From assembly GCF_036971445.1 (NCBI RefSeq), contig NC_091481.1, forward strand, positions 13,950,001-14,014,000: a stretch of DNA of 64,000 nt. The letters run 5' to 3'. This DNA is from Narcine bancroftii. Lineage: Eukaryota. Positions within the stretch are counted from its first letter, which is position 1. The number at the start of each line of letters is the position of its first letter. The position numbers and the translations under genes are program-made. A model generated the notes under the pieces. The model was not told where the DNA came from and did no database searches. It was given only the letters and a program-made list of their open reading frames with translations. Positions 1 to 64,000 of this stretch are shown here, one piece after another.

Positions 1-195
1 GAGGGTTTTGCCTGTGATGACCTGGGCTGTGTACACTACATTTTGCAGGGCTTTACGCTCGGGGGTTTTGGTGTCCCCATACCAGACCATGATGCAGCCA
101 GTCAGCACACTTTCCAGCGCACATAATGGCGTAAACATTTATAATTTGCCTTCTGTCGGTTAAAAGATTTACAGATATAGTTTAGAAAGTCTTAC

Positions 196-284
196 CTTAA
201 AGCCACCTCTGGAATGGCCTATGAGGACTTCCTTTCTCTCTCTATGCCTGCACACTCTACCATGTAAAACTGTTATTGAGGTTC
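196..284 (-). CDS. Candidate exon of an unidentified minus-strand gene
   Basis: ttccccacag|...AAG|gtaaga on the - strand; single open frame TSITVLHGRVCRHRERKEVLIGHSRGGFK, phase-compatible with 733-836. Confidence 0.3.
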
Positions 285-732
285 CTGTGGGGAAATGTAA
301 TTACACCACTAGGTCACCAGAGGTCATCCCAGTGACCTTGTATATAAAGCAGTCCAGAGGTACAGTCTAGCCTTCCAGGTTCATCATCCCGGTGACCTTG
401 TGATGTAATTACATATCACCACAGTTCCCCTGTCAAACAAGCAGACACACATGTGTTTACTGAATCCTGCAGTCAGAGCATCAAGATCTTGGTCTGCTGT
501 CCTGCCACTGTCCACATATTGACCATATTTTAAGACACCACAATTTCACTGTAATTGGTGGAGTCCTGGCCAACCAAGAGAAAGGGCTCGCCTAACTAAC
601 TCTCAGTGAAGTGAGGACAAAGCAAAGGGTTGGGTGAATGGATTGATCAGCAGAAAGAATGTGCCTGATTCAACACAATACAAACAAACAGTGGGCCCAG
701 ATCATAGAAAAACAACCAATGACAAAACTTAC

Positions 733-836
733 TCTTGGTCTTGCTGACCTCCGTCCTCACAAGCACAGAGACTGTGGGGTCACAGGGATTACAATCAGCC
801 TTTAGACTCACATTCAACTGTCTATTATTCATCAGC
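733..836 (-). CDS. Candidate exon of an unidentified minus-strand gene
   Basis: tttttacag|...|gtaagt on the - strand; single open frame LMNNRQLNVSLKADCNPCDPTVSVLVRTEVSKTK. Confidence 0.35.
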
Positions 837-869
837 CTGTAAAAATATATATTGAATGAATGAATGAGA

Positions 870-2870
870 GATGAGAATCAGGATTATTTGTCATGAACGA
901 GTCATGAATTTGGTGTTTTGAGGCAGATTCGTAGTGCAAACATACATATTATCGCCATCTTATGACATTAATGTATAAAAAAATCAATAATAGAGCACGA
1001 AAAGTAAGGCAGAGTCTATGGATCATTCAGGAATCCGATGGCAGTGGGGAAGAAGCTGTCCTGGTGCAGCTGAGTGCTCGTCTTTAGGCTCCCGTACTTT
1101 TTTCCCCAATGGTTTCAGAATGAAGAGGGAATGGCCTGGGTGGTGGGATTCTTTGAGGATAGAGGCTGCTTTTTAAGACACCGCCTCGTGTAGATGTCCT
1201 CGATGGAGTGAAGTCTGGTGCCTGTGATGTCGCAGGCTGAGTTAACAACCCTCTGGAGTTTATTCTTGTCCTGAGAGTTGGTGCCTCCGTACCAGGCACT
1301 GATGCAACCAGCCAGAATGCTTTCCACAGTACACCTGTAGAAGTTTATGAGAGTGTTTGATGACATACTGAATCTCCTCAGACACCTCATAGCATATAGC
1401 TGCTGGCGAGCCTTCTTTGTGATTGCATCAATGTGGAGGCTCCAGGACAGATCCTTGGAGATGTTGACACCAGTAATTTGAAGTTCTTGGCACCCTCCAT
1501 TACTAAGCCCTTGATGAGGACTGGGTCGTGTTCCCCTGATTTCCTCCTGAAGTCCACAATCATCTCCTTGGTTTTGCTGACATTGATCATACAGTTGTTG
1601 TTACACCTTCAACGAGCTGATCTATCTCCCTCCTGTACGCTTCCTCATTGCCGTTTGTGATTCTGTCAACACTGTGGGATCATCGACAAACTTGTAGATA
1701 GCATTGGAATTGTGCCTGACCACATAGTTGTGGGTGCATAATGAGTAGAGCAGTGGGCTGAGCATGCATCCTTGGGGTGCACCTATGTTGATGATCAGTG
1801 AGGAGGAGACGTTGTTTCCAATTCGTACTGACTGTGGTCTTCCGATGAGAAAGCTACAGAGTGGGGTACAGAGGCCTAGCGTTTGTAGTTTCTTGACCTG
1901 CACTGAGAGAATAATGGTATTGAAGGTCAAGCTGTGGTCCATGAAGAGAAGCCGTATGTATGAATTTCTGTTTTCAAGGTGATTCAGAGCAGAGTGGAGA
2001 GCCAGCAATATTGCATCTGCTGTGGAGCGATTGTGATGGTAGGTGAATTACAGTGGGTCTAGATCTTTACTTAGGTACGTGTTAATTCTGGCCATGACCA
2101 GCCTCTCAAAGCATTTCATTACAGTTAAAGTTAGTGCTGCTGGGCAGTAGTCATTGAGGCAGCCCAGCTAGTCTTCTTGGATACTGGAAAGATTGATCCC
2201 CTTTTGAAGCTGGTGGGTACCTCTGACTGCCAAAATTAGAGGTTGGAAATGTCCATGAATGCTCCGGCTGGTTGGTTGGTGCAGATTTTTAGTACCCTGC
2301 CAGGTACATCGTCAGGGCCTGATGCCTTGTGAGGGTTCTCCCTCTTGAATGATGTTCTACCGTCGCCCTGAGAGACACAGGGTCCTTAGCCTTTTCAGGG
2401 ATTCTAGTCATCACTGTCTTGTTCTTCTCTTCAAAGCAGGCATAGAACCTCATTGAGTAATGAAGCATCGCATCCATCTCTAATGTTCGGCCTCGCTTTG
2501 TAGGCTATAATGGTCTGCACTCCCTGCCATAGCTGCTATGTATCAGTCTCTGTCTCTAGCTTCCTCTGGAATTGCCACTTTGCTTCAGAGATGGCCTTCC
2601 GCGGGTCACCTGGACTTCTGGTAAAAATCTCAATCCCTGGCCTTAAATGCCCTTGTTCTCACCCTGAGCAGGTGGTGGATTTCTGATTCATCCAGGGCAT
2701 CTGGTTGGGGAACACCTGGTATTTGCAATGTGGGTACACATTCATCCACGCAGGTCTTGATGAAGTTGGTGACACCTGTTGCATATTCATTCAAGTCTAT
2801 GGATGAGTTCTTGAATATGTTCTAGTCCATCGATTCAAAGGAGTCCCGCAGACACTCCTCTGCAGTTTAC
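870..2870 (-). mobile_element. Degraded Rex1/Babar-type LINE
   Basis: Broken RT frames ALHSALNHLE..RLLFMD, GAPQGCMLSPLLYSL..KFVDD, FYRCTVESIL..WYG. Confidence 0.88.
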
Positions 2871-4111
2871 TGTCATATACAGAAGTACAATATACAAATT
2901 TACCAAATTCTTGCTTGATGCAGTCACACAGGTAAATTAGATACATCAACAACAATAGTATAAATTAAATTACTACAATCTGCTATGGGACAGAAAAAGA
3001 GATAATGCATATAAGAGGATTGATAAATAAATACTCATAATTGCAATTAATAAGTTGAGGAATTTATCTTTTAATTAAGACCTCTGATTCAGGGATAATT
3101 CCTAACATCAAGAATAACTGTAGAATTCTATTTTTGTCACAGTTTTCCTCTCTTAGTCTCTCTCTCTCTCCCCCCCTGTTATGCTTCCTAACACTAACCA
3201 ACACATATTACATCTCTCTCTCTCACTCTCTGTTGAGGAGTCACACCCCTTTTAACTCTCATTCTCCCAAAATCTCCAACAGAGAACTGCCCCCTCCATC
3301 AATTGTCCCTCTAACACAATCAACATACATAACTTAGTGATTTGGCCTTGGAATGTTTGTCGAACACTCTAGAGGTGGGTCTTATTGTTGCCCTGCACTG
3401 TTATAGTTGGCCCTAATCCTAACACCCTGAACTGTGATTCTTTAGCATGTTTCTTAGATCCTTCACACCAACATTTGCCCTTATCCCAACTGTTAAGAAA
3501 TGGTCGAATAAGTTTCACTCCCTCATACACCTGAACAAAACACTCTCCTTGCCTCGCCTGATTCCTTTTTTACTGACCACCTCAAACCAGGTATCTCGAT
3601 GATAACCCAATGTTCATCATGCCCTTTTGTTTGACTGGTCTTGCTCTGTCTCCGTTGCGGTAATTATATTCCATGCCCATTCCTTCACAAGGACAGAAGC
3701 CCTATTTGTTCTGAGCCTTTGTTTTCCAGAACATTTCCATCTATAATCTTTAACTACCCTGTGGTTTAAAAAAAAACAGACAAGACACTAAAGCAACACA
3801 GGAGCATTTCAGACAAAAAACAATTCAGTTATGAAATCAAGACAACCCAAAATGCTGTGCAACCAATGTGTTTTAAATTATATAAAATGAGCCACGGTAG
3901 TTAGTGAAGAAATTAATGATTGAACATCTTGACACTTATTTGTGTCAAGGAAGACTACAAGGAATTGTTAACAATTGAAATATTTGACATCAGTCAATAA
4001 AATTAAAAACTTTTAAACACTATACCTCCAAACATATGTAGTACAGATATCTGAGCATGAGATCAATTGTCAGCAATAATGCAATGATAACATCTGCTAT
4101 GCACACTTCCT

Positions 4112-4125
4112 CCACTAGATGGCAG
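4112..4125 (+). promoter_or_regulatory. Candidate CTCF site
   Basis: ccactagatggcag fits the CTCF core consensus CCASYAGRKGGCRS; lies in non-repeat DNA about 8 kb upstream of kcp. Confidence 0.5.
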
Positions 4126-5089
4126 GGTGCCTCTAAATCCAAGATGACAGGATGCTCTGAACATTGTCAATTAAGTGCAATGTCCAACAGCAACCACGGA
4201 CAATCACAGAAAAGGAGGGCAAATTTTAAATATATATGGGGCTCATTTTTAGACCACTTCAGGGATTATTTAATTTCTAATTTTTGTGCATTTGCTGAGG
4301 ATGTGAGGGCATTTCACGCTACTCCAATTTCACCAAAACAAACATTATTAACACAAGCTAGAAGTGTGCAGTTAGAAAATGTGACAGGAGTTCATGTTTA
4401 ATACTGATCTGATGGCAACCCTGCTCACTGATTCAGTTAACATAAGTACAGCTGTTATGGAAAACACAACATCAAACCATCCCCAGCCCACCCTATATGC
4501 ACCACTTAAAAGCATGACCAATTAACTGCAGTTTATTGGTGTTTGTTTGGGAAGTAAGTCGAGTGCAAATAGGAAGGCCAACCGGAAACGCTGCGGCTGA
4601 AATCAATCTTCATTTACACTCTCTGACCATGAAAAAATCAGGACGAATGAGAATTCAGCACTTTCCGGAGATTGGGGAGAGAATGCAGGGTGCAGTCCAA
4701 ACTGCTGGAAGAAGATGAAGGGGGAGAGTAAAAGAAAGAACCTCAGCAGGATGCCCTAACCTCAAATATCATTCAGATGTGGATTTGGCAAGGGCAGAGA
4801 CTATGGAGGAAATGTGAAAGAAGGAGGAAAAAGATTTAAACAAAGTGAGGCTGCAGTATGTTGGGAGCTTTCAGGGATCTGGGCTCATTATTCATGAAAC
4901 GTGCAAGTTAATTAGAAGAACCAAAGAAATGTGGACCTTATTGGAAGAGTTTTGGAGTATAAAAGCATGAATGCTTTAATGCTATTGTGTAATATACTAG
5001 CTTGCCTTTATAGGAAAACAAAAGTAATCAAATTGTCTGTATTTATGTACCTGATAATAAAGGAATCTAGAATCTTGAGACCACACCTC

Positions 5090-6120
5090 AAAATTCAAAG
5101 TTCAGATTTATTGTCAAAGTATATACAACCCTGAGATTCATTTTCCTGTCTGTATTCAGGAAAAGGTAAGTTTACAGAAGAGAAATGTAAAGAAAGAAAA
5201 AAAGAAATGTAAACAAATTGAGTGTGAAATTCAGAAAAAAAATATCCAATAAGAAGTAATGTGCAAAGTAAGAGCCCTGAAATGAGTCTCTGATATTCAG
5301 TTTGTTGTTGAGGAGTCTGATGGTGGAGGGCTAGCAGCTATTCCTGAACCAGGGGGTGTGAGTCTTGTGGCTCTGATGGCTCAGTGGTTAGAGCACTGGT
5401 CTTGTAAACCAGGGATTGTGAGTTAGTTCCTCGCTGGAGCCTCATTTCTGTGAGGGGTGCTTGACAAAATGGCGACTCTCCGTCTTATGGTAGATAAAGT
5501 TAACCTTTACCTATACTTCTTTCCTGATGGCAGCAGCGAGAAGATAGGATGTCCTGGGTGGTGTGGATCCTTGATGATTGTTGCTGCTGCTCTCTGATGG
5601 CAGTGTTCCATGTAGATTTTCTGGATAGTGGGGAAAATTTTGTCTGATGAACAGGGCTGTGTCCACTACCTTTTGCAGGGCTTTCTGCTCAGAGATATTG
5701 CCAGGAAAGGTCTCCAGAAAATAGTGACTCTCTCTGATTCCCCAATGATCACTGGATTGTACACCTCTGGTTTTCCCTTCCTAAAGTTCATGGCCAGCTT
5801 CTTGCTTTTGGTGACATTGAGTACAATGTTGTTGATGGTGCACCATTCGGCCACGTTTTCAATCTCCCTCCTGTAGGCTGACTCATCCCCCCTTTTTATA
5901 CAACCCACTGCTGTGGCATTGTCAGCAAATTTGTAGATGGTGTTATTGTCGTACGGAGCCACACAGTCGTAGAGGTAGAGTGAGTGGAGCAGGGGGCTAA
6001 GAACACAACCCTGTCGTGCTCAGGTACTGATGGAAATTGTGGAGGAAATGTTCTTACCAATCCTCACTGACTGTGGTCTGGCAGTGAGGAAATCCAGGAT
6101 CCAATTACACAGTGGGGTGT
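5090..6120 (-). mobile_element. Rex1/Babar-type LINE fragment with a nested SINE
   Basis: IYKFADNATAVG..DESAYRREIE..LNVTKSK; shares 3' UTR sequence with the copy at 39570-40160. Confidence 0.8.
5369..5442 (+). tRNA. tRNA-Thr(TGT)-derived pseudogene or SINE head
   Basis: ggctc..gctcagtggttagagcactggtcttgtaaaccaggg..cctcgctggagcct resembles vertebrate tRNA-Thr(TGT). The T-loop/B-box is mutated (gagttagttcc), there is no oligo-T terminator, and it is inserted in a LINE, so it is probably not a functional tRNA. Confidence 0.7.
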
Positions 6121-7169
6121 TCAATATGGTGTACAATTTTGGTTTTCATCTTTAAGGTAGGAGGTCTATGCATTAAAGGCAATGTCCAGAAGATTTCACC
6201 AGGCTGATTACTGGGATGAAGGGAATGAGTAGATTGGGCCTATACACCAAGTATAAAAGAATGAGAAGTGATCTAATTGAAATGTATAAAATTCCAGAGG
6301 GGATTGACAGGGTGTAGGCGTAAAGTAAGATGTATGACTCCACATGGGGATATCTAAAACTAGAAGGCACAATTTAAGGTCAACCACTTCAGATAGAGAA
6401 GAGGAAGAATTTTTTTCATCGTGCATCATATCTATTTAGAATTCTTTACTGCAGAGAGGTGTGTAGATCTTGAACTGAATATAATCAGTGATGCGCAGGG
6501 AGACAGGGATAGGGAGAGAGAATGGGAATGTGACAAGAAAGACCAAGTCTGGATTAGCCACAATTTTATTGACTGGTGGAGCAAGTTCCGTCTCTTTCTG
6601 CTCTTGTTTCTAATATTCTTTAGAGGACCACAAAAATTGTTTATTCCAGAAGAGACTGGTCCATCTACAGTCCAGTTGTTCTCAACCTTTTTCTTTCCAC
6701 TCATACCACTTTAAGTATTCCCTATACCATAGGTGCTCTGTGATAAGTAAGGGATTGCTTAAGGTGGTATGTGGATGGAAAGAAAAAAATCACTGTTTTA
6801 ATCATACCTAATTGACTTGTTATGCCTTTGGTCGAAAGGAAATGGACCAATGACAATTTTTTGCAGCAAAATATTTCAGTAACAATTGGATCGAGAGCAG
6901 TAATCCTCAACCTTCCCTTCCCACCCACGTACCACCTTCAGAGAAAGTGTCAGGAATTAGGGTTTGCTGCAGCCTCCACAACCTGGCCCTGCTGTGGGTG
7001 CAGCCATTGCTAGCCGCAGATAAGAGCAGGAAGAGGAGCTGTGGGAAAAGGAAGAAGTAGGTGGAGCAAGGAGAGGAGGAGGAGGAGGAAGGCAGAGACA
7101 TTGTCACTTGTCCATTTCTAGATGAACAATCAGTGAGCATTTAATTTATCAGTTATCCCCATGTTATGT

Positions 7170-7411
7170 TAAGAATACAGCAGGGTAACGAGCCCTTTCA
7201 GCCCACGAGCCCATGCATCCAATTACAGCCAATTGATCTTCACCCACGGTACGTTTTTGAACAGTGGGAGGAAACCGGAACACCCGGAGGAAACCCACGT
7301 AGACATGGGGAGGATGCACAAACTCCTTACCAACAGCGCCGATTCAAACCCCAGTGCCGATCACCGCCGCTGTAACAACGTTGTGCTAACAGCTATGCCA
7401 ACCGTGCCACC
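7170..7411 (-). mobile_element. tRNA-derived HE1/V-SINE-like SINE
   Basis: Head ggtggcacggt..agc..tag and core gtgggtttcctccgggtg.tccggtttcctccca. Related copies near 19441-19660(+), 22575-22750(-), 33440-33690(-), 38608-38845(+), 48353-48570(+), 60226-60405(+). Confidence 0.8.
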
Positions 7412-8517
7412 CCAAATGACCCACTTCTCTGCAGGTCCTGTTTCAATCTCCTTCTGCAGCTGATCACCTGGTTCCTTTTAGTGAAAACCATAATTACCTT
7501 AAAGTACATACATATTTCAACTAATTATTCTTCAACTTTTGTTTTGTAAACATGGAAAAGGCCATACATTCCCTCATTCAATAACATCACAGTTGATCCT
7601 TTACATCAGTAACATTTTCTTGTATGGACCCCTTATCCTATAATTCCTTTCATACCTAAATTTGACCAGCCCTTGTGTAGAGAATTCCAAAGGTTCACTC
7701 CCCTCAAAGTGAATACATTTATTTTTGTCTGCAATGAATGACTAACCCTTTATTTTGACTACTGTTTCTCGACATCCCCTGAGAGCAGAAATATCTACCC
7801 CGTCAAGCCCATAAAAATGTTGTATATTTCAATGAGATTATCTCCTACAAGTTTAGTCTGCTTAATCTGCTTTAAAAAAAAACTGCAGCCCCTGGAATCA
7901 ACCTGGTGAATCTTTGCTAGACCTTCTCCCTGTCACAAGTTCATCACTCTGTGCTTTGGAAGACACCATATTGCAAATAGAGTCTGGGCAGAACTCTATA
8001 TAATTGGAGCAAGATGCCTGTATTTGTACACAATATTCTTGCAATAAAGGCCAGAATATTTTTTGTCTTTAAACACTTCCTGTACATCCATAAGAATGTC
8101 TTTGTCTGTTGCAATTGAAGTTACACGCTTTCAGCGAAACATAAATGATAGTGGGAAATGAGGAAACACAACACAAAAGAAATAGGCATGTGTGCACTAT
8201 TATCTCTCATTATCACGCCTAAGGTTTTTAGTTATAGTGGATTCACTCCGATCCAGGATATAAGTCAGTGGAAGAGCACTTGATTCTTGAGATATGTTCA
8301 CCAAAACATTATCTTTAAAAGGTTATGGAAATGTATTATTCATGGTCAGTCATTATGTTCAGCTGAAGTGCCTACAGTGGGTGAAGAAATGCAATTTATT
8401 TCTTTTTTTTAATATTTTTATTGAGTTTAACAAAAACCCTTTACACAAGGCTTACTAATGATAACATAAATCAAATCATTTCATATACATATCACATACC
8501 AATTGTAAATTAGAGGT

Positions 8518-8628
8518 CTTTCTTCCTTGGCTTGGCTTCGTGGACGAAGATTTATGGAGGGGTGTGTCCACGTCTGCTGCAGGCTCGTTGGTGACTGACA
8601 AGTCCGATGTGGGACAGGCAGGCACGTT
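8518..8628 (-). mobile_element. 5'-truncated 3' tail of the same RTE family
   Basis: Reverse complement closely matches about 27615-27722 (..gacgtggac..ccctccataaatcttcgtcc.cgaagccaagccaa). Confidence 0.9.
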
Positions 8629-8989
8629 AGAGGTATAACCATAATTATTACATATCTTATTATTACATTCCAATTATTACATATCTATATTTATATAATT
8701 ATAATAATGAAGTAACTTGTACTATGTTCAAAAATAATATAAATAATACATGCAAAATTCATGTATAGATTTTATACTTTTCTGATGTGATCATGTTTTG
8801 TGATATGATCCATAATCTGGAGTTAAATACGCCTTTACTTATTTGTCTCAATAAAAAGGAAAAGAAAATTTCCCCACTAATCTACCCCCTGCCTCGAAAC
8901 AAGGTTATCTGTATATATTGTAAATATGAATTGAATAATGGCCCCCAGACACCAGACAGGGAGTCCCCGGAGCATCCACACAACTTAAA

Positions 8990-9500
8990 TCCTCAGATTA
9001 TGATAATAATCCATGAATTGGCCCCACATTTTATCAAATTCAGATTTTGCATCTTTAATATTAGATCTATTTTTTTCCCAAACTTAAATAAGATGTGATA
9101 TCATGTAACCATTGAATGTGATTGGGTGAAGCATTATCTTTCCACTTCATCAAAATTGCTCATCTAGCTATCAATGAAGCAAAATCTAGGATTCTCTTCT
9201 GGGTTGAGGACAGAGATATATTCTCTTCCAGAGATAAACCAAATAAAGCAATCAAAGAATCGTTGATAAAGTTTGGAAAATATTTTTCCAAAAATGTTGT
9301 AAGTGCGGTCACTCCCAAAACATATGAATCAATGCTGCTTCAATAATGTTACACATCACATAAAGGGTCCAATAAAAATGAGATAATTTAACTTTAGACA
9401 TATGTATTCTGTGCTCCACCTTAAATTGCAAAAAACAATGTCGTGCACAAAATGAAGACTAGTTGATCAAATTAAGAATTACGTCCCAATCTTCGTCCAA
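8990..9500 (-). mobile_element. Degraded L1-clade LINE 3' fragment
   Basis: AT-rich; the reverse strand resembles the L1 ORF2 C-terminus also seen at 62380-64000. Confidence 0.55.
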
Positions 9501-9659
9501 TTACAGATTAAAGAAACTGAACTTGGAGGATTAATGTATAGGACAACTGAGTGTTATGTCTGAGTGATGCTTGATGGATATGTATGATTGTTGAATGATG
9601 AGGATGAATTTCACTGCACAGTTTGTGAGCAAGTGGTGATTTCGGAAGGAAAGCAAAGT

Positions 9660-10040
9660 AAAGATGTGTTTTTTTACACAGAATTGCTGGAAAAACTCAG
9701 CTGTCAGCAGCGTTCTTTATATAGCAATGTTAAAGATACATAACTAATGTTTCATGCCTAGATATGAACAAAAAGTAGCCAGGCGCCTGAATAAAATAGT
9801 ATGGGAGCGGCAGGGGGAGGGGCACAAGATATAGGTGAGAGGGAATGAGAAAAAAATCTGAAAAATGATAGGAGAAGGGGTGAGCTCTCTGAATGGAGAG
9901 TGAAGGAGTGGAGTGCTGAAGGAAAGGAGACAAAGGGATAGGAAAGAGAGAAATAGGAGTGGCCTAATGTAATCTGGAGAAGATGTTAATGCCATCCAGA
10001 TGGAGAGTGCCCAGACAGAATACAGGGTGTTACTCCACCA
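9660..10040 (-). mobile_element. Penelope-like element remnant
   Basis: Reverse strand reads ..FCLGTLHLDGINIF (Penelope C-terminal LGTLxPxGxN type) followed by pLTR-like sequence. Related pieces near 19130-19400, 20990-21260, 21680-21810, 30290-30400, 49090-49200, 58630-58800, 61010-61420. Confidence 0.65.
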
Positions 10041-10339
10041 ATTTGTGGGTGGACACTTTTGTCACCCGTGATCTCATTAAACTTCTTGCCATAATAGATC
10101 AAAGGCAGTGGAGGTGCTGAATTTGCTTCCTAATTCATCCCACTGCAACTTGACGATATGCCTTCTCATCACATCCACAAGATCACATTGGGGAAATAGA
10201 ATGGGGAGTGGGTGATTCCTACTGAGATTGGCTATTAGCTTATGCACTATTGCCCAATGCCAGTTGATCAATAGGCATAAGCCACCCACCATGCCTCTGC
10301 TTTGTTCTCTGGTTCTACTGATACTTGGCATCCAGTCCC

Positions 10340-10550
10340 CAGTCTTACTGCACCCTCAGGGTAGGACTCTGCCCCCGCTCATAACCTCAATATGGGACTC
10401 TGCCCCACCCAGCCCCTCAGAGTGGGACCTCTTCCCATCCACACCCTCAAGGTGGGGTACTGTCTCACCATCAGGGTGGTACATCACACCAATCTGCACC
10501 CTCAGGGTAGAACACTGCCCCACCCAGCCCCTCAGGGTGAGACTCCACCT
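10340..10550. repeat. Degenerate tandem repeat (core ccctcagggtRg)
   Basis: About 6-7 imperfect recurrences of ccctcagggt with C-rich spacers. Confidence 0.7.
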
Positions 10551-10799
10551 CCACACATCATCAAAATTCTATTCAATCTGCTTCCATAAGATGGAAGTCT
10601 TCTGCTCTGCCATTTTCAGAACAGGACAGCGGCCTATCCTTGAGCCAGGCCACTACTCACCCAACGTCCCGCCTTGGATCTGGGGTTCCAACTACACCAT
10701 CTTTGACTTCTGCTTCACACCCTTGAGTCTTGCTCACCCATTCCAGTTGCAGCTTGACCATTCCAACTGCTGCAACGTCACTCTCATCCAGATTGGGTC

Positions 10800-11031
10800 T
10801 GAACCCACATATCCAGCCTCCATCTACGGGCTGTTCCCAGGGTCACACACAGAGTCAGATATTCAGAAGACCATCAACTACCCTAAACCTGTTGGCCTTT
10901 CAGCATATGGAGATGTCAGTGAGGGAATGCTGTCAACTGGCACATTTCAGGTTGCAGGTGTACGTGCTGAGGGACGCGCTGAGCTTTGTGCAGCCAACAT
11001 GAGGGCACTGTGGGGAAGGACCACAGTCTAG
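10800..11031 (+). mobile_element. Tx1-like LINE 3' fragment
   Basis: Frameshifted IYGLFPGSHTESDIQ..SVRECCQLAHFRLQVYVLRDAL..ALWGRTTV*, resembling a Tx1 ORF2 C-terminus as recalled. Confidence 0.6.
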
Positions 11032-11089
11032 AGTTCTTCTGTGACTGGGCACTGATGGGGAGACCAAGGGGAAGTCCGTCAAACAACAG

Positions 11090-11680
11090 TGTGGGTCAAG
11101 AACTTCAAATTCCTGGGTGCCAACATCTCTGAGGATCCATGTTGATACAATTACCAAGAAGGCTCTCCAACGGCTATACTTAATGAGGAGTTTGAGGAGA
11201 TTTGGTACGTCACCAAAGACTCAAAAAATTCAACAAGTGGAGAGCATTCTGGCTGGTTGCACCACTCTCTGGTATGGAGGTGCCAAAGCTCAAGACAACA
11301 AAAAACTCCAGAGGGATGTTAACTTGGCCTGCAACATCACAGGCACCAGACTTCACTCAATCAAGGACATCGACAAGAGGTGGTGTATTAAAAAAGCAGC
11401 GACTAATCTTCAAGGACCCCCACCATGACCTCGTCACTGTGCTACCTCGGGAAAAAGGAACAGGAGCCTGAAGACGAGCATTCAGGGGCACAAGGGCAGC
11501 TTCTTCTCTGCTGCCATCAGATTCCTGAATGAACAAGAACCATGGACACTACCTTGCTTTATCTTTTTCTTTTCCTTGCATTATTTTTTATTTATTTTGT
11601 ACGTAGTTTATATAAATGTTTGCACTGTCATGTAGCAAAAACAACAAATTTGTGACATGTTCATGTCATAAATTCTGATA
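11090..11680 (+). mobile_element. Rex1/Babar-type LINE 3' fragment
   Basis: [28 protein letters not shown]; same family as 870-2870. Confidence 0.85.
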
Positions 11681-11899
11681 TGATTGATACCATCGTGTGT
11701 AAAGACTTTGAAGTTTTCTTGTTTGGAAATAATTTATTATAAATAAAGACTATTTTTGAAAAAAAATTCAGACTCAACACCCCCCCTTCCCCCCACTTTT
11801 CCAAATCACCCTCTCATCCCATAAGCCATTCGCTCCCTCCCTCTTATCACCCGTTACTATCTCACAGCCAACTCAGCCCTCCCGTCCCTCTCTTCTCAC

Positions 11900-12310
11900 C
11901 CCTCATCCCCACCCCGGATCTGCACAGCCAGCCCACACACGGCCTCCTCCGCTCCGGCCGCACGGGGGTGGCTCCAGTCCGGGTTTTTGCAGCGGCTCCG
12001 ACTGCGGGATCGGATCGGAGCGAGCGGTCGACACCCCGCGCAGAGCGCGAGCGTCGGCCAGCAGTGCCCTGGCCGCAGGAGCAGCCCGGAGACCCGGCTG
12101 AAGGGTAGCGCCCGGATCCGGACCCTCCCGCCCCTTGCCCCTCACTCACTGACCTCCAGCCTCTCCTCGACTTATTTCTTTTTAAGACCCTCTCTGGTTC
12201 CTCCCCCCTCCGCCACTTCTTCCTTCTCCCTCCTGCTGTGGATCATCTGGACCCTCTTGGACTGGGCTGCTCCTGGGGAGGTCCGCGATGTCCTGGCTGC
12301 CGGCACTGTG
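11900..12310. promoter_or_regulatory. CpG island, probable kcp promoter and 5' UTR
   Basis: The only non-repeat CpG-dense, GC-rich stretch in the window, directly upstream of the signal-peptide ATG. Confidence 0.75.
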
Positions 12311-12390
12311 CCTGGTGGCACAGGCACCCCTGCTGTGGCAGGTAGTGGTTGGAACCCACATCTCCCAGCCCTACTACCACCAGGAAAATG
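12288..12390 (+). CDS. kcp: kcp exon 1: signal peptide [34 protein letters not shown]
   Basis: ATG at 12288 (ccgcgATG) next to a CpG-rich region, hydrophobic leader, strong donor G|gtaagt at 12391. The phase-1 end joins exon 2 to give [10 protein letters not shown]. Confidence 0.85.
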
Positions 12391-15300
12391 GTAAGTGAGA
12401 ACTTCTTTTGGAGATTGATGACCTCTCCCCAGAGGTCTCAGTCAGACTTGTACTGTGTACTGCTCAGTATTGCCTGCAGTGACCTGCTGGGTCCCCTCCT
12501 GACAGTACTGGCTCCTGTCTCTCATCCTTTTCACCCACAGACTCCATGGTGACAGAATTTCATTTTGCAGAGCTAATGCCTGTTGACAGTTGTTCTGGTC
12601 TCTTTTCCAATTTACACTCTTGTGTCTCAGAGAGTTTTTTGTGCCTCACTTCTCTTTTCCTGTGTCCAGGCAGACTAATCAGAAACTGCGTATCGCAAAC
12701 ACCAGCTTGCGGGTGAAAAGCTCACAAATATGTTGGTGGGGGCCTCTCAGACTTCTCTATGTGAGGGCTGAAATCTCCAGGTCGGATGAACTCTGTTGAG
12801 CCATGGATGAGAGTGACCAGTAGATTCCACATTTGCCCCTAGACACTGAGTAACTATTCTTGTGAGTAGAAGTTTTTTTAAAATGGTGAGATAGTCTAAT
12901 GCAACTGAGATTGGAGTCTGGTACTTGTGGATACAGGTTTGTCGCTGCACCATAGGTGCTATACAGGTTGGCTGAGATCTTTCACAGTGTATCTCCAGTT
13001 ATGACGAGATATAGTCAGTCATTGTAGGGCACGGGAAAGCCTCGTTCCACCTCTTCTCTGTCATCAGCCTCATCACCAACAACAAGGAGTCACACTACAG
13101 AGAAGCGGTGGAAACTCTCGTGAAATGGTACGAGAGTAATAATCCGAGTCTCAGTGTGGACAAGATGCTGGTGAACTTCAGGAGGACCAGGAATGACCAC
13201 CCTCCACTACACATCATCTGAAGTAGAGAAAGAAAAGAGCACCAAGTTCCTTGGAGTTCACTGAACCTGTGACCTATCGTGGACACTCAACGTCTCCTCA
13301 TTTGCCATCAGAGTTGATGTCAGAACAAATCTAATCGGGGGGCATTAGGGTAACTGTGGGGGACACAAACTGCAGTTCGTGTGGCAGTTTCGTATGCCAT
13401 TTGTGTTCGGGTGGAGGGGCATAATATCTCATTTGGAGGGGGGCATAGCCCCCTTGCTTGTAAGGAAGGTGCAAGAGTGACAGTACTTCCTGAGAAGATT
13501 GAACCGGGCAAGTCTACTGGCCACATTATGTCAACCTTCCATAGGAGCTCTATCGAGGGCGTCCTGGCCAGCTCATCACAATGTGGTACATTTGCTGCAG
13601 ATAAATGGATCGGAGTTCAATCCACAGGACCATAAGAGTGGCAGAGAGGATCACTGGAGTTTCCCCTTCCTTCCCCCAAACGATGTGATCTACAAGGATT
13701 GTTGTCTGAAGAGGGCGCGCAAAATCATTGAGGACCCCTTCCACCCTATACACAGCATCTTTCAGCTACTCCCATCGAGGAAGAGATACAGGAATATCAG
13801 AGCCAGCACCACCAGGCTGAGGAACAGCTTCTTCCCACGGGCAGTGAGAACGCTGAACACCCAAAGGAAATGTTCACACTAACTATCCAAGACTCTCATA
13901 TTCATGAAACAATATTTATTTATATAGATGAAATACTTGTTCTGCATATGTATTGTTTGACTGTATGTGAGTTTTGTCTGGTTGTCTGACTGCTTGTTTT
14001 GCCCCAAGAACCAGAGAATGCTATTTTTTCAGGTTTTACTTGTACAATCAGATGACAATAAGCTTGACATGACTTGACTCAGAACAGTACTAAATAGTAT
14101 TTAAATAGTATTACTGTATGAGGATTCAATAAAGTTCCTTATGGCAGGCTTATCCAGAACACTAAGGTATGTCTGATCCATGGAGACTTGGCCATTGAAG
14201 ACAGAAGGGAGTGTTGGAGGGATAAATATTCAGACTGGAGGTCTGTGATCAGTGGTGTTTGGCAGGGGCCAGTGCTGGGATCTCTGTTGTTTGTGATTGT
14301 ATATAAATTATTTTGACAAAAATGTAGGTGGGCTGATTAGTAAATTTGCAGATGATACAAAAATTAATTGAGTTATGGACAGTGAGATAGATTGTTAGTT
14401 TGTTAGAGGATAGAGCAGGATATTGATCAGGTGAAAACATAGGTGGAGAAAGGCAGATGGAGTTAAATGTGGACAAATGTGAAGTAATGCACTTTGGTAG
14501 GTATAAGAATTCAGTAAATGGCAGGTCCCTCAGAAGAAATAATTTACAGAGAGATCTTGAGAGTCTAAGTCCATAGCTCCCTGAAAGTAACCAACATAGG
14601 GTAAAAAAGAAGGGGTCCAGTATAGTTGTCTTTTTTGGTTGAGGCATTGAATAGGACAGTTAGGAAGTCATGATTCAAGATTCTTTTATCGTCATCTAAT
14701 AAAACAGATGTAATATTACACAGAACTTGCTTTATTCTGCTGTAAGGCAGACAAAGATTCATCCCTTGCAGTAAGAGAAAGAGAAGCAAAAGAGAGCCCC
14801 TTCAGAGTCTCCGTGGATTTTCCTCCACCACTCCTACTGCAGCTACACAGATCCCTGTTCAATCTATCGGTAACCCGAACTCCAGATCCAAACCTACGAC
14901 ATGATCAGGAAGCCTTCAGCATCCGATGACCCTTGGGAGCCCCTCCTGGCCTCAGAACTCTCTCCATCCTAGTTCTGAATCCTTGTACTCCTTCAGCCAG
15001 TCTCCAGCAGTCTGAAGCCTGGTGTGAGTTCTTTGACTGCAAGTCGCCAGCAGCCTGTGTTATTCTTCAGCTGCTGAGCCCCTCCCTCTTCCTCCACCAT
15101 GATCACCTTCCCCTGTAGAGTCATCTTCTCTGCTTCTCCTTCTCAATGGGAGGTGTTCACCCCGTTATTGGTACCCTGTGGTAGTCCGCTGCTCCCCTGG
15201 AGTCTGCAACGCCTTGTGTCCGCTGCCGAACACGGGTCCTTGGTCGCAGGATTTTAAAATAAAATACCGTTGCTTCTTTTAACAGTATATTTATAGTCTG

Positions 15301-18300
15301 TATGGAGCCATCAGTAGTTGGCTGGGCATTAGGATCCTGCGGGAGAGTACTGTGTCTCCACTCCACGCTCTCTCCAGGTCCACACCAGTGGCCATGCAGC
15401 CGTTAAATCAGCTCCAGCTTCGCTGCCATCACACGTAGCTGCATAAAATCTTTTGTTAGGCCACATTTGGAGTATTGTGTGCAGTTCTTGTTGATGTGTT
15501 GCAGGAAGGACGTGAAGGCTTTGGAGAAAAGAGGTTCACCAGGATGTTATTGCCTGGATTAGAGAGTATCTGCTGTGATGAGAGGCTGAATAAACTGGGA
15601 TTGTTTTCTCTGGAATGACAAATGCGAAGTGGTGACCCGATAGAAGTAGGACGAGTGAACCATTATGTGTCCTCTCCGAGGGCAATAATCCCAGCACTGA
15701 AACCTTGATTACAATCAGTCTTCTGTCATGGGTGAACCCAGTCATTTGCATCTCTGATATGGATTGTGAAACAGACTCCCATCACCAAGCTTCATGGCAT
15801 CAAACAATCGACCAATTAAATGATTCAAGGATGTATTTCCACTCATTTGAGGGAATTCCTAGCATATACTCCTTCAATGAAGAAAGACCATAAGGTATAA
15901 GGTAAGTGGAAGTAGGCCATTTGGCCCATTGAGTCTACCATTCCATCATGAGCTGATCCATTCTCCCACTCAGCCCCACTCCCCTGCCTTCTTCCCATAA
16001 CTTTTGATACCCTGACTATTCAGATAGCTATTAATCTCTGCCTTAAATACACTTAACAACCTGGCCTCCAAATACACCGTGGCAGCAAATTTCAGAAGGA
16101 AGAACTTCCTTCATATCTCTGTTTTAAATGGGTGCCCTTCAATCCTGAAGTGCCCTCTTGTCCTTGACTCCTCTATCATAGGAAACAACTTTGCCACATC
16201 TAGTCTGTTCTGACCTTTCAACATTTTAATTGCTTCTATGAGCCACCTCTCCCCCCCCCCCCCCCATTCATCTGAATTCCAAGGAGTGCAGTGTCCAGGA
16301 GCTGTCAGATGTTCCTCATATGCTAATCCCTTCAACCAGGAATCATTATTTTAAATCTCGGAACACTTTCCAATGCCAGTACATCCTTTCTTAAATAAGA
16401 AGTCCAAAACTGTACCCCATTCTCCAAGCAAGGTCTCAACATCACATCCTTGCTCTTATATCCTATTCCTCTCGAAATGAACGCCAACATTGCATTTGCC
16501 TTCTTCACCACCGACTCAACCTGGAGGTTAACCTTTCGGGTATCCTGCATGAGGACTCCCAAGTCCCTTTGCCCCTCCGAATAATAGTCTGCCTTTTTAT
16601 TCCTTCTACCAAAGCACATGACCATACATTTTCCAACATTGTGTTTCATTTGCCCATTCTCCTAATCGGTCTCTCTGCAACCTCTCCGTTTCCTCCTCAT
16701 TACCTGCCCCTCCACCTATCTTTGTTTCATCTGCAAACTTAGCCACCAAGTCATTTATTCTCCAATCCAAATCATTGATATGCAATGTAAAAAGAAGTGG
16801 CCCCAACACTGACCCCTGCGGTACATCAATGGTAACCAGGAACCAACCAGAATAGGATCCCTTTATTTCCACTCTGTTTCCTGCTGAACAACCAGTGCTC
16901 ATATCTTTTCCGTAATTCCATGAGCTCTCATGTTGTGAAGCAGCCTCGGGTGCGGCACCCTACCAAAGGCCTTTTGAAAATCCAAATATGCAACATTCTC
17001 TGCATGTCCTTTGTCTAGCCTCCTCAAAAAATTGCCATAGGTTTGCCAGGTAAGATATTCCCTTGAGGAAACATTGCTGACTTTAGCCTATATTGTCATG
17101 TACCTCCAGTACTCCATAACCTTATCCTTGACAATTGACTCCAACAATTTCCCATCCACTGATATTAGGCTAACAAGTCTATAATTTTCTTTTTGCTGCC
17201 TCTCTCCTTTTCTAAACAGCAGAGTGGCCTTTGCAATTTTCCAGTCCTCCGGAACCATGCCAGAATCTATTGGAAGATCATTACTCATGCCTCCACACTG
17301 TCTATAGCTACTTCTTTCAGAACATGAGGGTACATTCCATCTAGTCCAGAAGACTTGACTTTAGACCTTTTAGCTTCCTAAGTACCTTCTCTGTACTCTC
17401 CTTTCTTTCATTTGTGGTGGTATTGAAAACGCCATTCATGAGTACACCCAGAAACTCAGTATAACTGGTATAAGAATCACACCACTTCTGAAATGTTCCA
17501 TTTACCTGACCCAGCAAGCCCCTGAGGGACTGCCGAGCAATGAACAGCATGGATGTGTATGATTCAGGCTCTGCATAATCTGGGGTACAGAGCTGGTGAG
17601 CTAATATGTATCACTGAACACTGAAGCACATTGGATAACACTGGAATATGGAGATCAGGCAGGGAAATGAATTTGAGGCTAAAGTTCAAACATTCATGAT
17701 TTTATTGAGTAAATTAGGAGACGATGTCGCTCATTTGGAGGATAATATGGGAATACTCAAAAAGCAAGATATCACAACGCAAAACCAGAAAATGTCAGTG
17801 AACAGGGGGCATGTTAATGTCCACATTCATGATCGAGAAAGAAAACCGTAAGATTTATGATGTCAGTTTGTAAGCTGGACTTATTTTTGTACTGTAGCTC
17901 CTTTGAAATTCAGGATGTCTTGCTGAGATTATGCAGGCCTTTAGTGTGTTTGGAGTAGTGTTTGCAATTTTTTTGGTACTCTGTGCTTAAAGCATTATGT
18001 ACTTGGCTTTAAGCCAGAGCTGGATAGATTCATTTGTTTGGGATGATCAGCCATGATCACATTTGAATGGTGGAGCAGACTCAACAGGCCAGATGGCCGA
18101 CTCCTGCTCCTATATCTTATGTCCTTCTGAGAAAGTACAACATTCCTCATCCCAGGAATTAATGAGGAAAGAATGAGTAAAATAGCAGCTATATTTTAAA
18201 ATGATGGGAAGTGCACCTCACCTGGAGTATCTTGATCTGGGACTGGGGGTGGGGGGGGGGGGGGGCGAGTGTATCATGGTGTACTGTTTGTCCAGAAGGA

Positions 18301-21300
18301 GGAAATATTGTTTTACAAAAAATGTTTATATATATTTTAAAAATTCTCTGTCACAGAGTTTTGTGTATGGTCAGTTTTTAAGATTATTATTTTTTTTTTA
18401 ATTTTTTATTTTTCACACCATAAATCACATTAGCCATGATATACAAGTTTTTAAGAATATTTGAAGGGAGATTGAGTCACCTGGAATGTACTTGCTGGAA
18501 TTTAGAATAATGAGAGGGGATCTTACAGAAAGATATAAAATTATGAAAGGCATAGATAAGGTAGGTTGTTTAAATTGATGGGGGAGACCAGAACTAGGGG
18601 ACATAGCCTCAGGAGAGGAGGAACTGCTTTTTCCAGAGGGTTGTGAATCGGTGGAATTCGATGCGCTTTGAAACAGTGGAAACAATCTGAGTAAATAGAT
18701 TTAAGCCCAGGTTGGAGAGATTTTTACAAAGCAGGGAATTAAGGGATATGGGGAAAAGGCAGGTAGGTGGAGATGAGCCAATCATCAGATCAGCCATGAT
18801 CACATTTGAATGGCGGAGCAGGCTCAACAAGCCAGATGGCCGACTCCTGCTCCTATATCTTGTGTCCTTCTGAGAAAGTGACCAGAACCACTACCTGAGT
18901 TCCCCATTTGATGGTAAGGGGGAAGATACAACATTGGTGAATTACTTAGAAATGCTTCCTCACACTCTCTCTTTAAATACACGAAGTACAGCACACAGAG
19001 TAAAGGTCCTCGTGTGACGCGGTTGTGAGCAAGTTAAGACCTGAAAGAGAGAAGAGGTGTTGATAAAAAAGAACAAAAGAAGCAAAGAGAAAACGTGAGG
19101 GGTAAAAAAAAAATTAGTGAATGAAAATCAAAACCTGCAAAGCTGAAAATCTGGAACAAAAATTGAAAATGGTGGAAACGCTCAGCAAGTGACGCAGCTT
19201 CTGTGGAGAGATTTCAATTAGCCACTGATATAAAAGTGAGCACAATTCAAACATGAAAATCAGAGAGGACTAAAAATGATTTTTAGGTCGGACAGAAAAT
19301 GTGGAAAAAGAAACAGAAATAACACTTCAAGGCAGTGACCTTTCATTGTTAACTGTGTTTTACTCTTCACAGATTTCTAGCATTTGCAATTTTTTTATTC
19401 AAGTTGCAAGAGATAAGTAAATGGTTGAATAGGACAAATTAGGTTTGTGGTGGTTAGTGCAACACTGTTACAACACCAGTGACCCAGGTTCAAATCTGGC
19501 ACCGTCTGTAAGGAGTTTGTACGGTTCTCCCCATTTCTCCGTGGGTTTTCTCCCATTGCTCCAGTTTCCTCTCACCCTTCAAAACATACAGAGGTTGTAG
19601 GTCAATTGGGTGGCATGGGCTCGTGGGCCGAAAGGGCCTTTTATCATGCTGAATGTCTAAATAGAAATTTTAAAAATTAAATGCTGATGGCATGGTTGAT
19701 GATCTCAATGTAAATTTCTCAACTCCAGTAAAAAGATTTCTGCCATTTCAATAACAGTGGTGGCTACTATGAGGCCAACAGACTTGCGTACTTAAAATCC
19801 CTTCATGTTGAAAAGTACTTTGGCAATTGCAGCATGTTGGATGCAAACAAAAGTAACATCATTTTAGGATTAAAGGAGTCTTTAAAATTGGTTTAGGGAC
19901 CGAAAGTAGAACTGTGATTTTGAAAAAGGAGGCAAGTACAAATTGATGAAGGGCTCAACCCCAAAACATTGGTTATGTATCTATATCTTTGCTATATAAA
20001 GTACACCGTTTGACCTACTGAATGTCTCCAGCATTGTGTTTTTATAGCAAGTACAAATAGTTTTCCACTGGATCTGTAATAGAGAGTTGTAATGTGTGTC
20101 AATGAAATGGACTTGGATATGTGCGTATAATAATCTCCAGGTCTACTGCCCTGTTGTAATGCCGATGGCTCCATACAGGCTTTAAATGGCCTGTTAAAGG
20201 TGCTGATGGTGTTTTTTAAAATATATTGCAACTACGGTGGTCTGTGCCCAAAATGGCAGCACCTATGCTGGGCAGTGTACCACAAGGGGTTCCAGATTCC
20301 GGGGGAGTAGTACCTATGCTGGGCAGTGTACCACAAGGGGTTCCAGATTCTGGGGAGCAGCGGACTGGTGCAGGGCACTAGAAGTGGGGAGAACACCCCC
20401 CTCTCCCCCCATTGGAGGGGGGGAACATGATTGACAACCCTACAGCGACGATGTCCATGTCAGAAAACCAGCAAGAGGCTCAGTGGCTGAAGGACCCACT
20501 CTGGCTGTGGGTAATTTGCGACTTGCTGGAGACTGGGATTCAACAGGATGCTGTGGGCACGAAGGGCTCCCAAAGGGCCTCTGGTGCTGAAGGTTTCCTG
20601 ATAACATTGTGTTTGGATCTGGAGCTTGGGTTGCCAATGGATTGAACAGGAGACGTATGGTTGCAGAAGCTGCAGGAGTGCTAGAGGCAAATCTACAGAC
20701 ATTCAGTGTGTCTGAAGGGACTCTCTTTTTGCTTCTCTTTCTCTTATTATTAGAAGTGCCAGACAATTCTCATGACAACTCTTTGTTTGCCTTACATTTA
20801 CATTAAATGTATATTACATTTTTGATGTATTATTACATGACAATAAAGAAATCTTAACCTTAAAAAGGAACTTTCATGTCAAAAATTTACAGATCTCACA
20901 GAGCTAATTCAATAAGTGATGCTCTGCATTGACTTTTGGAGGTATTGATGAAATTACATAAAGTTTAAACATTATCTCTGTTACTTCCCCACAGATACGA
21001 TCGGCCCTGCTGAGTATTTCCTGCACTTTCTGTTTGGTTTCATATATCTAGCTTCTCAGTCCCTTTGTTTTCCCTATCCTTTCCACTTAAGTGCAACTTA
21101 AATCATGCCTATTTTCTAACCATTATCAGTTCTGACAAAAGGTTATCCACTTGAAATATTAACTGTCTCTCTGGTCACAAATGCTGCCTGAGCTGTTTGA
21201 CTACTTCCAGCAGTTTTTATTTTCATTTCAGATGCCCTGCAGCTGGAGTAACTTTTTGTTTCTCACTTACTGTATTTATATCCTATTATGTATGACAATT

Positions 21301-24300
21301 AAAAAAATTACGTTCTTTTATCCATCATTCATACATTTACTTGCGTGCTGTATTTAACAGCCTGGTGTGGGGGATGTGTTTTAGTCGTTAATGTAAATTC
21401 TAACTGAGGATACAGCATCAGTTTCATTAAGCATCAGTAAAATGGTGCAATAAAATATCAGAAAAGACTTTGTATCCAGCTGGGGTTAGACATCTGGTGA
21501 CAATTTTGAGACCCACTTCGAGCAATTGCAGGAAACTCTTCCCAGGGCCAGTTTAACATGGCATGGAGCTTTTTTTAATGGGCAGAGGGATCACTAGCCA
21601 ATCAGAAAATATTATGATTTGAACACATTGTATATTTCACACTCAGATGAAGTTAGGCACCATCAGAAAATTTAAATGGAGAAACAAACTGCAGTTGCTG
21701 GAAATCTGAAATAAAAACAGAAAATGCTAGAATCATATTCAGAAGGTCAATAAGACTCTTTGGAAAGAGAAACAGAGTTGATATTTGAGATTTGAAATCC
21801 ATAATCTGAACCAGGAAAGGGAGAACACAGGACAATTTAAATTGCAGAAAAAAAAGGGGAGGTCTGGGTGGACCTCTGACAGGGTGAGACCAAATGAGTA
21901 AATATGGCCATCAGAGCAGGTTCTGCTTCTTTGCTTGTGTGAGGCCTGCTAATAGCAGAGCTGTAGGACATGCCCAGCAACCTAGAACAAAGTCAAAATC
22001 CCAGTAGGTTACATGGAAAAACTGAGAGGGTGGTATGACACCAGGGGTTTACCATGAAAGTAACAGTCTGAAGGGGTCCAATTGGAAGAGGAATTCTGAA
22101 GGCTAGAAAACAGGGTTCTCTGAATGAAATGATTTTCCTTCCCCCCGCCCCCCCCCCCAAAAAAAAGGTGAGCACATAGGCGAACAAAAAGAGTTCAACT
22201 TCTCTTTGAGGACAAAATGTGTAGTAGTGGGGAATTAACATGATGCAGCTGAGACCCTTTCTAAGGACATATCACTTGGGAGCAGAGATAAGTCAGAAAG
22301 AAGAGTGGAACACAGCAGTGGGGGAGATTCAGAAAGACCGGGTTAAAGCAACAAGCTGGAGATTTTAAAAAAAAAGACTGGAAGAGTATTTGTGTCCAAG
22401 AGTTATTGAACTTGCAATTTGTTAAAGAGAAGAGTGGAACCATATGTCTTATCCCTGCTAATCAGAGAATGTATCTTTCATCATTCCGTCTCATAACTAC
22501 CCAATCAATAAATTTCACGCAGTTACAAATCAACTCAAGTTCAGTGGCTGGCATGTTTTTTGTCATTTTCTTTCAGACGTCCAGCACGGTAACAGGCATT
22601 TCGGCCCAAGAGCCCCTGCTGCCCAATTACACCCAATTAACCTGCGTCTCGAATTGTGGGAGGAGACCGGAGCCCCCGGAGTAAACCCATGCAGGCAAGG
22701 GGAGAACGTACAAATTCTTTACGGACAGAGCAAGATTCGAACCTTGGTCCCAATCTTATGTGAAAGCTTGAAGCAGGGTGACAAGATGGCAAAGTATGAT
22801 GATAAGATGCAGAGAAAGTAAATGGGCAGAGAAGGGGTCGAGGTCAATAAGAAAACTCCGATCACTGTCAACCAGTGGTTCTCAACCTTTTTCTTTCTAC
22901 TCACATACCACTTTAAGCATTCCCTATGCCATAGATGCTCCGTGATGAGTAAGGGATTGCCTAAGGTGGTATGTGGGTGGAAAGAATAAGTTTGAAAACT
23001 GTTTTAATCGTACGTAATTGACTTGTTATGAGCACGGTTTCATAATTCCTGAGGAAATGGGCCAATGACAATTTTTCTCAAGCAAAAGTTGGTCTAGAGC
23101 AGTGATTGTCAACCTTCCCTTTCCACCCACATACCACCTTAAGCCATCCCTTACTCATCACAGAGCACCGATGGCATAGGGATTACTTAAAGTGGGATGT
23201 GAGTGGAAAGAACAAGGTTGAGAAGCACTGGTGTAAAGGGAAGGTTCTCACAGAAGAAATGATCAGTGAGGTGATACTTGGCTCAGGTGATGGAGATTTG
23301 GACTGAGAGTGGCTGATCATCCTGCTCAATAAAGTAAATGCTAGGCATCCATTTGTAAGTGGTCCTGGTCTCTCTGGTGGCAGCAGGAAAGAGGCTCAGC
23401 GGCGTTATTTGATCTCTGCTGATTTATCTGTTTTCCCGGCTAAGGGCCAAACTTGTCCAGTGTCAGTGGCCAAGAGAACTGGTAACAATAAGAAATATCA
23501 GAGATATCCTGGCATTTAGCACTGCACTCCAGTGTCAAGGGAAAAGATGTATTTGGAGAGAGCAGGGGGGATGAAGGGGTGGGAGGGTGGAAAGAATGTG
23601 GGATGGTGGGAACAAAAATACTGCAGTATCTAATATCCTGCTGAGTTGCAGGAACTGGTTACTTAAAGGCCCTGCCCCTTAGCATCTTAGCATGCTTGAT
23701 CCTGGCTGTTGGCTTGGATCCCCTATTTAGAATATTGTTTGTACCCCAATCTTTCCCTGGGAACCTGAGAAATAAGAGGATTGGGGACCAGAGAAGTGAT
23801 TCTAGAGAGGGATGAGGGCAGATGTGAGGAGCGGACAATCGTGTGGTAAAAGGCTTTGGGACAAAACTTGTTTATGACAGATCCTGGATAAAAGTAGTTT
23901 GAGTCTTAATTCAAAATAGCTACGAAGGACTAATGGTGCCAAAGTTGATAGAAATAGACAAAGCCCCTAACTGTGATGTGGGCATGTGCAATTTTGCAAA
24001 GCAGCAATTCTCCATGGTTCATAACTTGTCCTTTTTGATAAACATTGAGGTATTATGTTAACCAAGCTGATTTGCTTCAATAGGTGATAGATACATGACA
24101 ATCGTGTGCCGTGGCCAAGCAAGCTGGGACGTGGCAGCAAGGTCCTTGGGTCGTAGGTTTTATATCGGAGTGGCCTTCTCCTATGCAGGTTTCTTACCCG
24201 GGCTGGAGGGGTCTGCCTCCCCTCTTAGGTCAGTCCATACTGCCCGGACCGGGGCCGAGGCGGCCGCTGCTCTCCCTGTGCCCTGACTGGGGCCGCCGCC

Positions 24301-27300
24301 TCCAACTCTCTGCCCAGACCGGGGCCTCCGCCTGCCTCACCATGGGTGTAAAGGGTGGGGCCAGTACTGCGCGCACTGCACTCCACCTAAAAGCTTCTTT
24401 GTGCAGGCCCGAGGACAGGTCCACGTCCTCCCCCTCCACGTCCTCCCCCTCCACGTCCTCCCCCTCAAAAGATGCTCACAAACTCAAGCTAGCATGCTGG
24501 AACATCAGAACCATGCTAGACAAGGCTGACTCCCACCGACCTGTACGTCGGTCTGCCCTCATTGCACATGAACTCCTCAGATTTGACATCGACATAGCCG
24601 CTCTCAGTGAAGTCTGCCTGGCAGATGTAGGCAGCCTCCAAGAAGGCGGCGCGGGCTACACACTCTACTGGTCTGGCAAGCCTTCGGATGAACGACGCCT
24701 ATCTGGTGTAGGCTTCATGGTCAAGAACTTCATTGCCTCCAAACTCGAAAACCTTCCGACAGGCCACTCGGACCGAATCATGTCCATGCGACTCCCCCTT
24801 CAAAACAAGCGTAGCATCACCCTCATCAGTGTCTATGCTCCAACCCTCCAGGTGGAACCAGCAGAAAAGGACAAGTTCTACACTGACCTGCGCAACCTCA
24901 TCCAACGCACCCCGACAGCCGACAAGGTTGTCATCCTTGGCGACTTCAATGCTCGCGTCGACAAAGACTCAGAAACCTGGCCAGGAATCCTGGGCAAGCA
25001 TGGCGTCGGCAAGTGCAAAGACAATGGGCGCCTCCTGTTGGAGCTCTGCGCAGAACAGCGGCTTGTCATTACAAACACCCTTTTTCAGCAGAGGGACAGC
25101 CTTAAGACCACCTGGATGCATCCCCGATCCAAATACTGGCACCTCCTGGACTACATCCTGGTGCGAGAAAATGACAAACGAGATGTGCTCCACACCAGGA
25201 TCATGCCCAGCGCGGAATGCCACACTGACCACTGGCTGGTTCGCTGCAAGCTCAACCTTCACTTCAAGCCAAAGCCCAGGAACAGTAAAGCCCCCAGAAA
25301 GAGGTTCAATGTTGGAAACCTGCAGTCAGACAAAGCGAGACGAAACTTCCAGGCAAACCTCAAAGCAAAGCTCGACGATGCAATCCGCCTCACGGACCCG
25401 TCCCCTGAAACCCTCTGGGATCAGTTGAAGACTACCATACTGCAATCCACTGAAGAGGTTCTGGGCTTCTCCTCCAGGAAAAACAAGGACTGGTTCTACG
25501 AAAACAGCCAGGAAATCCAGGAGCTGCTGGCAAAGAAGCGAGCTGCCCACCAGGCTCACCTTACAAAGCCGTCTTGTCCAGAGAAGAAACAAGCCTTCCG
25601 TCGCGCATGCAGCCATCTTCAGCGCAAACTCCGGGAGATCCAAAATGAGTGGTGGACTAGCCTCACCAAGCGAACCCAGCTCAGCACGGACATTGGCGAC
25701 TTCAGGGGTTTCTACGAGGCTTTAAAGGCTGTGTACGGCCCCTCACCCCAAGTCCAAAGCCCACTGCGCAGCTCAGACGGCAAAGTCCTCCTCAGCGACA
25801 AGATCTCCATCCTCAACCGATGGTCAGAACACTTCCAATCTCTTTTCAGTGCCAACCGCTCAGTCCAAGATTCCGCCCTGCTCCAGATCCCTCAACAGCC
25901 CCTAAGGCTAGAGATGGATGAGGTCCTCACCCAGGATGAGACATATAAGGCAATCAAACAACTGAAAAGTGGCAAAGCAGCAGGTATGGATGGAATCCCC
26001 CCAGAGGTCTGGAAGGCTAGCGGCAAAACTCTGCATGTCAAACTGCATGAGTTTTTCAAGCTTTGTTGGGACCAAGGAAAACTGCCTCAGGACCTTCGTG
26101 ATGCCACCATCATCACCCTGTACAAAAACAAAGGCGAGAAATCAGACTGCTCAAACTACAGGGGAATCACGCTGCTCTCCATTGCAGGCTAAATCTTCGC
26201 TAGGATTCTCCTAAATAGAATAATACCTAGTGTCGCCGAGAATATTCTCCCAGAATCACAGTGTGGCTTTCGCGCAAACAGAGGAACTACTGACATGGTC
26301 TTTGCCCTCAGACAGCTCCAAGAAAAGTGCAGAGAACAAAACAAAGGACTCTACATCACCTTTGTTGACCTCACCAAAGCCTTCGACACCGTGAGCAGGA
26401 AAGGGCTTTGGCAAATACTAGAGCGCATCAGATGCTCCCCAAAGTTCCTCAACATGATTATCCAACTGCACGAAAACCAACAAGGTCGGGTCAGATACAG
26501 CAATGAGCTCTCTGAACCCTTCTCCATTAACAATGGCGTGAAGCAAGGCTGTGTCCTCGCACCAACCCTCTTTTCAATCTTCTTCAGCATGATGCTGAAC
26601 CAAGCCATGAAAGACCTCAACAATGAAGACGCTGTTTACATCCGGTACCGCACGGATGCCAGTCTCTTCAATCTGAGGCGCCTGCAAGCTCACACCAAGA
26701 CACAAGAGAAACTTGTCCGTGAACTACTCTTTGCAGATGATGCCGCTTTAGTTGCCCATTCAGAGCCAGCTCTTCAGCGCTTGACGTCCTGTTTTGCGGA
26801 AACTGCCAAAATGTTTGGCCTGGAAGTCAGCCTGAAGAAAACTGAGGTCCTCCATCAGCCAGCTCCCCACCATGACTACCAGCCCCCCCACATCTCCATC
26901 GGGCACACAAAACTCAAAACGGTCAACCAGTTTACCTATCTCGGCTGCACCATTTCATCAGATGCAAGGATCGACAACGAGATAGACAACAGACTCGCCA
27001 AAGCAAATAGCGCCTTTGGAAGACTACACAAAAGAGTCTGGAAAAACAACCAACTGAAAAACCTCACAAAGATAAGCGTATACAGAGCCGTTGTCATACC
27101 CACACTCCTGTTCGGCTCCGAATCATGGGTCCTCTACCGGCATTACCTACGGCTCCTAGAACGCTTCCACCAGCGTTGTCTCCGCTCCATCCTCAACATT
27201 CATTGGAGCGCTTTCATCCCTAACGTCGAAGTACTCGAGATGGCAGAGGTCGACAGCATCGAGTCCACGCTGCTGAAGATCCAGGTGCGCTGGGTGGGTC

Positions 27301-30300
27301 ACGTCTCCAGAATGGAGGACCATCGCCTTCCCAAGATCGTGTTATATGGCGAGCTCTCCACTGGCCACCGTGACAGAGGTGCACCAAAGAAAAGGTACAA
27401 GGACTGCCTAAAGAAATCTCTTGGTGCCTGCCACATTGACCACTGCCAGTGGGCTGATATCGCCTCAAACCGTGCATCTTGGCGCCTCACAGTTTGGCGG
27501 GCAGCAACCTCCTTTGAAGAAGACCGCAGAGCCCACCTCACTGACAAAAGGCAAAGGAGGAAAAACCCAACACCCAACCCCAACCAACCAATTTTCCCCT
27601 GCAACCACTGCAACCGTGTCTGCCTGTCCCGCATCGGACTTGTCAGCCACAAACGAGCCTGCAGCTGACGTGGACATTTACCCCCTCCATAAATCTTCGT
27701 CCGCGAAGCCAAGCCAAAGAAAAGACATGACAATACATAAACATTGTGGTAACTGTCTTTTTCCACCGTGGATGCACCCCAATGCTTTCTGCAAATTGCG
27801 GTACACAGTTTAAATGGGTCACCCTCTGTGTGTTCTGCTGTTTACATTTAAAAAGTTATTACCCTAGGAGTAATAGTGACTTGGGAGTAGATTTAAGGGA
27901 ATATTAAGGGAGTAAAGAAGATTTAGGAGGTGTTTGGGGGAGTTGGGAGATTAGAGAATCCTAATTGACAGTAACCTGAGAATCATTGGTTGTTAAAGAG
28001 ATTCAGCTGTATTATGTTATGAAGGGGGAGATGAGGGAATGCAGACAGGAATGCTCTGTGGTGTCACGCCTGCACAAACTTACTCTTCAAATACATTTAC
28101 ATTCTTTATAGAGGTGGAATCTCACTCTGCAAAATTAATTCTCCTCATGCACACACTCACGGTGTTCCTGTTCCAGACAATTTGGCTGCGAGCTGAGACT
28201 TTTTAAATTTCAATGTGGTGTTTAATATTATCTAGCACTTGGATTGAGATGGGATAGAGAAAAAAGGAAAGGCTGTTTCATAGTCCATCCTGAAAATTTT
28301 CCTGCCCCCCTCCCCCAAGATTGAAGATAAATAACTCCTTGATGGTAGTGCAATTTGTCTTTCTCAATTCCCATCATTTTCAAATCCTCTGCATTTTTAC
28401 CTCTCCATTTTTCTGTGCTCCCTCCAGATTCACAATCTTCTGACAATTGTACACCTTCAATTCTAGCTTCTACATCTTCTCTTTCCCTTGTTATATCGGA
28501 TCTTCAGGTAACTAGAGCGTCATCTGGAAACCTCCACATTGCAAGATATGCCACTTCCTTTAAGATACTGGGGTGCTGTCGGGTAATATGTCTCTTTTTT
28601 CAAGCTTTTCATCACCTTTCCTTGTATCACCCTTTGTAACTCAGGGTCACATATTATGTTATGCTTCCATGGAGAATCTTGAGAAATTTTAGAAGGTTAA
28701 AGTTTGGATTTCCTTTTGCATTCTTGTCAACCCTTTACGAGTCCAGCTTTTAAATGTGAACTCAAAACACATAAGAATTGCTCCAAGCTGGTGAAATTCA
28801 ACTGTCCCAAAGGGTGTATTGAACTATAACAATAATGTACTTACTGCATCAAGGAATAAAAATATTGAAGAAATTAATAATCAAGTTATTCATTATCCAA
28901 AATCTTAAGGAACATAGTGTAATCATCTGCTGTTTGTATTAGCAGTGTTTACATAACATTATACAATAAAACCCTTGGTATCTGGTACCTATGGAGATTG
29001 GTATGTATTTTCCGGTTGCTTGAGACTTTTATTAATGTAATCGCATTAAGAATTAACACTTTAAAAGACAAAAATACTACACTGTACTTACACTGAACAA
29101 ACTTCACTTGCATGAATATAAAAACCTTAAATCATTTTAAGAACATAAGAAATAGGAGCAAGAGTAGGTCTCTTTATCATTTTCTTTATTTTAAGTCTCC
29201 TTTGAAAACATTTAACCATCGCTGCATCTGCAGGTTCCTCCACCTCCACAGAGCCGCCTGAAAGACAAACAATAACATTATAGATAATTAATCCTTCCCC
29301 ACGCCCCCCCCCCCCTCCCAAGTTTACAGAGAAAGTCTCTGATCATGGTGACTCTTACTTAGCCAGGATAAAGAGACACTTTAAAAGAGTCACCTGATCG
29401 GCGAGTGGCACCACCTGCTCTTCTCCCTGGGCCACACCATTGCTTTTTACACAACTTTATTGCTGCTACGAGCAAGGCATGACTGTATGTTTGCTGCTGT
29501 ATGTTTGTTCCCATCTTCACCAAAAGTTTATACGTTACTTCAGAGAACATTTACAATTTTAGACTTTTTTTTACCCTTTATTATATTATTATTTATTTTG
29601 ATTTTTAACATTTATTTTCTTCTTTGCCAGTTGCTTGGGCCTTTCAGTTGCTTGAATCTCGGATACCAGGGGTTTTTACTGTATAAGGAGCCCCACCAAC
29701 TTGCTCCTATCATTGTTGCTGGTGGGTGCTTCTCTTTCTTTCAGTGAACAACTGGAGGGAGCTATCTTCAGGGTCCCTGGGACTGCTGAACGAATGCGGA
29801 TCCACAGATTCTTGTCATTTAGGACTTTTTTAATTAGATCCAGACAGAAAGTCACCCGATCTGGTTGGCATCTGACCAAGACTAGACCTGTTCTGTTTTA
29901 TGTCCTTACCAAAGTAAAGGTACAACCATGCAAAAGGTCACGCAGGAAAAATACCCAAAAATTGTGTTAGCCCAAGTGAAGGTGAAGCTGATTGCTCTTG
30001 AAATGTATTTGCCTACCAGCATAAAACTTGAATAACAACAATTTTATGAAATCCGATATTTTGAGTTCTTAACTTACAGTTGGATTTATATTATTTTAGC
30101 GTGAGAGGTGCATGACGGAGCAGTCAGAAGCTCCCCTGTTAGTTCAGTAAGATTCCAGGTTAATTTGTAGTTCTCTGGTGGTGTGAAGTAAGATGAGAAA
30201 ATGTGCAATTATCCTCCCGCAACAAATTGTTATCCATTATAATAGCACTGCTTCTCCCCCACTTCACTTTCCCCAACAATCACGAAGGTTGAAGACCTGA

Positions 30301-33300
30301 AACATTGATTGTTACTCTTTCCATGGATGCTACCCGACCTGCTGAGTGTTTGCAACACTTTCTGTTGCTATTTCAGATTTCTGCCATCAACAGTTCAATT
30401 TTCATTTCTTGTGTTTTAAATATATTTAAATTTCTTTTATAAACTTTAATCAATTCAGGGTTTGAAATTCCACTTACTCCACTAATAACATTTTATGTTA
30501 TAAAGTTTTAAATAAGATACACTTATAAGTGCATGTATCAAGAAGAGCTTTGAAAATTAACCATTGAACTTTACCATGCCTAATTTTTTAAATCAAGCAC
30601 ATTAAAGTACGTCACACTGCCATACATGTCAACCCCTGTCCTCTTTTTCTTAAGCCTCTTCAAAAGAGCCCTGGAACTGGACCTTCATTAGATTTTACAA
30701 AATATTGTTCCTAAAGTAGTAGTTACCTTTTTTTTCTGTGATATTTCAGTTCAGAGCATTTATTTATTTTTGTCTTGTAGTGATTGACCTCCTGGAAGCC
30801 CTCAACATCACAAGATCTGTAAGGGGAGTGAGCAAAAGCAAAGGGTTTGATCCAGGTGTCCTGGCTTGGAAATTTCGTAAGCGTGTGCCACATCTCACCC
30901 TGCCGCGGGACTATGCCATCTACTTCCTCACTTCCATGCAGGGCTCCATCGGCTTTCACTTTGTGGCAAAACAGAGCAGGAACTCCGAGGGAGCAATCAT
31001 CTCCTTCGCCTCTCCCACCATTACCAAAAAGGATGGGCATCCACTTTTACAGCTCACATCCAGCACCAGAAGCAACCAGCTCTGGCTGGATTACCGGACT
31101 GTGCACAACATGGAGCCAGCATCCATTGTCTTTCCAGGAGGAACTCCCTTTGGCAACGGGCAGTGGGGCAGGGTGGCCTTCAACTTGGAGTCTCAGAGAA
31201 TAACACTTCTCATCGACTGTGAAGAAGACATTGTTTTTGAGAAGAACATGGGCGATGATGCCATCAGTCTGATTCTTCCCATTGATTTGGAGATTCACTT
31301 CTCCAGCACTGAAGGAGGAGGCAGCAAGTTCACGGTAAAATGGTGGCTCTAAGCCCTCTCTCATCTTCCTCAACAAAGTGCTGCTCCCCTGTTTGGTTAG
31401 CAGTTGATTAAAAAAAAAAGGCCATCAAGTTCACCTTCTCAATCTTCATAATAATAGAGAAATCCATATCTATCAGTCCTGCTGCAGTCCCAGACATAGA
31501 AGAGCAAACCCCAGCGGAGGGAATTTTAGGAGCCATGATTCCAAAACCACCTGTTCATTTTGACCACACTTGTCTAGCCACACAAATGGATTCCACAGTT
31601 CTGTGAAATCTGTCCAGTCAATATCCTCAAGAAGGCCCATTGTCCTTTACTCCAGTGTGATCTCTTGAACAGATCACATTTTTATTTATTTCTGCACATT
31701 GGTTGCCTTCCTGAATGGTCCTTTTGTAGTGCTTCCACAGGCATCCCAAGCATTAAGGATGCTACACGCTATCATCCTCAGGTTTATGATACACAAGGCT
31801 TGCCCGCCAATCCTTAATAACTTCACCAATAAGATTGCAACAGAGGGGACAACTCATGCTTTCGGAAGAGATGCAATCTGTAAACTATTCTCTCTGCCCC
31901 ATCTGAAAGTATTGGATCACTCTCCCATCTCCTTTGAGATGCTGACATTCTTCCCCTACTTTCAAGATACTAATCCTTACCTTCTCCCCTGAAGATAGAA
32001 GCAACTTTCATCCTTCCTCTGAAGGCAGGGACACCCTTTCTGTCCCACCTTTGAAGGCATTAGCCAATTGAAGACACTAATTCACACCCCAACCTTCCCC
32101 AAAACATACATCTAATCACTCTGATGTCATTCTACCCCTCCTTTGAAGCCCCAGACTTATTCAACCTTTAGATATCTGTATCAGGAAAGAACTTAAAAAT
32201 ATAAAGAGAAGGAAACCTTTACAACCAGTGGTAGAGTCTAGGATGTTAGGACTTATCATGAGAAGCCTGCTCCAAGTAACCAAACTGGTTGTCTCTTGGG
32301 CAGAGATTCTCTCTGATTTTCAATTGGCTCTTTTTTACTTTTGGTTTGCTGTCTCTTGATTTTGGATAACTGTCAGACTGAGAGTCAATCCTCTTTGGGC
32401 TTGCTCTCAGCTGAAACTGGGATATCTTTCAAACTGCGGCTCTCTGTCCACTACAGGGATACTGGCAGACAGCGGAGATCTCTCCAAGTGGATTCACTCA
32501 TCGTCCTTGGCACTGCGACAATCTGCCAGGTGAGAAGGGGACAGAGCTGACCTGAAATTCTGGGGTATGGGGGAAGGAGGGACACATGGGGAAGGAGGGG
32601 CACACATACAGAGAGAGGGAATGATTTGGGAGGACAGTGAGAGGGTAGGTGAGGCTGTAGATGGGATTGGGTGAGGAAAGGGAGTAGGTATAAAGAATGG
32701 GGTGTGTGTAGAGCAGGGGGAGGGCATGAGAATGAATGTACATGGGGATTGTTCAAGGCTGAGAATCCTGGGAGAGTAGATAAGGAGGGGGAATGAACCT
32801 GGGGTAGTGTGCATGGAGGGCCAGTGTGCGAGGTGGGGTAGTATGTGAGGAAGGCAGGATAATATGTAAGAGGTGTTTTGCCTTCTCCGCAACTCACAGG
32901 CTTAATTTGAAAAAAACAGCTCACAGAGCTTTCAGTGACATTGTGGCCCCAGGGGCATTGATCCTTGGAAGATATGACTCAAGTCCTACATGCTAATGCC
33001 TTCTCCCACTGCAGCTCCCACTGGAAATGTGGCCCTGGTGGGAGGAAAGCTGGAGTCTCCAACATGTTTATATTGGAATTGCACATCAAAGCTATTCCCA
33101 GACCTAAACCTCCCTTAATTGGGTCCCATTAAATGTTTCCAGGGCAAATCAAGGACAGTGATCTGCTCTGCAGCCCGAGCCACTATTCCAATCTGATCTG
33201 GAGAGTGGATAATCTTGGGGCTAATGATGCCTCCTTCCTGATCCCTGCCTGGGATTTTCTCTGGGAATGACTAGCTGGTCTATGCTGAGCTTGATGACCA

Positions 33301-36300
33301 TTTTGTAACAGCAAAGTCTTGTATCTGTTGATCACAATAGAGAGTTAGAGAATATCTAGCATAGATCTCAGATTTATTGACAGAGTACATCACATACAAC
33401 CCTGAGATTCTTTTTTCCTGTAGGTGAGGCAGAATTATCTGATGCAGGCCCTTCAGCCCATCACGCCTGTGCTGATCACCATGCATTGGACCTACCCTAA
33501 CCGATTTCCTTCCTCCTGACATTCTCATCATTTCCCCCAAATTCCTCAATCACGTGCATGGCCAATTACAGTGACCAACAAACCTACCAACCCCAAAGTT
33601 TTTTGGGAGGTGGGAGGAAACCCATGCCACGCGAGCTCCAAATAGATGGCACTGGGGAGGGCAGGTTCGAACTTGGGTCACTGGCGCTGCCATGAAACTG
33701 CCCCAGGGAATAAGTATGCAGCCCTGGCTGTGGTCTGTATGTAACAAATGTGTAGATCGCTCCCAACAAGTACAACGAATGTAATTTTCAATACTCAGCA
33801 TCCCCAAGAAAAGTGCAGGGACTGACTTTGACCATTGTACTGAAATTTTGTCCAACCAATTGTGAGGGATTACAGAGAATCCTTCTCAAACTTGGTTGCT
33901 CTCAGAACTTCTGCTACGTGATGATGTGTGAGGCATGATTCTGACCAACGGTCCAACATCTCAGTGCAGACTCAGGTCAAACAAGGCAGTCATTACTCCA
34001 ATCCTCCTCCAGTTTTATGACTGCAATGTTGTAGCTCCCCTCTTGCTGGAGTGGAGTTCTTGTGCAAACCACAATGACCTCTGCTTCAGGTCTGAAGTCA
34101 TCCCTAACTTCATCTGTGGCAAATAATAATGTATTGGTGCTCATTTGGAGGCCAAGCTCCAAGTCATCATCATCCCATTCAATGAAGCATGCAAGAGGCT
34201 GCACTTTACACTTAACATCTAGAAAGTTCTCCCCTTGCAAGATCCTGCTGCACAACACTGCCCTTTGTCAATAAGTATCCATGACAAGACGCTGGAAAAT
34301 ATGAACCACTGCTTGTATCAGTGGAGGCCGGCATCCATGATGAAATTTACTGCTGATTCAATGTGATCTTGGCCAATTGAGGACTCGTGGTTTGCCGGGG
34401 AGTTGTGATACTTGCCAACCTGTACACATCTGGGGGCATTGACCAATGACACTATTATCTCCAACACTCAATCTTCAAATCAGAGCAGGATTTGTGAACA
34501 TCCTCTGAGGTTCAGTTACGCAGCCAGCTGAACCACATTGATTCAAGATTCACTTATCATCATTTAATAGTACAGAACATGTAGTGTTAGACAAAATGGC
34601 CTTCTGCCATTAGTGCCCCTTTCAATCAGAGAGGAAGAGAAGCACAAATGAATCCCTTCAGAAACATTGAATGTTCATGGATTCGCCTCCAGCGCTCCTG
34701 CAGCCTCTCCAGCTGCACAGACCTGCTCAATCCATAGGCAACTTGAGCTTCGGATCCAAATCTCCAACATGATCTAGAAGCCTTCAGCACCCAAGGCCCT
34801 TCAGGAGCCCTTCACGCCCTCAGCACCCTCTTGAATCCCGGTACCATGAGACAGTCTCCAGCAGCGTGCCACCTGTGTGAGCCTTTCAGCTGCTGAGCCG
34901 GTCTGCGGCTGTGGTCACTGTCCTTTATGGTAATCTTCTCTGCCTTTCTTTCACAACAGGGGAGTTCTCCCCATTTCTGGTGCCCTGCGCCAGTTCGCTG
35001 TTCTCCTGGAGTCTCCAACCTCCTCATGGCCACTGCCCAGTACAGGTGTCGCCATGATCAACATGGACTTCAATAGTTTCAGGACTTGACTTACAAACAC
35101 TATTGGCTCATTTAACAGACCATTTAAAGCCTGAATGGAGCTGCTGGCATTAGGAGTGGGCAGTTGAACCCTTCAAAGCAATGCTGGGTCTCCGGTCACC
35201 CAAGCCAAATGTCCAACATCCAAAAAAAGTTGTTTAAGAGATTATCAGGGCAACAAAATAAATACTTTTTAAAAATAATTATGAATCATATTAACCAAAA
35301 TATGTACAAACGTTTCTCATTAAATTTACACAGTGGTCTTTTCTCCCCTTTCCCTCCCTCCCCTCTACCCACCCCGCTCCAAAACCCATAAATATTCAAC
35401 ATATACAATACAATAAAACCATAAAACAATATCTTCACACAAAAGAAAATAAACAAGAAAAATGCGTCATCTATTTATTACACACTGAATCTAGTCATTA
35501 ATGGGGTCTTAAAGTCCCCTTAGGGAAAATAGGTAACAATCCTGATGAGTTGTGAACATTTCTGACCCTGTTCCACTATTATGATGTTGATCTGTAAGGG
35601 CACAGAGAAACTTCAATCTCTTTATTGAGAGCACACAGTGTCCATTGGAAAGAAGAAACCATTACCAACACCTCCTGTACTACCCACCAGCCATGTTATC
35701 ACTTCAGCCCCCTTTGAGACAGAGCCTGTGCATCCCAGATTGGCCTCAACAGCTACCCTGAAGCACATAGGACTGGAAACCATCATGCTTGATCCCAAAG
35801 ATCTGCCTGAAGGAAAGAATATTGTGCAATACAAAGTGCTGGAGAAACTCAGCAGGTCCCACAGTCTCTACAGGAAGTAATGAGTAACCAACATAATCTG
35901 TTTAGGTTAGTAAGGAATACAGGTTAGCAAGCCTTGTGGGCCACTGTTTAAACATTGTAAGCAACAGTGATACTTAGTGATGGAAGTGATCACATAATAC
36001 ACAGCCAGCATGCTATACCAGGATGTTTTTACAACTGCTGTTCTAAGTATTGCCATGCAATTACAATGAACTGCCTACATTTACACAGTGCATGATCCTT
36101 GCCCTTACTGAAGAACAACTGTTCATTTACCATTATCCAAGATGAAAAGTGGCTCCAAGTAGTTAACATGCCAAGTAATTTAATGGAAGGCTGCAGGAAG
36201 AAGGTGGGTGAGTAGGACCAGCTGAATAGAGCCATCCTGGTCTCCAAGGGCTGAATGGCCACTCCATTCTAAAACATTTCTGTGATCTGAAATATTGTGA

Positions 36301-39300
36301 ATCCCTCAATGAAAGTTCTGTGTGACCTTTACCATTTCATTTTTATTTCTGCAGAAATTTAGGGATTTGCCCTTATGCCAATTAAATAGATATTAAAATT
36401 GCTCTTTGAATGAAAGACTCCAGCCATTCTGTGAATCACTATTGCCTTTTTAAGCATTGCTTTCTATGAGAGCACAGTGAATGACCCCGAACCTGATTAA
36501 ACAGTCTCTCTGTACAATTAGTAAGAGATCTCTTACCATTTACAAAGATGATTGTGGTTTTTACTGTTGAATTTGTGGCTTTGATGACTGGATTTCTATA
36601 AATATTTAAGATAATTTGGCCTGTCTTTTTCAGATTCCTTACCTTTGCCCTACTCATTGGCTGAGGAGCGTTACGCTGATTCAGATGAGGTATTTCAGTT
36701 CAATGAGGATGTCTCTGCTCATTTGATGTCCTTGTCCAACATCAGCCAGGATCGTCAGCAGCAAAATGATGCTGAAGCTCTACTTTTGACCCAGGATCTG
36801 AAACCCAGAAGCCAAGAGGACCGATTAAATAGGTTGGAGGAGATGGTGACCTCACTCAGCACAATGCTGGACATGGTCAAAGCTCGGGTAGGTGAAAGCT
36901 AGGTTCAAAGGCACGAATGGCCAACAATACAATAGTTTACACAGGCGCTGACTCACTGGCCAGAGTCACACAGGTGCTGACTCACTGGCTGGAGTTTACA
37001 CAGGCACTGACTCACAGGCCGGAGTTTACACAGGCACTGACTCACTGGCCGGAGTTTACACAGGCACTGACTCACAGGTTGGAGTTTACACAGACGCTGA
37101 CTCACAGGCCGGAGTTTACACAGGCGCTGACTCACTGGCTGGAGTTTACACAGGCGCTGACTCGCTGGCCGTAGTTTACACAGGCACTGACTCACAGGCC
37201 AGAATTTACACAGGCGCTGACTCACTGGCGAGAGTTTACACAGGCGCTGACTCACTGGCGAGAGTTTACACAGGCGCTGACTCAATGGCGGGAGTTTACA
37301 CAGGCGCTGACTCACTGGAAGAGTGTTAGTAACACCCATCAGGATGCGGTTCGTTTAATACTGACACAGACTGGTTGGGCAAACAACTGTTGAATTTATG
37401 CTTTGGAAGCAGATGTCAGGCTCCTGGGCAATGGGTTGAAGTAAGGAAGTTATGATTATTACGATTGAAAACAATGTAAAATGGGCCACAATTCTGCCTT
37501 TTGGATACAGGGCCTGGAGTGAGTAATGAGTGTGGATGATAAAGAGTTCTGAATTCTCCAATTTTTCCTTGTGGACCTACTCTCCTTCTGTGAACCTTGT
37601 TCCAGGTGCTGAGCTTGGGTTAAACATAGTTAGGAAATGAGACCCTCTCCCCAGCTGTGCAATTTGGGGAAGGTTTTTTGATCTTGGCTCCAGGAAAGGA
37701 CCTCCTTCTCTCTATCTGCGACCCCAAGTGAAAGGCTATTCAAGAAGCAATGCATCTAGCCTGTGACCTCACAGAAAAGCCAAGCTGTATCAAATGGCCC
37801 CACTATCTTCCAGCCACGGCCCCAATAAGAAGCTTCCCTTTCCAGGACTGCTGTTACCATTGCGTTTGTGATGCCTTGCTTTCTGTCCTCGTTTAGAATT
37901 CAGAGCTTCTGCAGCGGATTGAGCACCTCGAGACATGCGAATGCAGGAAATCCGTATGCTTGTGGCAGGGAAAGGAATACGAGGAGGGCCAATCCTGGGT
38001 CCTGGACCCCTGCAACACCTGTGCCTGCAACAAGGGAGAAATACAGTGCTCAAACCAGGAAGATAACCCCTTGTGTCTCAGTAAGTAGTGTACTGTGGAT
38101 CGAGAAGGGAAGAGTTGCTTTGAACTCAGTCTACATGACATTTTATGGATAATATTCGCATCAAGATTATAGTATTACATAGAATACACAACAGAAATGG
38201 GCCATATAGTCCAACCATGTCATTCTAGTGTTTTGACCAAGTTCTATCAGCATTTTTGGCTGGCTCGCCAAATGTGGATGGTCGCTTTTCAACCACCTTG
38301 GTCCAGGTCCTGAGTGGTGCTCAATTCTTCAGTAAATGTATCATAAAGAATGGAGGACTCAGGTACTTAGTTTCCCCAGTACTCCTTTATTACATACAAG
38401 CTTGGTGGGAAGTTCATCACCACCTTACCCACTCCACCATCAACCCCGAAGGGGATCCAGGAACTCTCCAAACACACAATTACATCGTTTTGTATAACCC
38501 GCTGCAATTGGACTTGACCAATCCAAGAAACAATCTTCTCCCATGTGACAAGCATTACCCTATCATTATTAAGCTACACACTATTCATCTGCAAATTGCA
38601 TCATTTAGGTGGCACGGTTGGTAGAGTGGTTAGTGCAACGCCCTTGCAGTGCCAGTGATTGGAACCTGGCTTCGAATCCTATGCTGTCTGTATTGGGTTT
38701 ATACATTCTCACTGCCCACATGCGTTTTCCCTGTGGGCTCCAGTTTCCTCCCACCATTTGAAAAGTATCAGGGGTATAGGTTAATTGGGTGTAAATTGGG
38801 CGGCACAGACCAGTGGGCCAAAATGGCCTGATACCATGCTGTATGTGATTTGATTTTTAAAAATTAAAATTTTGAGAAACAATCATGTAATCAGGTTCCC
38901 CTTTCCTCAGCCATTGTTCTCGCACGCCAACTGAATGGGGAAACTCCAGGCTGGTGGAAACCTACAAGCTGGGCAGGGGTAGCCCACCAACAAATGACAA
39001 AACCATTATCGCATCAATCAATACTACATTTCTTGATTACATTACTTTGTTCAGGCTCTTACCTCTCTGTTCTTTATTTCCTCCTCCTTTGAATGGTTCT
39101 CTGGTCATAAAAAAAATCATCTCCTCTGTTTGCTCAAGAACTTCTGTATCTGCGAGTTCACATTTTCTTCACCCTCTGGTAAAGATGTTCTGTCTGAATG
39201 TTATATTTAATGTTAGATGACCATTCATTGTTGATGACCATTTGTATTGCTCATCCACACAAGGAGAACTATTCTAAATCTTTTCTGTTGTACTGTTTCA

Positions 39301-42300
39301 TTATTTCTGCTACAGTTAGGTCAGCTTCTCTGCATTCCAGTCTGCCTGGCTTCCAGGATCATCCTTGTAAATCTTCTTTCCACTCTCTCCAGTCTTCTAC
39401 ATTCTGTCTATGATGTGGAGACCAGAACTGTACACAACACTGCAAGTGTGGTCTAACTCAGGTCTGTTACTGGTTTTCTCTAACTTCTAGACTTGTCCCT
39501 TCTTTCTCTTTGGAAATAAAAGCATAGGAAATGATAGCATCCAGTCCCTCAGGTCTGGTCTGCATTCATTAAAGTCAGATTTCAGATTTATTGTCAAAGT
39601 AGCATACATGACATCACATATATCCCTGAGATTCTTTTTCCTGTGGGCAAGGCAGAATTGCCACTTATTTGTAGTGCAACAAAACTGTATTCAACTCCCA
39701 CATGTAAACAAATAAAGAAGTGCGAACAAACTGTGCAATACAGAGAGAAAATAAATCAATAACATGCAATAGTAAGAGGCCTTAAATGAGTCCCTGATTG
39801 AGTTTGTTGTTGAAGAATCTGATGGTGGAGGGGTAGCAACTGTTTCTGAACTTCATGGTGTAAGTCTTGTGGCACCTATACCTCTTCACTGATGGTAGTA
39901 GCGAGACAGAGCGTGTGCTGGGTGCGTGGATGCGGTGGTAGCATTCCCTGTGGATGTTCTCAATGCTGGGGAGTGGTTTACCTGTGACATCCTAGCTGTG
40001 TCCATGACTTTTTGCAGGGCTTTAGCTCAGGGGTATTGGTGTCCCCATACCTGACTGTGATGCAGCTGGTCAGCACACTTTCAACCACACATCTGTAAAA
40101 ATATTTGTCGGGGTTTGCAATGTCATATCAAACCTCTACAAACTCTTGAGGAAGTAGCGGTGCTAATATGCTTTCTTCACAATGTTGTGACTGATGTTCC
40201 ACCTCATTTGCATTTCCCTGCCCTGCCCCAACGCTTGATTTCCATAACGCAATTGAATGTTGGCTTTCAACAGTGATTTCACAAGTACACCCAGTCCCCT
40301 CTGAACATCAGCATGAAGCAGTCCCTCACTGAACAAAAGACTGCATCTTTTTTGTGCACCAGAGTGGATAAGTTCACTTTTTGCCATCAGGTGTATTCTA
40401 TCTGTCATGTTCCCTCCAATTCACTAAGCTGGTATGTAACACCCTGCAGCTTCTTTACATCCTTTTCCCCACTCACAATTCCACCTATCAACAGCAAACT
40501 TGAATCGCCTGAACCAGCTCATTGATGTATATCATCGTAAAAGGGGTCAAGCTTTGTCCCTGGACTACCCATTGGCCTTAGCCTATAAGCCTGAGAAAGA
40601 TTTGCTTATTTCAGTTCTTTGTTCAATAACAACTTATCAGTCCATGTCAGTATGTTGGCGCCACTGCCTGTGCTTCAATATTATTGACCATAGAACATTA
40701 CAGTACAGAAATAGACTGAAACCTCTCTGAAAATCGAAATGCACCACGTCCACCTTATCTATTTTATTGGTTACATCCATGACGAACTACATCAGGTTAC
40801 TGAATAAGCCAATGAAATTAAAACTACCAGATATAACATAGTAGGTAGCCTTCTCTCAGTTTTGAGTGAACCTACATCTCTCATTTGGGGCATGAGCCCA
40901 TGAACCAGGCTCACTCTCCCAGTGCAGATTTTAGAGAGCCATGGACTTTGAAGGGCAGACTGCACGATCAGAGGTGGCATTTTTCAGATGAAGCATTAAT
41001 CCAGATTCTGCCTTTCCTTTCAGGCCGGGATGTCAGGGAACCTGTACCCCACAACCAATTAGCTGTTCTTGTCCCTTCTCTCACTGTCTCATGCTCTGAA
41101 CATTCTGCTTCATTCCTAGATCCTTGTTCTAGCAATCCATGCAAGAATGGAGGTGTCTGCCAACCTCTCACCTCTGACTCCAGGATGCAGCCTTCAGGAT
41201 TTGCATGTAACTGCCCAGCAACATCCACGGGGCACTTGTGTGAAGACCGTTTGGTCCAGGTAATGACATTGTTGAAGGCCTGAAAATATTGATCTTTATA
41301 GAAAACACAGCTCAAACAAACAATCAGTGCAATAAGAATATTGGAAATAGACATGGGTCCATCAAAGTCAAGCCATCTCTAATGAGGTTCATCCCTCAAA
41401 CATTCGCAATGTGGCCCACATTTCCTTTCAATAATCTTATATGACTCCTTTTTCCTCCCTGTTTCTCCATCAAACTCTGTCCTTCTAGGCCCTAACTCTC
41501 CAAGCCCATCCTTCTACCACATCCAGGGTAAAACGGAGAGAGTCTGTACTCACTGGTCTATTCCAGATATATCTGTGCATTAGTATGGGGAGATTTTTGT
41601 GACTATTTGGCAGATAACAATTTAATAATATTCTGTTGGCTCTGTAGGTTTGCACACTGCCTCGGGTTAAAGGCCGTTGCACTGGTGGATACGATGCTCC
41701 CAGAAGATGCTGGTTTTACAGCAGTTTCTCTGGTCTGTGTGAAGAATTTAATTACAGCGGCTGCGGAGGCAACAAGAACAACTTTGAAACACATGAGGAA
41801 TGCAAGAAGAGGTGCGAGGTTGGAGCTTGCTGTTTCCGGCAACCTAAGTTGTCCAGTGTTCTAATTGGCTATGACCAAGAAGGCTATGATCGCTATGGGT
41901 ACAATATCTCTGGTTTGAACCGAAATGGTAGGCAGGTGGTGGCATTTAACCCAGTACGTTCTGGGCCGGCATTATTTGGGCAACTCTTCAGTGGCTTGAG
42001 TGATGGACGAGAATTTGATAAATATGGGTTTGACAAACAAGGATATGACCGGGATGGGTTCCACAAGGACACTGGGTTTAACCTCACAGGCCACAACAAG
42101 AAAGGAGAACACGACTCGAGAGCAGAGTTTGATGCAGCAGGATTTGATGCATATGGCTACAACCGAGCCCAGTTTGACTGTGCTGGGATTAACCGTGAGG
42201 GCTTCAACTATCTTGGATTCTCTGCGAGCTACATCTATCATTGTGAATATCTGACAAATTCTCATTGCCAGGCTATCAACAGAGTTGACCCAAGAAGAGA

Positions 42301-45300
42301 GGTGGTCAGCTTCAGGCCAGGCCAAAGGTGTGAGGACGTCCAGTGTGGTCAGAACTGTGGCTGTACCTTCCACAGTCGCTCCTACCGTTTTGGAGAGTCC
42401 TTCAAGTATGGCTGTGAGATCTGCTTGTGCAGCTATACAGGGGTGATTGAGTGCAACTGTCAGCATGTTAGTCAACGCAAGGAGATCCGGGACATGATGG
42501 CTGAGGAAATGATGGTTTACCAGGCAGCAATTCGGGATCTCTACTTTAAACAGGGTAAAGTCCAATTTTTTCTCCACATGTTACTCGCATATATGAAAAT
42601 ATATTTTTCATTATTTCATAAAGCATAGGTATCCATAATTGACCCCAACAGTTCTTGAATCATTGCTTTCTGTCTGGTGAAGGTGCTGCCTGGATGTTAT
42701 ATGCAATGATAATGCTTCCAAGTCAAGGTGGTGGGTGTGAAGTGGAGCTGGTCTTCCTATATGTTTGTTTTGGTCTTTTAAAGTGGCAGAGATCACAGAA
42801 TTGCAAGGTTCTAACAAAGAAACTATGGTAGTAGTGTATCTTGCAGCCAGGACACCCAACAACCACACCGATTGAAGGTGCAGTGGATGACATGCAAATC
42901 AACTGGGTTGTTATGCTCTGGTTGGCATTGAATCATTGAGTGATATTGAAGCTGAGCTCATCCAGGAAAATTCCTAGCAGAAAACACGATGTGATTGTAG
43001 TAAAAACATAAAACTGTTGGAGGAACTCAGCAGGTCTTGCAGTATCCACAGGAAGTAAAGATATATCCCAAAGTTTTGGGTCTGAGCTCTTCACCAAAGT
43101 AGTGATGAAGGTCTCAGGCCCGAAATGTTGGTTATATATCTTTACCTCCTATGGACGCTGCAATACCTGCTGAGTTCCTCCAGCAGTTTTAAGTATTCCC
43201 TAACAGTCCTGACATAACTTTGGTTGGTACGAGCATGAGAATTTATTATCATATATTCTTGCCACCACACACATGAAAGAACAACAACCGTATGCATTAT
43301 ATTACCATGACATGCCATGAAACAGAAAGAGATAATAAATACAAAAACATTAGATAAATATTCACAGTTGCAGCTAATGCAAAAGAAAAAGATGTTTCAA
43401 TTATACAGACAGATCTTTCGGTGATCCCACAGTAGCTTCAGAGTAGTTCTGGTTAAGGATCATATGGGCATGTTCAAGGACCCAAAATTGGGGGAAAAAA
43501 GGCTGGACTTTAGGGAAAAAAAACTATTGGGGAAAAATTTTTCTTGTACCTGGGTGTGCTGTGTTCAGGTGAGCCTGGTGGAAAATTAGTGGAAATCCTT
43601 TGGGAAATGCACATGTGCATGTGATTCTGTATGTTTACGAGTGTAACGGTGTGTTCAATCAGAATCAGGATTTATTGTCATGAACAAGTCATAAAATTTG
43701 GTGTTTTGCAGCAGTAATGTCTTATGACATTACTATATAAAAAAAATTTAAAATAATAGTACACAAAAAGTAAGGCAGTGTCTTAGGTTCATTGATTATT
43801 CAGGAATCTGATGGCAGCGGGGAAGAAGCTGTCCTTGTGCCGCTGAGTGCTCGTCTTTAGGCTACTGTACCTTTTCCCTGATGGTAGCAGAGTGAAGAAA
43901 GCATAGTCTGAGTGGAAGGGGTCTTTGAGGATAGAGGCTGCTTTTCTAAGACACCGCCTCATGTATATGTCTTTAATGGAGTGAGGACTGATGCATGTGA
44001 TGTCACAGGCCGAGTTAATAACCTTCTGGAATTCTTGTCCTGAGTGTTGGTGCCTCCATACCAAGCAGCGATGCAACCAGCCAGAATGCTCTCCACACTA
44101 CACCTGTAGAAGTTTATGAGAGTCTTTGGTAAAATACCGAACCATCTCAGACATCTCACAAAGTATAACCACTGCCAAGCCTTCTTTGTGATTGCATCAA
44201 CATGGAGGCTCCAGAACAGATCCTCAGAGATGTTGACACCTGGGAATTTGAAGTTCTTGGCTCCCTCCACTACTGAGCCCTCAATGAGGACTGGGCCGTG
44301 TTCCCCTGACTTCCTCCTGAAGTCCACAATAATCTCCTTGGTTTTGCTGATGTTGAGCATACGGTTGTTATCATTACACCGTTCAACGAGCTGATCTATC
44401 TCCCTCCTGTACACTTCATCATTGCCATTTGTGATTCTGCCAACAACTGTGGTGTCATTGGCAAACTTGTAGAGAGCATTGGAATTGTGCCCAGCCACAC
44501 AATAATGGGTGTATAGTGAGTAGAGCAGGGGCTAAACATGCATCCTTATGGTGCACCTGTGTTGATGATCAGTGAGGAGGAGCTGTTGTTTCCAATTTGT
44601 ACTGATTGTGGTCTTCCAATTAGAAAGTTGCAGAGTGGGGTTCAGAGGCCTTGAGTTTATAGCTCTTGACTAACACTGAGGGAATAATGGTATTGAAAGC
44701 CGAGCTGTAGGGAGTGCCAATGTAACCGTATCAGATTCCTGGTGCTTTGAACCTAATATGGATGTATAATTACAACTATAGGTGTGCACATGTGTGCATA
44801 GTGCCCTATTTCACATGAGCTGTTTAATCAAGGCTGCATCCTCTCAGTACCACGTAAAACATTGCGTGACATTGTGGGGTAACATTTACCTCTCAACTGG
44901 TATCATTTACACATGCTTTTTCATATAACCACCATGTGCCTCAGAAACAGGTTTAATCCGTTTAACCAATAAGGCAGTTCCCCCTCTTTTCCCCTCACCC
45001 TATCCCAAATTGCTTTATATTCTCTAGGTGACTGGCCAACAGGTTCTCTGACATTGAATCCAACAGGAATTCACAGAAGTAGCAAAAGTCTGAAGCCCCA
45101 TGTTACTGCAGTGCCACAGATAGAAAATATCAAGGTTATCTGATATTCCTTCACCTGTTTATTTTGTTCAATTGTGAGAGAATCAAGTAATCTTTCATTA
45201 GTTTGTTGTTTTGTGGAATTTTATAGTTGGAGTTTTCTTTTAAAAATCTATGCTTCTTTGGTTGCAAAAGGCTTTGAGGTGCCATGAGAAAATAAAGGCA

Positions 45301-48300
45301 AAAAGCAAAATTCTTAATGTTTCACTATGTCTCAACAGGTACCTGGGAGGAGTTTGCCAAGTTAAAAGCAGAGTACTTGCCACAAGCCAATGGACTGTCC
45401 ACCTTTCTCCCCTGGCATCGTTACTTCCTCCGAATGGTGGAACGAGAACTGCAGAAGATATCATGTGACATCACCATCCCATATTTTGAATGGACCATAG
45501 ATGCAGGTTCGATGGAAAGTTCTACCGCATGGCAAGGAAACTTTTTTGGGGCAAACGGAGACCCTGAGACAGACTGCGTCTCCTATCACCCTTTCCAGCA
45601 AGACAGTGAATGGGTTCCTTGCCTTCGTCGACGCTTCAACTCTTCCATCAATCTTCCAGATGCAATCAACATTCAATTGATATTAGCAGAGCAAGACTTT
45701 GACCAATTCTCCACTCAAATGGAAACCATCTCAGGGCTCTTCCATCTCTGGATCGGAGGTCATATGGCCTCTCCTTTTAGTCCGTATGATCCAGTTTTCC
45801 TGTCTCATTATGCATTTATAGATAAACTTTGGAGTCAGTGGCAGGACCGCAGCCCAAGTGGCCTGCCCCGTTACCCATCTGAACTCCGATTTGTGAAGAT
45901 GAGGCCATTTGACATTGCCCCAGATGATCTCTTGTTATCTCAGCAACAGCTTTGCACAGTGTATGTTCCAGTCACACTCGGTGCTCCTTGCAACTATACA
46001 AATTCCAATTCCTTGCATCGTGACCAGAAAGGCTACAACAGGAAAGATTTTGATCAAAACGTACATCCAGATACACAAAGAAGTTACGATATCCGTGGGT
46101 ATGACCGACAGGGTTACGATCGTAGCGGCTTTGACCAGAGCGGTTGGAATCATAATGGTTATGGCAGAGACCATTTTAACAGGGATGGTTTTGACATTGA
46201 AGGATTTGATGTTTCAGGGTACGATCGTTATGGTTTCAATCGATCTCTGGTCACGCCATTTGGAATGTGGAAAGATGAGACCTATCAGCCTTATGTTAAG
46301 GTAGAAGTTATCGAGTCACTCTTTGATGGTGGCTATAACACTTATGGATATAACAAGTTTGGCTTGGATAAGAATGGGTTTGATGTGTTTGGTTTTGATG
46401 AGAATGGATATGACAAAGACAATTGCAATTATTTCTTCAAAGGCCCTCATCACATGAGATTCTATTTCTTTGTCCAGCAGCAGCTCTACATGGCAAGCCC
46501 TGATCTGCTGCTTAATATTAAACGTATCTGCCCCCCAGTAACCCCACTCCCAGATTGGTGGCTTGTACAGAACTGGATGATCACCAATGTGCACATCATC
46601 CGGCACATTGAAGACAAGTGGGCTTCTCATCATCCTTTTGACAGCGGATATATCCCCCACATTTCTTCAGTGAAAGGCAATGGCCTTTGGCTTCCTGTGA
46701 CCCCCAACATCAGGTAGGTACAGAATCATTGAAGTGTTTGATTGCAGTTCCATTACCTTTAATGAAGGTGGGTATGATCGTCTTTGTTCCAAGGTATTTC
46801 ACCACTTGTCCCCAACTGGTAGAATCCATCATGCTCTATTCACAGTCAATCTATTAATTCAGTTCTATTAAATATCCTTTGTGTTTTGCTGCATCAGTGG
46901 GAACAGTTTTTACAATTTGCATCTCTCCTCAAGACTAGAATTTCCCTTCTCAGGAATTACGCTGGTGAATCCATGTCTATGCACTTGGATTTAATATCCT
47001 TTACTCTATAGAGTGATGATCTGAACTGCACAGAGTTTCTAAGATGACCTCAACATAACTGTCAATAAATTAATTAATCTTCTTTACTCTATAATTAACC
47101 ATGGGATGGTGTTTCTACTTCAGAGTGTAATCACTTGTCTAGGCACAAATCGTGCCCAAAGTTGCATTTGCATTGAAAAGCAATTTTAATTCCTGTCATG
47201 TTTTTGTTTTCAATTTGCCAAATACTAACTCTGTGATGCATTCGTGCAATTAGAAAGCATGTTAGAATTTAATGGATTAATTTAAAAAATATCCTTGATA
47301 CACTTTTTTAATTAGATGTAATCAATATTCAAACTGTTACTTCACATTGGGGTAATCTGATTTGACAGAAAATTTTTAAAAAACTAAGTCAAACTATTTA
47401 TGAATTAAATTTTGATAATGTTGTGAAAAACAAGCTTTTTAGTCTCATGCTCAAAAGAATCAACTTATTTTTAAAATGCTTAGATGTCCTGCAAAATATT
47501 CACAATTGATAGAACTTCACAATGACGATTTTCTCTAGACTAGGGCAAGATTTGTGCCTGGGCCAGGACTGCGGGACAGTGTTTGTTAAACTGAAGTGAA
47601 AGGTTGCAGAAATTTGGTTTGCCCTGAACGTAGTTGTACTTTTAAAATATTTGGCAATGTCTACATTGATTGTGAATGAATAGTGCAAATCTTGCAGAAA
47701 TATATATTTAAAAATGCTGTTTGATTTTTATGGTTATGAAATGGCCTGTTTGCCCTTCAGTTCTGCACTTGCCAATTTACAATGCCTCCCAGATAAACTG
47801 CATTTTGATTTGAAAATTCTCCGCTGTGTTTTCCAATTCCCTCATGGCCTTATCTTAATCTCACCCAACCCTTTAAGATCTTGTGGTTATCTAGCTTCAA
47901 ATATCCCCAACTTTGATTAGTCCATTGGAAGCCATTTCTTTCCTGTCCAACCTCAATCTTTGAAATCTTTCTGTAAATTACCTCAGTAAATATATTTTCA
48001 CCCTATTATGATTGTTAAATATGCTTCATTAACGTATGTTTTCATTGTTGTCATTTTAGCTCCCAGCACTTGAACTGTTAGAATCTTTTGTTTAGAATCA
48101 GGGTGGCATGGATTTGTATAGCATGGAATGGACCCTTCAACTCAATGTGCCCATATCAACCATGAATTCCATCTGCCTGCATGAAGTCCAGATTTCTATC
48201 AAATGCCTTTAAAATCCTGCAATTGTACATGCCTCTACCACTCCTCTGCAGCTTCTTCCATATAACCACCACCCTCAGTGAGGGGGGGGGGGGGAAGCCC

Positions 48301-51300
48301 TCCCTTCTCTCACCTGAAACTTGGTTTAAGAATCCCCCACCTGAAGAAAAGAGGGCACCGTTCATGCAGTGGTCAGTGCAATGCTGTTACAGCATCAGTG
48401 ACCCGGGTTCAAATCCTGTGCTGTCTGAAAGGAGTTTTGCACATTTTCCCTGTGACTGTGTAAGTTTCCTCCAGGTGCTCCGGTTTCCTTCCACGGGTTT
48501 TGTAAATTATTTGCTGTATTTGGGAGGAATGGACTCCTGGGCCGCAAGGGCTGTTGCTATGCTGTATACCTAAATTCAAAATTTAGATAGAGACCATTTA
48601 TCCTATATATGCCCCTCATAATTTTATGTGTCACCCCTCGGTCTCTGATATTTAATTCCATGGCTCTCAACATCTGTACACTTGGTGATACCAAGAGCCT
48701 TTTCATGGTTGGTTGTCTTTTCACATGCCTCTTTTTTCTTGCCTTGTAGGTTTTGCTTTGAGCTACACTGGTATTCAGGCTGCCCACTCGGGACTCAGCC
48801 AGTCAGATGCCCTGACCTGTGCCAGCACTCCAAGTGCCTGGGATTCCCAAACATGGAGTGCCGAGTCCATCGCTGTGGCACCTGCTTCAGCGAGTGGTAC
48901 AACGGAACCACAGGCCGCCACGTCATGTGTCAGGGTTGGTTACCAGCATTCCCCAGTCCATCCGTTCACTTGGTGTGATTGCAGGGTTTTCAGTTGGGGC
49001 TGAGGGAGATGGGGGAAGTGTGGTTCTTAAAGGGGGTTGTCTTGGGTCTTGTGGGAGGGAAGACAAGTTTGGAGTAAAACATAAAAGTCTGCAGATGTTG
49101 TGATTGTAGTAAAAACATAGAAAAGCTGGAGGAACTTATCAGGTCTCACAGTCCATAGGAGGTGTTACTGACATTTTGGGCCTGAGCCCTTCTTTTAGTT
49201 CTTTTTGAGCTACAGGGAAGGAGCAGATGGTTCTTCCACATGAACTTTGCCTTTTGGCAAAGCGAGACTGTCCCACTGCCCAGAACACTTTCTCCAATCT
49301 CGTTGCTCCTCTTAATTCTATGTAATCTGTTCTCTCTCTCTTTCTCATGCCCACTAACATTTCCTGATTTACCCACCTCCTGCCTTGTGGATGTGCATGG
49401 AAATTGCAACAATTGGGGTAACCCTTGTAGGCACAGGGAGAATATACAAGCCCCACATAGCAAGGGGAGGTGAGGGTCAAGCCTGTCATTAGATGTGAGG
49501 TAGCACTCCTTTGCTTTCTGTTAGGTCAGTGAGGTGAAGGGCCTGATTGCAGAGGTGGGGCTGGGGAAGGGGACTGGTCTGTGTTTAAACAAGGAGGCTG
49601 GACTGCAATGCAGAGAGGGGCTGTTTTGGGAGTGCAGAGGGTAGGGCTTTGTCAGGAGCGCGGGAGCAGTGTCAGACTTTGGAGAAAAGTACTGCATTGG
49701 GCTGTGGAGTTGGGAGGGCTTGTGGGGAGAGGAAGGGTTGAGTGGAGAGGAGCAGTCATGTCGGAGTGTGTAGATGATGTCTGCACAACACTTGATACAA
49801 ATGATGGGATTAGAGCATTCTTCACACCTGCCTTTCAAACTTCTTCACTGTTCTTTCTCAAGCCAGGGCTCGGTAATTGCCCCTGGATTTGGATCGCGGT
49901 TATCACAATATTCTGCTGCAATTGAATGTGGTGCATTTGGATTTTCAGAAATGTCCTACAATTGTATGACACTTTATAAATCCCTGAGGAACAGATCCAA
50001 CCCTAGAAATGGACAACCTGATGGTCTGTGCTAGTTATTGGGTCCAGACTCCAACAATGGCACATAAGGATGCATTAAAAAAATTGTGGGAAAGATATGA
50101 GCTGGTGATGATCCATTTCTGAGGGGAACAGTCATTCATGTTTGAACTGTTGTTTATTGTACATCCTGCCAATAACATGAAACTTTTCCTGCTTTCATTA
50201 CTGTTTTAAACCAGTCCATTAGTCTATTTTAATTTCTCTCTTCATTTAACTGTTGCTCTTGCAGCATGACCCTCCCATTATTTCCCATTATGCACGCTGC
50301 TGCATGTTTACTCATTCCCTTTACTCTGATTTTCTTCCTTTTAGGTTGTACAGTTGATAAGAACATGAGATAGACAGATTTTTCGAGCTGGCAGCTCTCT
50401 ACATGCCAGGGTGGTGAAGTGTATTGTTTGAAGTTGCACTGTCCAGATCCTAGGAGCTGCTAACATCCAAATGTTCTTCTTGTGGTGGTCTAGCCTGTTC
50501 CCCATCCATTGCTCCCTCAAGTTCATGCAGTGCAATCCCAACCATTTAAACATTCAAATGAGTATCAAAAGCAACAGGGGAAAAAAATGATAATATCTAA
50601 AATAAACCATCTTCTCTTCACCAGAAACTGTCTTCATAAACCTCACACTCTTTCAGCCATTTACCCTAAAACACCTCTCAACTCTGTACCACTGTAACCC
50701 TTTAATGGAATTACCAAGAATGGGAACTTGTGGATATTTCTCTTTTCTGCTACATATGTCTCTAGGCCCTCTTCCCTTTCTCTGCTTGACCTTGCTACCT
50801 GCCCCCTTCCCATCAGTCCAAGAGTATCTTGAGCCTGATCCATAACAAAGAAAACAGGAATGAATTGGGGGGTGAGCAATGGTGGTAGGATGTTTTGGGG
50901 TTACAAGGAGGGAGAATGGGAGAAGAGGAAAGGGGACCAGTGATCATGCAAGGCAAAGATAGCAAATGGAGAAAAAGGAAGAGGGGTACAATGAAAGGAA
51001 TTATCTAATGAGGTAAAGAGATGAGAGAAGATCATTTTGGGGGGGTGAGGACTGGATAATTAACTTCTGAATAAATTAAACATGGGCAATTAAAATTTAT
51101 AAGATTAAATTGAGTGTGGTCCTGATTGTTCAAAATGTTGAAAGCACTGAGATCAAGCCTTAGAGATCCTTATATTGACAAAGTACAGAGGTTAACACGG
51201 GGAGGGAGGATCAATTGGAATAACACACTAATGGAGCAAGGGGTCGGGATAATCTGTATATGTGTGCAGTTTATTGGAATAGTGTGGATGAGGGGGATCA

Positions 51301-54300
51301 GGTATTTCTGGACTGGGGACTCAAATGTAAAAAAAATTGCCATTTATCCTCTTTCTGTTAAAGGTTGTAACTACAATGGACAGACTTTTCAGAATGGGGA
51401 TTCAGTCATCATTGATACATGCATGTCCTGTGTGTGTCTGGTGAGTGAACAAAGCAAGGAGTTGGCATTGCCAAGGCTTGGGCAGAGGGTCAGCTTCAGG
51501 AGAGGGCAATGAAGAATCAGAGGGGGAATAAGTCAGCACCTTCTGGAGAGGGGGAGCGAGTCAGAAGTTACTGGGGAGGAGGAGCAAGTCAGCACCTACT
51601 GGGGAGGGGGAACAAGACAGCACCTTCTAGGGAGAGGGGCGCGAGTCAGGACCTTCTTTGGAGGGGGAGCAAGTCAACATCTTCAGGGGAGGGGAGCGAG
51701 TCAGCACCTTCTATGGAGGGGGAGCAAGTCAACATCTTCAGGGGAGGGGAGCGAGTCAGCACCTTCTGGGGAGGGGGGGCAAGTCAGAAGTTACTGGGGA
51801 GGAGGAGCAAGTCAGCACCTACTGGGGAGGGGGAACAAGACAGCACCTTCTAGGGAGAGGGGTGCGAATCAGGACCTTCTGGGGTAGCACCAGCTCCTTC
51901 ACAGGATGGGGAGCACCTTTAGGGAAGAATGCCTCAGCGGCTTCAGGGGAGGGGGAGAAGCAGCAGCACCTTCAGAGAACACCTTGGGAGTGGGAGAAGC
52001 GACTCAGCACCTTCAGGGGAGGAGGTAGCACCTTTGGGGGAAGAGCAACTCAGTGTCCTTAGAGGATGGGAGCGGCAGCTCCTTTGATGATGGAGTGGGG
52101 GGTGGGCGACTAAGCACCTCAAGAGAGGGGGGAGTGACTCAGCACCTTCAGCAGTTATGGGGGGAGGTGATGAAAATATTATGGGTTATTTGGGTAGTTG
52201 TACACTTGACTTTAGGTCTGTGCTGAAGCCAGTGAGTGATGCAATGCCTCTGTCCTTTTGAAGAATGGAGATATATTCTGTGCGCCTGTGCAGTGTCGTC
52301 CCCTGAGCTGTAAGGATGTCGTGCAGAGACCAGGATCCTGCTGCCCTGAGTGTGCCCAAGGTGAGTAGTGAGTGTCAGGAGTATTTGCTATTCTGTTTCA
52401 TGTTTATTCTTTCATGTTGCACTCATTTATCCCAAATTGTGGCTGTTAATGAGACAGGAGACTGTGAACATTATAGGTGCTTTTGGAGATATGTTTGGTC
52501 CAGGGAACAAGAGTGCTGGCAACAGTTTGATTTCATGAGTCTTGAGTAAAGAGTGGATAAAGCTGAGGTTCAGAACACCTTGTGATGTACAATCCCTCAA
52601 CTCTGCTGATTCCCTGTATATTTTGTCTCTCCTTCTGGCATACCCTCAAGATTAAGAGTGATTTGTTTCCACACTAGATCTGTGGCTTTAAATGTGGACA
52701 ACAAGACCAATGTGGAACCCACATTCTGCACTGATGGTGGACATGTCTCTGAGTAGATGATGAGATGACTGGTTCCTTCTACCATTCATGCTTGACTTTG
52801 GTGTGTGTGAGCATGAGGCTCCACTGCCATCTGAGCAACATACCTGATACCAGTCCAACAGAGCCACTCATGGTCATGGTCACATGATGCTGAAGTTGTT
52901 TCAAATGAACCAAATGTAAATGGAGGTAAATTTCTTCAGGAGGCAGATACGAGGAGGTGCTCTAAAGTCCTTCACGTGTTGAAAAAGGCTACAAGGTATT
53001 TTTTGACCTCTTGTGCGTTGAAGACAAATGGATTCTACACTTATTTAGGGAGTAGCTCTCCTTCTCCTGGGAGGAGAAGCATGGCAATGACTGTCCATGT
53101 AGCAGTTAACATCTTGGTGATGGTCACAATTACACCTTCTGTAGAAAATCCTCTTCCTCCCAAAGACTGTAGATTTGCCATTTAACTTCTTCTCTGCCAA
53201 GTGCTAGAACTTTAGTTGGGATACCATCTGCTTACAAGCATTTTCAATTTTTTTAATAATCACAAGTAGCACTAGAGGTGGACTGGATAGAAGATGGAAT
53301 CAAGGGCATTCGTGTAAGGTCAGAGTTACAATTAGAACAAGAAATAGGAGCAAGAATTGGCTTCCTGGCCTACCCCACCATTCAGTGAGATCATGGCTGT
53401 TGTGACAATAGGCTTATCTCCATCTACCTGACTTTTCCCCACATCCCTTAATTCTCCTACTATGTAAAAATCTATCTGACCTTATCTTAAATATATTCAC
53501 TGACGTAGCCTCCTCTGCCTCATTGGGCAGCGAATTCCATACATACATCATCCCCTGGGAAAAGCAATTCCTCCTCATCTCCGACCTAAATCTACTACCC
53601 TGGATCTTATGTCCCCTAGTTCTAGTCTCCCCCACCAATAGGAAAACTTACCTACCTCTTATTTATGCCTTTTATAATTTTATATGTTTCTACAGGATCT
53701 CTTCTCATTCTTTTAAATTCAAGCAAGTACAGCCCTGATAACTCAATCTCTCCTCATAGGCTATCCCTCTCATCTCTGGAATCAACCTGGTAAACCTCCT
53801 CATGACTGCCTGCAAAGTCAGTACATCCTTCCTCAAGTGAGGAGACCAGAACTGCATGCAGTACTCCAGAAGTGAAATCACCAGTACCCTGTTGTAGCAT
53901 AACCTCCCTGCTCCTAAATTCAATCCCTCAATCGTTGAAGGCCACCATTCCATTTGCCTTCCTGATGGCCCGCTGCACCTGCAAAACAACCCTTTGTGAT
54001 TAATACACAAGCACTCTTAAGTCTTCCTGCATGGCAGCACGTTGTAATTGCTTCCATTTTTACTTCCAATGTGGATGACCTCACATTTGCCTACATTGTA
54101 CTCTATCTGCCAGACCTTTGCCCATTCTCTTAACCTAACTATATCTCTGCAGACTCTCCATATCCTCTGCACAATTTGCTTTTCAATTCATTTTAATGTC
54201 ATCAGCAAACTTGGATACACCACACTCTGTCCTCTCTTCCAGATCATTAATATATATTGTGAACAGTTGCGAGTCCAGCACCGACTCCTGTGGCATCCTG

Positions 54301-57300
54301 CTCACCACTGATTGCTAACCAGAAAAAAGCCCCTGTATCCCAACTCTCTGCTTTCTGTTGTTTATCCAATCCTCTATTCATGCGAATACATCACCCCCAT
54401 CTCTATGCATCCTTATCTTCTCTATGTCTTTATGCTGCACTTTATCGAAGGCCTTCTGGAAATCCATGTAAGCAATGTCCATTTTCTCCCCTCTATCTAC
54501 CACATTCATTATTTCCTCAAAGAACTCTGGTAAGTTCATCAAACAGGACCTGCCTTTGCTGAATCCATGCTATGTCTGCCTGATGGATCCATCTCATTCC
54601 AAATGCCTTACTATTTCTTCTGTAATGATCGCTTCAAACACAGATGTTAAACTAAATGGCCTATAGTTCCCTGCCTTTTGCCTACATCCTTTTTTAAATA
54701 GTGGCATGACATTCGCCGTCTACCAATCTGATGGGATCTGTCCAGAGAACTTCAGTATTTGTCATTCTGTAAGTGATGTGGACATTCTAGCTGTCTTGCG
54801 CTTTACCAATATTACATTTCTGCAGATGCCAGTGCCAGGACTGTTGCTGTAGTTACGTGGTCTTGTATTTATTCCCCTTCCTTTCTGTTACCTCTTGCCA
54901 GAGGATTGCCTCTTTCCCATCCTTGGTGTTGAAGTTGCCCAGGAGGATCAGTTTTTTTCTATCTGGGATATAGACCAGGGTTGGAATAATATCCTTGTTC
55001 CCTCGGTAGATGTCAGGGTTGAGGCAGAGAATCATAGCATGTTGATTCAGTATTAGAGTGAACCAGTGAGTTATTTTATGGAGGAGGCAGTGAGATGTGG
55101 ACTGGCTTATTTTTGGTGGCATAGTTCACTCCATGAAGATGGTATTTCTCTTCCAGTTCTCCCCTCCAGAAAGGGTACTCACACCCTTGCTTGAACACGC
55201 CATCTCCCTATTGATTTGCCTTATGCAGGGTAGCTACATCAATGACAGGGAGTGCCCACATGAAACCTGACATTCTCAGTGAGGCCTGGATCCATTGGCA
55301 TGGAAAACCATGATGAGTGGAGACCGTTCTGCCTTATAAACATTGGCCCTCTGTTGCAGAATCTCTTCTCTTTGAGACTGCCACTTCTTCACCACTCTGA
55401 CTTCCTCCCAACCTTCCTTTGATACCCACTTCAAACCCTTAACCCTCTATCAATTATGGGGCACTGCTGCCTATATCCCTGGTGACATTCCACTCCTTCA
55501 ATACCTGGTCCTGTTCCTGCCCTGCCTGCTCACTGAGCTGGGGAGAGGATGCTTGTCTGTTTCTGGGAGTGTGGCAGGCTTGTGATCGGCTTGGAGGATG
55601 CAGTGTGGTGCCTGTTGTGTGATAGGGAAGGGACTGTTGTTTAATAGAGGCATGAGTGTCTCAGCAGCAGGATCTTGGATGGCCGAGACTGGGGTGGTGA
55701 GGCCATTTTTGAGGCATCAGGAGCTCGGATGGGCAGGTTGCTGGGGCTTAGGAGAGAGTTTGTGGTAGGGGTATTTGGGACCCCTGGTGGGCAGGCTGAG
55801 GATCCATGGATGTGGTGTTGAGAGTGCCAGTGGGTGGGCGGTGAGGCGAAGGTCTGCAGTCTAGGCGAGTGGAGTTACGGTAGTTGGGCAATTAGGAGGT
55901 CAGGTTAGGTGGACAGTGTTAGGTAAAAACATCATGAGCTGGGAATGTAGAAGGAGTCACCCAGTGCTGGGCCGTAACAAGATGCAGTTGTGACCTTGAC
56001 TCAAGATAAGAGTGGGGATGACAAATTGATGTGCAGGAAACTAGCAGAGAAGGATAGCAACAGTTTATTCAGTGGACAATGTCATGGTATGATAATTTAC
56101 TAAGTACGTATCCTAAGGTATATAAAAAACACCACTTGCTGATAACGGCAGAATGCGCCTTCTCCAACTAACACTGTTAGTTGCAAGTGTTACAATCTGG
56201 CAATAAAGAACAAAGAACCTTGATTTCGACTCAGTCTGGTGTTTGACTCACTCATTCATGAACAAAGCAGACCTAACAACAGTCAGAGCCAAATATAAAG
56301 GGGTTGACTTTTACATGGGTATTATGGGAAAAAAACAAAATTTTTAGGCCAAAAAAAAGGGGGGGTCGACTATTACATGTGTATATATGGAAAATGGTGT
56401 TAAGAGATAGAAAAGAGAAGCACAATGTTCAGTATAGAGCAGTACTGATAAATAATTAACAATTCCTATTGATCAATTTGCTCAGAGCTTGATGTTCATT
56501 CTGTTCATGTGTTGGTCAAGACCATTCAGCCTCCTACACCACTTAATTAGTTCATGACTGATCTGCACTGCAACCACTTACACAGACTTACTCCTGTAAA
56601 AATGAATCCTTTTGTCAAATAAAAATCGTCTGTGTATGTGTATGTATGGCCATGCCTGTTGGCTTCTTTGTCTCTGTGTTAACCTACTCCCATAGTTAGA
56701 AACCATAGAAAACTACAGCACAGAAAACAGACTATTCAGCCCTTCTTCTCTGTGCCAAATCATAATTCCTCTAGTCCCACTGACCTGCCCCCATTCCATA
56801 ACCCTCCAGACCGCTCCCATCCACGTATCTATCCAATATATTCTTAAAACTTCAGAGTGAGCCTGCATTTACCACGTCGGATGGCAGCTTGTTCCAAACT
56901 CCAACCACTCTCTGAGTGAAGAGGTTCCCCCAAACCTTTCTCCCTAAAGGCATGTCCACTCGTATTTATCTCTCCCAATCTAAGTGGAAAGAGCCTCCTT
57001 GCATTTACTCTGTTTATTCCCTCATAATTTTGTAAACCTCTATCAAGTCTCTCCTCACTCTTCTACGCACTAAGGATTAATATGCCAACCTGTTTAATCT
57101 TTCCCTGTAACTCGACTCAGTAGTTGTGTAATGTGTTTTTTTTAGGCTGTGCCAATGGAAGAGCTCATGGAGAGAGCTGGAAGACTGAAATGTGTACCCA
57201 ATGCTCATGTGAGGTAAGGATGACCCTGTGACATAACATTATTCTCAAAGTGGAGTGAAGTTGAGATGAGCCACCCAGGTCAGACTCATTCCACCTTGTG

Positions 57301-60300
57301 TTGACTAAGGCAGATCCCATTCAGTGAATCCATTGAAAGCTGATACTTCTAGCTTGCATTTAATTGTTTGATTTTTTTAGGGTTCTTTTGAGTTGTAAGT
57401 AAGGAGTTTCAGAGATTGAAAGTTCAGTCTTTGAAACCCCCAGGATCTTGTTTCTTTTAAGAAAGATTTATGATCTGGGGGAAATGCCATCCAGCCAATG
57501 TATGAGGGGGTGGAGTCGGTAGTTTGTAAAGACTTGAGCAGTTGGCTATAAGAGCATTAAATAGAAATTGTTAATTAAAGATAGCACAGGACAATAATTT
57601 TTTTCAGAAGGTTTGCGTCCTGATAAAAAAATTGGGGATTACGATAGACAACTTTAGGATGAACACAAAGATAATTTAAGATTAGCTGTATCACGTAGGA
57701 AGTTGGAGAAATATTAAATTAACTTTTATTGAATTTTGCATGTTTAATCACATAATGATGTTGACACGTCGTGTTAGTTCAATTGACCTAAAAATGTTTT
57801 GCTGCTGATTTTCATTTGTACTCGGCATCTGATGCCTCTCATGTCAGCGTCCAACAATAGTCGGCCATCAATGAATTCCAGTTGCCCTGATACTGCTTTT
57901 CCATGGGTGCAATGTCCTGGTGAAATCTTTCATCATGTTCAGTTACTGACTGCACCAAGATCAGCAGGGAAGAAGTCTAAGTGCGAATGCAGAAAATGAA
58001 TTTCAATTCATGGTTTTGTATTATTGAATGTTAAAAATAAGACAGGAAATCACAAAAATAGGTTACATCTAAAATGAACAGTACTTGATAGGAAAGTTTT
58101 AAGGTGATTTTCTTAATCAACAGCCCAAAATCTATAAAATACACGTAAAAGTGTTCAGGAAGCACAATCTTCATTGTCCAGGGTAATCAACAGTAAGTGG
58201 CTGCCTGATTCAATACCAATATTTAAACCACTTGTCCTGGGTAACTGGGTCCAGCGAGCCCACCTGCTCTGAATGGCCTTGCCACCACAGGTAGATTGCA
58301 CATCCAGCTGCCGAGGAAAGATTTGCCCACCAGTGATAGTCTCCCCCACTATGGATGGGCCCTACTTTCTGGCCACTGCAGAGAGATGGACAGTCCTTGC
58401 TGTAGGAGAAACATGCTCATCACAGATCCCACTGTCCCCACTTTGGATAGCAGTGTTCAGCCTATCATTGATAGTTCTGCAAGTCATCTAGTCTCGCCCA
58501 CTGCAGTCCCACCCTTACCCACAGATAGAGAGCATACCAACTCTTCACATAAATCTTATGCTTCCAACCTCTATCATTCTCCTTCTCACCACCATCTCCA
58601 TTCTCCAAGCCACATTGTCCTTCCTAGTAAAACCACAGAAATGCTAAAGGTCCTCAGCAGGTTTCACAGCAACCATAGGGGGCAAAGATGTATTACTGAT
58701 ATTATGGGCCTGAGCTCTTCTTCAAGAGCTTCTTCAGTCATGCCTTAAAGTAGGGCACAAGCCCAAAACATTGGTTATATATATTTCCCTCATACAAACT
58801 CTGCAAAACTACATGCAGTCCCAGGCCAACTTGCTCTCCACATTGCCAGACTCCAAAAACCACAGCCCAGAGTTTTGAGCTAAATTTTCTGTTTATTCTG
58901 TCTTCCCACATACAGAAAGGTGCAGGTATTAAAACACATGAAAAATAATTCTGACTAATTCTTTATTTCTCAAAAGGGTGGAAATATTCATTGCGAGGAA
59001 ATCACCTGCCCAGAGCTCTTTTGTTTAGACCAATACAAGCCAGCTGGAGAATGCTGCCCCATCTGTCAGCCAGGTAACTTCAAAAGATGACTTTAGACAC
59101 CCTTTCATTAGGATCTGGGTGGCTGGAGAATTTAATTTGCATTTTTAAAATCTGAAAATAAATCAATAGTTGGTTCCATGAAGTTCCCAGAATGCTGTAA
59201 AACCTATCTAGTTGTTTGCTATGCTGTAAGGGAGGAATTTGTATTTTTGCCTGGTCTCTTCTGTTTGTGAACCTTGGTTCACCGCTGTGCTCTTAATTGA
59301 GAAAAGACCAAACAGTTTATCTCATTCATAAATAACATTGAAGGGCATGGACCCAGCAGCAACTGAGGCAGTGAATTCAGAAACAATAAAGGTGGACAGA
59401 CCCAGTTTACCCAGCAGAGCCTGGTTCACTAACAACCAGGAACACTGACTCCAACTTTTATTGTCATTGACATGGAATTGTCCAGTCCCTTGCCCTATCC
59501 TCACACATCCTCTCCCCGCCCCCCCCCCCCAACCATTCCCCAAGTCCCAAAGACCCATCTACTCCCCTGCTCTTCCCAACAACCCTCCTTCCTTTGCTCA
59601 TCCCTCCCAGAAGGACCTTCTTGGTCTTGCTGTGCCCCAAGGACCTTCCCATCCTTGCTCCACCCCTTCCCTCAAACCCTCCTGTTCTCAGCTCTGTCCC
59701 CTCATGGCCCCCAGTTTAAATCAGTTAGGGGTATTTTAGCCAACTTGCATGGCTACTGACTGGAATTGTTCCTGCCTACAATATTGGAACAAATCATCAA
59801 TAATTTTTGTTGGGCTAATAAGAAAATGGAGGCTCAATATCATAATTGGGGATCTATGCTTCCCAACTATCTACAACCTCACCTTATCTTGGAAGATTTA
59901 GAGATAATAAAATTGCTGGTCCAATCACTGCTCCTGTAGATTCTGAAGGATTAAGACTTCCATTGGAATCTCTCAAAGGTAACAAACTCTCATCCAGCTG
60001 CATTATATGATACCTGGCCAACATGAGCAACTTAAACGTGCAGCAGAAGGCTTCAGCGATGATGCTGAAGAACACCAAAGGTTTTCCACATATTCATTGA
60101 CCAACCAATCTTAGTTGATAAAGGGGAAAGGTACTGTATACTGAGTTTGAGGCCACTGACTTCACTGTGAATATGTCCTGAATAGAAGAACCAATTAGCC
60201 TTTATCTTCCTCCACACCAAGATGTCGGCATGGTTAGTGTAGTGGTTAGCATACCAGGTTCTAATCCAGTGTTTTCTTTCAGGAATTTGTACGCTCTCCC

Positions 60301-60897
60301 TGTGTCTGCATGGCTTTCCTCCAGATGCTCTGGTTTCCTCCCATCGTTCAAAGCGTACAGGGATTGTAGGTTAAGTCGGGTGTTCGGGCAGCATGGCCTC
60401 ATGGGTCTAACTTTAAAAATTAAAAATGTTTTATGCTATGATCAAAAGGACCTTGGCAGAAGTACAATAACAGTATTCAGTTTATAAAGGGAAGGCCATT
60501 TTCTAGCAATTCTTCCAGGACTTCCTCTATTTTCAAAGATCACGACCCACAAACCTTCTGCTGATATTTTCTCCAAGGAAATTGATTCAGGAAAAATCAT
60601 CATCAAATAATTTTAGAAAATAGGCATTAAAATTAAATGACTGCAAATGCCCTGCCTGAGTTTAAATTTTGCAAATTCTCAAACATTTCCTGATAGATGC
60701 TGTCATGAGACAGTTACTGGTCCAAATCCCTCTGCATTGCCAAATTCAGCAATCAGGGAGGAGTGAGATATTTTGTCTGTAATATCTGTGACCGACTCTG
60801 TACCTTTTGTACAGGCTGTGAATATGAAGGAAGGCAGTATATAAATGGAGAGGTTTTCTCATCCGTTACCAACCCCTGCATGAACTGTTCATGTGTG
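12288..60897 (+). CDS. kcp: Kielin/chordin-like protein gene, 5' part (multi-exon; continues beyond the window)
   Basis: 14 exons join in frame at GT-AG sites: 12288-12390, 30781-31334, 32457-32529, 36634-36887, 37897-38080, [41120-41259, 41648-42554, 45339-46713, 48750-48934], 51364-51440, 52264-52360, 57146-57213, 58977-59073, 60815-60897. The translation (..[73 protein letters not shown]..) closely resembles the N-terminus of Xenopus kielin as I recall it (signal, TSP-N, coiled coil, VWC repeats). Confidence 0.88.
13040..14078 (+). mobile_element. Rex1/Babar-type LINE fragments (another subfamily)
   Basis: [37 protein letters not shown]; ends in a (cttga)n-like tail. Confidence 0.8.
14120..15640 (+). 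mobile_element. CR1 LINE fragment interrupted by a non-coding element (about 14670-15435)
   Basis: attagtaaatttgcagatgatacaaaa (SKFADDTK), aaatgtgaagtaatgcactttgg; the CR1 resumes at ..ttaggccacatttggagtattgtgtgcagttc. Confidence 0.75.
15890..17400 (-). mobile_element. CR1 LINE, degraded
   Basis: [49 protein letters not shown]. Confidence 0.9.
20165..20840 (+). mobile_element. Non-coding interspersed element of about 700 bp
   Basis: Homologous to inverted copies at about 14670-15435 and 34540-35160; ends in aataaa and a short-unit tail; contains an internal 51-bp tandem duplication at about 20260-20350. Confidence 0.65.
22873..23230. mobile_element. hAT (Charlie-like) MITE
   Basis: Termini cagtggttctcaacct / aggttgagaagcactg with about 110-bp inverted arms; imperfect 8-bp flanks ctgtcaac / gtgtaaag. 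A truncated copy lies at about 6672-6940. Confidence 0.85.
24103..27724 (+). mobile_element. Near-intact full-length RTE-clade LINE (APE endonuclease and RT) with one nonsense codon
   Basis: APE motifs WNIRT, GDFNA, LDYI, TDH; RT motifs DLTKAFD, GVKQGC, FADD; C-terminal CxxC..H. ORFs 24111-26192 and 26295-27668 share one frame, split by TAA at 26190-92. Flanked by a 10-bp direct repeat acatgacaat (24093-24102, 27725-27734). Confidence 0.96.
30781..31334 (+). CDS. kcp: kcp exon 2: thrombospondin N-terminal (LamG-like) domain
   Basis: Pyrimidine tract and ag at 30779-80. The open frame has [42 protein letters not shown], typical of TSPN domains in the NELL/kielin group. Donor gtaaaa at 31335. 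Confidence 0.92.
32457..32529 (+). CDS. kcp: kcp exon 3: end of TSPN domain ([24 protein letters not shown])
   Basis: ctacag|GGA...CCAG|gtgaga; phase 0 in, phase 1 out, matching both neighbours. Too short to appear in the ORF track in this frame. Confidence 0.9.
36634..36887 (+). CDS. kcp: kcp exon 4: acidic linker and coiled coil
   Basis: tttttcag|AT...CGG|gtaggt; [13 protein letters not shown]...[22 protein letters not shown] shows a heptad pattern. Confidence 0.9.
36933..37318. repeat. 30-bp minisatellite, 13 units (ggagtttacacaggcRctgactcacWggcc)
   Basis: Exact 30-bp periodicity is visible directly. Confidence 0.97.
37897..38080 (+). CDS. kcp: kcp exon 5: end of coiled coil and first (partial) VWC repeat
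   Basis: gtttag|AAT...CTCA|gtaagt; [61 protein letters not shown]. Confidence 0.92.
39570..40160 (-). mobile_element. Rex1/Babar-type LINE 3' fragment
   Basis: Matches 5090-5700 and 1-125. Confidence 0.8.
41120..41259 (+). CDS. Cassette exon A: EGF-like domain
   Basis: ttcctag|AT...CAG|gtaatg; [15 protein letters not shown]...[16 protein letters not shown] has the six-Cys EGF spacing. The phase-1 entry matches exon 5. Confidence 0.88.
41648..42554 (+). CDS. Cassette exon B: Kunitz domain, GACC module with G[YF][DN] repeats, half-VWC, start of tyrosinase domain
   Basis: ctgtag|GTT...CAGG|gtaaag, 907 nt open. It reads [40 protein letters not shown] (Kunitz signature), then [13 protein letters not shown].. 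repeats, [23 protein letters not shown] (VWC-like), and [15 protein letters not shown] (tyrosinase N-terminal motif). Confidence 0.9.
43009..43191. repeat. Palindrome of inverted Penelope-type pLTR arms
   Basis: aaaactgttggaggaactcagcagg..cttcacca and tgatgaagg..cctgctgagttcctccagcagtttt are reverse complements over about 85 bp. Confidence 0.85.
43660..44710 (-). mobile_element. Rex1/Babar-type LINE fragment
   Basis: [34 protein letters not shown]; same family as 870-2870. Confidence 0.9.
45339..46713 (+). CDS. Cassette exon C: tyrosinase-fold (type-3 copper family) domain and second G[YF][DN] repeat array
   Basis: caacag|GT...ATCAG|gtaggt, 1375 nt open. [59 protein letters not shown] are tyrosinase motifs. 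Confidence 0.92.
48750..48934 (+). CDS. Cassette exon D: Cys-rich module
   Basis: ccttgtag|G (phase 2, matches exon C); [62 protein letters not shown]. Possible donor G|gttggt at 48935; otherwise reads through to a stop at 48976-48978. Confidence 0.82.
50345..50500 (+). pseudogene. Degenerate VWC pseudo-exon
   Basis: Strong acceptor (ttttcttcctttttag), then [40 protein letters not shown], with in-frame TAG at 50371-73 and TAA at 50461-63. The 3' end is uncertain. Confidence 0.65.
51364..51440 (+). CDS. kcp: kcp VWC exon (N-half): [25 protein letters not shown]
   Basis: aaag|GT...CTG|gtgagt; phase 1 to 0. Confidence 0.9.
51520..52150. repeat. G-rich degenerate minisatellite (about 30-bp unit ggggagggggagcRagtcagcaccttct)
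   Basis: Repeated agtcagcacct cores separated by G tracts. Confidence 0.88.
52264..52360 (+). CDS. kcp: kcp VWC exon (C-half): [32 protein letters not shown]
   Basis: ttttgaag|AAT...CAAG|gtgagt; CCPxC motif. Confidence 0.9.
53330..54750 (-). mobile_element. CR1 LINE, degraded
   Basis: [32 protein letters not shown]; TRGH..RRNCFSQ. Confidence 0.88.
54790..55250 (-). mobile_element. Old RTE LINE endonuclease fragment
   Basis: [11 protein letters not shown] (cf. GDFNA). Confidence 0.5.
55917..56278 (+). mobile_element. Solo LTR (Gypsy-like)
   Basis: Termini tgttagg...cctaaca (perfect 7-bp inverted repeat, TG..CA), 4-bp target duplication acag on both sides, internal tatataaaa (56119) and aataaa (56202). 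Confidence 0.85.
56690..57110 (-). mobile_element. CR1 LINE 3' fragment
   Basis: Typical CR1 3' end (ccctcataattttgtaaacctctatcaagtc; tagaaaccatagaa tail). Confidence 0.75.
57146..57213 (+). CDS. kcp: kcp VWC exon (N-half): [22 protein letters not shown]
   Basis: tttttag|GC...GAG|gtaagg; W..CxxCxC motif. Confidence 0.9.
58977..59073 (+). CDS. kcp: kcp VWC exon (C-half): [32 protein letters not shown]
   Basis: caaaag|GGT...CCAG|gtaact; CCPxC motif. Confidence 0.9.
60815..60897 (+). CDS. kcp: kcp VWC exon (N-half): [27 protein letters not shown]
   Basis: ttttgtacag|GC...GTG|gtaagt; last exon visible in the window. Confidence 0.9.
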
Positions 60898-61746
60898 GTA
60901 AGTCTACCATTGTTAAATGTTGAAGAACAGTGACATCAGCTCATTGATGCTTCACAGAAAAAGCCAAGCTTTTTGGCCTAGGTCTAAAATTGAATTTGAT
61001 GAAATACTGTGATTGAAGTAAAAACACAGAAATGCTGGAGAAGCTCAGCCAATCTTGCAGCATCCATTGGAGGTATAGATGCATTACTGATGTTTTGGGC
61101 CTGAGCCCTACCTCAAGGTATGAGTTTTAAAAAAAACAGGTGTCTGCATTAAAAGATTGGTGAAAAAGGAAGAATGGGATGGGGAGGAGTAGGGACCATC
61201 AGACAAAGGGAGCTAATTGGATATGATAAAAAGGACAGGGAGAGAGTAAAGGTGAGAATTGATTGGGGGAGGGGTGAAAGGAGACAGGGAAAAGAAGACA
61301 GACAGACAAAGCTAGAGGAAAGGAGACAAAGGGAAAAATGGGATGGGGGCTAATGGAAACCGAAAAGTTGATGTGAAGGCCATCCAGTTGGATAGACTTG
61401 CTGAGTTCCTCCAGCAGTTGAATTTAGTGCCTGGTTATGTGTCCTTGTGTATCTTGATTCTTTGATCTTTCTCTTTCAATTTTTTTATTGAGCATTTTTT
61501 TAGAATACATTATTTAGGGAAGATAAGGTTAGCAAATATGAAGAATAAAGTACATTTCCAAAAATAAAACAATAATGACATCCCTTCCTCATACAATGTT
61601 GTCAGAATGATAAAAAGGAAAAGAAACCAAAGAAAAAGAACTCTAATTCCCTACTGAATAAACCTGGGATATTTTGACATAAAATTAAAGGTGGTATAGT
61701 TTTGATGAATCTATAAAGCCTTACTAACTGAAGGAAAAACCATATA

Positions 61747-62370
61747 CAGTACAACTCCAATTATCCGAAATGGTCGGGACTGCGCCTATGTCGGATAAAT
61801 ATTTTTTATTTCAGATAGCTGGTAAATTTTTAAAAACAGCCCAGTAGCAACAGCAAATCACTTGTAACAGTGTTTATATAACAACAAACAATAAGGAAAA
61901 GCTTTTTAAGCATTAAAATAATGTTTAATTCTCACCAAAAAAATGCTGGCCACAGCCGATCACTGAGACCTCCCCACTGAGGCCCTGCCGCTGACGGGAG
62001 CATGTTGTCCTCACTCCTGCCCAGGAGGCCACTCTCCTTGATGACGCTGGGACAAGGAATTCTTCAAACCAGTTGTGGATAGGAGACAATACCATGCAGT
62101 TTGAGAGGAGGAGTGGGAGAGAAAAGTCGATAGGGAAAGGAAAAGAGGAAATGGAAAGAGAGAAGGGAAGGAGTTACCTGAAATGAGGGCAATCGTTGCT
62201 CTAATTTCATGTTGGGTGAATTTTTTTTCAACCTGTATAGTCAGTTCAGCTCCAAAAAAATTTCGCATTTTTGATTTATTTCAGATATCCTCATTTATCT
62301 GAAATTTTATTTTTTTTTAGTTAAATGAGGATTTCAGAGAATCCAATTTCAGATCATCAGAGTTGACCTG
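61747..62370. mobile_element. Tc1/mariner (Tigger-like) non-autonomous element
   Basis: ta|cagtacaactccaattatccgaaa ... tttcagatcatcagagttgacctg|ta: imperfect terminal inverted repeats and TA flanks. Confidence 0.65.
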
Positions 62371-62379
62371 TACATAAAT

Positions 62380-64000
62380 AAATATATTTTCATTGATCAA
62401 GACAAACAGATTTATTGAGCACAAAAATCATCCATAAAAGAATTCCAAATTTTATGAAAATTAGTGTTAGCATACACCTGATCTTTTCTAAATTAAGACA
62501 TGACATAACCACTGAGTACAAGTGGATGGAACAGGATCTTTCCATTTAAGTATGATAGCTCTCCATGTCATAAGAATTTTAAATAGTATTACATGACTAT
62601 CAGATAAAGAAAACAGCCCATTAATATCATCTAGCACTCAAAAAAGAAAGCTGTTAAAGGATTGGGTTCAAGATTAACATGTAATTTTATTGACAAAACA
62701 TTAAAAAATCTCCCTCTGATAAGGTTCAAGAACTCGATAAGACCAGACCATATGTGCAAAGGTTACTTCCCCGTCATTACATCTGTCATGTCGGGATTTA
62801 GATTGGGAAATATATGGGATAATTTGTCTTTAGACATGTATGCCTGATGTACAACCTTGAAATGAATAAGAGAATGTTGAGCACATAGTGAAGAAGTGTT
62901 AACTAATTTAAGAATCAAATCCAAATTTTTGTCTGAGATAGAAAATTGTAGTTCATGCTGCCATGCTCTTTTGATCTTATCAAGGGAAACCTGACGTGAT
63001 TTTGAAAATGTATAATATATAAAGGTTATTAAACCTTTCTGAGAGGGTTGTAATTTTAAAATTACATCCAACAGGTTAGATTCTCAAGTCATGGGAAAAT
63101 TTGGTAATTGAACCTATTAAAAAAATTCTGATCTGCAGGTATCTAAAAAAAATGTGAATTTGGTAAAGTGAACTTTACTGATAACTGTTCAAAAGACATG
63201 AGACAACTGTCAACCAACAAGTCTCAAAAACCCTGAATATCATTAACATACCAATTGACAAATGTTGAACCATATAAAGAAGGAGGAAATACATAATTAG
63301 ATGATATAAAACTTGATAAGGAAAGAACTTTGAAATCAAAAACATTCCTGAACTGAAACCAGATGTGCAAGGAATATTTTACTATAGGGCTGTATATCAT
63401 CCTGTGAACTTTAGCTGAAGAGAAAGGAAGTGCTCTCCTAAAAAGGATAGAACGGAAAACTTCTTGGCCGACCTCAGTTCCAAAGAGACCCAAACTGGGC
63501 GGTCCAATCTATTAAAATACTGAATCTAAAACAAGATAAACTATATATTGATGGCCCAGTAATAGTATCTAAAGTTTGGCAATCCCAAGCCTCCATTCCT
63601 TTCAGATCTCTGCAAGTGAAGCTTATTCAGCCGAGGTTGTTTGTTTTGCTAAATGTAGGAAGATATAATAGAGTTAAGGGAATCAAAAAATGACTTGGGG
63701 ATGAAGACTGGAATTGTATAAGAAAGGAATAAAGTTTGGGTAAAATAATCATTTTGGTAGAGTTAATATGAGCAACTAATGAAATATAGAAAGATGACCA
63801 TCTGGATTATGTCTGCTTAAATTGTTTTAATAAATTAAGAAAATTTCCCTTAAATAAATGTTTGTGGTTTTTGCTGACTATAATTCCTAAGTAAGTAAAC
63901 TGATTTTAACAACCTTAAAATGGGATGTTAGCATAGATATGCTCCATAGTATTGAGGGGGAAAAAGTTCACTCTTGTGTAAGTTGTGAAAAGTGACTGAA
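62380..64000 (-). mobile_element. L1-clade LINE ORF2 3' part, degraded
   Basis: Reverse strand reads GGLGLPNFRYYYWAI (about 63550-63595) and SLIHFKVVHQAYMSKDKLSHIFP. Confidence 0.88.

Follow-up and report, generated by a model that had tools for sequence, protein, structure and literature searches.

The window, a stretch of 64,000 nucleotides of Narcine bancroftii contig NC_091481.1 (positions 13,950,001 to 14,014,000, forward strand), holds the first part of kcp, the kielin gene, with a four-exon cassette in the intron that follows the fifth coding exon. The 55-exon model of the gene begins at the ATG at 12288 and spans the VWC array to the VWD/C8 region, about 64 kb beyond the window end. 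A signal peptide (judged by eye), a TSP-N head, a long VWC array and a C-terminal VWD domain mark the product as a kielin, on the basis of a collinear map of shark kcp over the window and its neighbours and of the Pfam matches of the orthologue (22 VWC domains and VWD). The assignment of the host gene to kcp in the initial annotation agrees with this map and with an identical RefSeq model named kcp, XP_069765964.1, of whose 3141 residues 3138 match the genome in exact runs; the same model already contains all of the block, which had been described as hidden. The features are as follows.

12288..12390, + strand: kcp coding exon 1, with the located ATG start codon and a predicted signal peptide; exact match to residues 1–34 of RefSeq model P0382.
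30781..31334, + strand: kcp exon 2, TSP-N/laminin-G head, 86% identical to Hemiscyllium kcp.
32457..32529, + strand: kcp exon 3, end of TSP-N.
36634..36887, + strand: kcp exon 4, linker and start of the coiled coil (helix 86–121 in the shark orthologue model).
37897..38080, + strand: kcp exon 5, end of the coiled coil and first VWC domain, phase-1 donor; X1 contig 1 spans 37896–38080, then exon A.
41120..41259, + strand: cassette exon A, 140 nt, EGF-like domain (Pfam PF00008, E 1.2e-4; X4 contig 7, letters 72–209).
41648..42554, + strand: cassette exon B, 907 nt (Pfam PF00014, E 9e-15; motifs; contigs), with, in order, a Kunitz fold (~41648–41818), a first G[YF][DN] repeat tract, a short VWC-like cysteine module and helix 1 of the tyrosinase fold.
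45339..46713, + strand: cassette exon C, 1375 nt (Pfam PF00264, E 2e-27; histidine columns; fold), with, in order, the tyrosinase-fold core (to ~46000), a second G[YF][DN] repeat tract and C-terminal helices; codons at the former copper positions read K (45365), N (45389), H (45416), S (45731), H (45743) and Y (45809).
48750..48934, + strand: cassette exon D, 185 nt, 8-cysteine module, no Pfam match, phase-1 donor GTTGGT.
51364..51440, + strand: first VWC-array exon after the cassette (Pfam VWC, E 6e-4; X4 bin depth 2.9 = 16.3 × 77/437).
~52264–52363, 57146–57213, 58977–59075 and 60815–60897, + strand: four more VWC exons.

Exons A–D have AG/GT ends throughout, the GTTGGT of exon D being the weaker donor. 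On recomputation they amount, as originally proposed, to 2607 nt or 869 codons, stop-free and with phases 1-0-1-2-1, and the EGF, Kunitz and tyrosinase domains named at the outset are all found by Pfam. The longest open frame of the cassette intron reaches 473 codons, whereas 300 shuffles averaged 132 codons and never exceeded 228. Neither the inclusion join (exon 5–A–B–C–D–51364) nor the skip join (38080–51364) introduces a stop, which bears out the idea of a frame-symmetric block that can be included or skipped. The repeats, the C-terminal helices, the VWC-like module and exon D all went unmatched at the Pfam cut-off, and the ESM Atlas offered nothing usable for the repeat and C-terminal part, neither result being proof of novelty. 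A search of this genome for a second cassette copy at E 1e-5 gave one match only.

Joins were followed in contig sets from two studies, X1 (presumed to be RNA) and X4 (from a related organism, its kind not on record); none of the data sets listed as carrying the sequence is recorded as RNA. In X4, contig 7 (9443 nt) carries A, B, C and D back to back and gap-free, followed by 6766 nt more, where 5649 nt of coding sequence are expected 3′ of D. The X1 contigs, free of differences over exons 5, B and C, provide the links exon 5–A, B–C and C–D, the last continuing past D. The match of X1 contig 6 and of X4 contig 7 ends at the D donor, and the sequence goes on elsewhere. The exon 5–A and D–51364 joins do not come from the list of joints but were worked out from record coordinates and the depth of the bins: the depth of X4 contig 7 (16.3) predicts 2.54 in the exon 5 bin and 2.87 in the exon 51364 bin, where 2.53 and 2.9 are seen. 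Between X4 and the window, 22 of 133 differences are listed, falling in 20 codons, of which 9 change synonymously and 11 non-synonymously, a biased subset that does not amount to a test. The kcp transcript of this ray most probably contains the cassette exons regularly, and inclusion is the form seen in contigs; the proposed attachment of the block to the TSP-N/coiled-coil head agrees with X1, where a contig is deduced to run from exon 5 into A.

Xenopus kielin (NP_001079355.1; KCP, CRIM2) comes from the same gene and is collinear over its full length, from TSP-N head and coiled coil through a long VWC array to a VWD/C8 end, comparing with the ray protein at 60% in TSP-N, 53% in the VWC array and 78% in the VWD region. 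In the cloned frog protein (2327 aa) VWC1 runs directly into VWC2, whereas 869 residues lie between them in the ray; the frog form corresponds to the skip join, as had been proposed. Across other species the evidence is mostly automated gene models, and in these (for example XP_069765964.1, XP_060698749.1 and XP_069485644.1, all unreviewed and labelled only 'kielin/chordin-like') the same block stands at the same place in 17 of the 19 species of cartilaginous fish, sharks and rays among them, and also in coelacanth, sturgeons and three salamander species. It is as well conserved as the VWC array, at 65 versus 61% in coelacanth, 65 versus 64% in sturgeon and 63 versus 62% in axolotl. The block is absent from frog, caecilian, lungfish and reptile kielin models (proteins only; birds and mammals were not returned).

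Given the in-frame skip join and the weak D donor, the block could be a regulated cassette in this species, with a short tetrapod-type kielin also made in some tissues or stages. Sturgeon and paddlefish, with both forms modelled on one contig and isoform models X1/X2 that differ by exactly the block, provide a parallel, as does a partial Carcharodon model, the one shark model with the skip join. We consider such regulation rather unlikely here: in X1 and X4 the inclusion contig fully accounts for the depth of exon 5, the joints listed for the contigs (which drop rare forms) include no skip join, 535 more lying outside that listing, and every isoform listed for Heterodontus (8), Mobula birostris (4), Amblyraja (3) and Rhinoraja (3) includes the block. 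The exons lack coverage in contig set X8 and appear only as fragments in X7, so neither set is informative on skipping. Occasional skipping is compatible with the explanation preferred below, as rare forms drop out of contigs. The initial view of an alternative product does not fit this ray, with inclusion seen in the contigs and in nearly all cartilaginous-fish models.

The tyrosinase part adopts the four-helix copper fold of tyrosinases (Pfam E 2e-27). In a predicted structure of the bamboo shark orthologue (mean pLDDT 66.5) it superposes on a bacterial tyrosinase with Z 29.6 and an rmsd of 1.7–2.1 Å over ~236 residues, and the top matches, Priestia and Streptomyces tyrosinases (Z 29), come before human TYRP1 (Z 23.5); a single-sequence fold of exon C, with pLDDT 29.9, was set aside. 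By sequence, too, bacterial tyrosinase (E 5e-24) comes ahead of TYRP1 (8e-6), the tree described below being without named TYR/TYRP sequences. The fold is held in common with the type-3 copper alpha subclass (bacterial tyrosinases, molluscan haemocyanin units), from which the cassette domain differs in that four of six copper histidines are replaced. Six histidines are named for all type-3 copper sites (PMC3658974); the window reads K, N, H and S, H, Y, leaving two of six, and the part of CuA expected to carry the first two has no histidine. None of 69 kielin-type domains keeps more than four, and CuB His-1 is absent from all 69; all six are present in 107 of 127 other type-3 domains and in 5 of 7 domains of the choanoflagellate clade.

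The former ligand positions are nearly constant, as [RK]-N-H-S-H-Y, across sharks, rays, sturgeons, bowfin and salamanders (position 2 is T or C in coelacanth and chimaera), and in most of the orthologues compared no other part of the cassette is as well conserved as the tyrosinase part. Both observations would suit an old active site re-purposed as a small-ligand or single-metal pocket, with a module that senses or carries and is not a spacer alone. This is possible but doubtful, for most teleosts read R-G-H-S-R-M, another histidine and the tyrosine being gone, invertebrate copies differ widely, and conserved bulky residues may merely fill an empty site.

The Kunitz domain has the six-cysteine pattern (Pfam E 9e-15), but its loop is about 4 residues longer than the canonical length, and P1 varies across vertebrates (T, K, N, S, R, P, E), unlike the canonical-length binding loop and conserved P1 of a canonical inhibitor. 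It is among the least conserved parts of the cassette (48–72% across five of the nearer orthologues). That an active phenoloxidase is combined here with a functional protease inhibitor is therefore very improbable, even though both Pfam matches exceed the cut-off, the tyrosinase fold is complete and all six canonical Kunitz cysteines are present: the loss of four of six copper histidines (PMC3658974), none being left at the first two CuA places, and the non-canonical Kunitz loop make a pseudo-enzyme scaffold the most likely reading. From its sequence, the tyrosinase-like part is likely inactive and copper-free. 'Phenoloxidase' and 'protease inhibitor', as used in the initial annotation, are thus apt as names of folds, not of activities.

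Nor are these domains foreign to kielin, as had been thought. Invertebrate kielin-like proteins (Lingula XP_013412584.1, Argonauta, Limulus, amphioxus, crinoid) carry the module at the matching position, often twice: two copies in tandem occur in models from the brachiopod Lingula, the molluscs Argonauta and Mactra, the hemichordate Ptychodera and the spider Caerostris, whereas vertebrates keep copy 2 only. Choanoflagellate surface proteins (Salpingoeca rosetta 'mantle protein 9', S. urceolata, Hartaetosiga balthica) have the same domain order, Kunitz followed by G[YF][DN] repeats and then tyrosinase; they differ in having no kielin head or VWC array and in a C-terminal hydrophobic segment that is likely membrane-spanning. 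Six histidines are kept in S. urceolata and four relatives, four in S. rosetta and three in Hartaetosiga. In a quick tree search, support was 97 for the kielin domains, 99 for copy 1, 95 for copy 2 and 99 for the choanoflagellate clade; vertebrate domains formed a clade (100) inside copy 2, and the grouping of kielin with choanoflagellates reached only 91. The block is likely the ancestral kielin state and not newly absorbed, which suggests that the textbook kielin of frogs and mammals is a shortened descendant. The alpha subclass has been reported absent from chordates, arthropods, hemichordates and echinoderms (PMC3658974), yet all four groups carry this relic.

Spiralian kielin-tyrosinases appear in one sentence and a supplement listing of PMC11667028; besides that remark our literature searches yielded no account of the module, of its dead site or of its evolutionary past. 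The architecture exists for orthologues in automated models, a circumstance that the initial annotation had itself named as counting against its reading, with no paper found on the vertebrate form. The available portions of PMC12993968, PMC11226491 and the Argonaut preprint contain no link between kielin and tyrosinase domains, and the 'KCP' of PMC6003135 is an abalone Kunitz protein unrelated to kielin.

Least credible is a separate gene nested in the kcp intron, or absorbed by it, as many teleost annotations that split the block off as an uncharacterized gene beside a skip-form kcp might suggest, for exon A begins in phase 1 and lacks a start codon, it is connected to exon 5 in contigs, and the stand-alone teleost models mostly begin at internal methionines within the cassette, some containing the kielin head.

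We therefore favour, with a probability of roughly 0.8, a reading in which the four exons are regular in the kcp transcript and encode a module that is likely ancestral and likely copper-free, a catalytically dead binding scaffold and not an enzyme. This EGF-Kunitz-repeat-tyrosinase-repeat-cysteine module lies between VWC domains 1 and 2, and would have originated from a choanoflagellate-type surface protein module with a full copper site that was joined to kielin. It would have been duplicated in tandem before the protostome/deuterostome split, the copper site then being lost and copy 2 alone surviving in vertebrates. With phase 1 at either end, the module could later be skipped (sturgeon, paddlefish) or dropped (frogs, caecilians, reptiles), giving the textbook short kielin.

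Xenopus Kcp binds BMP and modulates BMP/TGF-beta signalling, with BMP enhancement and a heart phenotype in the frog, according to the available part of PMC6750614. At a little under even odds, the bulky, disulphide-rich module of ~100 kDa may anchor or space the secreted kielin in the extracellular matrix and thereby govern how far the BMP-binding VWC array reaches or how available it is. A more far-reaching version, improbable as a whole, would make kielin a fusion with a choanoflagellate surface tyrosinase whose dead site became a ligand or metal pocket ([RK]-N-H-S-H-Y from sharks to salamanders) tuning BMP, splice-switched in bony fishes, made as a separate head-plus-module protein in teleosts, and lost as a sensor in frogs and amniotes, so that the studied kielins would be reduced ones.

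The cassette-bearing kielin is a variant of a known protein, undescribed in print and probably ancestral, with a function that we infer. It would give vertebrates a conserved pseudo-tyrosinase, contrary to the published view that they have the gamma subclass only, and would offer a traceable case in which an enzyme module of animals' unicellular relatives became a non-catalytic part of a signalling regulator. Work on kielin/KCP has been done in frogs and mice, and frog kielin is without about one-quarter of the apparent ancestral protein. If the long form is ancestral, kcp experiments in fish, axolotl and invertebrates must allow for the block, and the 'uncharacterized' genes that annotations place within teleost kcp probably belong to kcp itself; axolotl and zebrafish make a direct test possible.

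The cassette consists of four exons lying between exon 5 of kcp (37897–38080) and the VWC exon at 51364:

41120–41259, + strand: cassette exon A, AG/GT ends
41648–42554, + strand: cassette exon B, AG/GT ends
45339–46713, + strand: cassette exon C, AG/GT ends
48750–48934, + strand: cassette exon D, AG/GT ends

With 869 codons in total, exon phases of 1-0-1-2-1 and no stop in the translation of either the inclusion join (exon 5–A–B–C–D–51364) or the skip join (38080–51364), the four exons are real. Pfam identifies EGF, Kunitz and tyrosinase domains, the tyrosinase fold is bracketed by two G[YF][DN] repeat tracts, and 23 of the 24 G[YF][DN] triplets in the whole protein fall within the cassette. 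The longest open frame in the cassette-bearing intron reaches 473 codons, as opposed to at most 228 in 300 shuffles, and the tyrosinase-like exon has a single match in the whole genome. A shark kcp protein aligns collinearly, starting at 30780, across the rest of the window and the adjoining sequence as far as the VWD/C8 end. The RefSeq protein XP_069765964.1, annotated as kielin/chordin-like in the electric ray Narcine bancroftii, agrees with the DNA at 3138 of 3141 residues, in 55 stretches of exact identity. It contains the cassette, which is therefore already part of the automated annotation and not hidden, as the initial annotation had it. The observation itself is confirmed; its interpretation, an alternative secreted protein with protease-inhibitor and phenoloxidase folds or an absorbed nested gene, is supported in part overall.

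Elsewhere in the gene, tandem repeats stand immediately 3′ of the donors of exon 4 (36896–37350) and of the exon at 51364 (51449–52059). Intron B–C carries decayed LINE fragments (43789–44531, − strand), with dense repeat-contig cover in four of four runs. Intron 1 carries what is presumably a long LINE-type element (24099–27665, + strand): a single stop divides open stretches of 697 and 491 codons in one frame, and motifs resembling those of an endonuclease and a reverse transcriptase are present.

Of eight sequencing runs, none recorded as RNA, we compared four with 37800–51460, and a cassette transcript is evident in the contigs of X4 and X1. In run X4, which comes from another study and a related organism, a 9443-nt contig carries A, B, C and D contiguously at letters 72–2677, gapless and with 133 differences, and extends 6766 nt past D, after which the model has 5649 nt of coding sequence. 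From the depth of this contig, 71 letters on exon 5 should give 2.54 (observed 2.53), and the 77-nt exon at 51364 should give 2.87 (observed 2.9). In run X1, contig 1 spans exon 5 with 89 letters unplaced, and its depth of 7.5 recurs at 41161–41204; B is linked to C, and C to D and beyond, in further contigs. Run X7 has fragments only over the region, and X8 no contigs there. The X4 and X1 contigs therefore show inclusion for introns A–B, B–C and C–D, and use of the exon 5–A and D–51364 joins is deduced. Of the proposed choice between including and skipping the block, inclusion is what these contigs record: the skip join is absent among the contig joints listed, a list that leaves out another 535, and assembled contigs omit rare forms. 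A minor skip form may also be made in N. bancroftii. One X1 contig has T instead of C at 48789, a synonymous third codon position of exon D.

An excerpt of PMC3658974 states that type-3 copper sites all use six histidines. The six ligand columns in the window read K, N, H, S, H and Y (haemocyanin alignments agree for five of six), so that copper ligands are lost. Among 216 aligned domains, grouped by id and score with some rows nameless and with 13 gapped in ligand columns excluded, five or six histidines are kept in 0 of 69 kielin-type domains; all six are present in 107 of 127 other domains and in 5 of 7 choanoflagellate-clade domains. In invertebrate copies the alignment of the first two columns is loose; the window itself has no histidine across that stretch. 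The bamboo shark orthologue, modelled with AlphaFold from a 61-row alignment (pLDDT 66.5, pTM 0.70), matches bacterial tyrosinases with Z 29.6 and TYRP1 with Z 23.5. On this model the tyrosinase fold is retained; judged by the ligand columns, the dicopper site is gone, which makes the phenoloxidase reading unlikely. The pattern [RK]-N-H-S-H-Y is common to non-teleost jawed vertebrates (position 2 is T or C in coelacanth and chimaera), and most teleosts diverge further from it. The old active site may have been re-purposed as a pocket.

The suggested protease-inhibitor fold survives in its cysteines, which the cassette Kunitz domain keeps, but the loop is longer and P1 unconstrained; choanoflagellate-clade copies look canonical. 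An additional cysteine in the Kunitz loop (41708–41710, RRCWF), arginine in relatives including X4, is possibly unpaired and specific to N. bancroftii. The G[YF][DN] repeats (41873–42220, 45998–46435) match about 100 metagenome proteins, mostly unnamed or prokaryote-labelled. Helicase domains are frequent among these, and some contain the Pfam decapeptide repeat PF25296; the likeness may reflect either a common repeat fold or convergence.

We surveyed protein models, so absences refer to models rather than genomes, and the rows contained no birds or mammals. A precomputed tyrosinase domain occurs in 11 of 77 long proteins found with the kielin head; further models came from sequence-cluster members (for one cluster, 15 of 21 members among those listed). 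The block is in the kcp model of 17 of 19 named cartilaginous fish, divided between two models in whale shark; the remaining two are a partial Carcharodon model that skips it and an uninformative fragment. It is included in the newer coelacanth model (two older ones skip), in sturgeons, paddlefish and some teleosts, and in 4 of 4 salamander models (two Pleurodeles, Ambystoma, Lissotriton). The X1 and X2 protein models of Acipenser ruthenus and Polyodon differ by the block exactly (892 aa). It is absent from 10 of 10 Xenopus-cluster models, the cloned protein among them, and from the Hymenochirus model, seven caecilian models, the lungfish model and 18 named reptile rows. Beyond the vertebrates, the block occurs in kielin-like models from Lingula, Argonauta, Limulus, amphioxus, crinoid and spider, and in similar models without the kielin name in Mactra and Ptychodera. 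In three named choanoflagellates the Kunitz–repeat–tyrosinase module belongs to proteins that have a hydrophobic segment at the C terminus and lack any kielin part.

For many teleosts the databases list a skip-form kcp together with a second, 'uncharacterized' model that covers the block. Stand-alone models of the cassette (bowfin, eels, arapaima, salmon, tuna, cod) finish just after exon D with GW, DW or EW, then a stop; database proteins with this ending are P0006, P0008, P0010–P0013, P0121–P0124, P0126–P0130 and P0142. Read-through of the D donor in the window (48935–48978) gives W, then a stop 14 codons later. Since a D or E codon after exon D would abolish the GT donor, teleosts may make a head-plus-module protein ending there, alternating with the skip form.

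By identity to the window protein, cassette and VWC array are equally well conserved (coelacanth 65 versus 61%, sturgeon 65 versus 64%, axolotl 63 versus 62%); the tyrosinase part reaches 71–72% in these three. The history of the cassette is inferred from protein models and a quick 100-domain maximum-likelihood tree, built from named rows of kielin type and from choanoflagellates, close matches without a name, two haemocyanins and 35 random others. The 44 kielin-type domains form one group (starred support 97), dividing into copy 1 (starred 99) and copy 2 (starred 95), with all 17 vertebrate rows (starred 100) inside copy 2. Because both copies contain protostomes and deuterostomes, the tandem duplication likely predates their split. 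The choanoflagellate clade (starred 99) is sister to the kielin-type domains with support 91, under the starred level. One-copy models keep copy 2 in Limulus (P0141) and copy 1 in amphioxus and crinoid (P0150, P0155), which may reflect independent loss or incomplete models.

Excerpts of earlier papers mention spiralian tyrosinases that are very long and contain a kielin/chordin-like domain, Lingula proteins being listed in a supplement (PMC11667028), and report that chordates, arthropods, hemichordates and echinoderms lack the alpha subclass (PMC3658974); the excerpt of PMC6750614, on frog Kcp, does not mention tyrosinase. A full-text search found no paper on the module in vertebrates or its dead site; subscription journals and bioRxiv supplements, where a description may exist, lay outside its scope. 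Cassette-bearing kielin is already modelled in databases and apparently undescribed in the literature.

The secreted kielin here most likely runs from head and coiled coil through VWC1, the 869-residue module and the VWC array to VWD. The module would likely act as a non-catalytic scaffold, with a putative role in anchoring or spacing the BMP-binding array, and the long cassette-bearing form is probably the ancestral kielin.

What the first reader, a model, noticed from the sequence alone, without database searches (positions are those of the whole stretch)
41860..46440. Two arrays of G-[YF]-[DN]-x-x pentapeptide repeats flank the tyrosinase fold
Seen: [21 protein letters not shown] and [43 protein letters not shown] in exon B (about 41865-42220). 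Exon C has [49 protein letters not shown] and [33 protein letters not shown] (about 46030-46430). The period is 5 residues but the codons are diverse, so the repeat is maintained at protein level and is not a DNA microsatellite. I recall such repeats mainly from uncharacterised microbial and invertebrate proteins, not vertebrate matrix proteins. Inference: a beta-turn solenoid, cation-binding or self-assembling element. The Tyr/Gly richness next to a phenoloxidase fold also suggests a cross-linking substrate (speculative).
Basis: partly seen in the sequence, partly recalled or inferred. Interest (0 to 1): 0.7.

Follow-up and report, generated by a model that had tools for sequence, protein, structure and literature searches.

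The report
Dead tyrosinase cassette inside ray kielin
The repeats are real and sit on both sides of a copper-less, probably inactive tyrosinase domain inside the BMP-modulating protein kielin (KCP) of a ray or skate; the same module occurs from newts and sharks to molluscs, and with an intact copper site in choanoflagellates, but is missing from the frog and mouse forms that have been studied.

Summary
Both G-[YF]-[DN]-x-x arrays are real, kept at protein level, and better conserved than the rest of their exons. They lie in the kielin/chordin-like (KCP) gene of a batoid, inside a four-exon, 869-codon cassette: EGF, Kunitz, array 1, Cys module, tyrosinase fold, array 2, helical cap, Cys domain. 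Contigs of one public run join exons B-C and C-D. The tyrosinase fold keeps 2 of 6 copper histidines; named animal copies keep 0-3, whereas 5 of 7 copies of the choanoflagellate clade keep all six. So it is a pseudo-enzyme, and cross-linking in cis is very unlikely. Tyr/Phe and Asp/Asn swap freely, and the same profile occurs in 174 mostly prokaryote-like proteins, among them helicases. AlphaFold2 models the arrays as ordered chains of turns inserted in loops, not as beta-helices. Best reading: a structural turn repeat within a non-catalytic spacer or binding module of a secreted BMP/TGF-beta modulator. Sharks, sturgeon, coelacanth and salamanders have the cassette; many teleosts lost array 1; two partial frog and caecilian models lack the cassette. 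I found only a passing mention in print.

The parts
12288..12390 (+). KCP coding exon 1, signal-peptide-like N-terminus
   Evidence: tblastn with Hemitrygon KCP residues 4-37, 69%; ATG and GT donor read from the sequence
30781..31334 (+). LamG / thrombospondin-N-like exon
   Evidence: 89% to Hemitrygon KCP 38-225; PF13385 weak, E 0.13
32457..32529 (+). short exon closing the LamG-like domain
   Evidence: 96% to Hemitrygon 223-246
36634..36887 (+). linker / probable coiled-coil exon
   Evidence: 74-84% to ray KCPs; coiled coil inferred from the heptad-like sequence, not computed
37897..38080 (+). first VWC (chordin-type cysteine-rich) exon; phase-1 donor, upstream edge of the cassette
41120..41259 (+). 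cassette exon A: EGF-like domain
   Evidence: PF00008 E 1.2e-4; AG/GT ends
41648..41818 (+). Kunitz domain with a 4-residue insert and Thr at P1 (non-canonical binding loop)
   Evidence: PF00014 E 9e-15; VIA Z 9.9, rmsd 1.3, 53 aligned; P1 read against BPTI numbering from my own knowledge
41819..42337 (+). small Cys-rich alpha/beta host domain (GACC strand, then YxC...CQ...VVxFxPG..C) with array 1 inserted in its first loop
   Evidence: model strands 58-66 and 195-224; low-Z matches span 58..226 with 40-50 aligned residues; host domain kept without the array in many teleosts and in invertebrate cassette 1
41867..42214 (+). array 1: 12 G-[YF]-[DN]-x-x units
   Evidence: pLDDT 81-95 except the spacer 101-120
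42362..42460 (+). short Cys-rich beta module (VWC/FnI-like half repeat)
   Evidence: strands 239-271 in the model; PF25028 weak in homologues
42476..45970 (+). pseudo-tyrosinase fold, split by the intron 42555-45338; copper-ligand positions K9, N17, H26, S131, H135, Y157 of exon C
   Evidence: splice joint present in a contig of run X1
46031..46420 (+). array 2: one outlying unit and 15 units from 46097
   Evidence: pLDDT 88-97 over residues 251-360
46451..46713 (+). helical C-terminal cap of exon C, modelled as one rigid body with the tyrosinase core
   Evidence: helices 371-430, pTM 0.89; alignments to hemocyanin units and latent tyrosinases reach residue 439
48750..48934 (+). cassette exon D: Cys-rich domain, phase-1 donor
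   Evidence: 86% to Hemitrygon 1207-1269; joined to exon C in a contig of run X1; no Pfam family
50345..50469 (+). decayed optional VWC exon (stops and deletions)
   Evidence: 54% to the matching Hemitrygon exon, E 1e-11; read
51364..60897 (+). five exons (51364-51440, about 52261-52360, 57145-57213, 58977-59073, 60811-60897) starting the long VWC run; the rest of the gene, with the VWD domain, is inferred to lie beyond the window
   Evidence: 69-91% to Hemitrygon KCP 1324-1470

Best explanation
The gene is kielin/KCP, a secreted protein whose VWC repeats modulate BMP and TGF-beta signalling. Between its first VWC and the long VWC run it carries an ancient, in-frame cassette (EGF, Kunitz, host domain with array 1, Cys module, tyrosinase fold, array 2, helical cap, Cys domain). 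The tyrosinase fold has lost its dicopper site and is a pseudo-enzyme. The arrays are structural: each unit is a tight turn capped by Asp/Asn and closed by Gly, and the Tyr/Phe of successive units pack into an aromatic core, giving a small ordered turn solenoid that is inserted in a loop and packs on the neighbouring domain. The cassette as a whole most likely acts as a rigid, non-catalytic spacer and binding platform (matrix or partner tethering) between the LamG/coiled-coil head and the BMP-binding VWC tail. SHOWN: gene identity, exon chain, splicing of two joints, loss of the His ligands, conservation, Y/F and D/N exchange. PREDICTED: ordered turn fold and packing on the tyrosinase body. 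INFERRED: no catalysis; spacer or tethering role; partner unknown.
For: Identity: 33 of 43 hits of 1923-5000 aa carry tyrosinase plus VWC families, 25 of them also VWD; many are named kielin/chordin-like; window exons are 82-85% identical to Hemitrygon and Rhinoraja KCP and collinear over 14 matched exons. The four cassette exons have AG/GT ends, total 2607 nt and read without a stop; contigs of run X1 join B-C (0 other letters) and C-D (1 other letter). Ligand mapping follows the published motif H1(n)H2(8)H3 / H1(3)H2(n)H3 with Phe at -4 and Asp at +4 (passages of PMC3658974); in the same alignment columns three homologues read HHHHHH, an internal control. Of 92 gap-free rows, 87 outside the choanoflagellate clade have 0-3 His; named animal domains, first cassettes included, have at most 3. 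Repeat profile in 35 KCP sequences (G100; Y49 F38; D61 N38; R40 K12) nearly equals that in 174 prokaryote-like hits (Y53 F39; D64 N35; R37 K27), many fused to UvrD-like helicases or VirB10/DotG-like proteins. AlphaFold2: exon C pLDDT 88.8, pTM 0.89, arrays without strands of 3 or more residues. Each array is dispensable in some lineage while its host domain stays: array 1 in six of the named teleost proteins, most of array 2 in Salpingoeca urceolata.
Against: No binding partner or function of the cassette was tested; 'spacer or tether' is inference. I could read only DSSP strings and confidence, not coordinates, so aromatic packing is inferred. AlphaFold2 can be overconfident on repeats (abstract of PMC11795689), though that concerns perfect repeats modelled as beta-solenoids. 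Some Asp positions are near-invariant (D265, D282, D290, D348), which a metal site would also give. A few Tyr are well kept (Y297 90 of 98). Vertebrate copies from sharks to salamanders keep H26, H135 and H156, so a single-metal site is not excluded. Splicing rests on one run of one study whose RNA status is a guess, tissue unknown.
Confidence: 0.66

Rival explanations
1. The arrays are calcium- or cation-binding repeats (like thrombospondin type 3 or RTX repeats) that stiffen the protein in the extracellular space.
For: Asp/Asn at every fifth residue; several Asp columns 96-99% conserved; array 2 is net acidic, 21 D+E to 12 K+R; extracellular location; LamG/TSPN neighbour.
Against: Asn replaces Asp in 38% of units and position 4 is mostly Arg/Lys; array 1 is nearly neutral (17 to 14); the same repeat occurs on helicases that are expected to be cytoplasmic; no Pfam calcium-repeat family matches at E up to 10.
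Confidence: 0.12
2. The arrays drive self-assembly or oligomerisation of KCP into a matrix network.
For: Aromatic- and Gly-rich repeats; many invertebrate KCPs hold two cassettes in tandem; long bacterial arrays occupy the N-terminal repeat region of VirB10/DotG-like proteins, the region proposed to form the wall of the secretion stalk (passages of 10.1101/312009).
Against: The KCP runs are short (median longest run 6 units against 15 in prokaryote-like proteins), split by conserved spacers, and modelled as packed on their host domains (pTM 0.89).
Confidence: 0.1
3. The arrays are Tyr-rich substrates for DOPA or dityrosine cross-linking, by the adjacent domain or by another oxidase in tanning tissue.
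For: 12 of 27 units have Tyr at position 2; the choanoflagellate relatives have intact copper sites next to the same repeats, so this may have held in the ancestor. Proteins labelled kielin/chordin-like occur in argonaut eggcase and mussel footprint proteomes (passages), but these are described as VWC-only or are 5-15 kDa.
Against: The adjacent domain lacks 4 of 6 ligands; Tyr and Phe both exceed 15% in 21 of 32 columns; same Y/F ratio in prokaryote-like proteins; the residues are modelled as ordered.
Confidence: 0.06
4. The fold keeps a reshaped one-metal or small-molecule pocket (a sensor or carrier), and array 2 with the helical cap is its lid, as in latent pro-tyrosinases.
For: H26, H135, H156 kept in all 11 shark-to-salamander rows and in Amia, Albula, Anguilla, Arapaima; alignments to hemocyanin units and latent tyrosinases extend to residue 439, the cap; a Kunitz domain lies upstream.
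Against: H135 is Gln, Arg or Lys in 55 of 99 rows and some molluscan and teleost copies have no His at any of the six sites; the cap alignments add only about 40 residues at 4-5 A rmsd.
Confidence: 0.1

Closest known systems
Kielin/chordin-like protein (KCP; Xenopus kielin, mouse KCP)
   Same: Signal peptide, LamG-like head, VWC run and (in orthologues) VWD; orthologues named KCP by RefSeq. Mouse KCP has 18 cysteine-rich motifs, enhances BMP and inhibits TGF-beta/activin (passage of PMC5795989); Xenopus Kcp has LamG, VWC and VWD domains (passages of PMC6750614).
   Different: An 869-residue EGF-Kunitz-repeat-pseudo-tyrosinase cassette after the first VWC, not mentioned in those passages and absent from two partial amphibian models, Ascaphus and Rhinatrema.
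Type-3 copper proteins, alpha subclass (bacterial tyrosinases, molluscan hemocyanin units; PF00264)
   Same: Fold (Z 21.9 to 1wx2), FLPWHR and GGxM..DPxF motifs, Phe -4 and Asp +4 landmarks, secreted.
   Different: 2 of 6 copper histidines; embedded in a 3200-residue signalling protein; followed by a turn-repeat insert and a helical cap in place of a caddie or beta-sandwich domain.
Choanoflagellate Kunitz-tyrosinase membrane proteins (Salpingoeca rosetta PTSG_11343, PTSG_12389, 'mantle protein 9'; S. urceolata; Hartaetosiga balthica)
   Same: Same order Kunitz, GACC host domain, Cys module, tyrosinase, cap, Cys domain, with the same repeats in several; sister clade to all animal copies (97/90 joint, 100/98 and 99/94 each).
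   Different: Six His intact in 5 of 7; C-terminal hydrophobic segment read by eye as a membrane anchor; no VWC run or VWD; uncharacterised.
PF25296 'Decapeptide repeat region' and the DotG/IcmE repeat
   Same: Gly-aromatic-small polar start; long bacterial G[YF][DN]xx arrays score against both, below cut-off (27-30 bits vs 45; NF033900 partial; DotG chain E 6e-5).
   Different: DotG repeats read GF[ST]AxEL[KR]xA with a 10-residue period; the window's arrays match neither model. Whether PF25296 was built on DotG I did not check.
Tuphoxin (ascidian) and nematode/mollusc secreted tyrosinases
   Same: Secreted alpha-type tyrosinase domain with EGF-type neighbours.
   Different: Tuphoxin keeps its copper histidines and has no kielin or VWC mention (passages of PMC9395347).

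Membership tests
Kielin/KCP | Signal peptide and LamG/TSPN-like N-terminal domain | tested here: met
   exons 12288-12390 and 30781-31334 match ray KCP at 69% and 89%; PF13385 only E 0.13; no signal-peptide predictor was run
Kielin/KCP | Many tandem VWC (chordin-type) repeats | tested here: met
   one VWC exon before and five exons after the cassette match Hemitrygon KCP, which has 26 VWC stretches
Kielin/KCP | C-terminal VWD domain | not testable with these tools
   lies beyond the window and no genome is held; present in the closest orthologue
Kielin/KCP | Orthology by tree | tested here: met
   window groups with Rhinoraja and Hemitrygon KCP (99/96), within 9 jawed-vertebrate rows (99/99), sister to tunicates (98/98)
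Kielin/KCP | Binds BMP / TGF-beta and changes signalling | not testable with these tools
   known for mouse and Xenopus proteins
Active type-3 copper enzyme (tyrosinase, catechol oxidase, hemocyanin) | Four-helix type-3 copper fold | tested here: met
Active type-3 copper enzyme (tyrosinase, catechol oxidase, hemocyanin) | Three His at CuA and three at CuB | tested here: not met
   K9, N17, H26 / S131, H135, Y157
PF25296 Decapeptide repeat / DotG repeat | Score above the family cut-off; 10-residue period | tested here: not met
   no match for either exon at E up to 10 or in NCBIfam; period is 5
Beta-helix (beta-solenoid) repeat proteins | Stacked parallel beta-strands along the repeat | tested here: inconclusive
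   both models show only isolated bridges in the arrays, which speaks against it, but these are predictions and the arrays were not folded or searched alone
Calcium-binding Asp/Gly repeats (thrombospondin type 3, RTX) | Family motif and calcium-dependent folding | tested here: inconclusive
   no Pfam match; calcium binding not testable; motifs recalled from my own knowledge
Canonical Kunitz protease inhibitor | Kunitz fold with a canonical binding loop and basic or large P1 | tested here: inconclusive
   fold met; Thr at P1 and a 4-residue insert read from the sequence; inhibition not testable
DNA microsatellite or minisatellite | Tandem identity at DNA level | tested here: not met

The most novel reading that the evidence does not exclude
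Kielin arose when a phase-1 exon block from a pre-animal, cell-surface phenoloxidase (still six-His in Salpingoeca) was captured by a LamG-VWC-VWD protein, lost its copper site, was duplicated before protostomes and deuterostomes split, and was kept for over 550 million years as a pseudo-enzyme that tethers or gates a BMP modulator. The G-[YF]-[DN]-x-x unit would be an undescribed turn-solenoid fold family running from bacterial helicases and secretion stalks to vertebrates. The frog and mouse proteins on which KCP biology rests would then be derived, cassette-less forms, and fishes and salamanders would use a longer or alternatively spliced KCP with an unknown ligand.
Probability: 0.4. Interest if true: 0.75.

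Novelty: new variant of a known kind. Interest (0 to 1): 0.57.

Why it matters
KCP is a studied regulator of BMP and TGF-beta in fibrosis and heart development, but the work I saw uses mouse and Xenopus forms. Most other bilaterian KCPs found here carry about 870 extra residues (twice that in many invertebrates) built round a dead tyrosinase. This gives a traceable enzyme-to-pseudo-enzyme change across the origin of animals, shows six-His type-3 copper domains in choanoflagellates where a 2013 survey found none in Monosiga, and points to a common repeat with no family model or solved structure that I could find. Zebrafish-type teleosts, axolotl and Salpingoeca rosetta make it testable.

Tried and rejected
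No whole genome is held, so synteny and the VWD exons could not be checked. Fold searches gave nothing for the repeats: Foldseek PDB lists were filled by tyrosinases and Kunitz domains, VIA-align likewise, BFVD had no match under E 0.9; the arrays were not folded alone, so this does not show a new fold. ESM Atlas: no usable hit for exon C 225-400; for a bacterial array only unnamed clusters under 0.9. A two-copy complex of exon C scored 0.00: no verdict, neither for nor against binding. No RNA holder is listed on record; X1 and X2 are guessed RNA; parts without cover were not read as findings, and the joints into and out of the cassette were not among the rows shown. Earlier findings: nothing by sequence, words or place. 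Literature searches without a description of the cassette or repeat: (irrelevant hits; 0; 14 papers, 13 listed, one passing mention; 0; 5; 1; six repeat motifs, 0; 3; 177, 20 listed), 80 (65, 10 listed). Rejected: microsatellite origin; separate tyrosinase gene next to kcp, as some teleost models have it (33 long models join it to VWC repeats; frames compatible); recent transfer of the repeat from bacteria as an explanation for this gene (the tyrosinase tree follows animal phylogeny; the repeats alone are too simple to place on a tree).


Full report
1. The observation. Array 1 has 12 units at 41867-42214 and array 2 has 15 units at 46097-46420 plus an outlier at 46031. G[YF][DN] occurs 10 and 13 times in the two exons against shuffle means near 0.6 (maxima 5 and 6 in 20,000 shuffles), and all 16 five-spaced pairs in the six frames of the window lie here. 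There is no DNA tandem; the 27 units are no more alike at DNA level than random synonymous back-translations (0.520 vs 0.515, p 0.20). The repeat is kept at protein level.

2. The gene. tblastn with homologues gives a collinear chain of exons on the + strand from 12288 to 60897: signal-peptide-like start, LamG-like domain, linker, one VWC, then EGF, exon B, exon C, a Cys-rich exon, then further VWC exons. A search among proteins of 1923-5000 residues returned 43 hits; 33 carry tyrosinase and VWC families, 25 of those also VWD, and many are named kielin/chordin-like: sharks, rays, chimaera, sturgeon, coelacanth, newt, teleosts, tunicates, sea urchins, a brachiopod, molluscs and chelicerates. 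The window's exons are 82-85% identical to Hemitrygon and Rhinoraja, so the window is a batoid kcp locus. The cassette exons 41120-41259, 41648-42554, 45339-46713 and 48750-48934 have AG/GT ends, add up to 2607 nt and read without a stop; the block begins and ends in phase 1, so it can be skipped or lost in frame. In run X1 (RNA status a guess) one contig runs from 42039-42553 into 45338-46098 with no other letter and another from 46480-46711 into 48748-48933 with one (table 8): two introns are absent there. This is one study, tissue unknown.

3. The tyrosinase fold is a pseudo-enzyme. The fold is certain (PF00264 E 2e-27; Z 21.9 over 205 residues to Streptomyces tyrosinase). By the published motif (passages of PMC3658974) the six ligand positions in exon C are K9, N17, H26, S131, H135, Y157. 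In a 99-row alignment 92 rows have no gap at these columns (7 dropped): 13 have no His, 37 one, 23 two, 15 three, 1 four, 3 six. The rows with four or six belong to the choanoflagellate clade, which also proves the column mapping. A profile search over 56 chosen proteins added the first cassettes of invertebrates: named animal domains have at most three His; one unnamed fragment (P0321) has four; 5 of the 7 choanoflagellate-clade domains have six (S. urceolata, two S. rosetta proteins, two unnamed), one four, one three. Against full loss of metal binding: H26, H135 and the neighbouring H156 are kept from sharks to salamanders.

4. History. A maximum-likelihood tree of 60 domains (248 columns; midpoint root for drawing; teleosts and redundant rows left out) puts the window with the two rays (99/96), jawed vertebrates with tunicate second cassettes (98/98), all second cassettes together (100/96), all first cassettes together (100/99), the 41 animal rows together (99/94) and the 7 choanoflagellate-clade rows as their sister (100/98; joint 97/90). 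So the cassette predates animals, was duplicated before protostomes and deuterostomes split, and vertebrates kept the second copy; the outgroups have long branches, so the root is not firm. The choanoflagellate proteins have the same domain order, a C-terminal hydrophobic segment and no VWC run. No frog, reptile, bird or mammal protein is among the named hits of three searches (120 of 132, 120 of 166 and 43 of 43 listed, most unnamed), which is weak evidence; two short amphibian models, Ascaphus and Rhinatrema, go straight from the first VWC into the next, while Pleurodeles has the cassette and Ambystoma and Lissotriton fall in its 90% cluster. Loss and exon skipping cannot be told apart here. 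Cnidarians and sponges did not appear among named hits; I did not test them.

5. What the repeats are. They are more conserved than the rest of their exons in 28 of 31 pairwise comparisons (the three exceptions are choanoflagellate rows). Tyr and Phe both exceed 15% in 21 of 32 aromatic columns, and Asp and Asn mix in most third positions. The position profile in 35 KCP sequences is nearly that of 174 prokaryote-like hits, where runs reach 61 units and sit on UvrD-like helicases, VirB10/DotG-like proteins and others. AlphaFold2 gives exon C pLDDT 88.8 and pTM 0.89, with array 2 at 88-97 and no strand of three residues in it; exon B pLDDT 85.7, pTM 0.69, with array 1 at 81-95 apart from one loose spacer. 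Array 1 sits in a loop of a small Cys-rich alpha/beta domain that persists without it in Metynnis, Prochilodus, Umbra, Thunnus, Oncorhynchus and Boreogadus and in invertebrate first cassettes; array 2 sits between the tyrosinase core and a helical cap, and is mostly gone in S. urceolata, which has all six His. That [DN]-x-x-G is a classic Asx-capped turn with a left-handed Gly is my own knowledge. AlphaFold2 can be overconfident on perfect repeats (abstract of PMC11795689), and I saw no coordinates.

6. How it most likely works. A secreted KCP binds BMP and TGF-beta family ligands through its VWC run (known for mouse and frog: passages of PMC5795989 and PMC6750614). The cassette adds a large, rigid, copper-free body whose turn arrays are structural inserts; its likeliest job is spacing and tethering to matrix or a partner (0.66 for the whole reading; the first half is shown, the job is inferred). 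Rivals: calcium-stiffened repeats (0.12), self-assembly (0.10), a reshaped one-metal or ligand pocket with a lid (0.10), cross-linking substrate (0.06).

7. What is known. The domain content is in automatic annotation of RefSeq and UniRef proteins. One paper on mussel and tubeworm tyrosinases notes in a sentence sequences over 3,000 residues with additional kielin/chordin-like domains (one passage of PMC11667028). A 2013 survey found no type-3 copper protein in Monosiga or Strongylocentrotus and its main text does not name kielin (passages of PMC3658974). Ten searches of the held library gave no description of the cassette, its lost ligands or the repeat; subscription papers are mostly missing, the original kielin paper was not held (seen only as a title in a reference list), and I read no supplements, though those of PMC11667028 and PMC3658974 may list such sequences. 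Other papers seen as passages only: PMC9395347, 10.1101/2021.07.10.451900, PMC12993968, 10.1101/312009, PMC8486379. The nearest library model, PF25296, is not matched by the window's arrays and only below cut-off by long bacterial arrays.

8. Verdict. Real feature; member of the KCP family; not a member of the active tyrosinases; the repeat has no family model that fits. New variant of a known kind. The arrays alone are of moderate interest; the ancient pseudo-tyrosinase cassette that holds them, absent from the studied frog and mouse forms, is the more notable result. Interest 0.57.

Noticed in passing
window 50345-50469 (+): Decayed copy, with stops and deletions, of a VWC exon that is intact in Hemitrygon and in Hypanus isoform X1 and skipped in Hypanus isoform X2; absent from the Hemiscyllium and salamander models shown.
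   Followed up: partly
window 24099-27668 (+), intron 1 of kcp: Young-looking non-LTR retrotransposon: endonuclease (PF03372, E 9e-14) and reverse transcriptase (PF00078, E 3e-30) in one frame, broken by a single stop near 26190.
   Followed up: partly
window 36952-37354: Minisatellite of about 30-nt units in the intron after the linker exon, open in frames on both strands.
   Followed up: no
window 43660-44700 and 38700-40350: High-copy interspersed repeats in the cassette introns, depth 10,000 to over 1,000,000 in laid runs; one fragment matches PF09004.
   Followed up: no
window 41678-41710 (+): Kunitz binding loop has Thr at P1, a 4-residue insert and an extra Cys (RRCWFY); probably not a canonical inhibitor.
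   Followed up: no
P0006, P0008, P0012, P0013 (teleost models): Several teleost models end right after the cassette's last Cys domain, as separate 'uncharacterized' genes or short forms: either split annotation or a real early-ending KCP isoform.
   Followed up: no
P0279 (Acipenser ruthenus): A KCP model with the tyrosinase fold missing and the two arrays fused, while Huso huso has the full cassette: a decaying sturgeon paralogue or a faulty model.
   Followed up: no
P0273, P0274, P0286, P0294: Echinoderm and amphioxus KCP models hold only the first cassette, vertebrates only the second: reciprocal loss after the duplication.
   Followed up: partly
P0198 and related hits: VirB10/DotG-like proteins whose N-terminal repeat region is made of G[YF][DN]xx units in place of the DotG decapeptide.
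   Followed up: partly
P0280 (Anaeramoba ignava): A 3085-residue protist protein with long pure arrays (up to 24 units) and no Pfam family.
   Followed up: no

Follow-up and report, generated by a model that had tools for sequence, protein, structure and literature searches.

A stretch of 64,000 nucleotides from the ray Narcine bancroftii (contig NC_091481.1), which is called here the window and whose numbering is used throughout, encodes a domain with the fold of tyrosinases that lacks most of the histidines expected at their copper site. This raises the question of whether the domain can still be a copper enzyme, which protein carries it and when the site was lost. The earlier note on this DNA took it for a probable pseudo-enzyme.

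Results

The domain is a part of KCP

Fourteen exons with GT/AG splice ends, lying between positions 12288 and 60897, were joined into 1,399 stop-free codons, and their product is 83.8% identical to KCP of Hemitrygon and 83.4% identical to KCP of Rhinoraja over about 1,395 residues. The tyrosinase-fold domain is an internal domain of the growth-factor regulator KCP and has no gene of its own. Proteins of the KCP/kielin type combine many VWC repeats with one C-terminal VWD domain, and the proteins with which the exons of the window share 84% identity have 26–27 VWC repeats and one VWD. In nine scanned KCP orthologues 20–32 VWC stretches were registered in all nine and VWD in seven; in the ray the remainder of the gene, including VWD, lies past the window end.

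The order of parts, all on the plus strand, is a signal-like start, a LamG-like head, a coiled-coil-like stretch, VWC, an inserted module (exons 6–9) and the VWC array. Exon 1 (12288..12390) carries the start codon and a hydrophobic stretch recognized by eye as signal-peptide-like. Exon 2 (30781..31334, 89% to P0024) encodes the LamG/TSP-N-like head, which gave no Pfam match in the window copy and a Laminin_G_3 match in the relative P0054. Exons 3–5 (32457-32529, 36634-36887 and 37897-38080) supply a linker, the coiled-coil-like stretch ending with LETCEC and the first VWC repeat, and end in phase 1. The module begins in phase 1 with the EGF-like domain of exon 6 (41120..41259) and continues in exon 7 with a Kunitz/BPTI domain (41648..41818, E 1e-14), the first block of G[YF]Dxx pentapeptide repeats (41867..42169), a short VWC-like Cys-rich unit (42362..42460), seen by eye and having no Pfam match in the window copy, and the N-terminal helix of the tyrosinase domain with RKEIRD (42476..42554). 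The body of this domain (45339..45979), with all six copper positions, the second repeat block with its highly conserved Asp (46097..46420) and a helical tail (46451..46713) follow in exon 8, while the Cys-rich unit of exon 9 (48750..48934), which ends in phase 1 and has GTTGGT as its donor, closes the module. Exons 10–14 (51364-51440, 52264-52360, 57146-57213, 58977-59073 and 60815-60897) start the VWC array. No gene adjacent to KCP was recognized in the window that could serve for a synteny comparison with mammalian KCP. Thus, the domain is the core of a module of approximately 870 residues with the order EGF-Kunitz-GYD-(VWC-like)-tyrosinase-GYD-Cys-rich-tail. Its placement mostly in one exon, as claimed earlier, holds for the body, but the first ~26 residues (42476-42554) come from exon 7.

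Exons 6–9 (about 870 codons) have phase 1 at both ends, their omission leaves the frame open, and their presence in the full-length mRNA is taken from database gene models. Deprived of the module ray KCP would have about 2,340 residues, which is close to the 2,327 residues of Xenopus kielin.

Reading through the exon-9 donor (48934-48940, plus strand, GTTGGT) gives G-W. Eight fish models (P0002-P0005, P0008, P0010, P0011 and P0013) stop with one Trp directly past the last aligned motif of the module. The gene may therefore be split at this donor, or have a short isoform that ends with the module, for instance in teleosts. Downstream of it, a broken VWC exon with in-frame stops and a short deletion was found at 50345-50460 (plus strand); its skipping preserves the frame. 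It matches a 58-residue repeat of the ray and skate models P0024 and P0026, which has no counterpart there in shark, coelacanth, sturgeon and newt models. Introns of the gene also accommodate tandem repeat arrays with low-complexity open frames (51449-52062, plus; 36956-37354, minus) and, in intron 1, a near-complete LINE ORF with endonuclease and reverse transcriptase (24099-27665, plus) that has one stop at about 26190. LINE-like fragments were noticed at 43789-44531 (minus), inside the intron that splits the tyrosinase domain, at 1118-2047 (minus) and at 13481-13879 (plus), one of them matching RVT_1 and one Pfam ALKBH8_N.

Only two of six copper ligands are preserved

The frame matches PF00264 (Tyrosinase) with E 1.5e-27, and since the score of 97.8 bits is far above the cutoff of 22.6 a chance match is ruled out. 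At the copper positions the domain has K45365, N45389 and H45416 (CuA) and S45731, H45743 and Y45809 (CuB), that is K-N-H/S-H-Y, exactly as had been read by eye in the earlier note. Instead of the six histidines of type-3 copper proteins only two of six are present and four positions are non-His; the two remaining ones, H45416 of CuA and H45743 of CuB, belong to separate copper sites.

The register was established against the Streptomyces tyrosinase 7CIY, the ligands of which are given in the accessible part of PMC6312201 as His38/54/63 and His190/194/216. For CuB residues 12-52 of the translated segment 45695-45850 fall on residues 189-229 of 7CIY at equal lengths, and S45731, H45743 and Y45809 are equivalent to His190, His194 and His216, respectively. 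For CuA H45416 corresponds to His63, and N45389 to His54 by a 3-residue extension beyond the start of the alignment. The spacing of the first CuA histidine is variable and its position was assigned by multiple alignment. Of the 140 outgroup domains, which come from the best 150 of 5,052 matches, 130 have His in this column, as do 7 of 8 domains of the sister proteins described below. The possibility, raised earlier, that the histidines of GGHM (45761..45763, plus strand) or LSHY occupy ligand sites was rejected on the basis of this sequence register, as they coincide with residues 200 (H45761) and 215 (H45806) of 7CIY, neither of which is a ligand position. The LSHY histidine is an ordinary scaffold residue: of the 140 outgroup domains, drawn from the best 150 of 5,052 matches and mostly equipped with six ligands, 132 have it.

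Other marks of the scaffold, as type-3 copper proteins are characterized in the accessible text of PMC3658974, are all in place, which confirms the earlier impression that the scaffold motifs are intact. They are the H2(8)H3 and H1(3)H2 spacing, Phe at position −4 of both His3 (F45404 and F45797) and D45821 at +4 of CuB His3. The set K-N-H-S-H-Y is the same in KCP of the skate (P0026) and the newt (P0035); the substitutions proposed for checking in orthologues are thus shared, and together with the stop-free splicing of 14 exons this rules out an artefact of assembly, a pseudogene or a sequence error.

Two more histidines deserve mention. His45587 of the motif CVxxHPF (45587..45589, plus strand) is family-specific, its place being mostly taken by Gly in six-His tyrosinases. 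It occurs in 44 of 45 second-copy domains (the copies are defined below), 9 of 15 first-copy domains, none of 8 sister domains and none of 140 others (from the best 150 of 5,052 matches). His45761 was registered in 41 of 45 second-copy domains against 11 of 140 others (from the best 150 of 5,052 matches), being rare but present in six-His enzymes. Both are conserved across the second-copy clade and rare in six-His tyrosinases.

The fold is retained

An AlphaFold2 model of the domain, built with 100 sequences, has pLDDT 93.5 and pTM 0.91, and according to this model and the PF00264 match the four-helix-bundle tyrosinase fold is retained. Its best structural counterpart is Bacillus tyrosinase (Z 25.4, rmsd 1.9, 209 aligned residues, 32% identity), while for TYRP1 these values are 19.8, 2.2, 205 and 22%. 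The opinion that the domain looks more like invertebrate or fungal tyrosinases than the TYR family therefore stood in so far as a bacterial enzyme is ahead of TYRP1, but fungal proteins are not singled out, since Aspergillus catechol oxidase (Z 20.8, rmsd 2.1, 207 aligned) is only 1.0 Z above TYRP1.

The model of the whole exon 8 (46 sequences, 457 residues) reached pTM 0.84, and pLDDT of its repeats is about 80-90, which suggests that the tyrosinase fold, the repeats and the tail, predicted to pack onto the fold, form one packed unit. If the tail was included, the number of residues superposed rose by 40-50 on chains with a C-terminal shielding domain (192->244 for 4yd9_B, 191->241 for 3qjo_A and 189->230 for 8b74), and no gain was obtained on chains that have none (205->204 for 1wx2_A and 207->206 for 4j3p_A). 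As the rmsd of the tail superpositions is about 4 and similarity of the folds is not implied, we take them as a weak hint that the helical tail may lie over the former copper pocket. The G[YF]Dxx repeats and the tail correspond to no Pfam family, and their Atlas leads scored only 0.78-0.81. A wide fold search with exon 8 was saturated by matches of the tyrosinase domain, and a new fold is not claimed.

Histidines are lost in KCP of many animals

In a search among long proteins 246 candidates were compared, and 17 of them proved to be relatives at E<=1e-10; 13 of these are named kielin/chordin-like and 4 "uncharacterized". They come from sharks, rays, a chimaera, a sturgeon, a coelacanth, a newt, a brachiopod, a scorpion, a bivalve, an argonaut and three tunicates. 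The domain is present in named sharks, coelacanth, sturgeon, teleosts and newt, and in brachiopod, scorpion, shark, sturgeon, coelacanth and newt proteins alike the LamG head precedes it and the VWC/VWD tail follows it. Frogs and amniotes were not represented among the named matches of the searches for relatives. A query with the newt VWD region yielded no KCP name among the 120 of 1,921 matches listed, mostly FCGBP and zonadhesin, and is uninformative on loss; disappearance of the module from frogs and amniotes is, consequently, unproven.

For comparison 221 domains from 181 proteins were collected, and after removal of 8 short and 6 gappy ones the alignment had 208 rows including the window. 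The outgroups are the best 150 of 5,052 matches with near-copies kept, hence the counts are not counts of independent events. The 60 KCP-type domains retain at most four of the ligand histidines, and one of them retains that many. The full set of six is present in 112 of the 140 outgroup domains, which come from the best 150 of 5,052 matches. The vertebrate clade (26 domains, the window included) consists of 10 domains with one His, 15 with two and 1 with three. His45416 is retained in all 26, while the second CuB histidine (45743) is replaced by Arg or Gln in 10 of them. Across orthologues the third CuB position varies as Tyr, Trp or Met and the first CuA position as Lys, Arg or Tyr. The loss is not specific for vertebrates, being common to KCPs of tunicates, brachiopod, molluscs and scorpion. 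Most invertebrate KCPs found (all 7 named ones, with differing losses) have two copies of the domain and vertebrates have one; three invertebrate second-copy domains are devoid of all six histidines.

The domain of the ray is 75, 73 and 71% identical to those of coelacanth, sturgeon and newt, respectively, as compared with 62, 64 and 61% for the VWC array, 83, 81 and 81% for VWD, 73-79% for the VWC-like unit (42362..42460) and 47-52% for the Kunitz domain.

A six-histidine module is the nearest relative

The phylogenetic tree was built by IQ-TREE from 65 of 208 rows with the six ligand columns excluded and midpoint rooting, and it includes no beta or gamma references, a motif check having revealed no gamma sequence among the proteins collected. 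The KCP-type clade has support 99/95, its first-copy and second-copy groups 100/98 and 100/99, and vertebrates plus tunicates 99/94. The first-copy group contains the long-branch row P0104, which lacks a VWC array and is perhaps not a KCP. Outside KCP, P0073, P0087, P0095, P0099 and P0103 are tyrosinase-fold proteins with Gly at the second CuA histidine and the other five present, three of them forming a 100/100 clade, and P0077 (3,109 residues) combines multicopper oxidase, two tyrosinase and subtilase domains.

Proteins with the Kunitz-GYD-tyrosinase arrangement (P0056, P0058, P0061, P0065, P0070, also P0067, P0068 and P0069) are the sister group of the KCP type (99/90 jointly, 100/99 alone). 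Like the KCP module they have Kunitz, GYD repeats, VWC-like unit, tyrosinase and tail in the same order, but no VWC array or VWD by Pfam, and some contain Kazal or TIG domains. Six histidines are present in 5 of 8 sister domains, and among the three others is a fragment that does not cover the first two columns. The relationship extends beyond the tyrosinase fold: when the tyrosinase domain is left out, the exon-7 flank still matches 6 of the 7 sister proteins compared, with E from 6e-16 to 2e-28 (P0058 gave none under the cutoff), and the exon-8 tail matches 5 of 7 (E from 9e-13 to 4e-6), while neither matched any of 5 ordinary tyrosinases and hemocyanins. A Kunitz Pfam match was obtained for 5 of 7 scanned sister proteins, and a Kunitz-like stretch is seen by eye in P0065 and P0070. 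A scan of prokaryotic genomes with P0070, which as a single-protein scan reaches close relatives only, confirmed 0 of 2 pattern matches.

The simplest history suggested by these sequences would be that a Kunitz-GYD-tyrosinase-GYD module whose dicopper site was functional entered the KCP gene, was probably duplicated before the protostome-deuterostome split and lost this site in both copies, of which vertebrates would have retained the second alone. Because the sister proteins are unnamed, the direction of these events rests on the shape of the tree and the midpoint root.

Discussion

Thus, four of six ligand positions are occupied by other residues, the scaffold is kept, the domain is strongly conserved and the nearest relatives of the whole module have six histidines. 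Since the six-His feature is lacking, the KCP domain is not classed with functional type-3 copper proteins; it is most likely a pseudo-enzyme outside of them, and its earlier designation as a probable one gains support from the register and the shared loss. The host gene is, by sequence, the same as Xenopus kielin and mouse Kcp, with head, VWC array and VWD in common, but the accessible texts of PMC6750614 and PMC10315795 assign to KCP only LamG, VWC and VWD, whereas the ray form adds the module of ~870 residues. The word "tyrosinase" does not occur in the accessible part of the former. According to the same portions of both papers, mouse and Xenopus KCP enhance BMP and suppress TGF-beta/activin signalling.

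Among type-3 copper proteins the domain resembles the alpha subclass, including Bacillus and Streptomyces tyrosinases and molluscan hemocyanin units, in fold, ligand spacing, Phe at −4 of His3 and Asp at +4 of CuB His3; it differs in the replacement of four ligands and in being embedded in a 3,000-residue VWC protein. Its best sequence and structure matches are alpha-type, in a comparison where the tree lacks beta and gamma references. TYR, TYRP1 and DCT of the gamma subclass have the same superfamily fold and preserve their metal ligands, and TYRP1 is 22% identical. The transmembrane segment expected in gamma proteins after the domain is absent from the sequence and Pfam layout, where repeats, the Cys-rich exon and VWC exons follow. 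The idea of a separate vertebrate tyrosinase-like lineage therefore survives in the sense that, as far as tested, the domain stands apart from TYR/TYRP1/DCT, but it is an internal domain of KCP and occurs in invertebrates as well. Hexamerins, as described in the accessible part of PMC10511194, also retained the type-3 copper fold after the loss of the canonical His site. However, they belong to another branch (Z 5.9-7.8 versus 22.9 for bacterial tyrosinase) and are free storage hexamers, while the KCP domain is a part of a signalling modulator. PF00264 is already assigned in database rows of KCP relatives, so that the fusion is visible in annotations, and one sentence in the accessible text of PMC11667028 remarks in passing that there are spiralian tyrosinase sequences which are very long and contain kielin/chordin-like domains. 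The ascidian alpha tyrosinase of PMC9395347 is, judging by its accessible part, a distinct protein with intact histidines. Searches of an open-access library turned up no account of the common loss of histidines, of the two-copy history, of survival in vertebrates or of the six-His sister module.

Based on these data we consider it likely that the domain is an old pseudo-enzyme within secreted KCP, acting as a structural or binding module. With Lys/Arg, Asn, Ser and Tyr probably occupying the former copper site, a dicopper centre would not form, and neither binding of O2 nor oxidation of phenols would be expected. The repeat block and the helical tail, packed on the fold, would make one rigid unit. 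Lying between the LamG/coiled-coil head and the VWC array that binds BMP and activin, this unit may have a structural role and attach to proteins or to the matrix. Such a module would affect where and how KCP is held outside the cell, doing no chemistry, while BMP and activin would be handled by the VWC array. Binding of Ca2+ by the Asp-rich repeats is a guess. Several observations do not fit easily: the conservation of His45587 and His45761 in the second-copy clade is unexplained; metals can be bound by hexamerins at relocated sites, in some cases with oxidative activity (accessible part of PMC10511194); and inclusion of exons 6–9, which can be skipped in frame, is based on database gene models. 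Furthermore, since mouse and Xenopus KCP, as presented in the accessible texts cited above, are listed with LamG, VWC and VWD only and nevertheless enhance BMP, the module is apparently dispensable for this function.

The two unexplained histidines would acquire sense if one Zn or Cu ion were bound at a remodelled or relocated site formed by some of His45416, 45587, 45743, 45761 and 45806. The domain would then be a structural or sensing element that depends on metal, and some redox activity might persist. The counts of 44 and 41 in 45 second-copy domains against 0 and 11 in 140 others (from the best 150 of 5,052 matches), the invariance of His45416 in 26 vertebrate-clade domains and the hexamerin sites outside the canonical pocket (PMC10511194, accessible part) speak for it. 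Still we regard it as rather unlikely, as His45806 belongs to the ordinary scaffold (132 of 140 others from the best 150 of 5,052 matches), His45761 is found in six-His enzymes too, 10 of the 26 domains of the vertebrate clade lack His45743 and none of the six is left in three invertebrate second copies. An extension of this idea, which appears distinctly unlikely to us, is a working secreted tyrosinase module captured by the ancestor of KCP and rebuilt as a sensor; its second copy would hold either one metal or a phenolic compound at a newly formed site made of His45587, His45761 and retained histidines, with read-through at exon 9 producing a short secreted module-only protein.

It is quite improbable that the former pocket binds phenols, DOPA-bearing or tyrosine-rich matrix proteins with no turnover and tethers KCP to tanned or phenolic matrices. 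Residues adjacent to the site (F45740, W45749, P45773 and S45731) are conserved in the clade and the fold is intact in the model, but the bulky and varying Tyr/Trp/Met and Lys/Arg/Tyr at CuB His3 and CuA His1 of orthologues argue against it, and the predicted tail may, by a weak hint, cover the pocket. The idea of an egg-case tanning enzyme of sharks and rays was rejected: the site is most likely dead and the domain also occurs in bony fishes, newt and invertebrates. Finally, there is very little chance that we deal with a functionless relic decaying within KCP or with an annotation fusion of two adjacent genes. Additional His losses in teleosts, the eight fish models that stop one Trp past the module, the absence of frog and amniote proteins among the named matches and the in-frame skippability would agree with it, while the 71-75% identity across jawed vertebrates, higher than in the VWC array, the same embedding between LamG head and VWC/VWD tail from brachiopod to newt and the open frame of all 14 exons are against. 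The preferred reading is a conserved pseudo-enzyme with a probable structural or binding role.

For annotation this means that a PF00264 match in KCP is no ground for listing the protein as an enzyme of melanin formation or tanning. Since the module is bounded by phase-1 introns, its clean deletion is possible in fish or newt, and its function is directly testable. If the sensor reading were true, availability of BMP/TGF-beta would depend on metal or on the tanning state of the matrix, and a whole regulatory arm of KCP would have been lost in frogs and mammals. The alpha subclass was reported to be absent from arthropods and chordates (accessible text of PMC3658974), whereas an alpha-like domain survives, presumably dead, within KCP in sharks, bony fishes, coelacanth, newt and scorpion, and the data suggest that mouse and frog KCP represent a shortened form of the ancestral protein.
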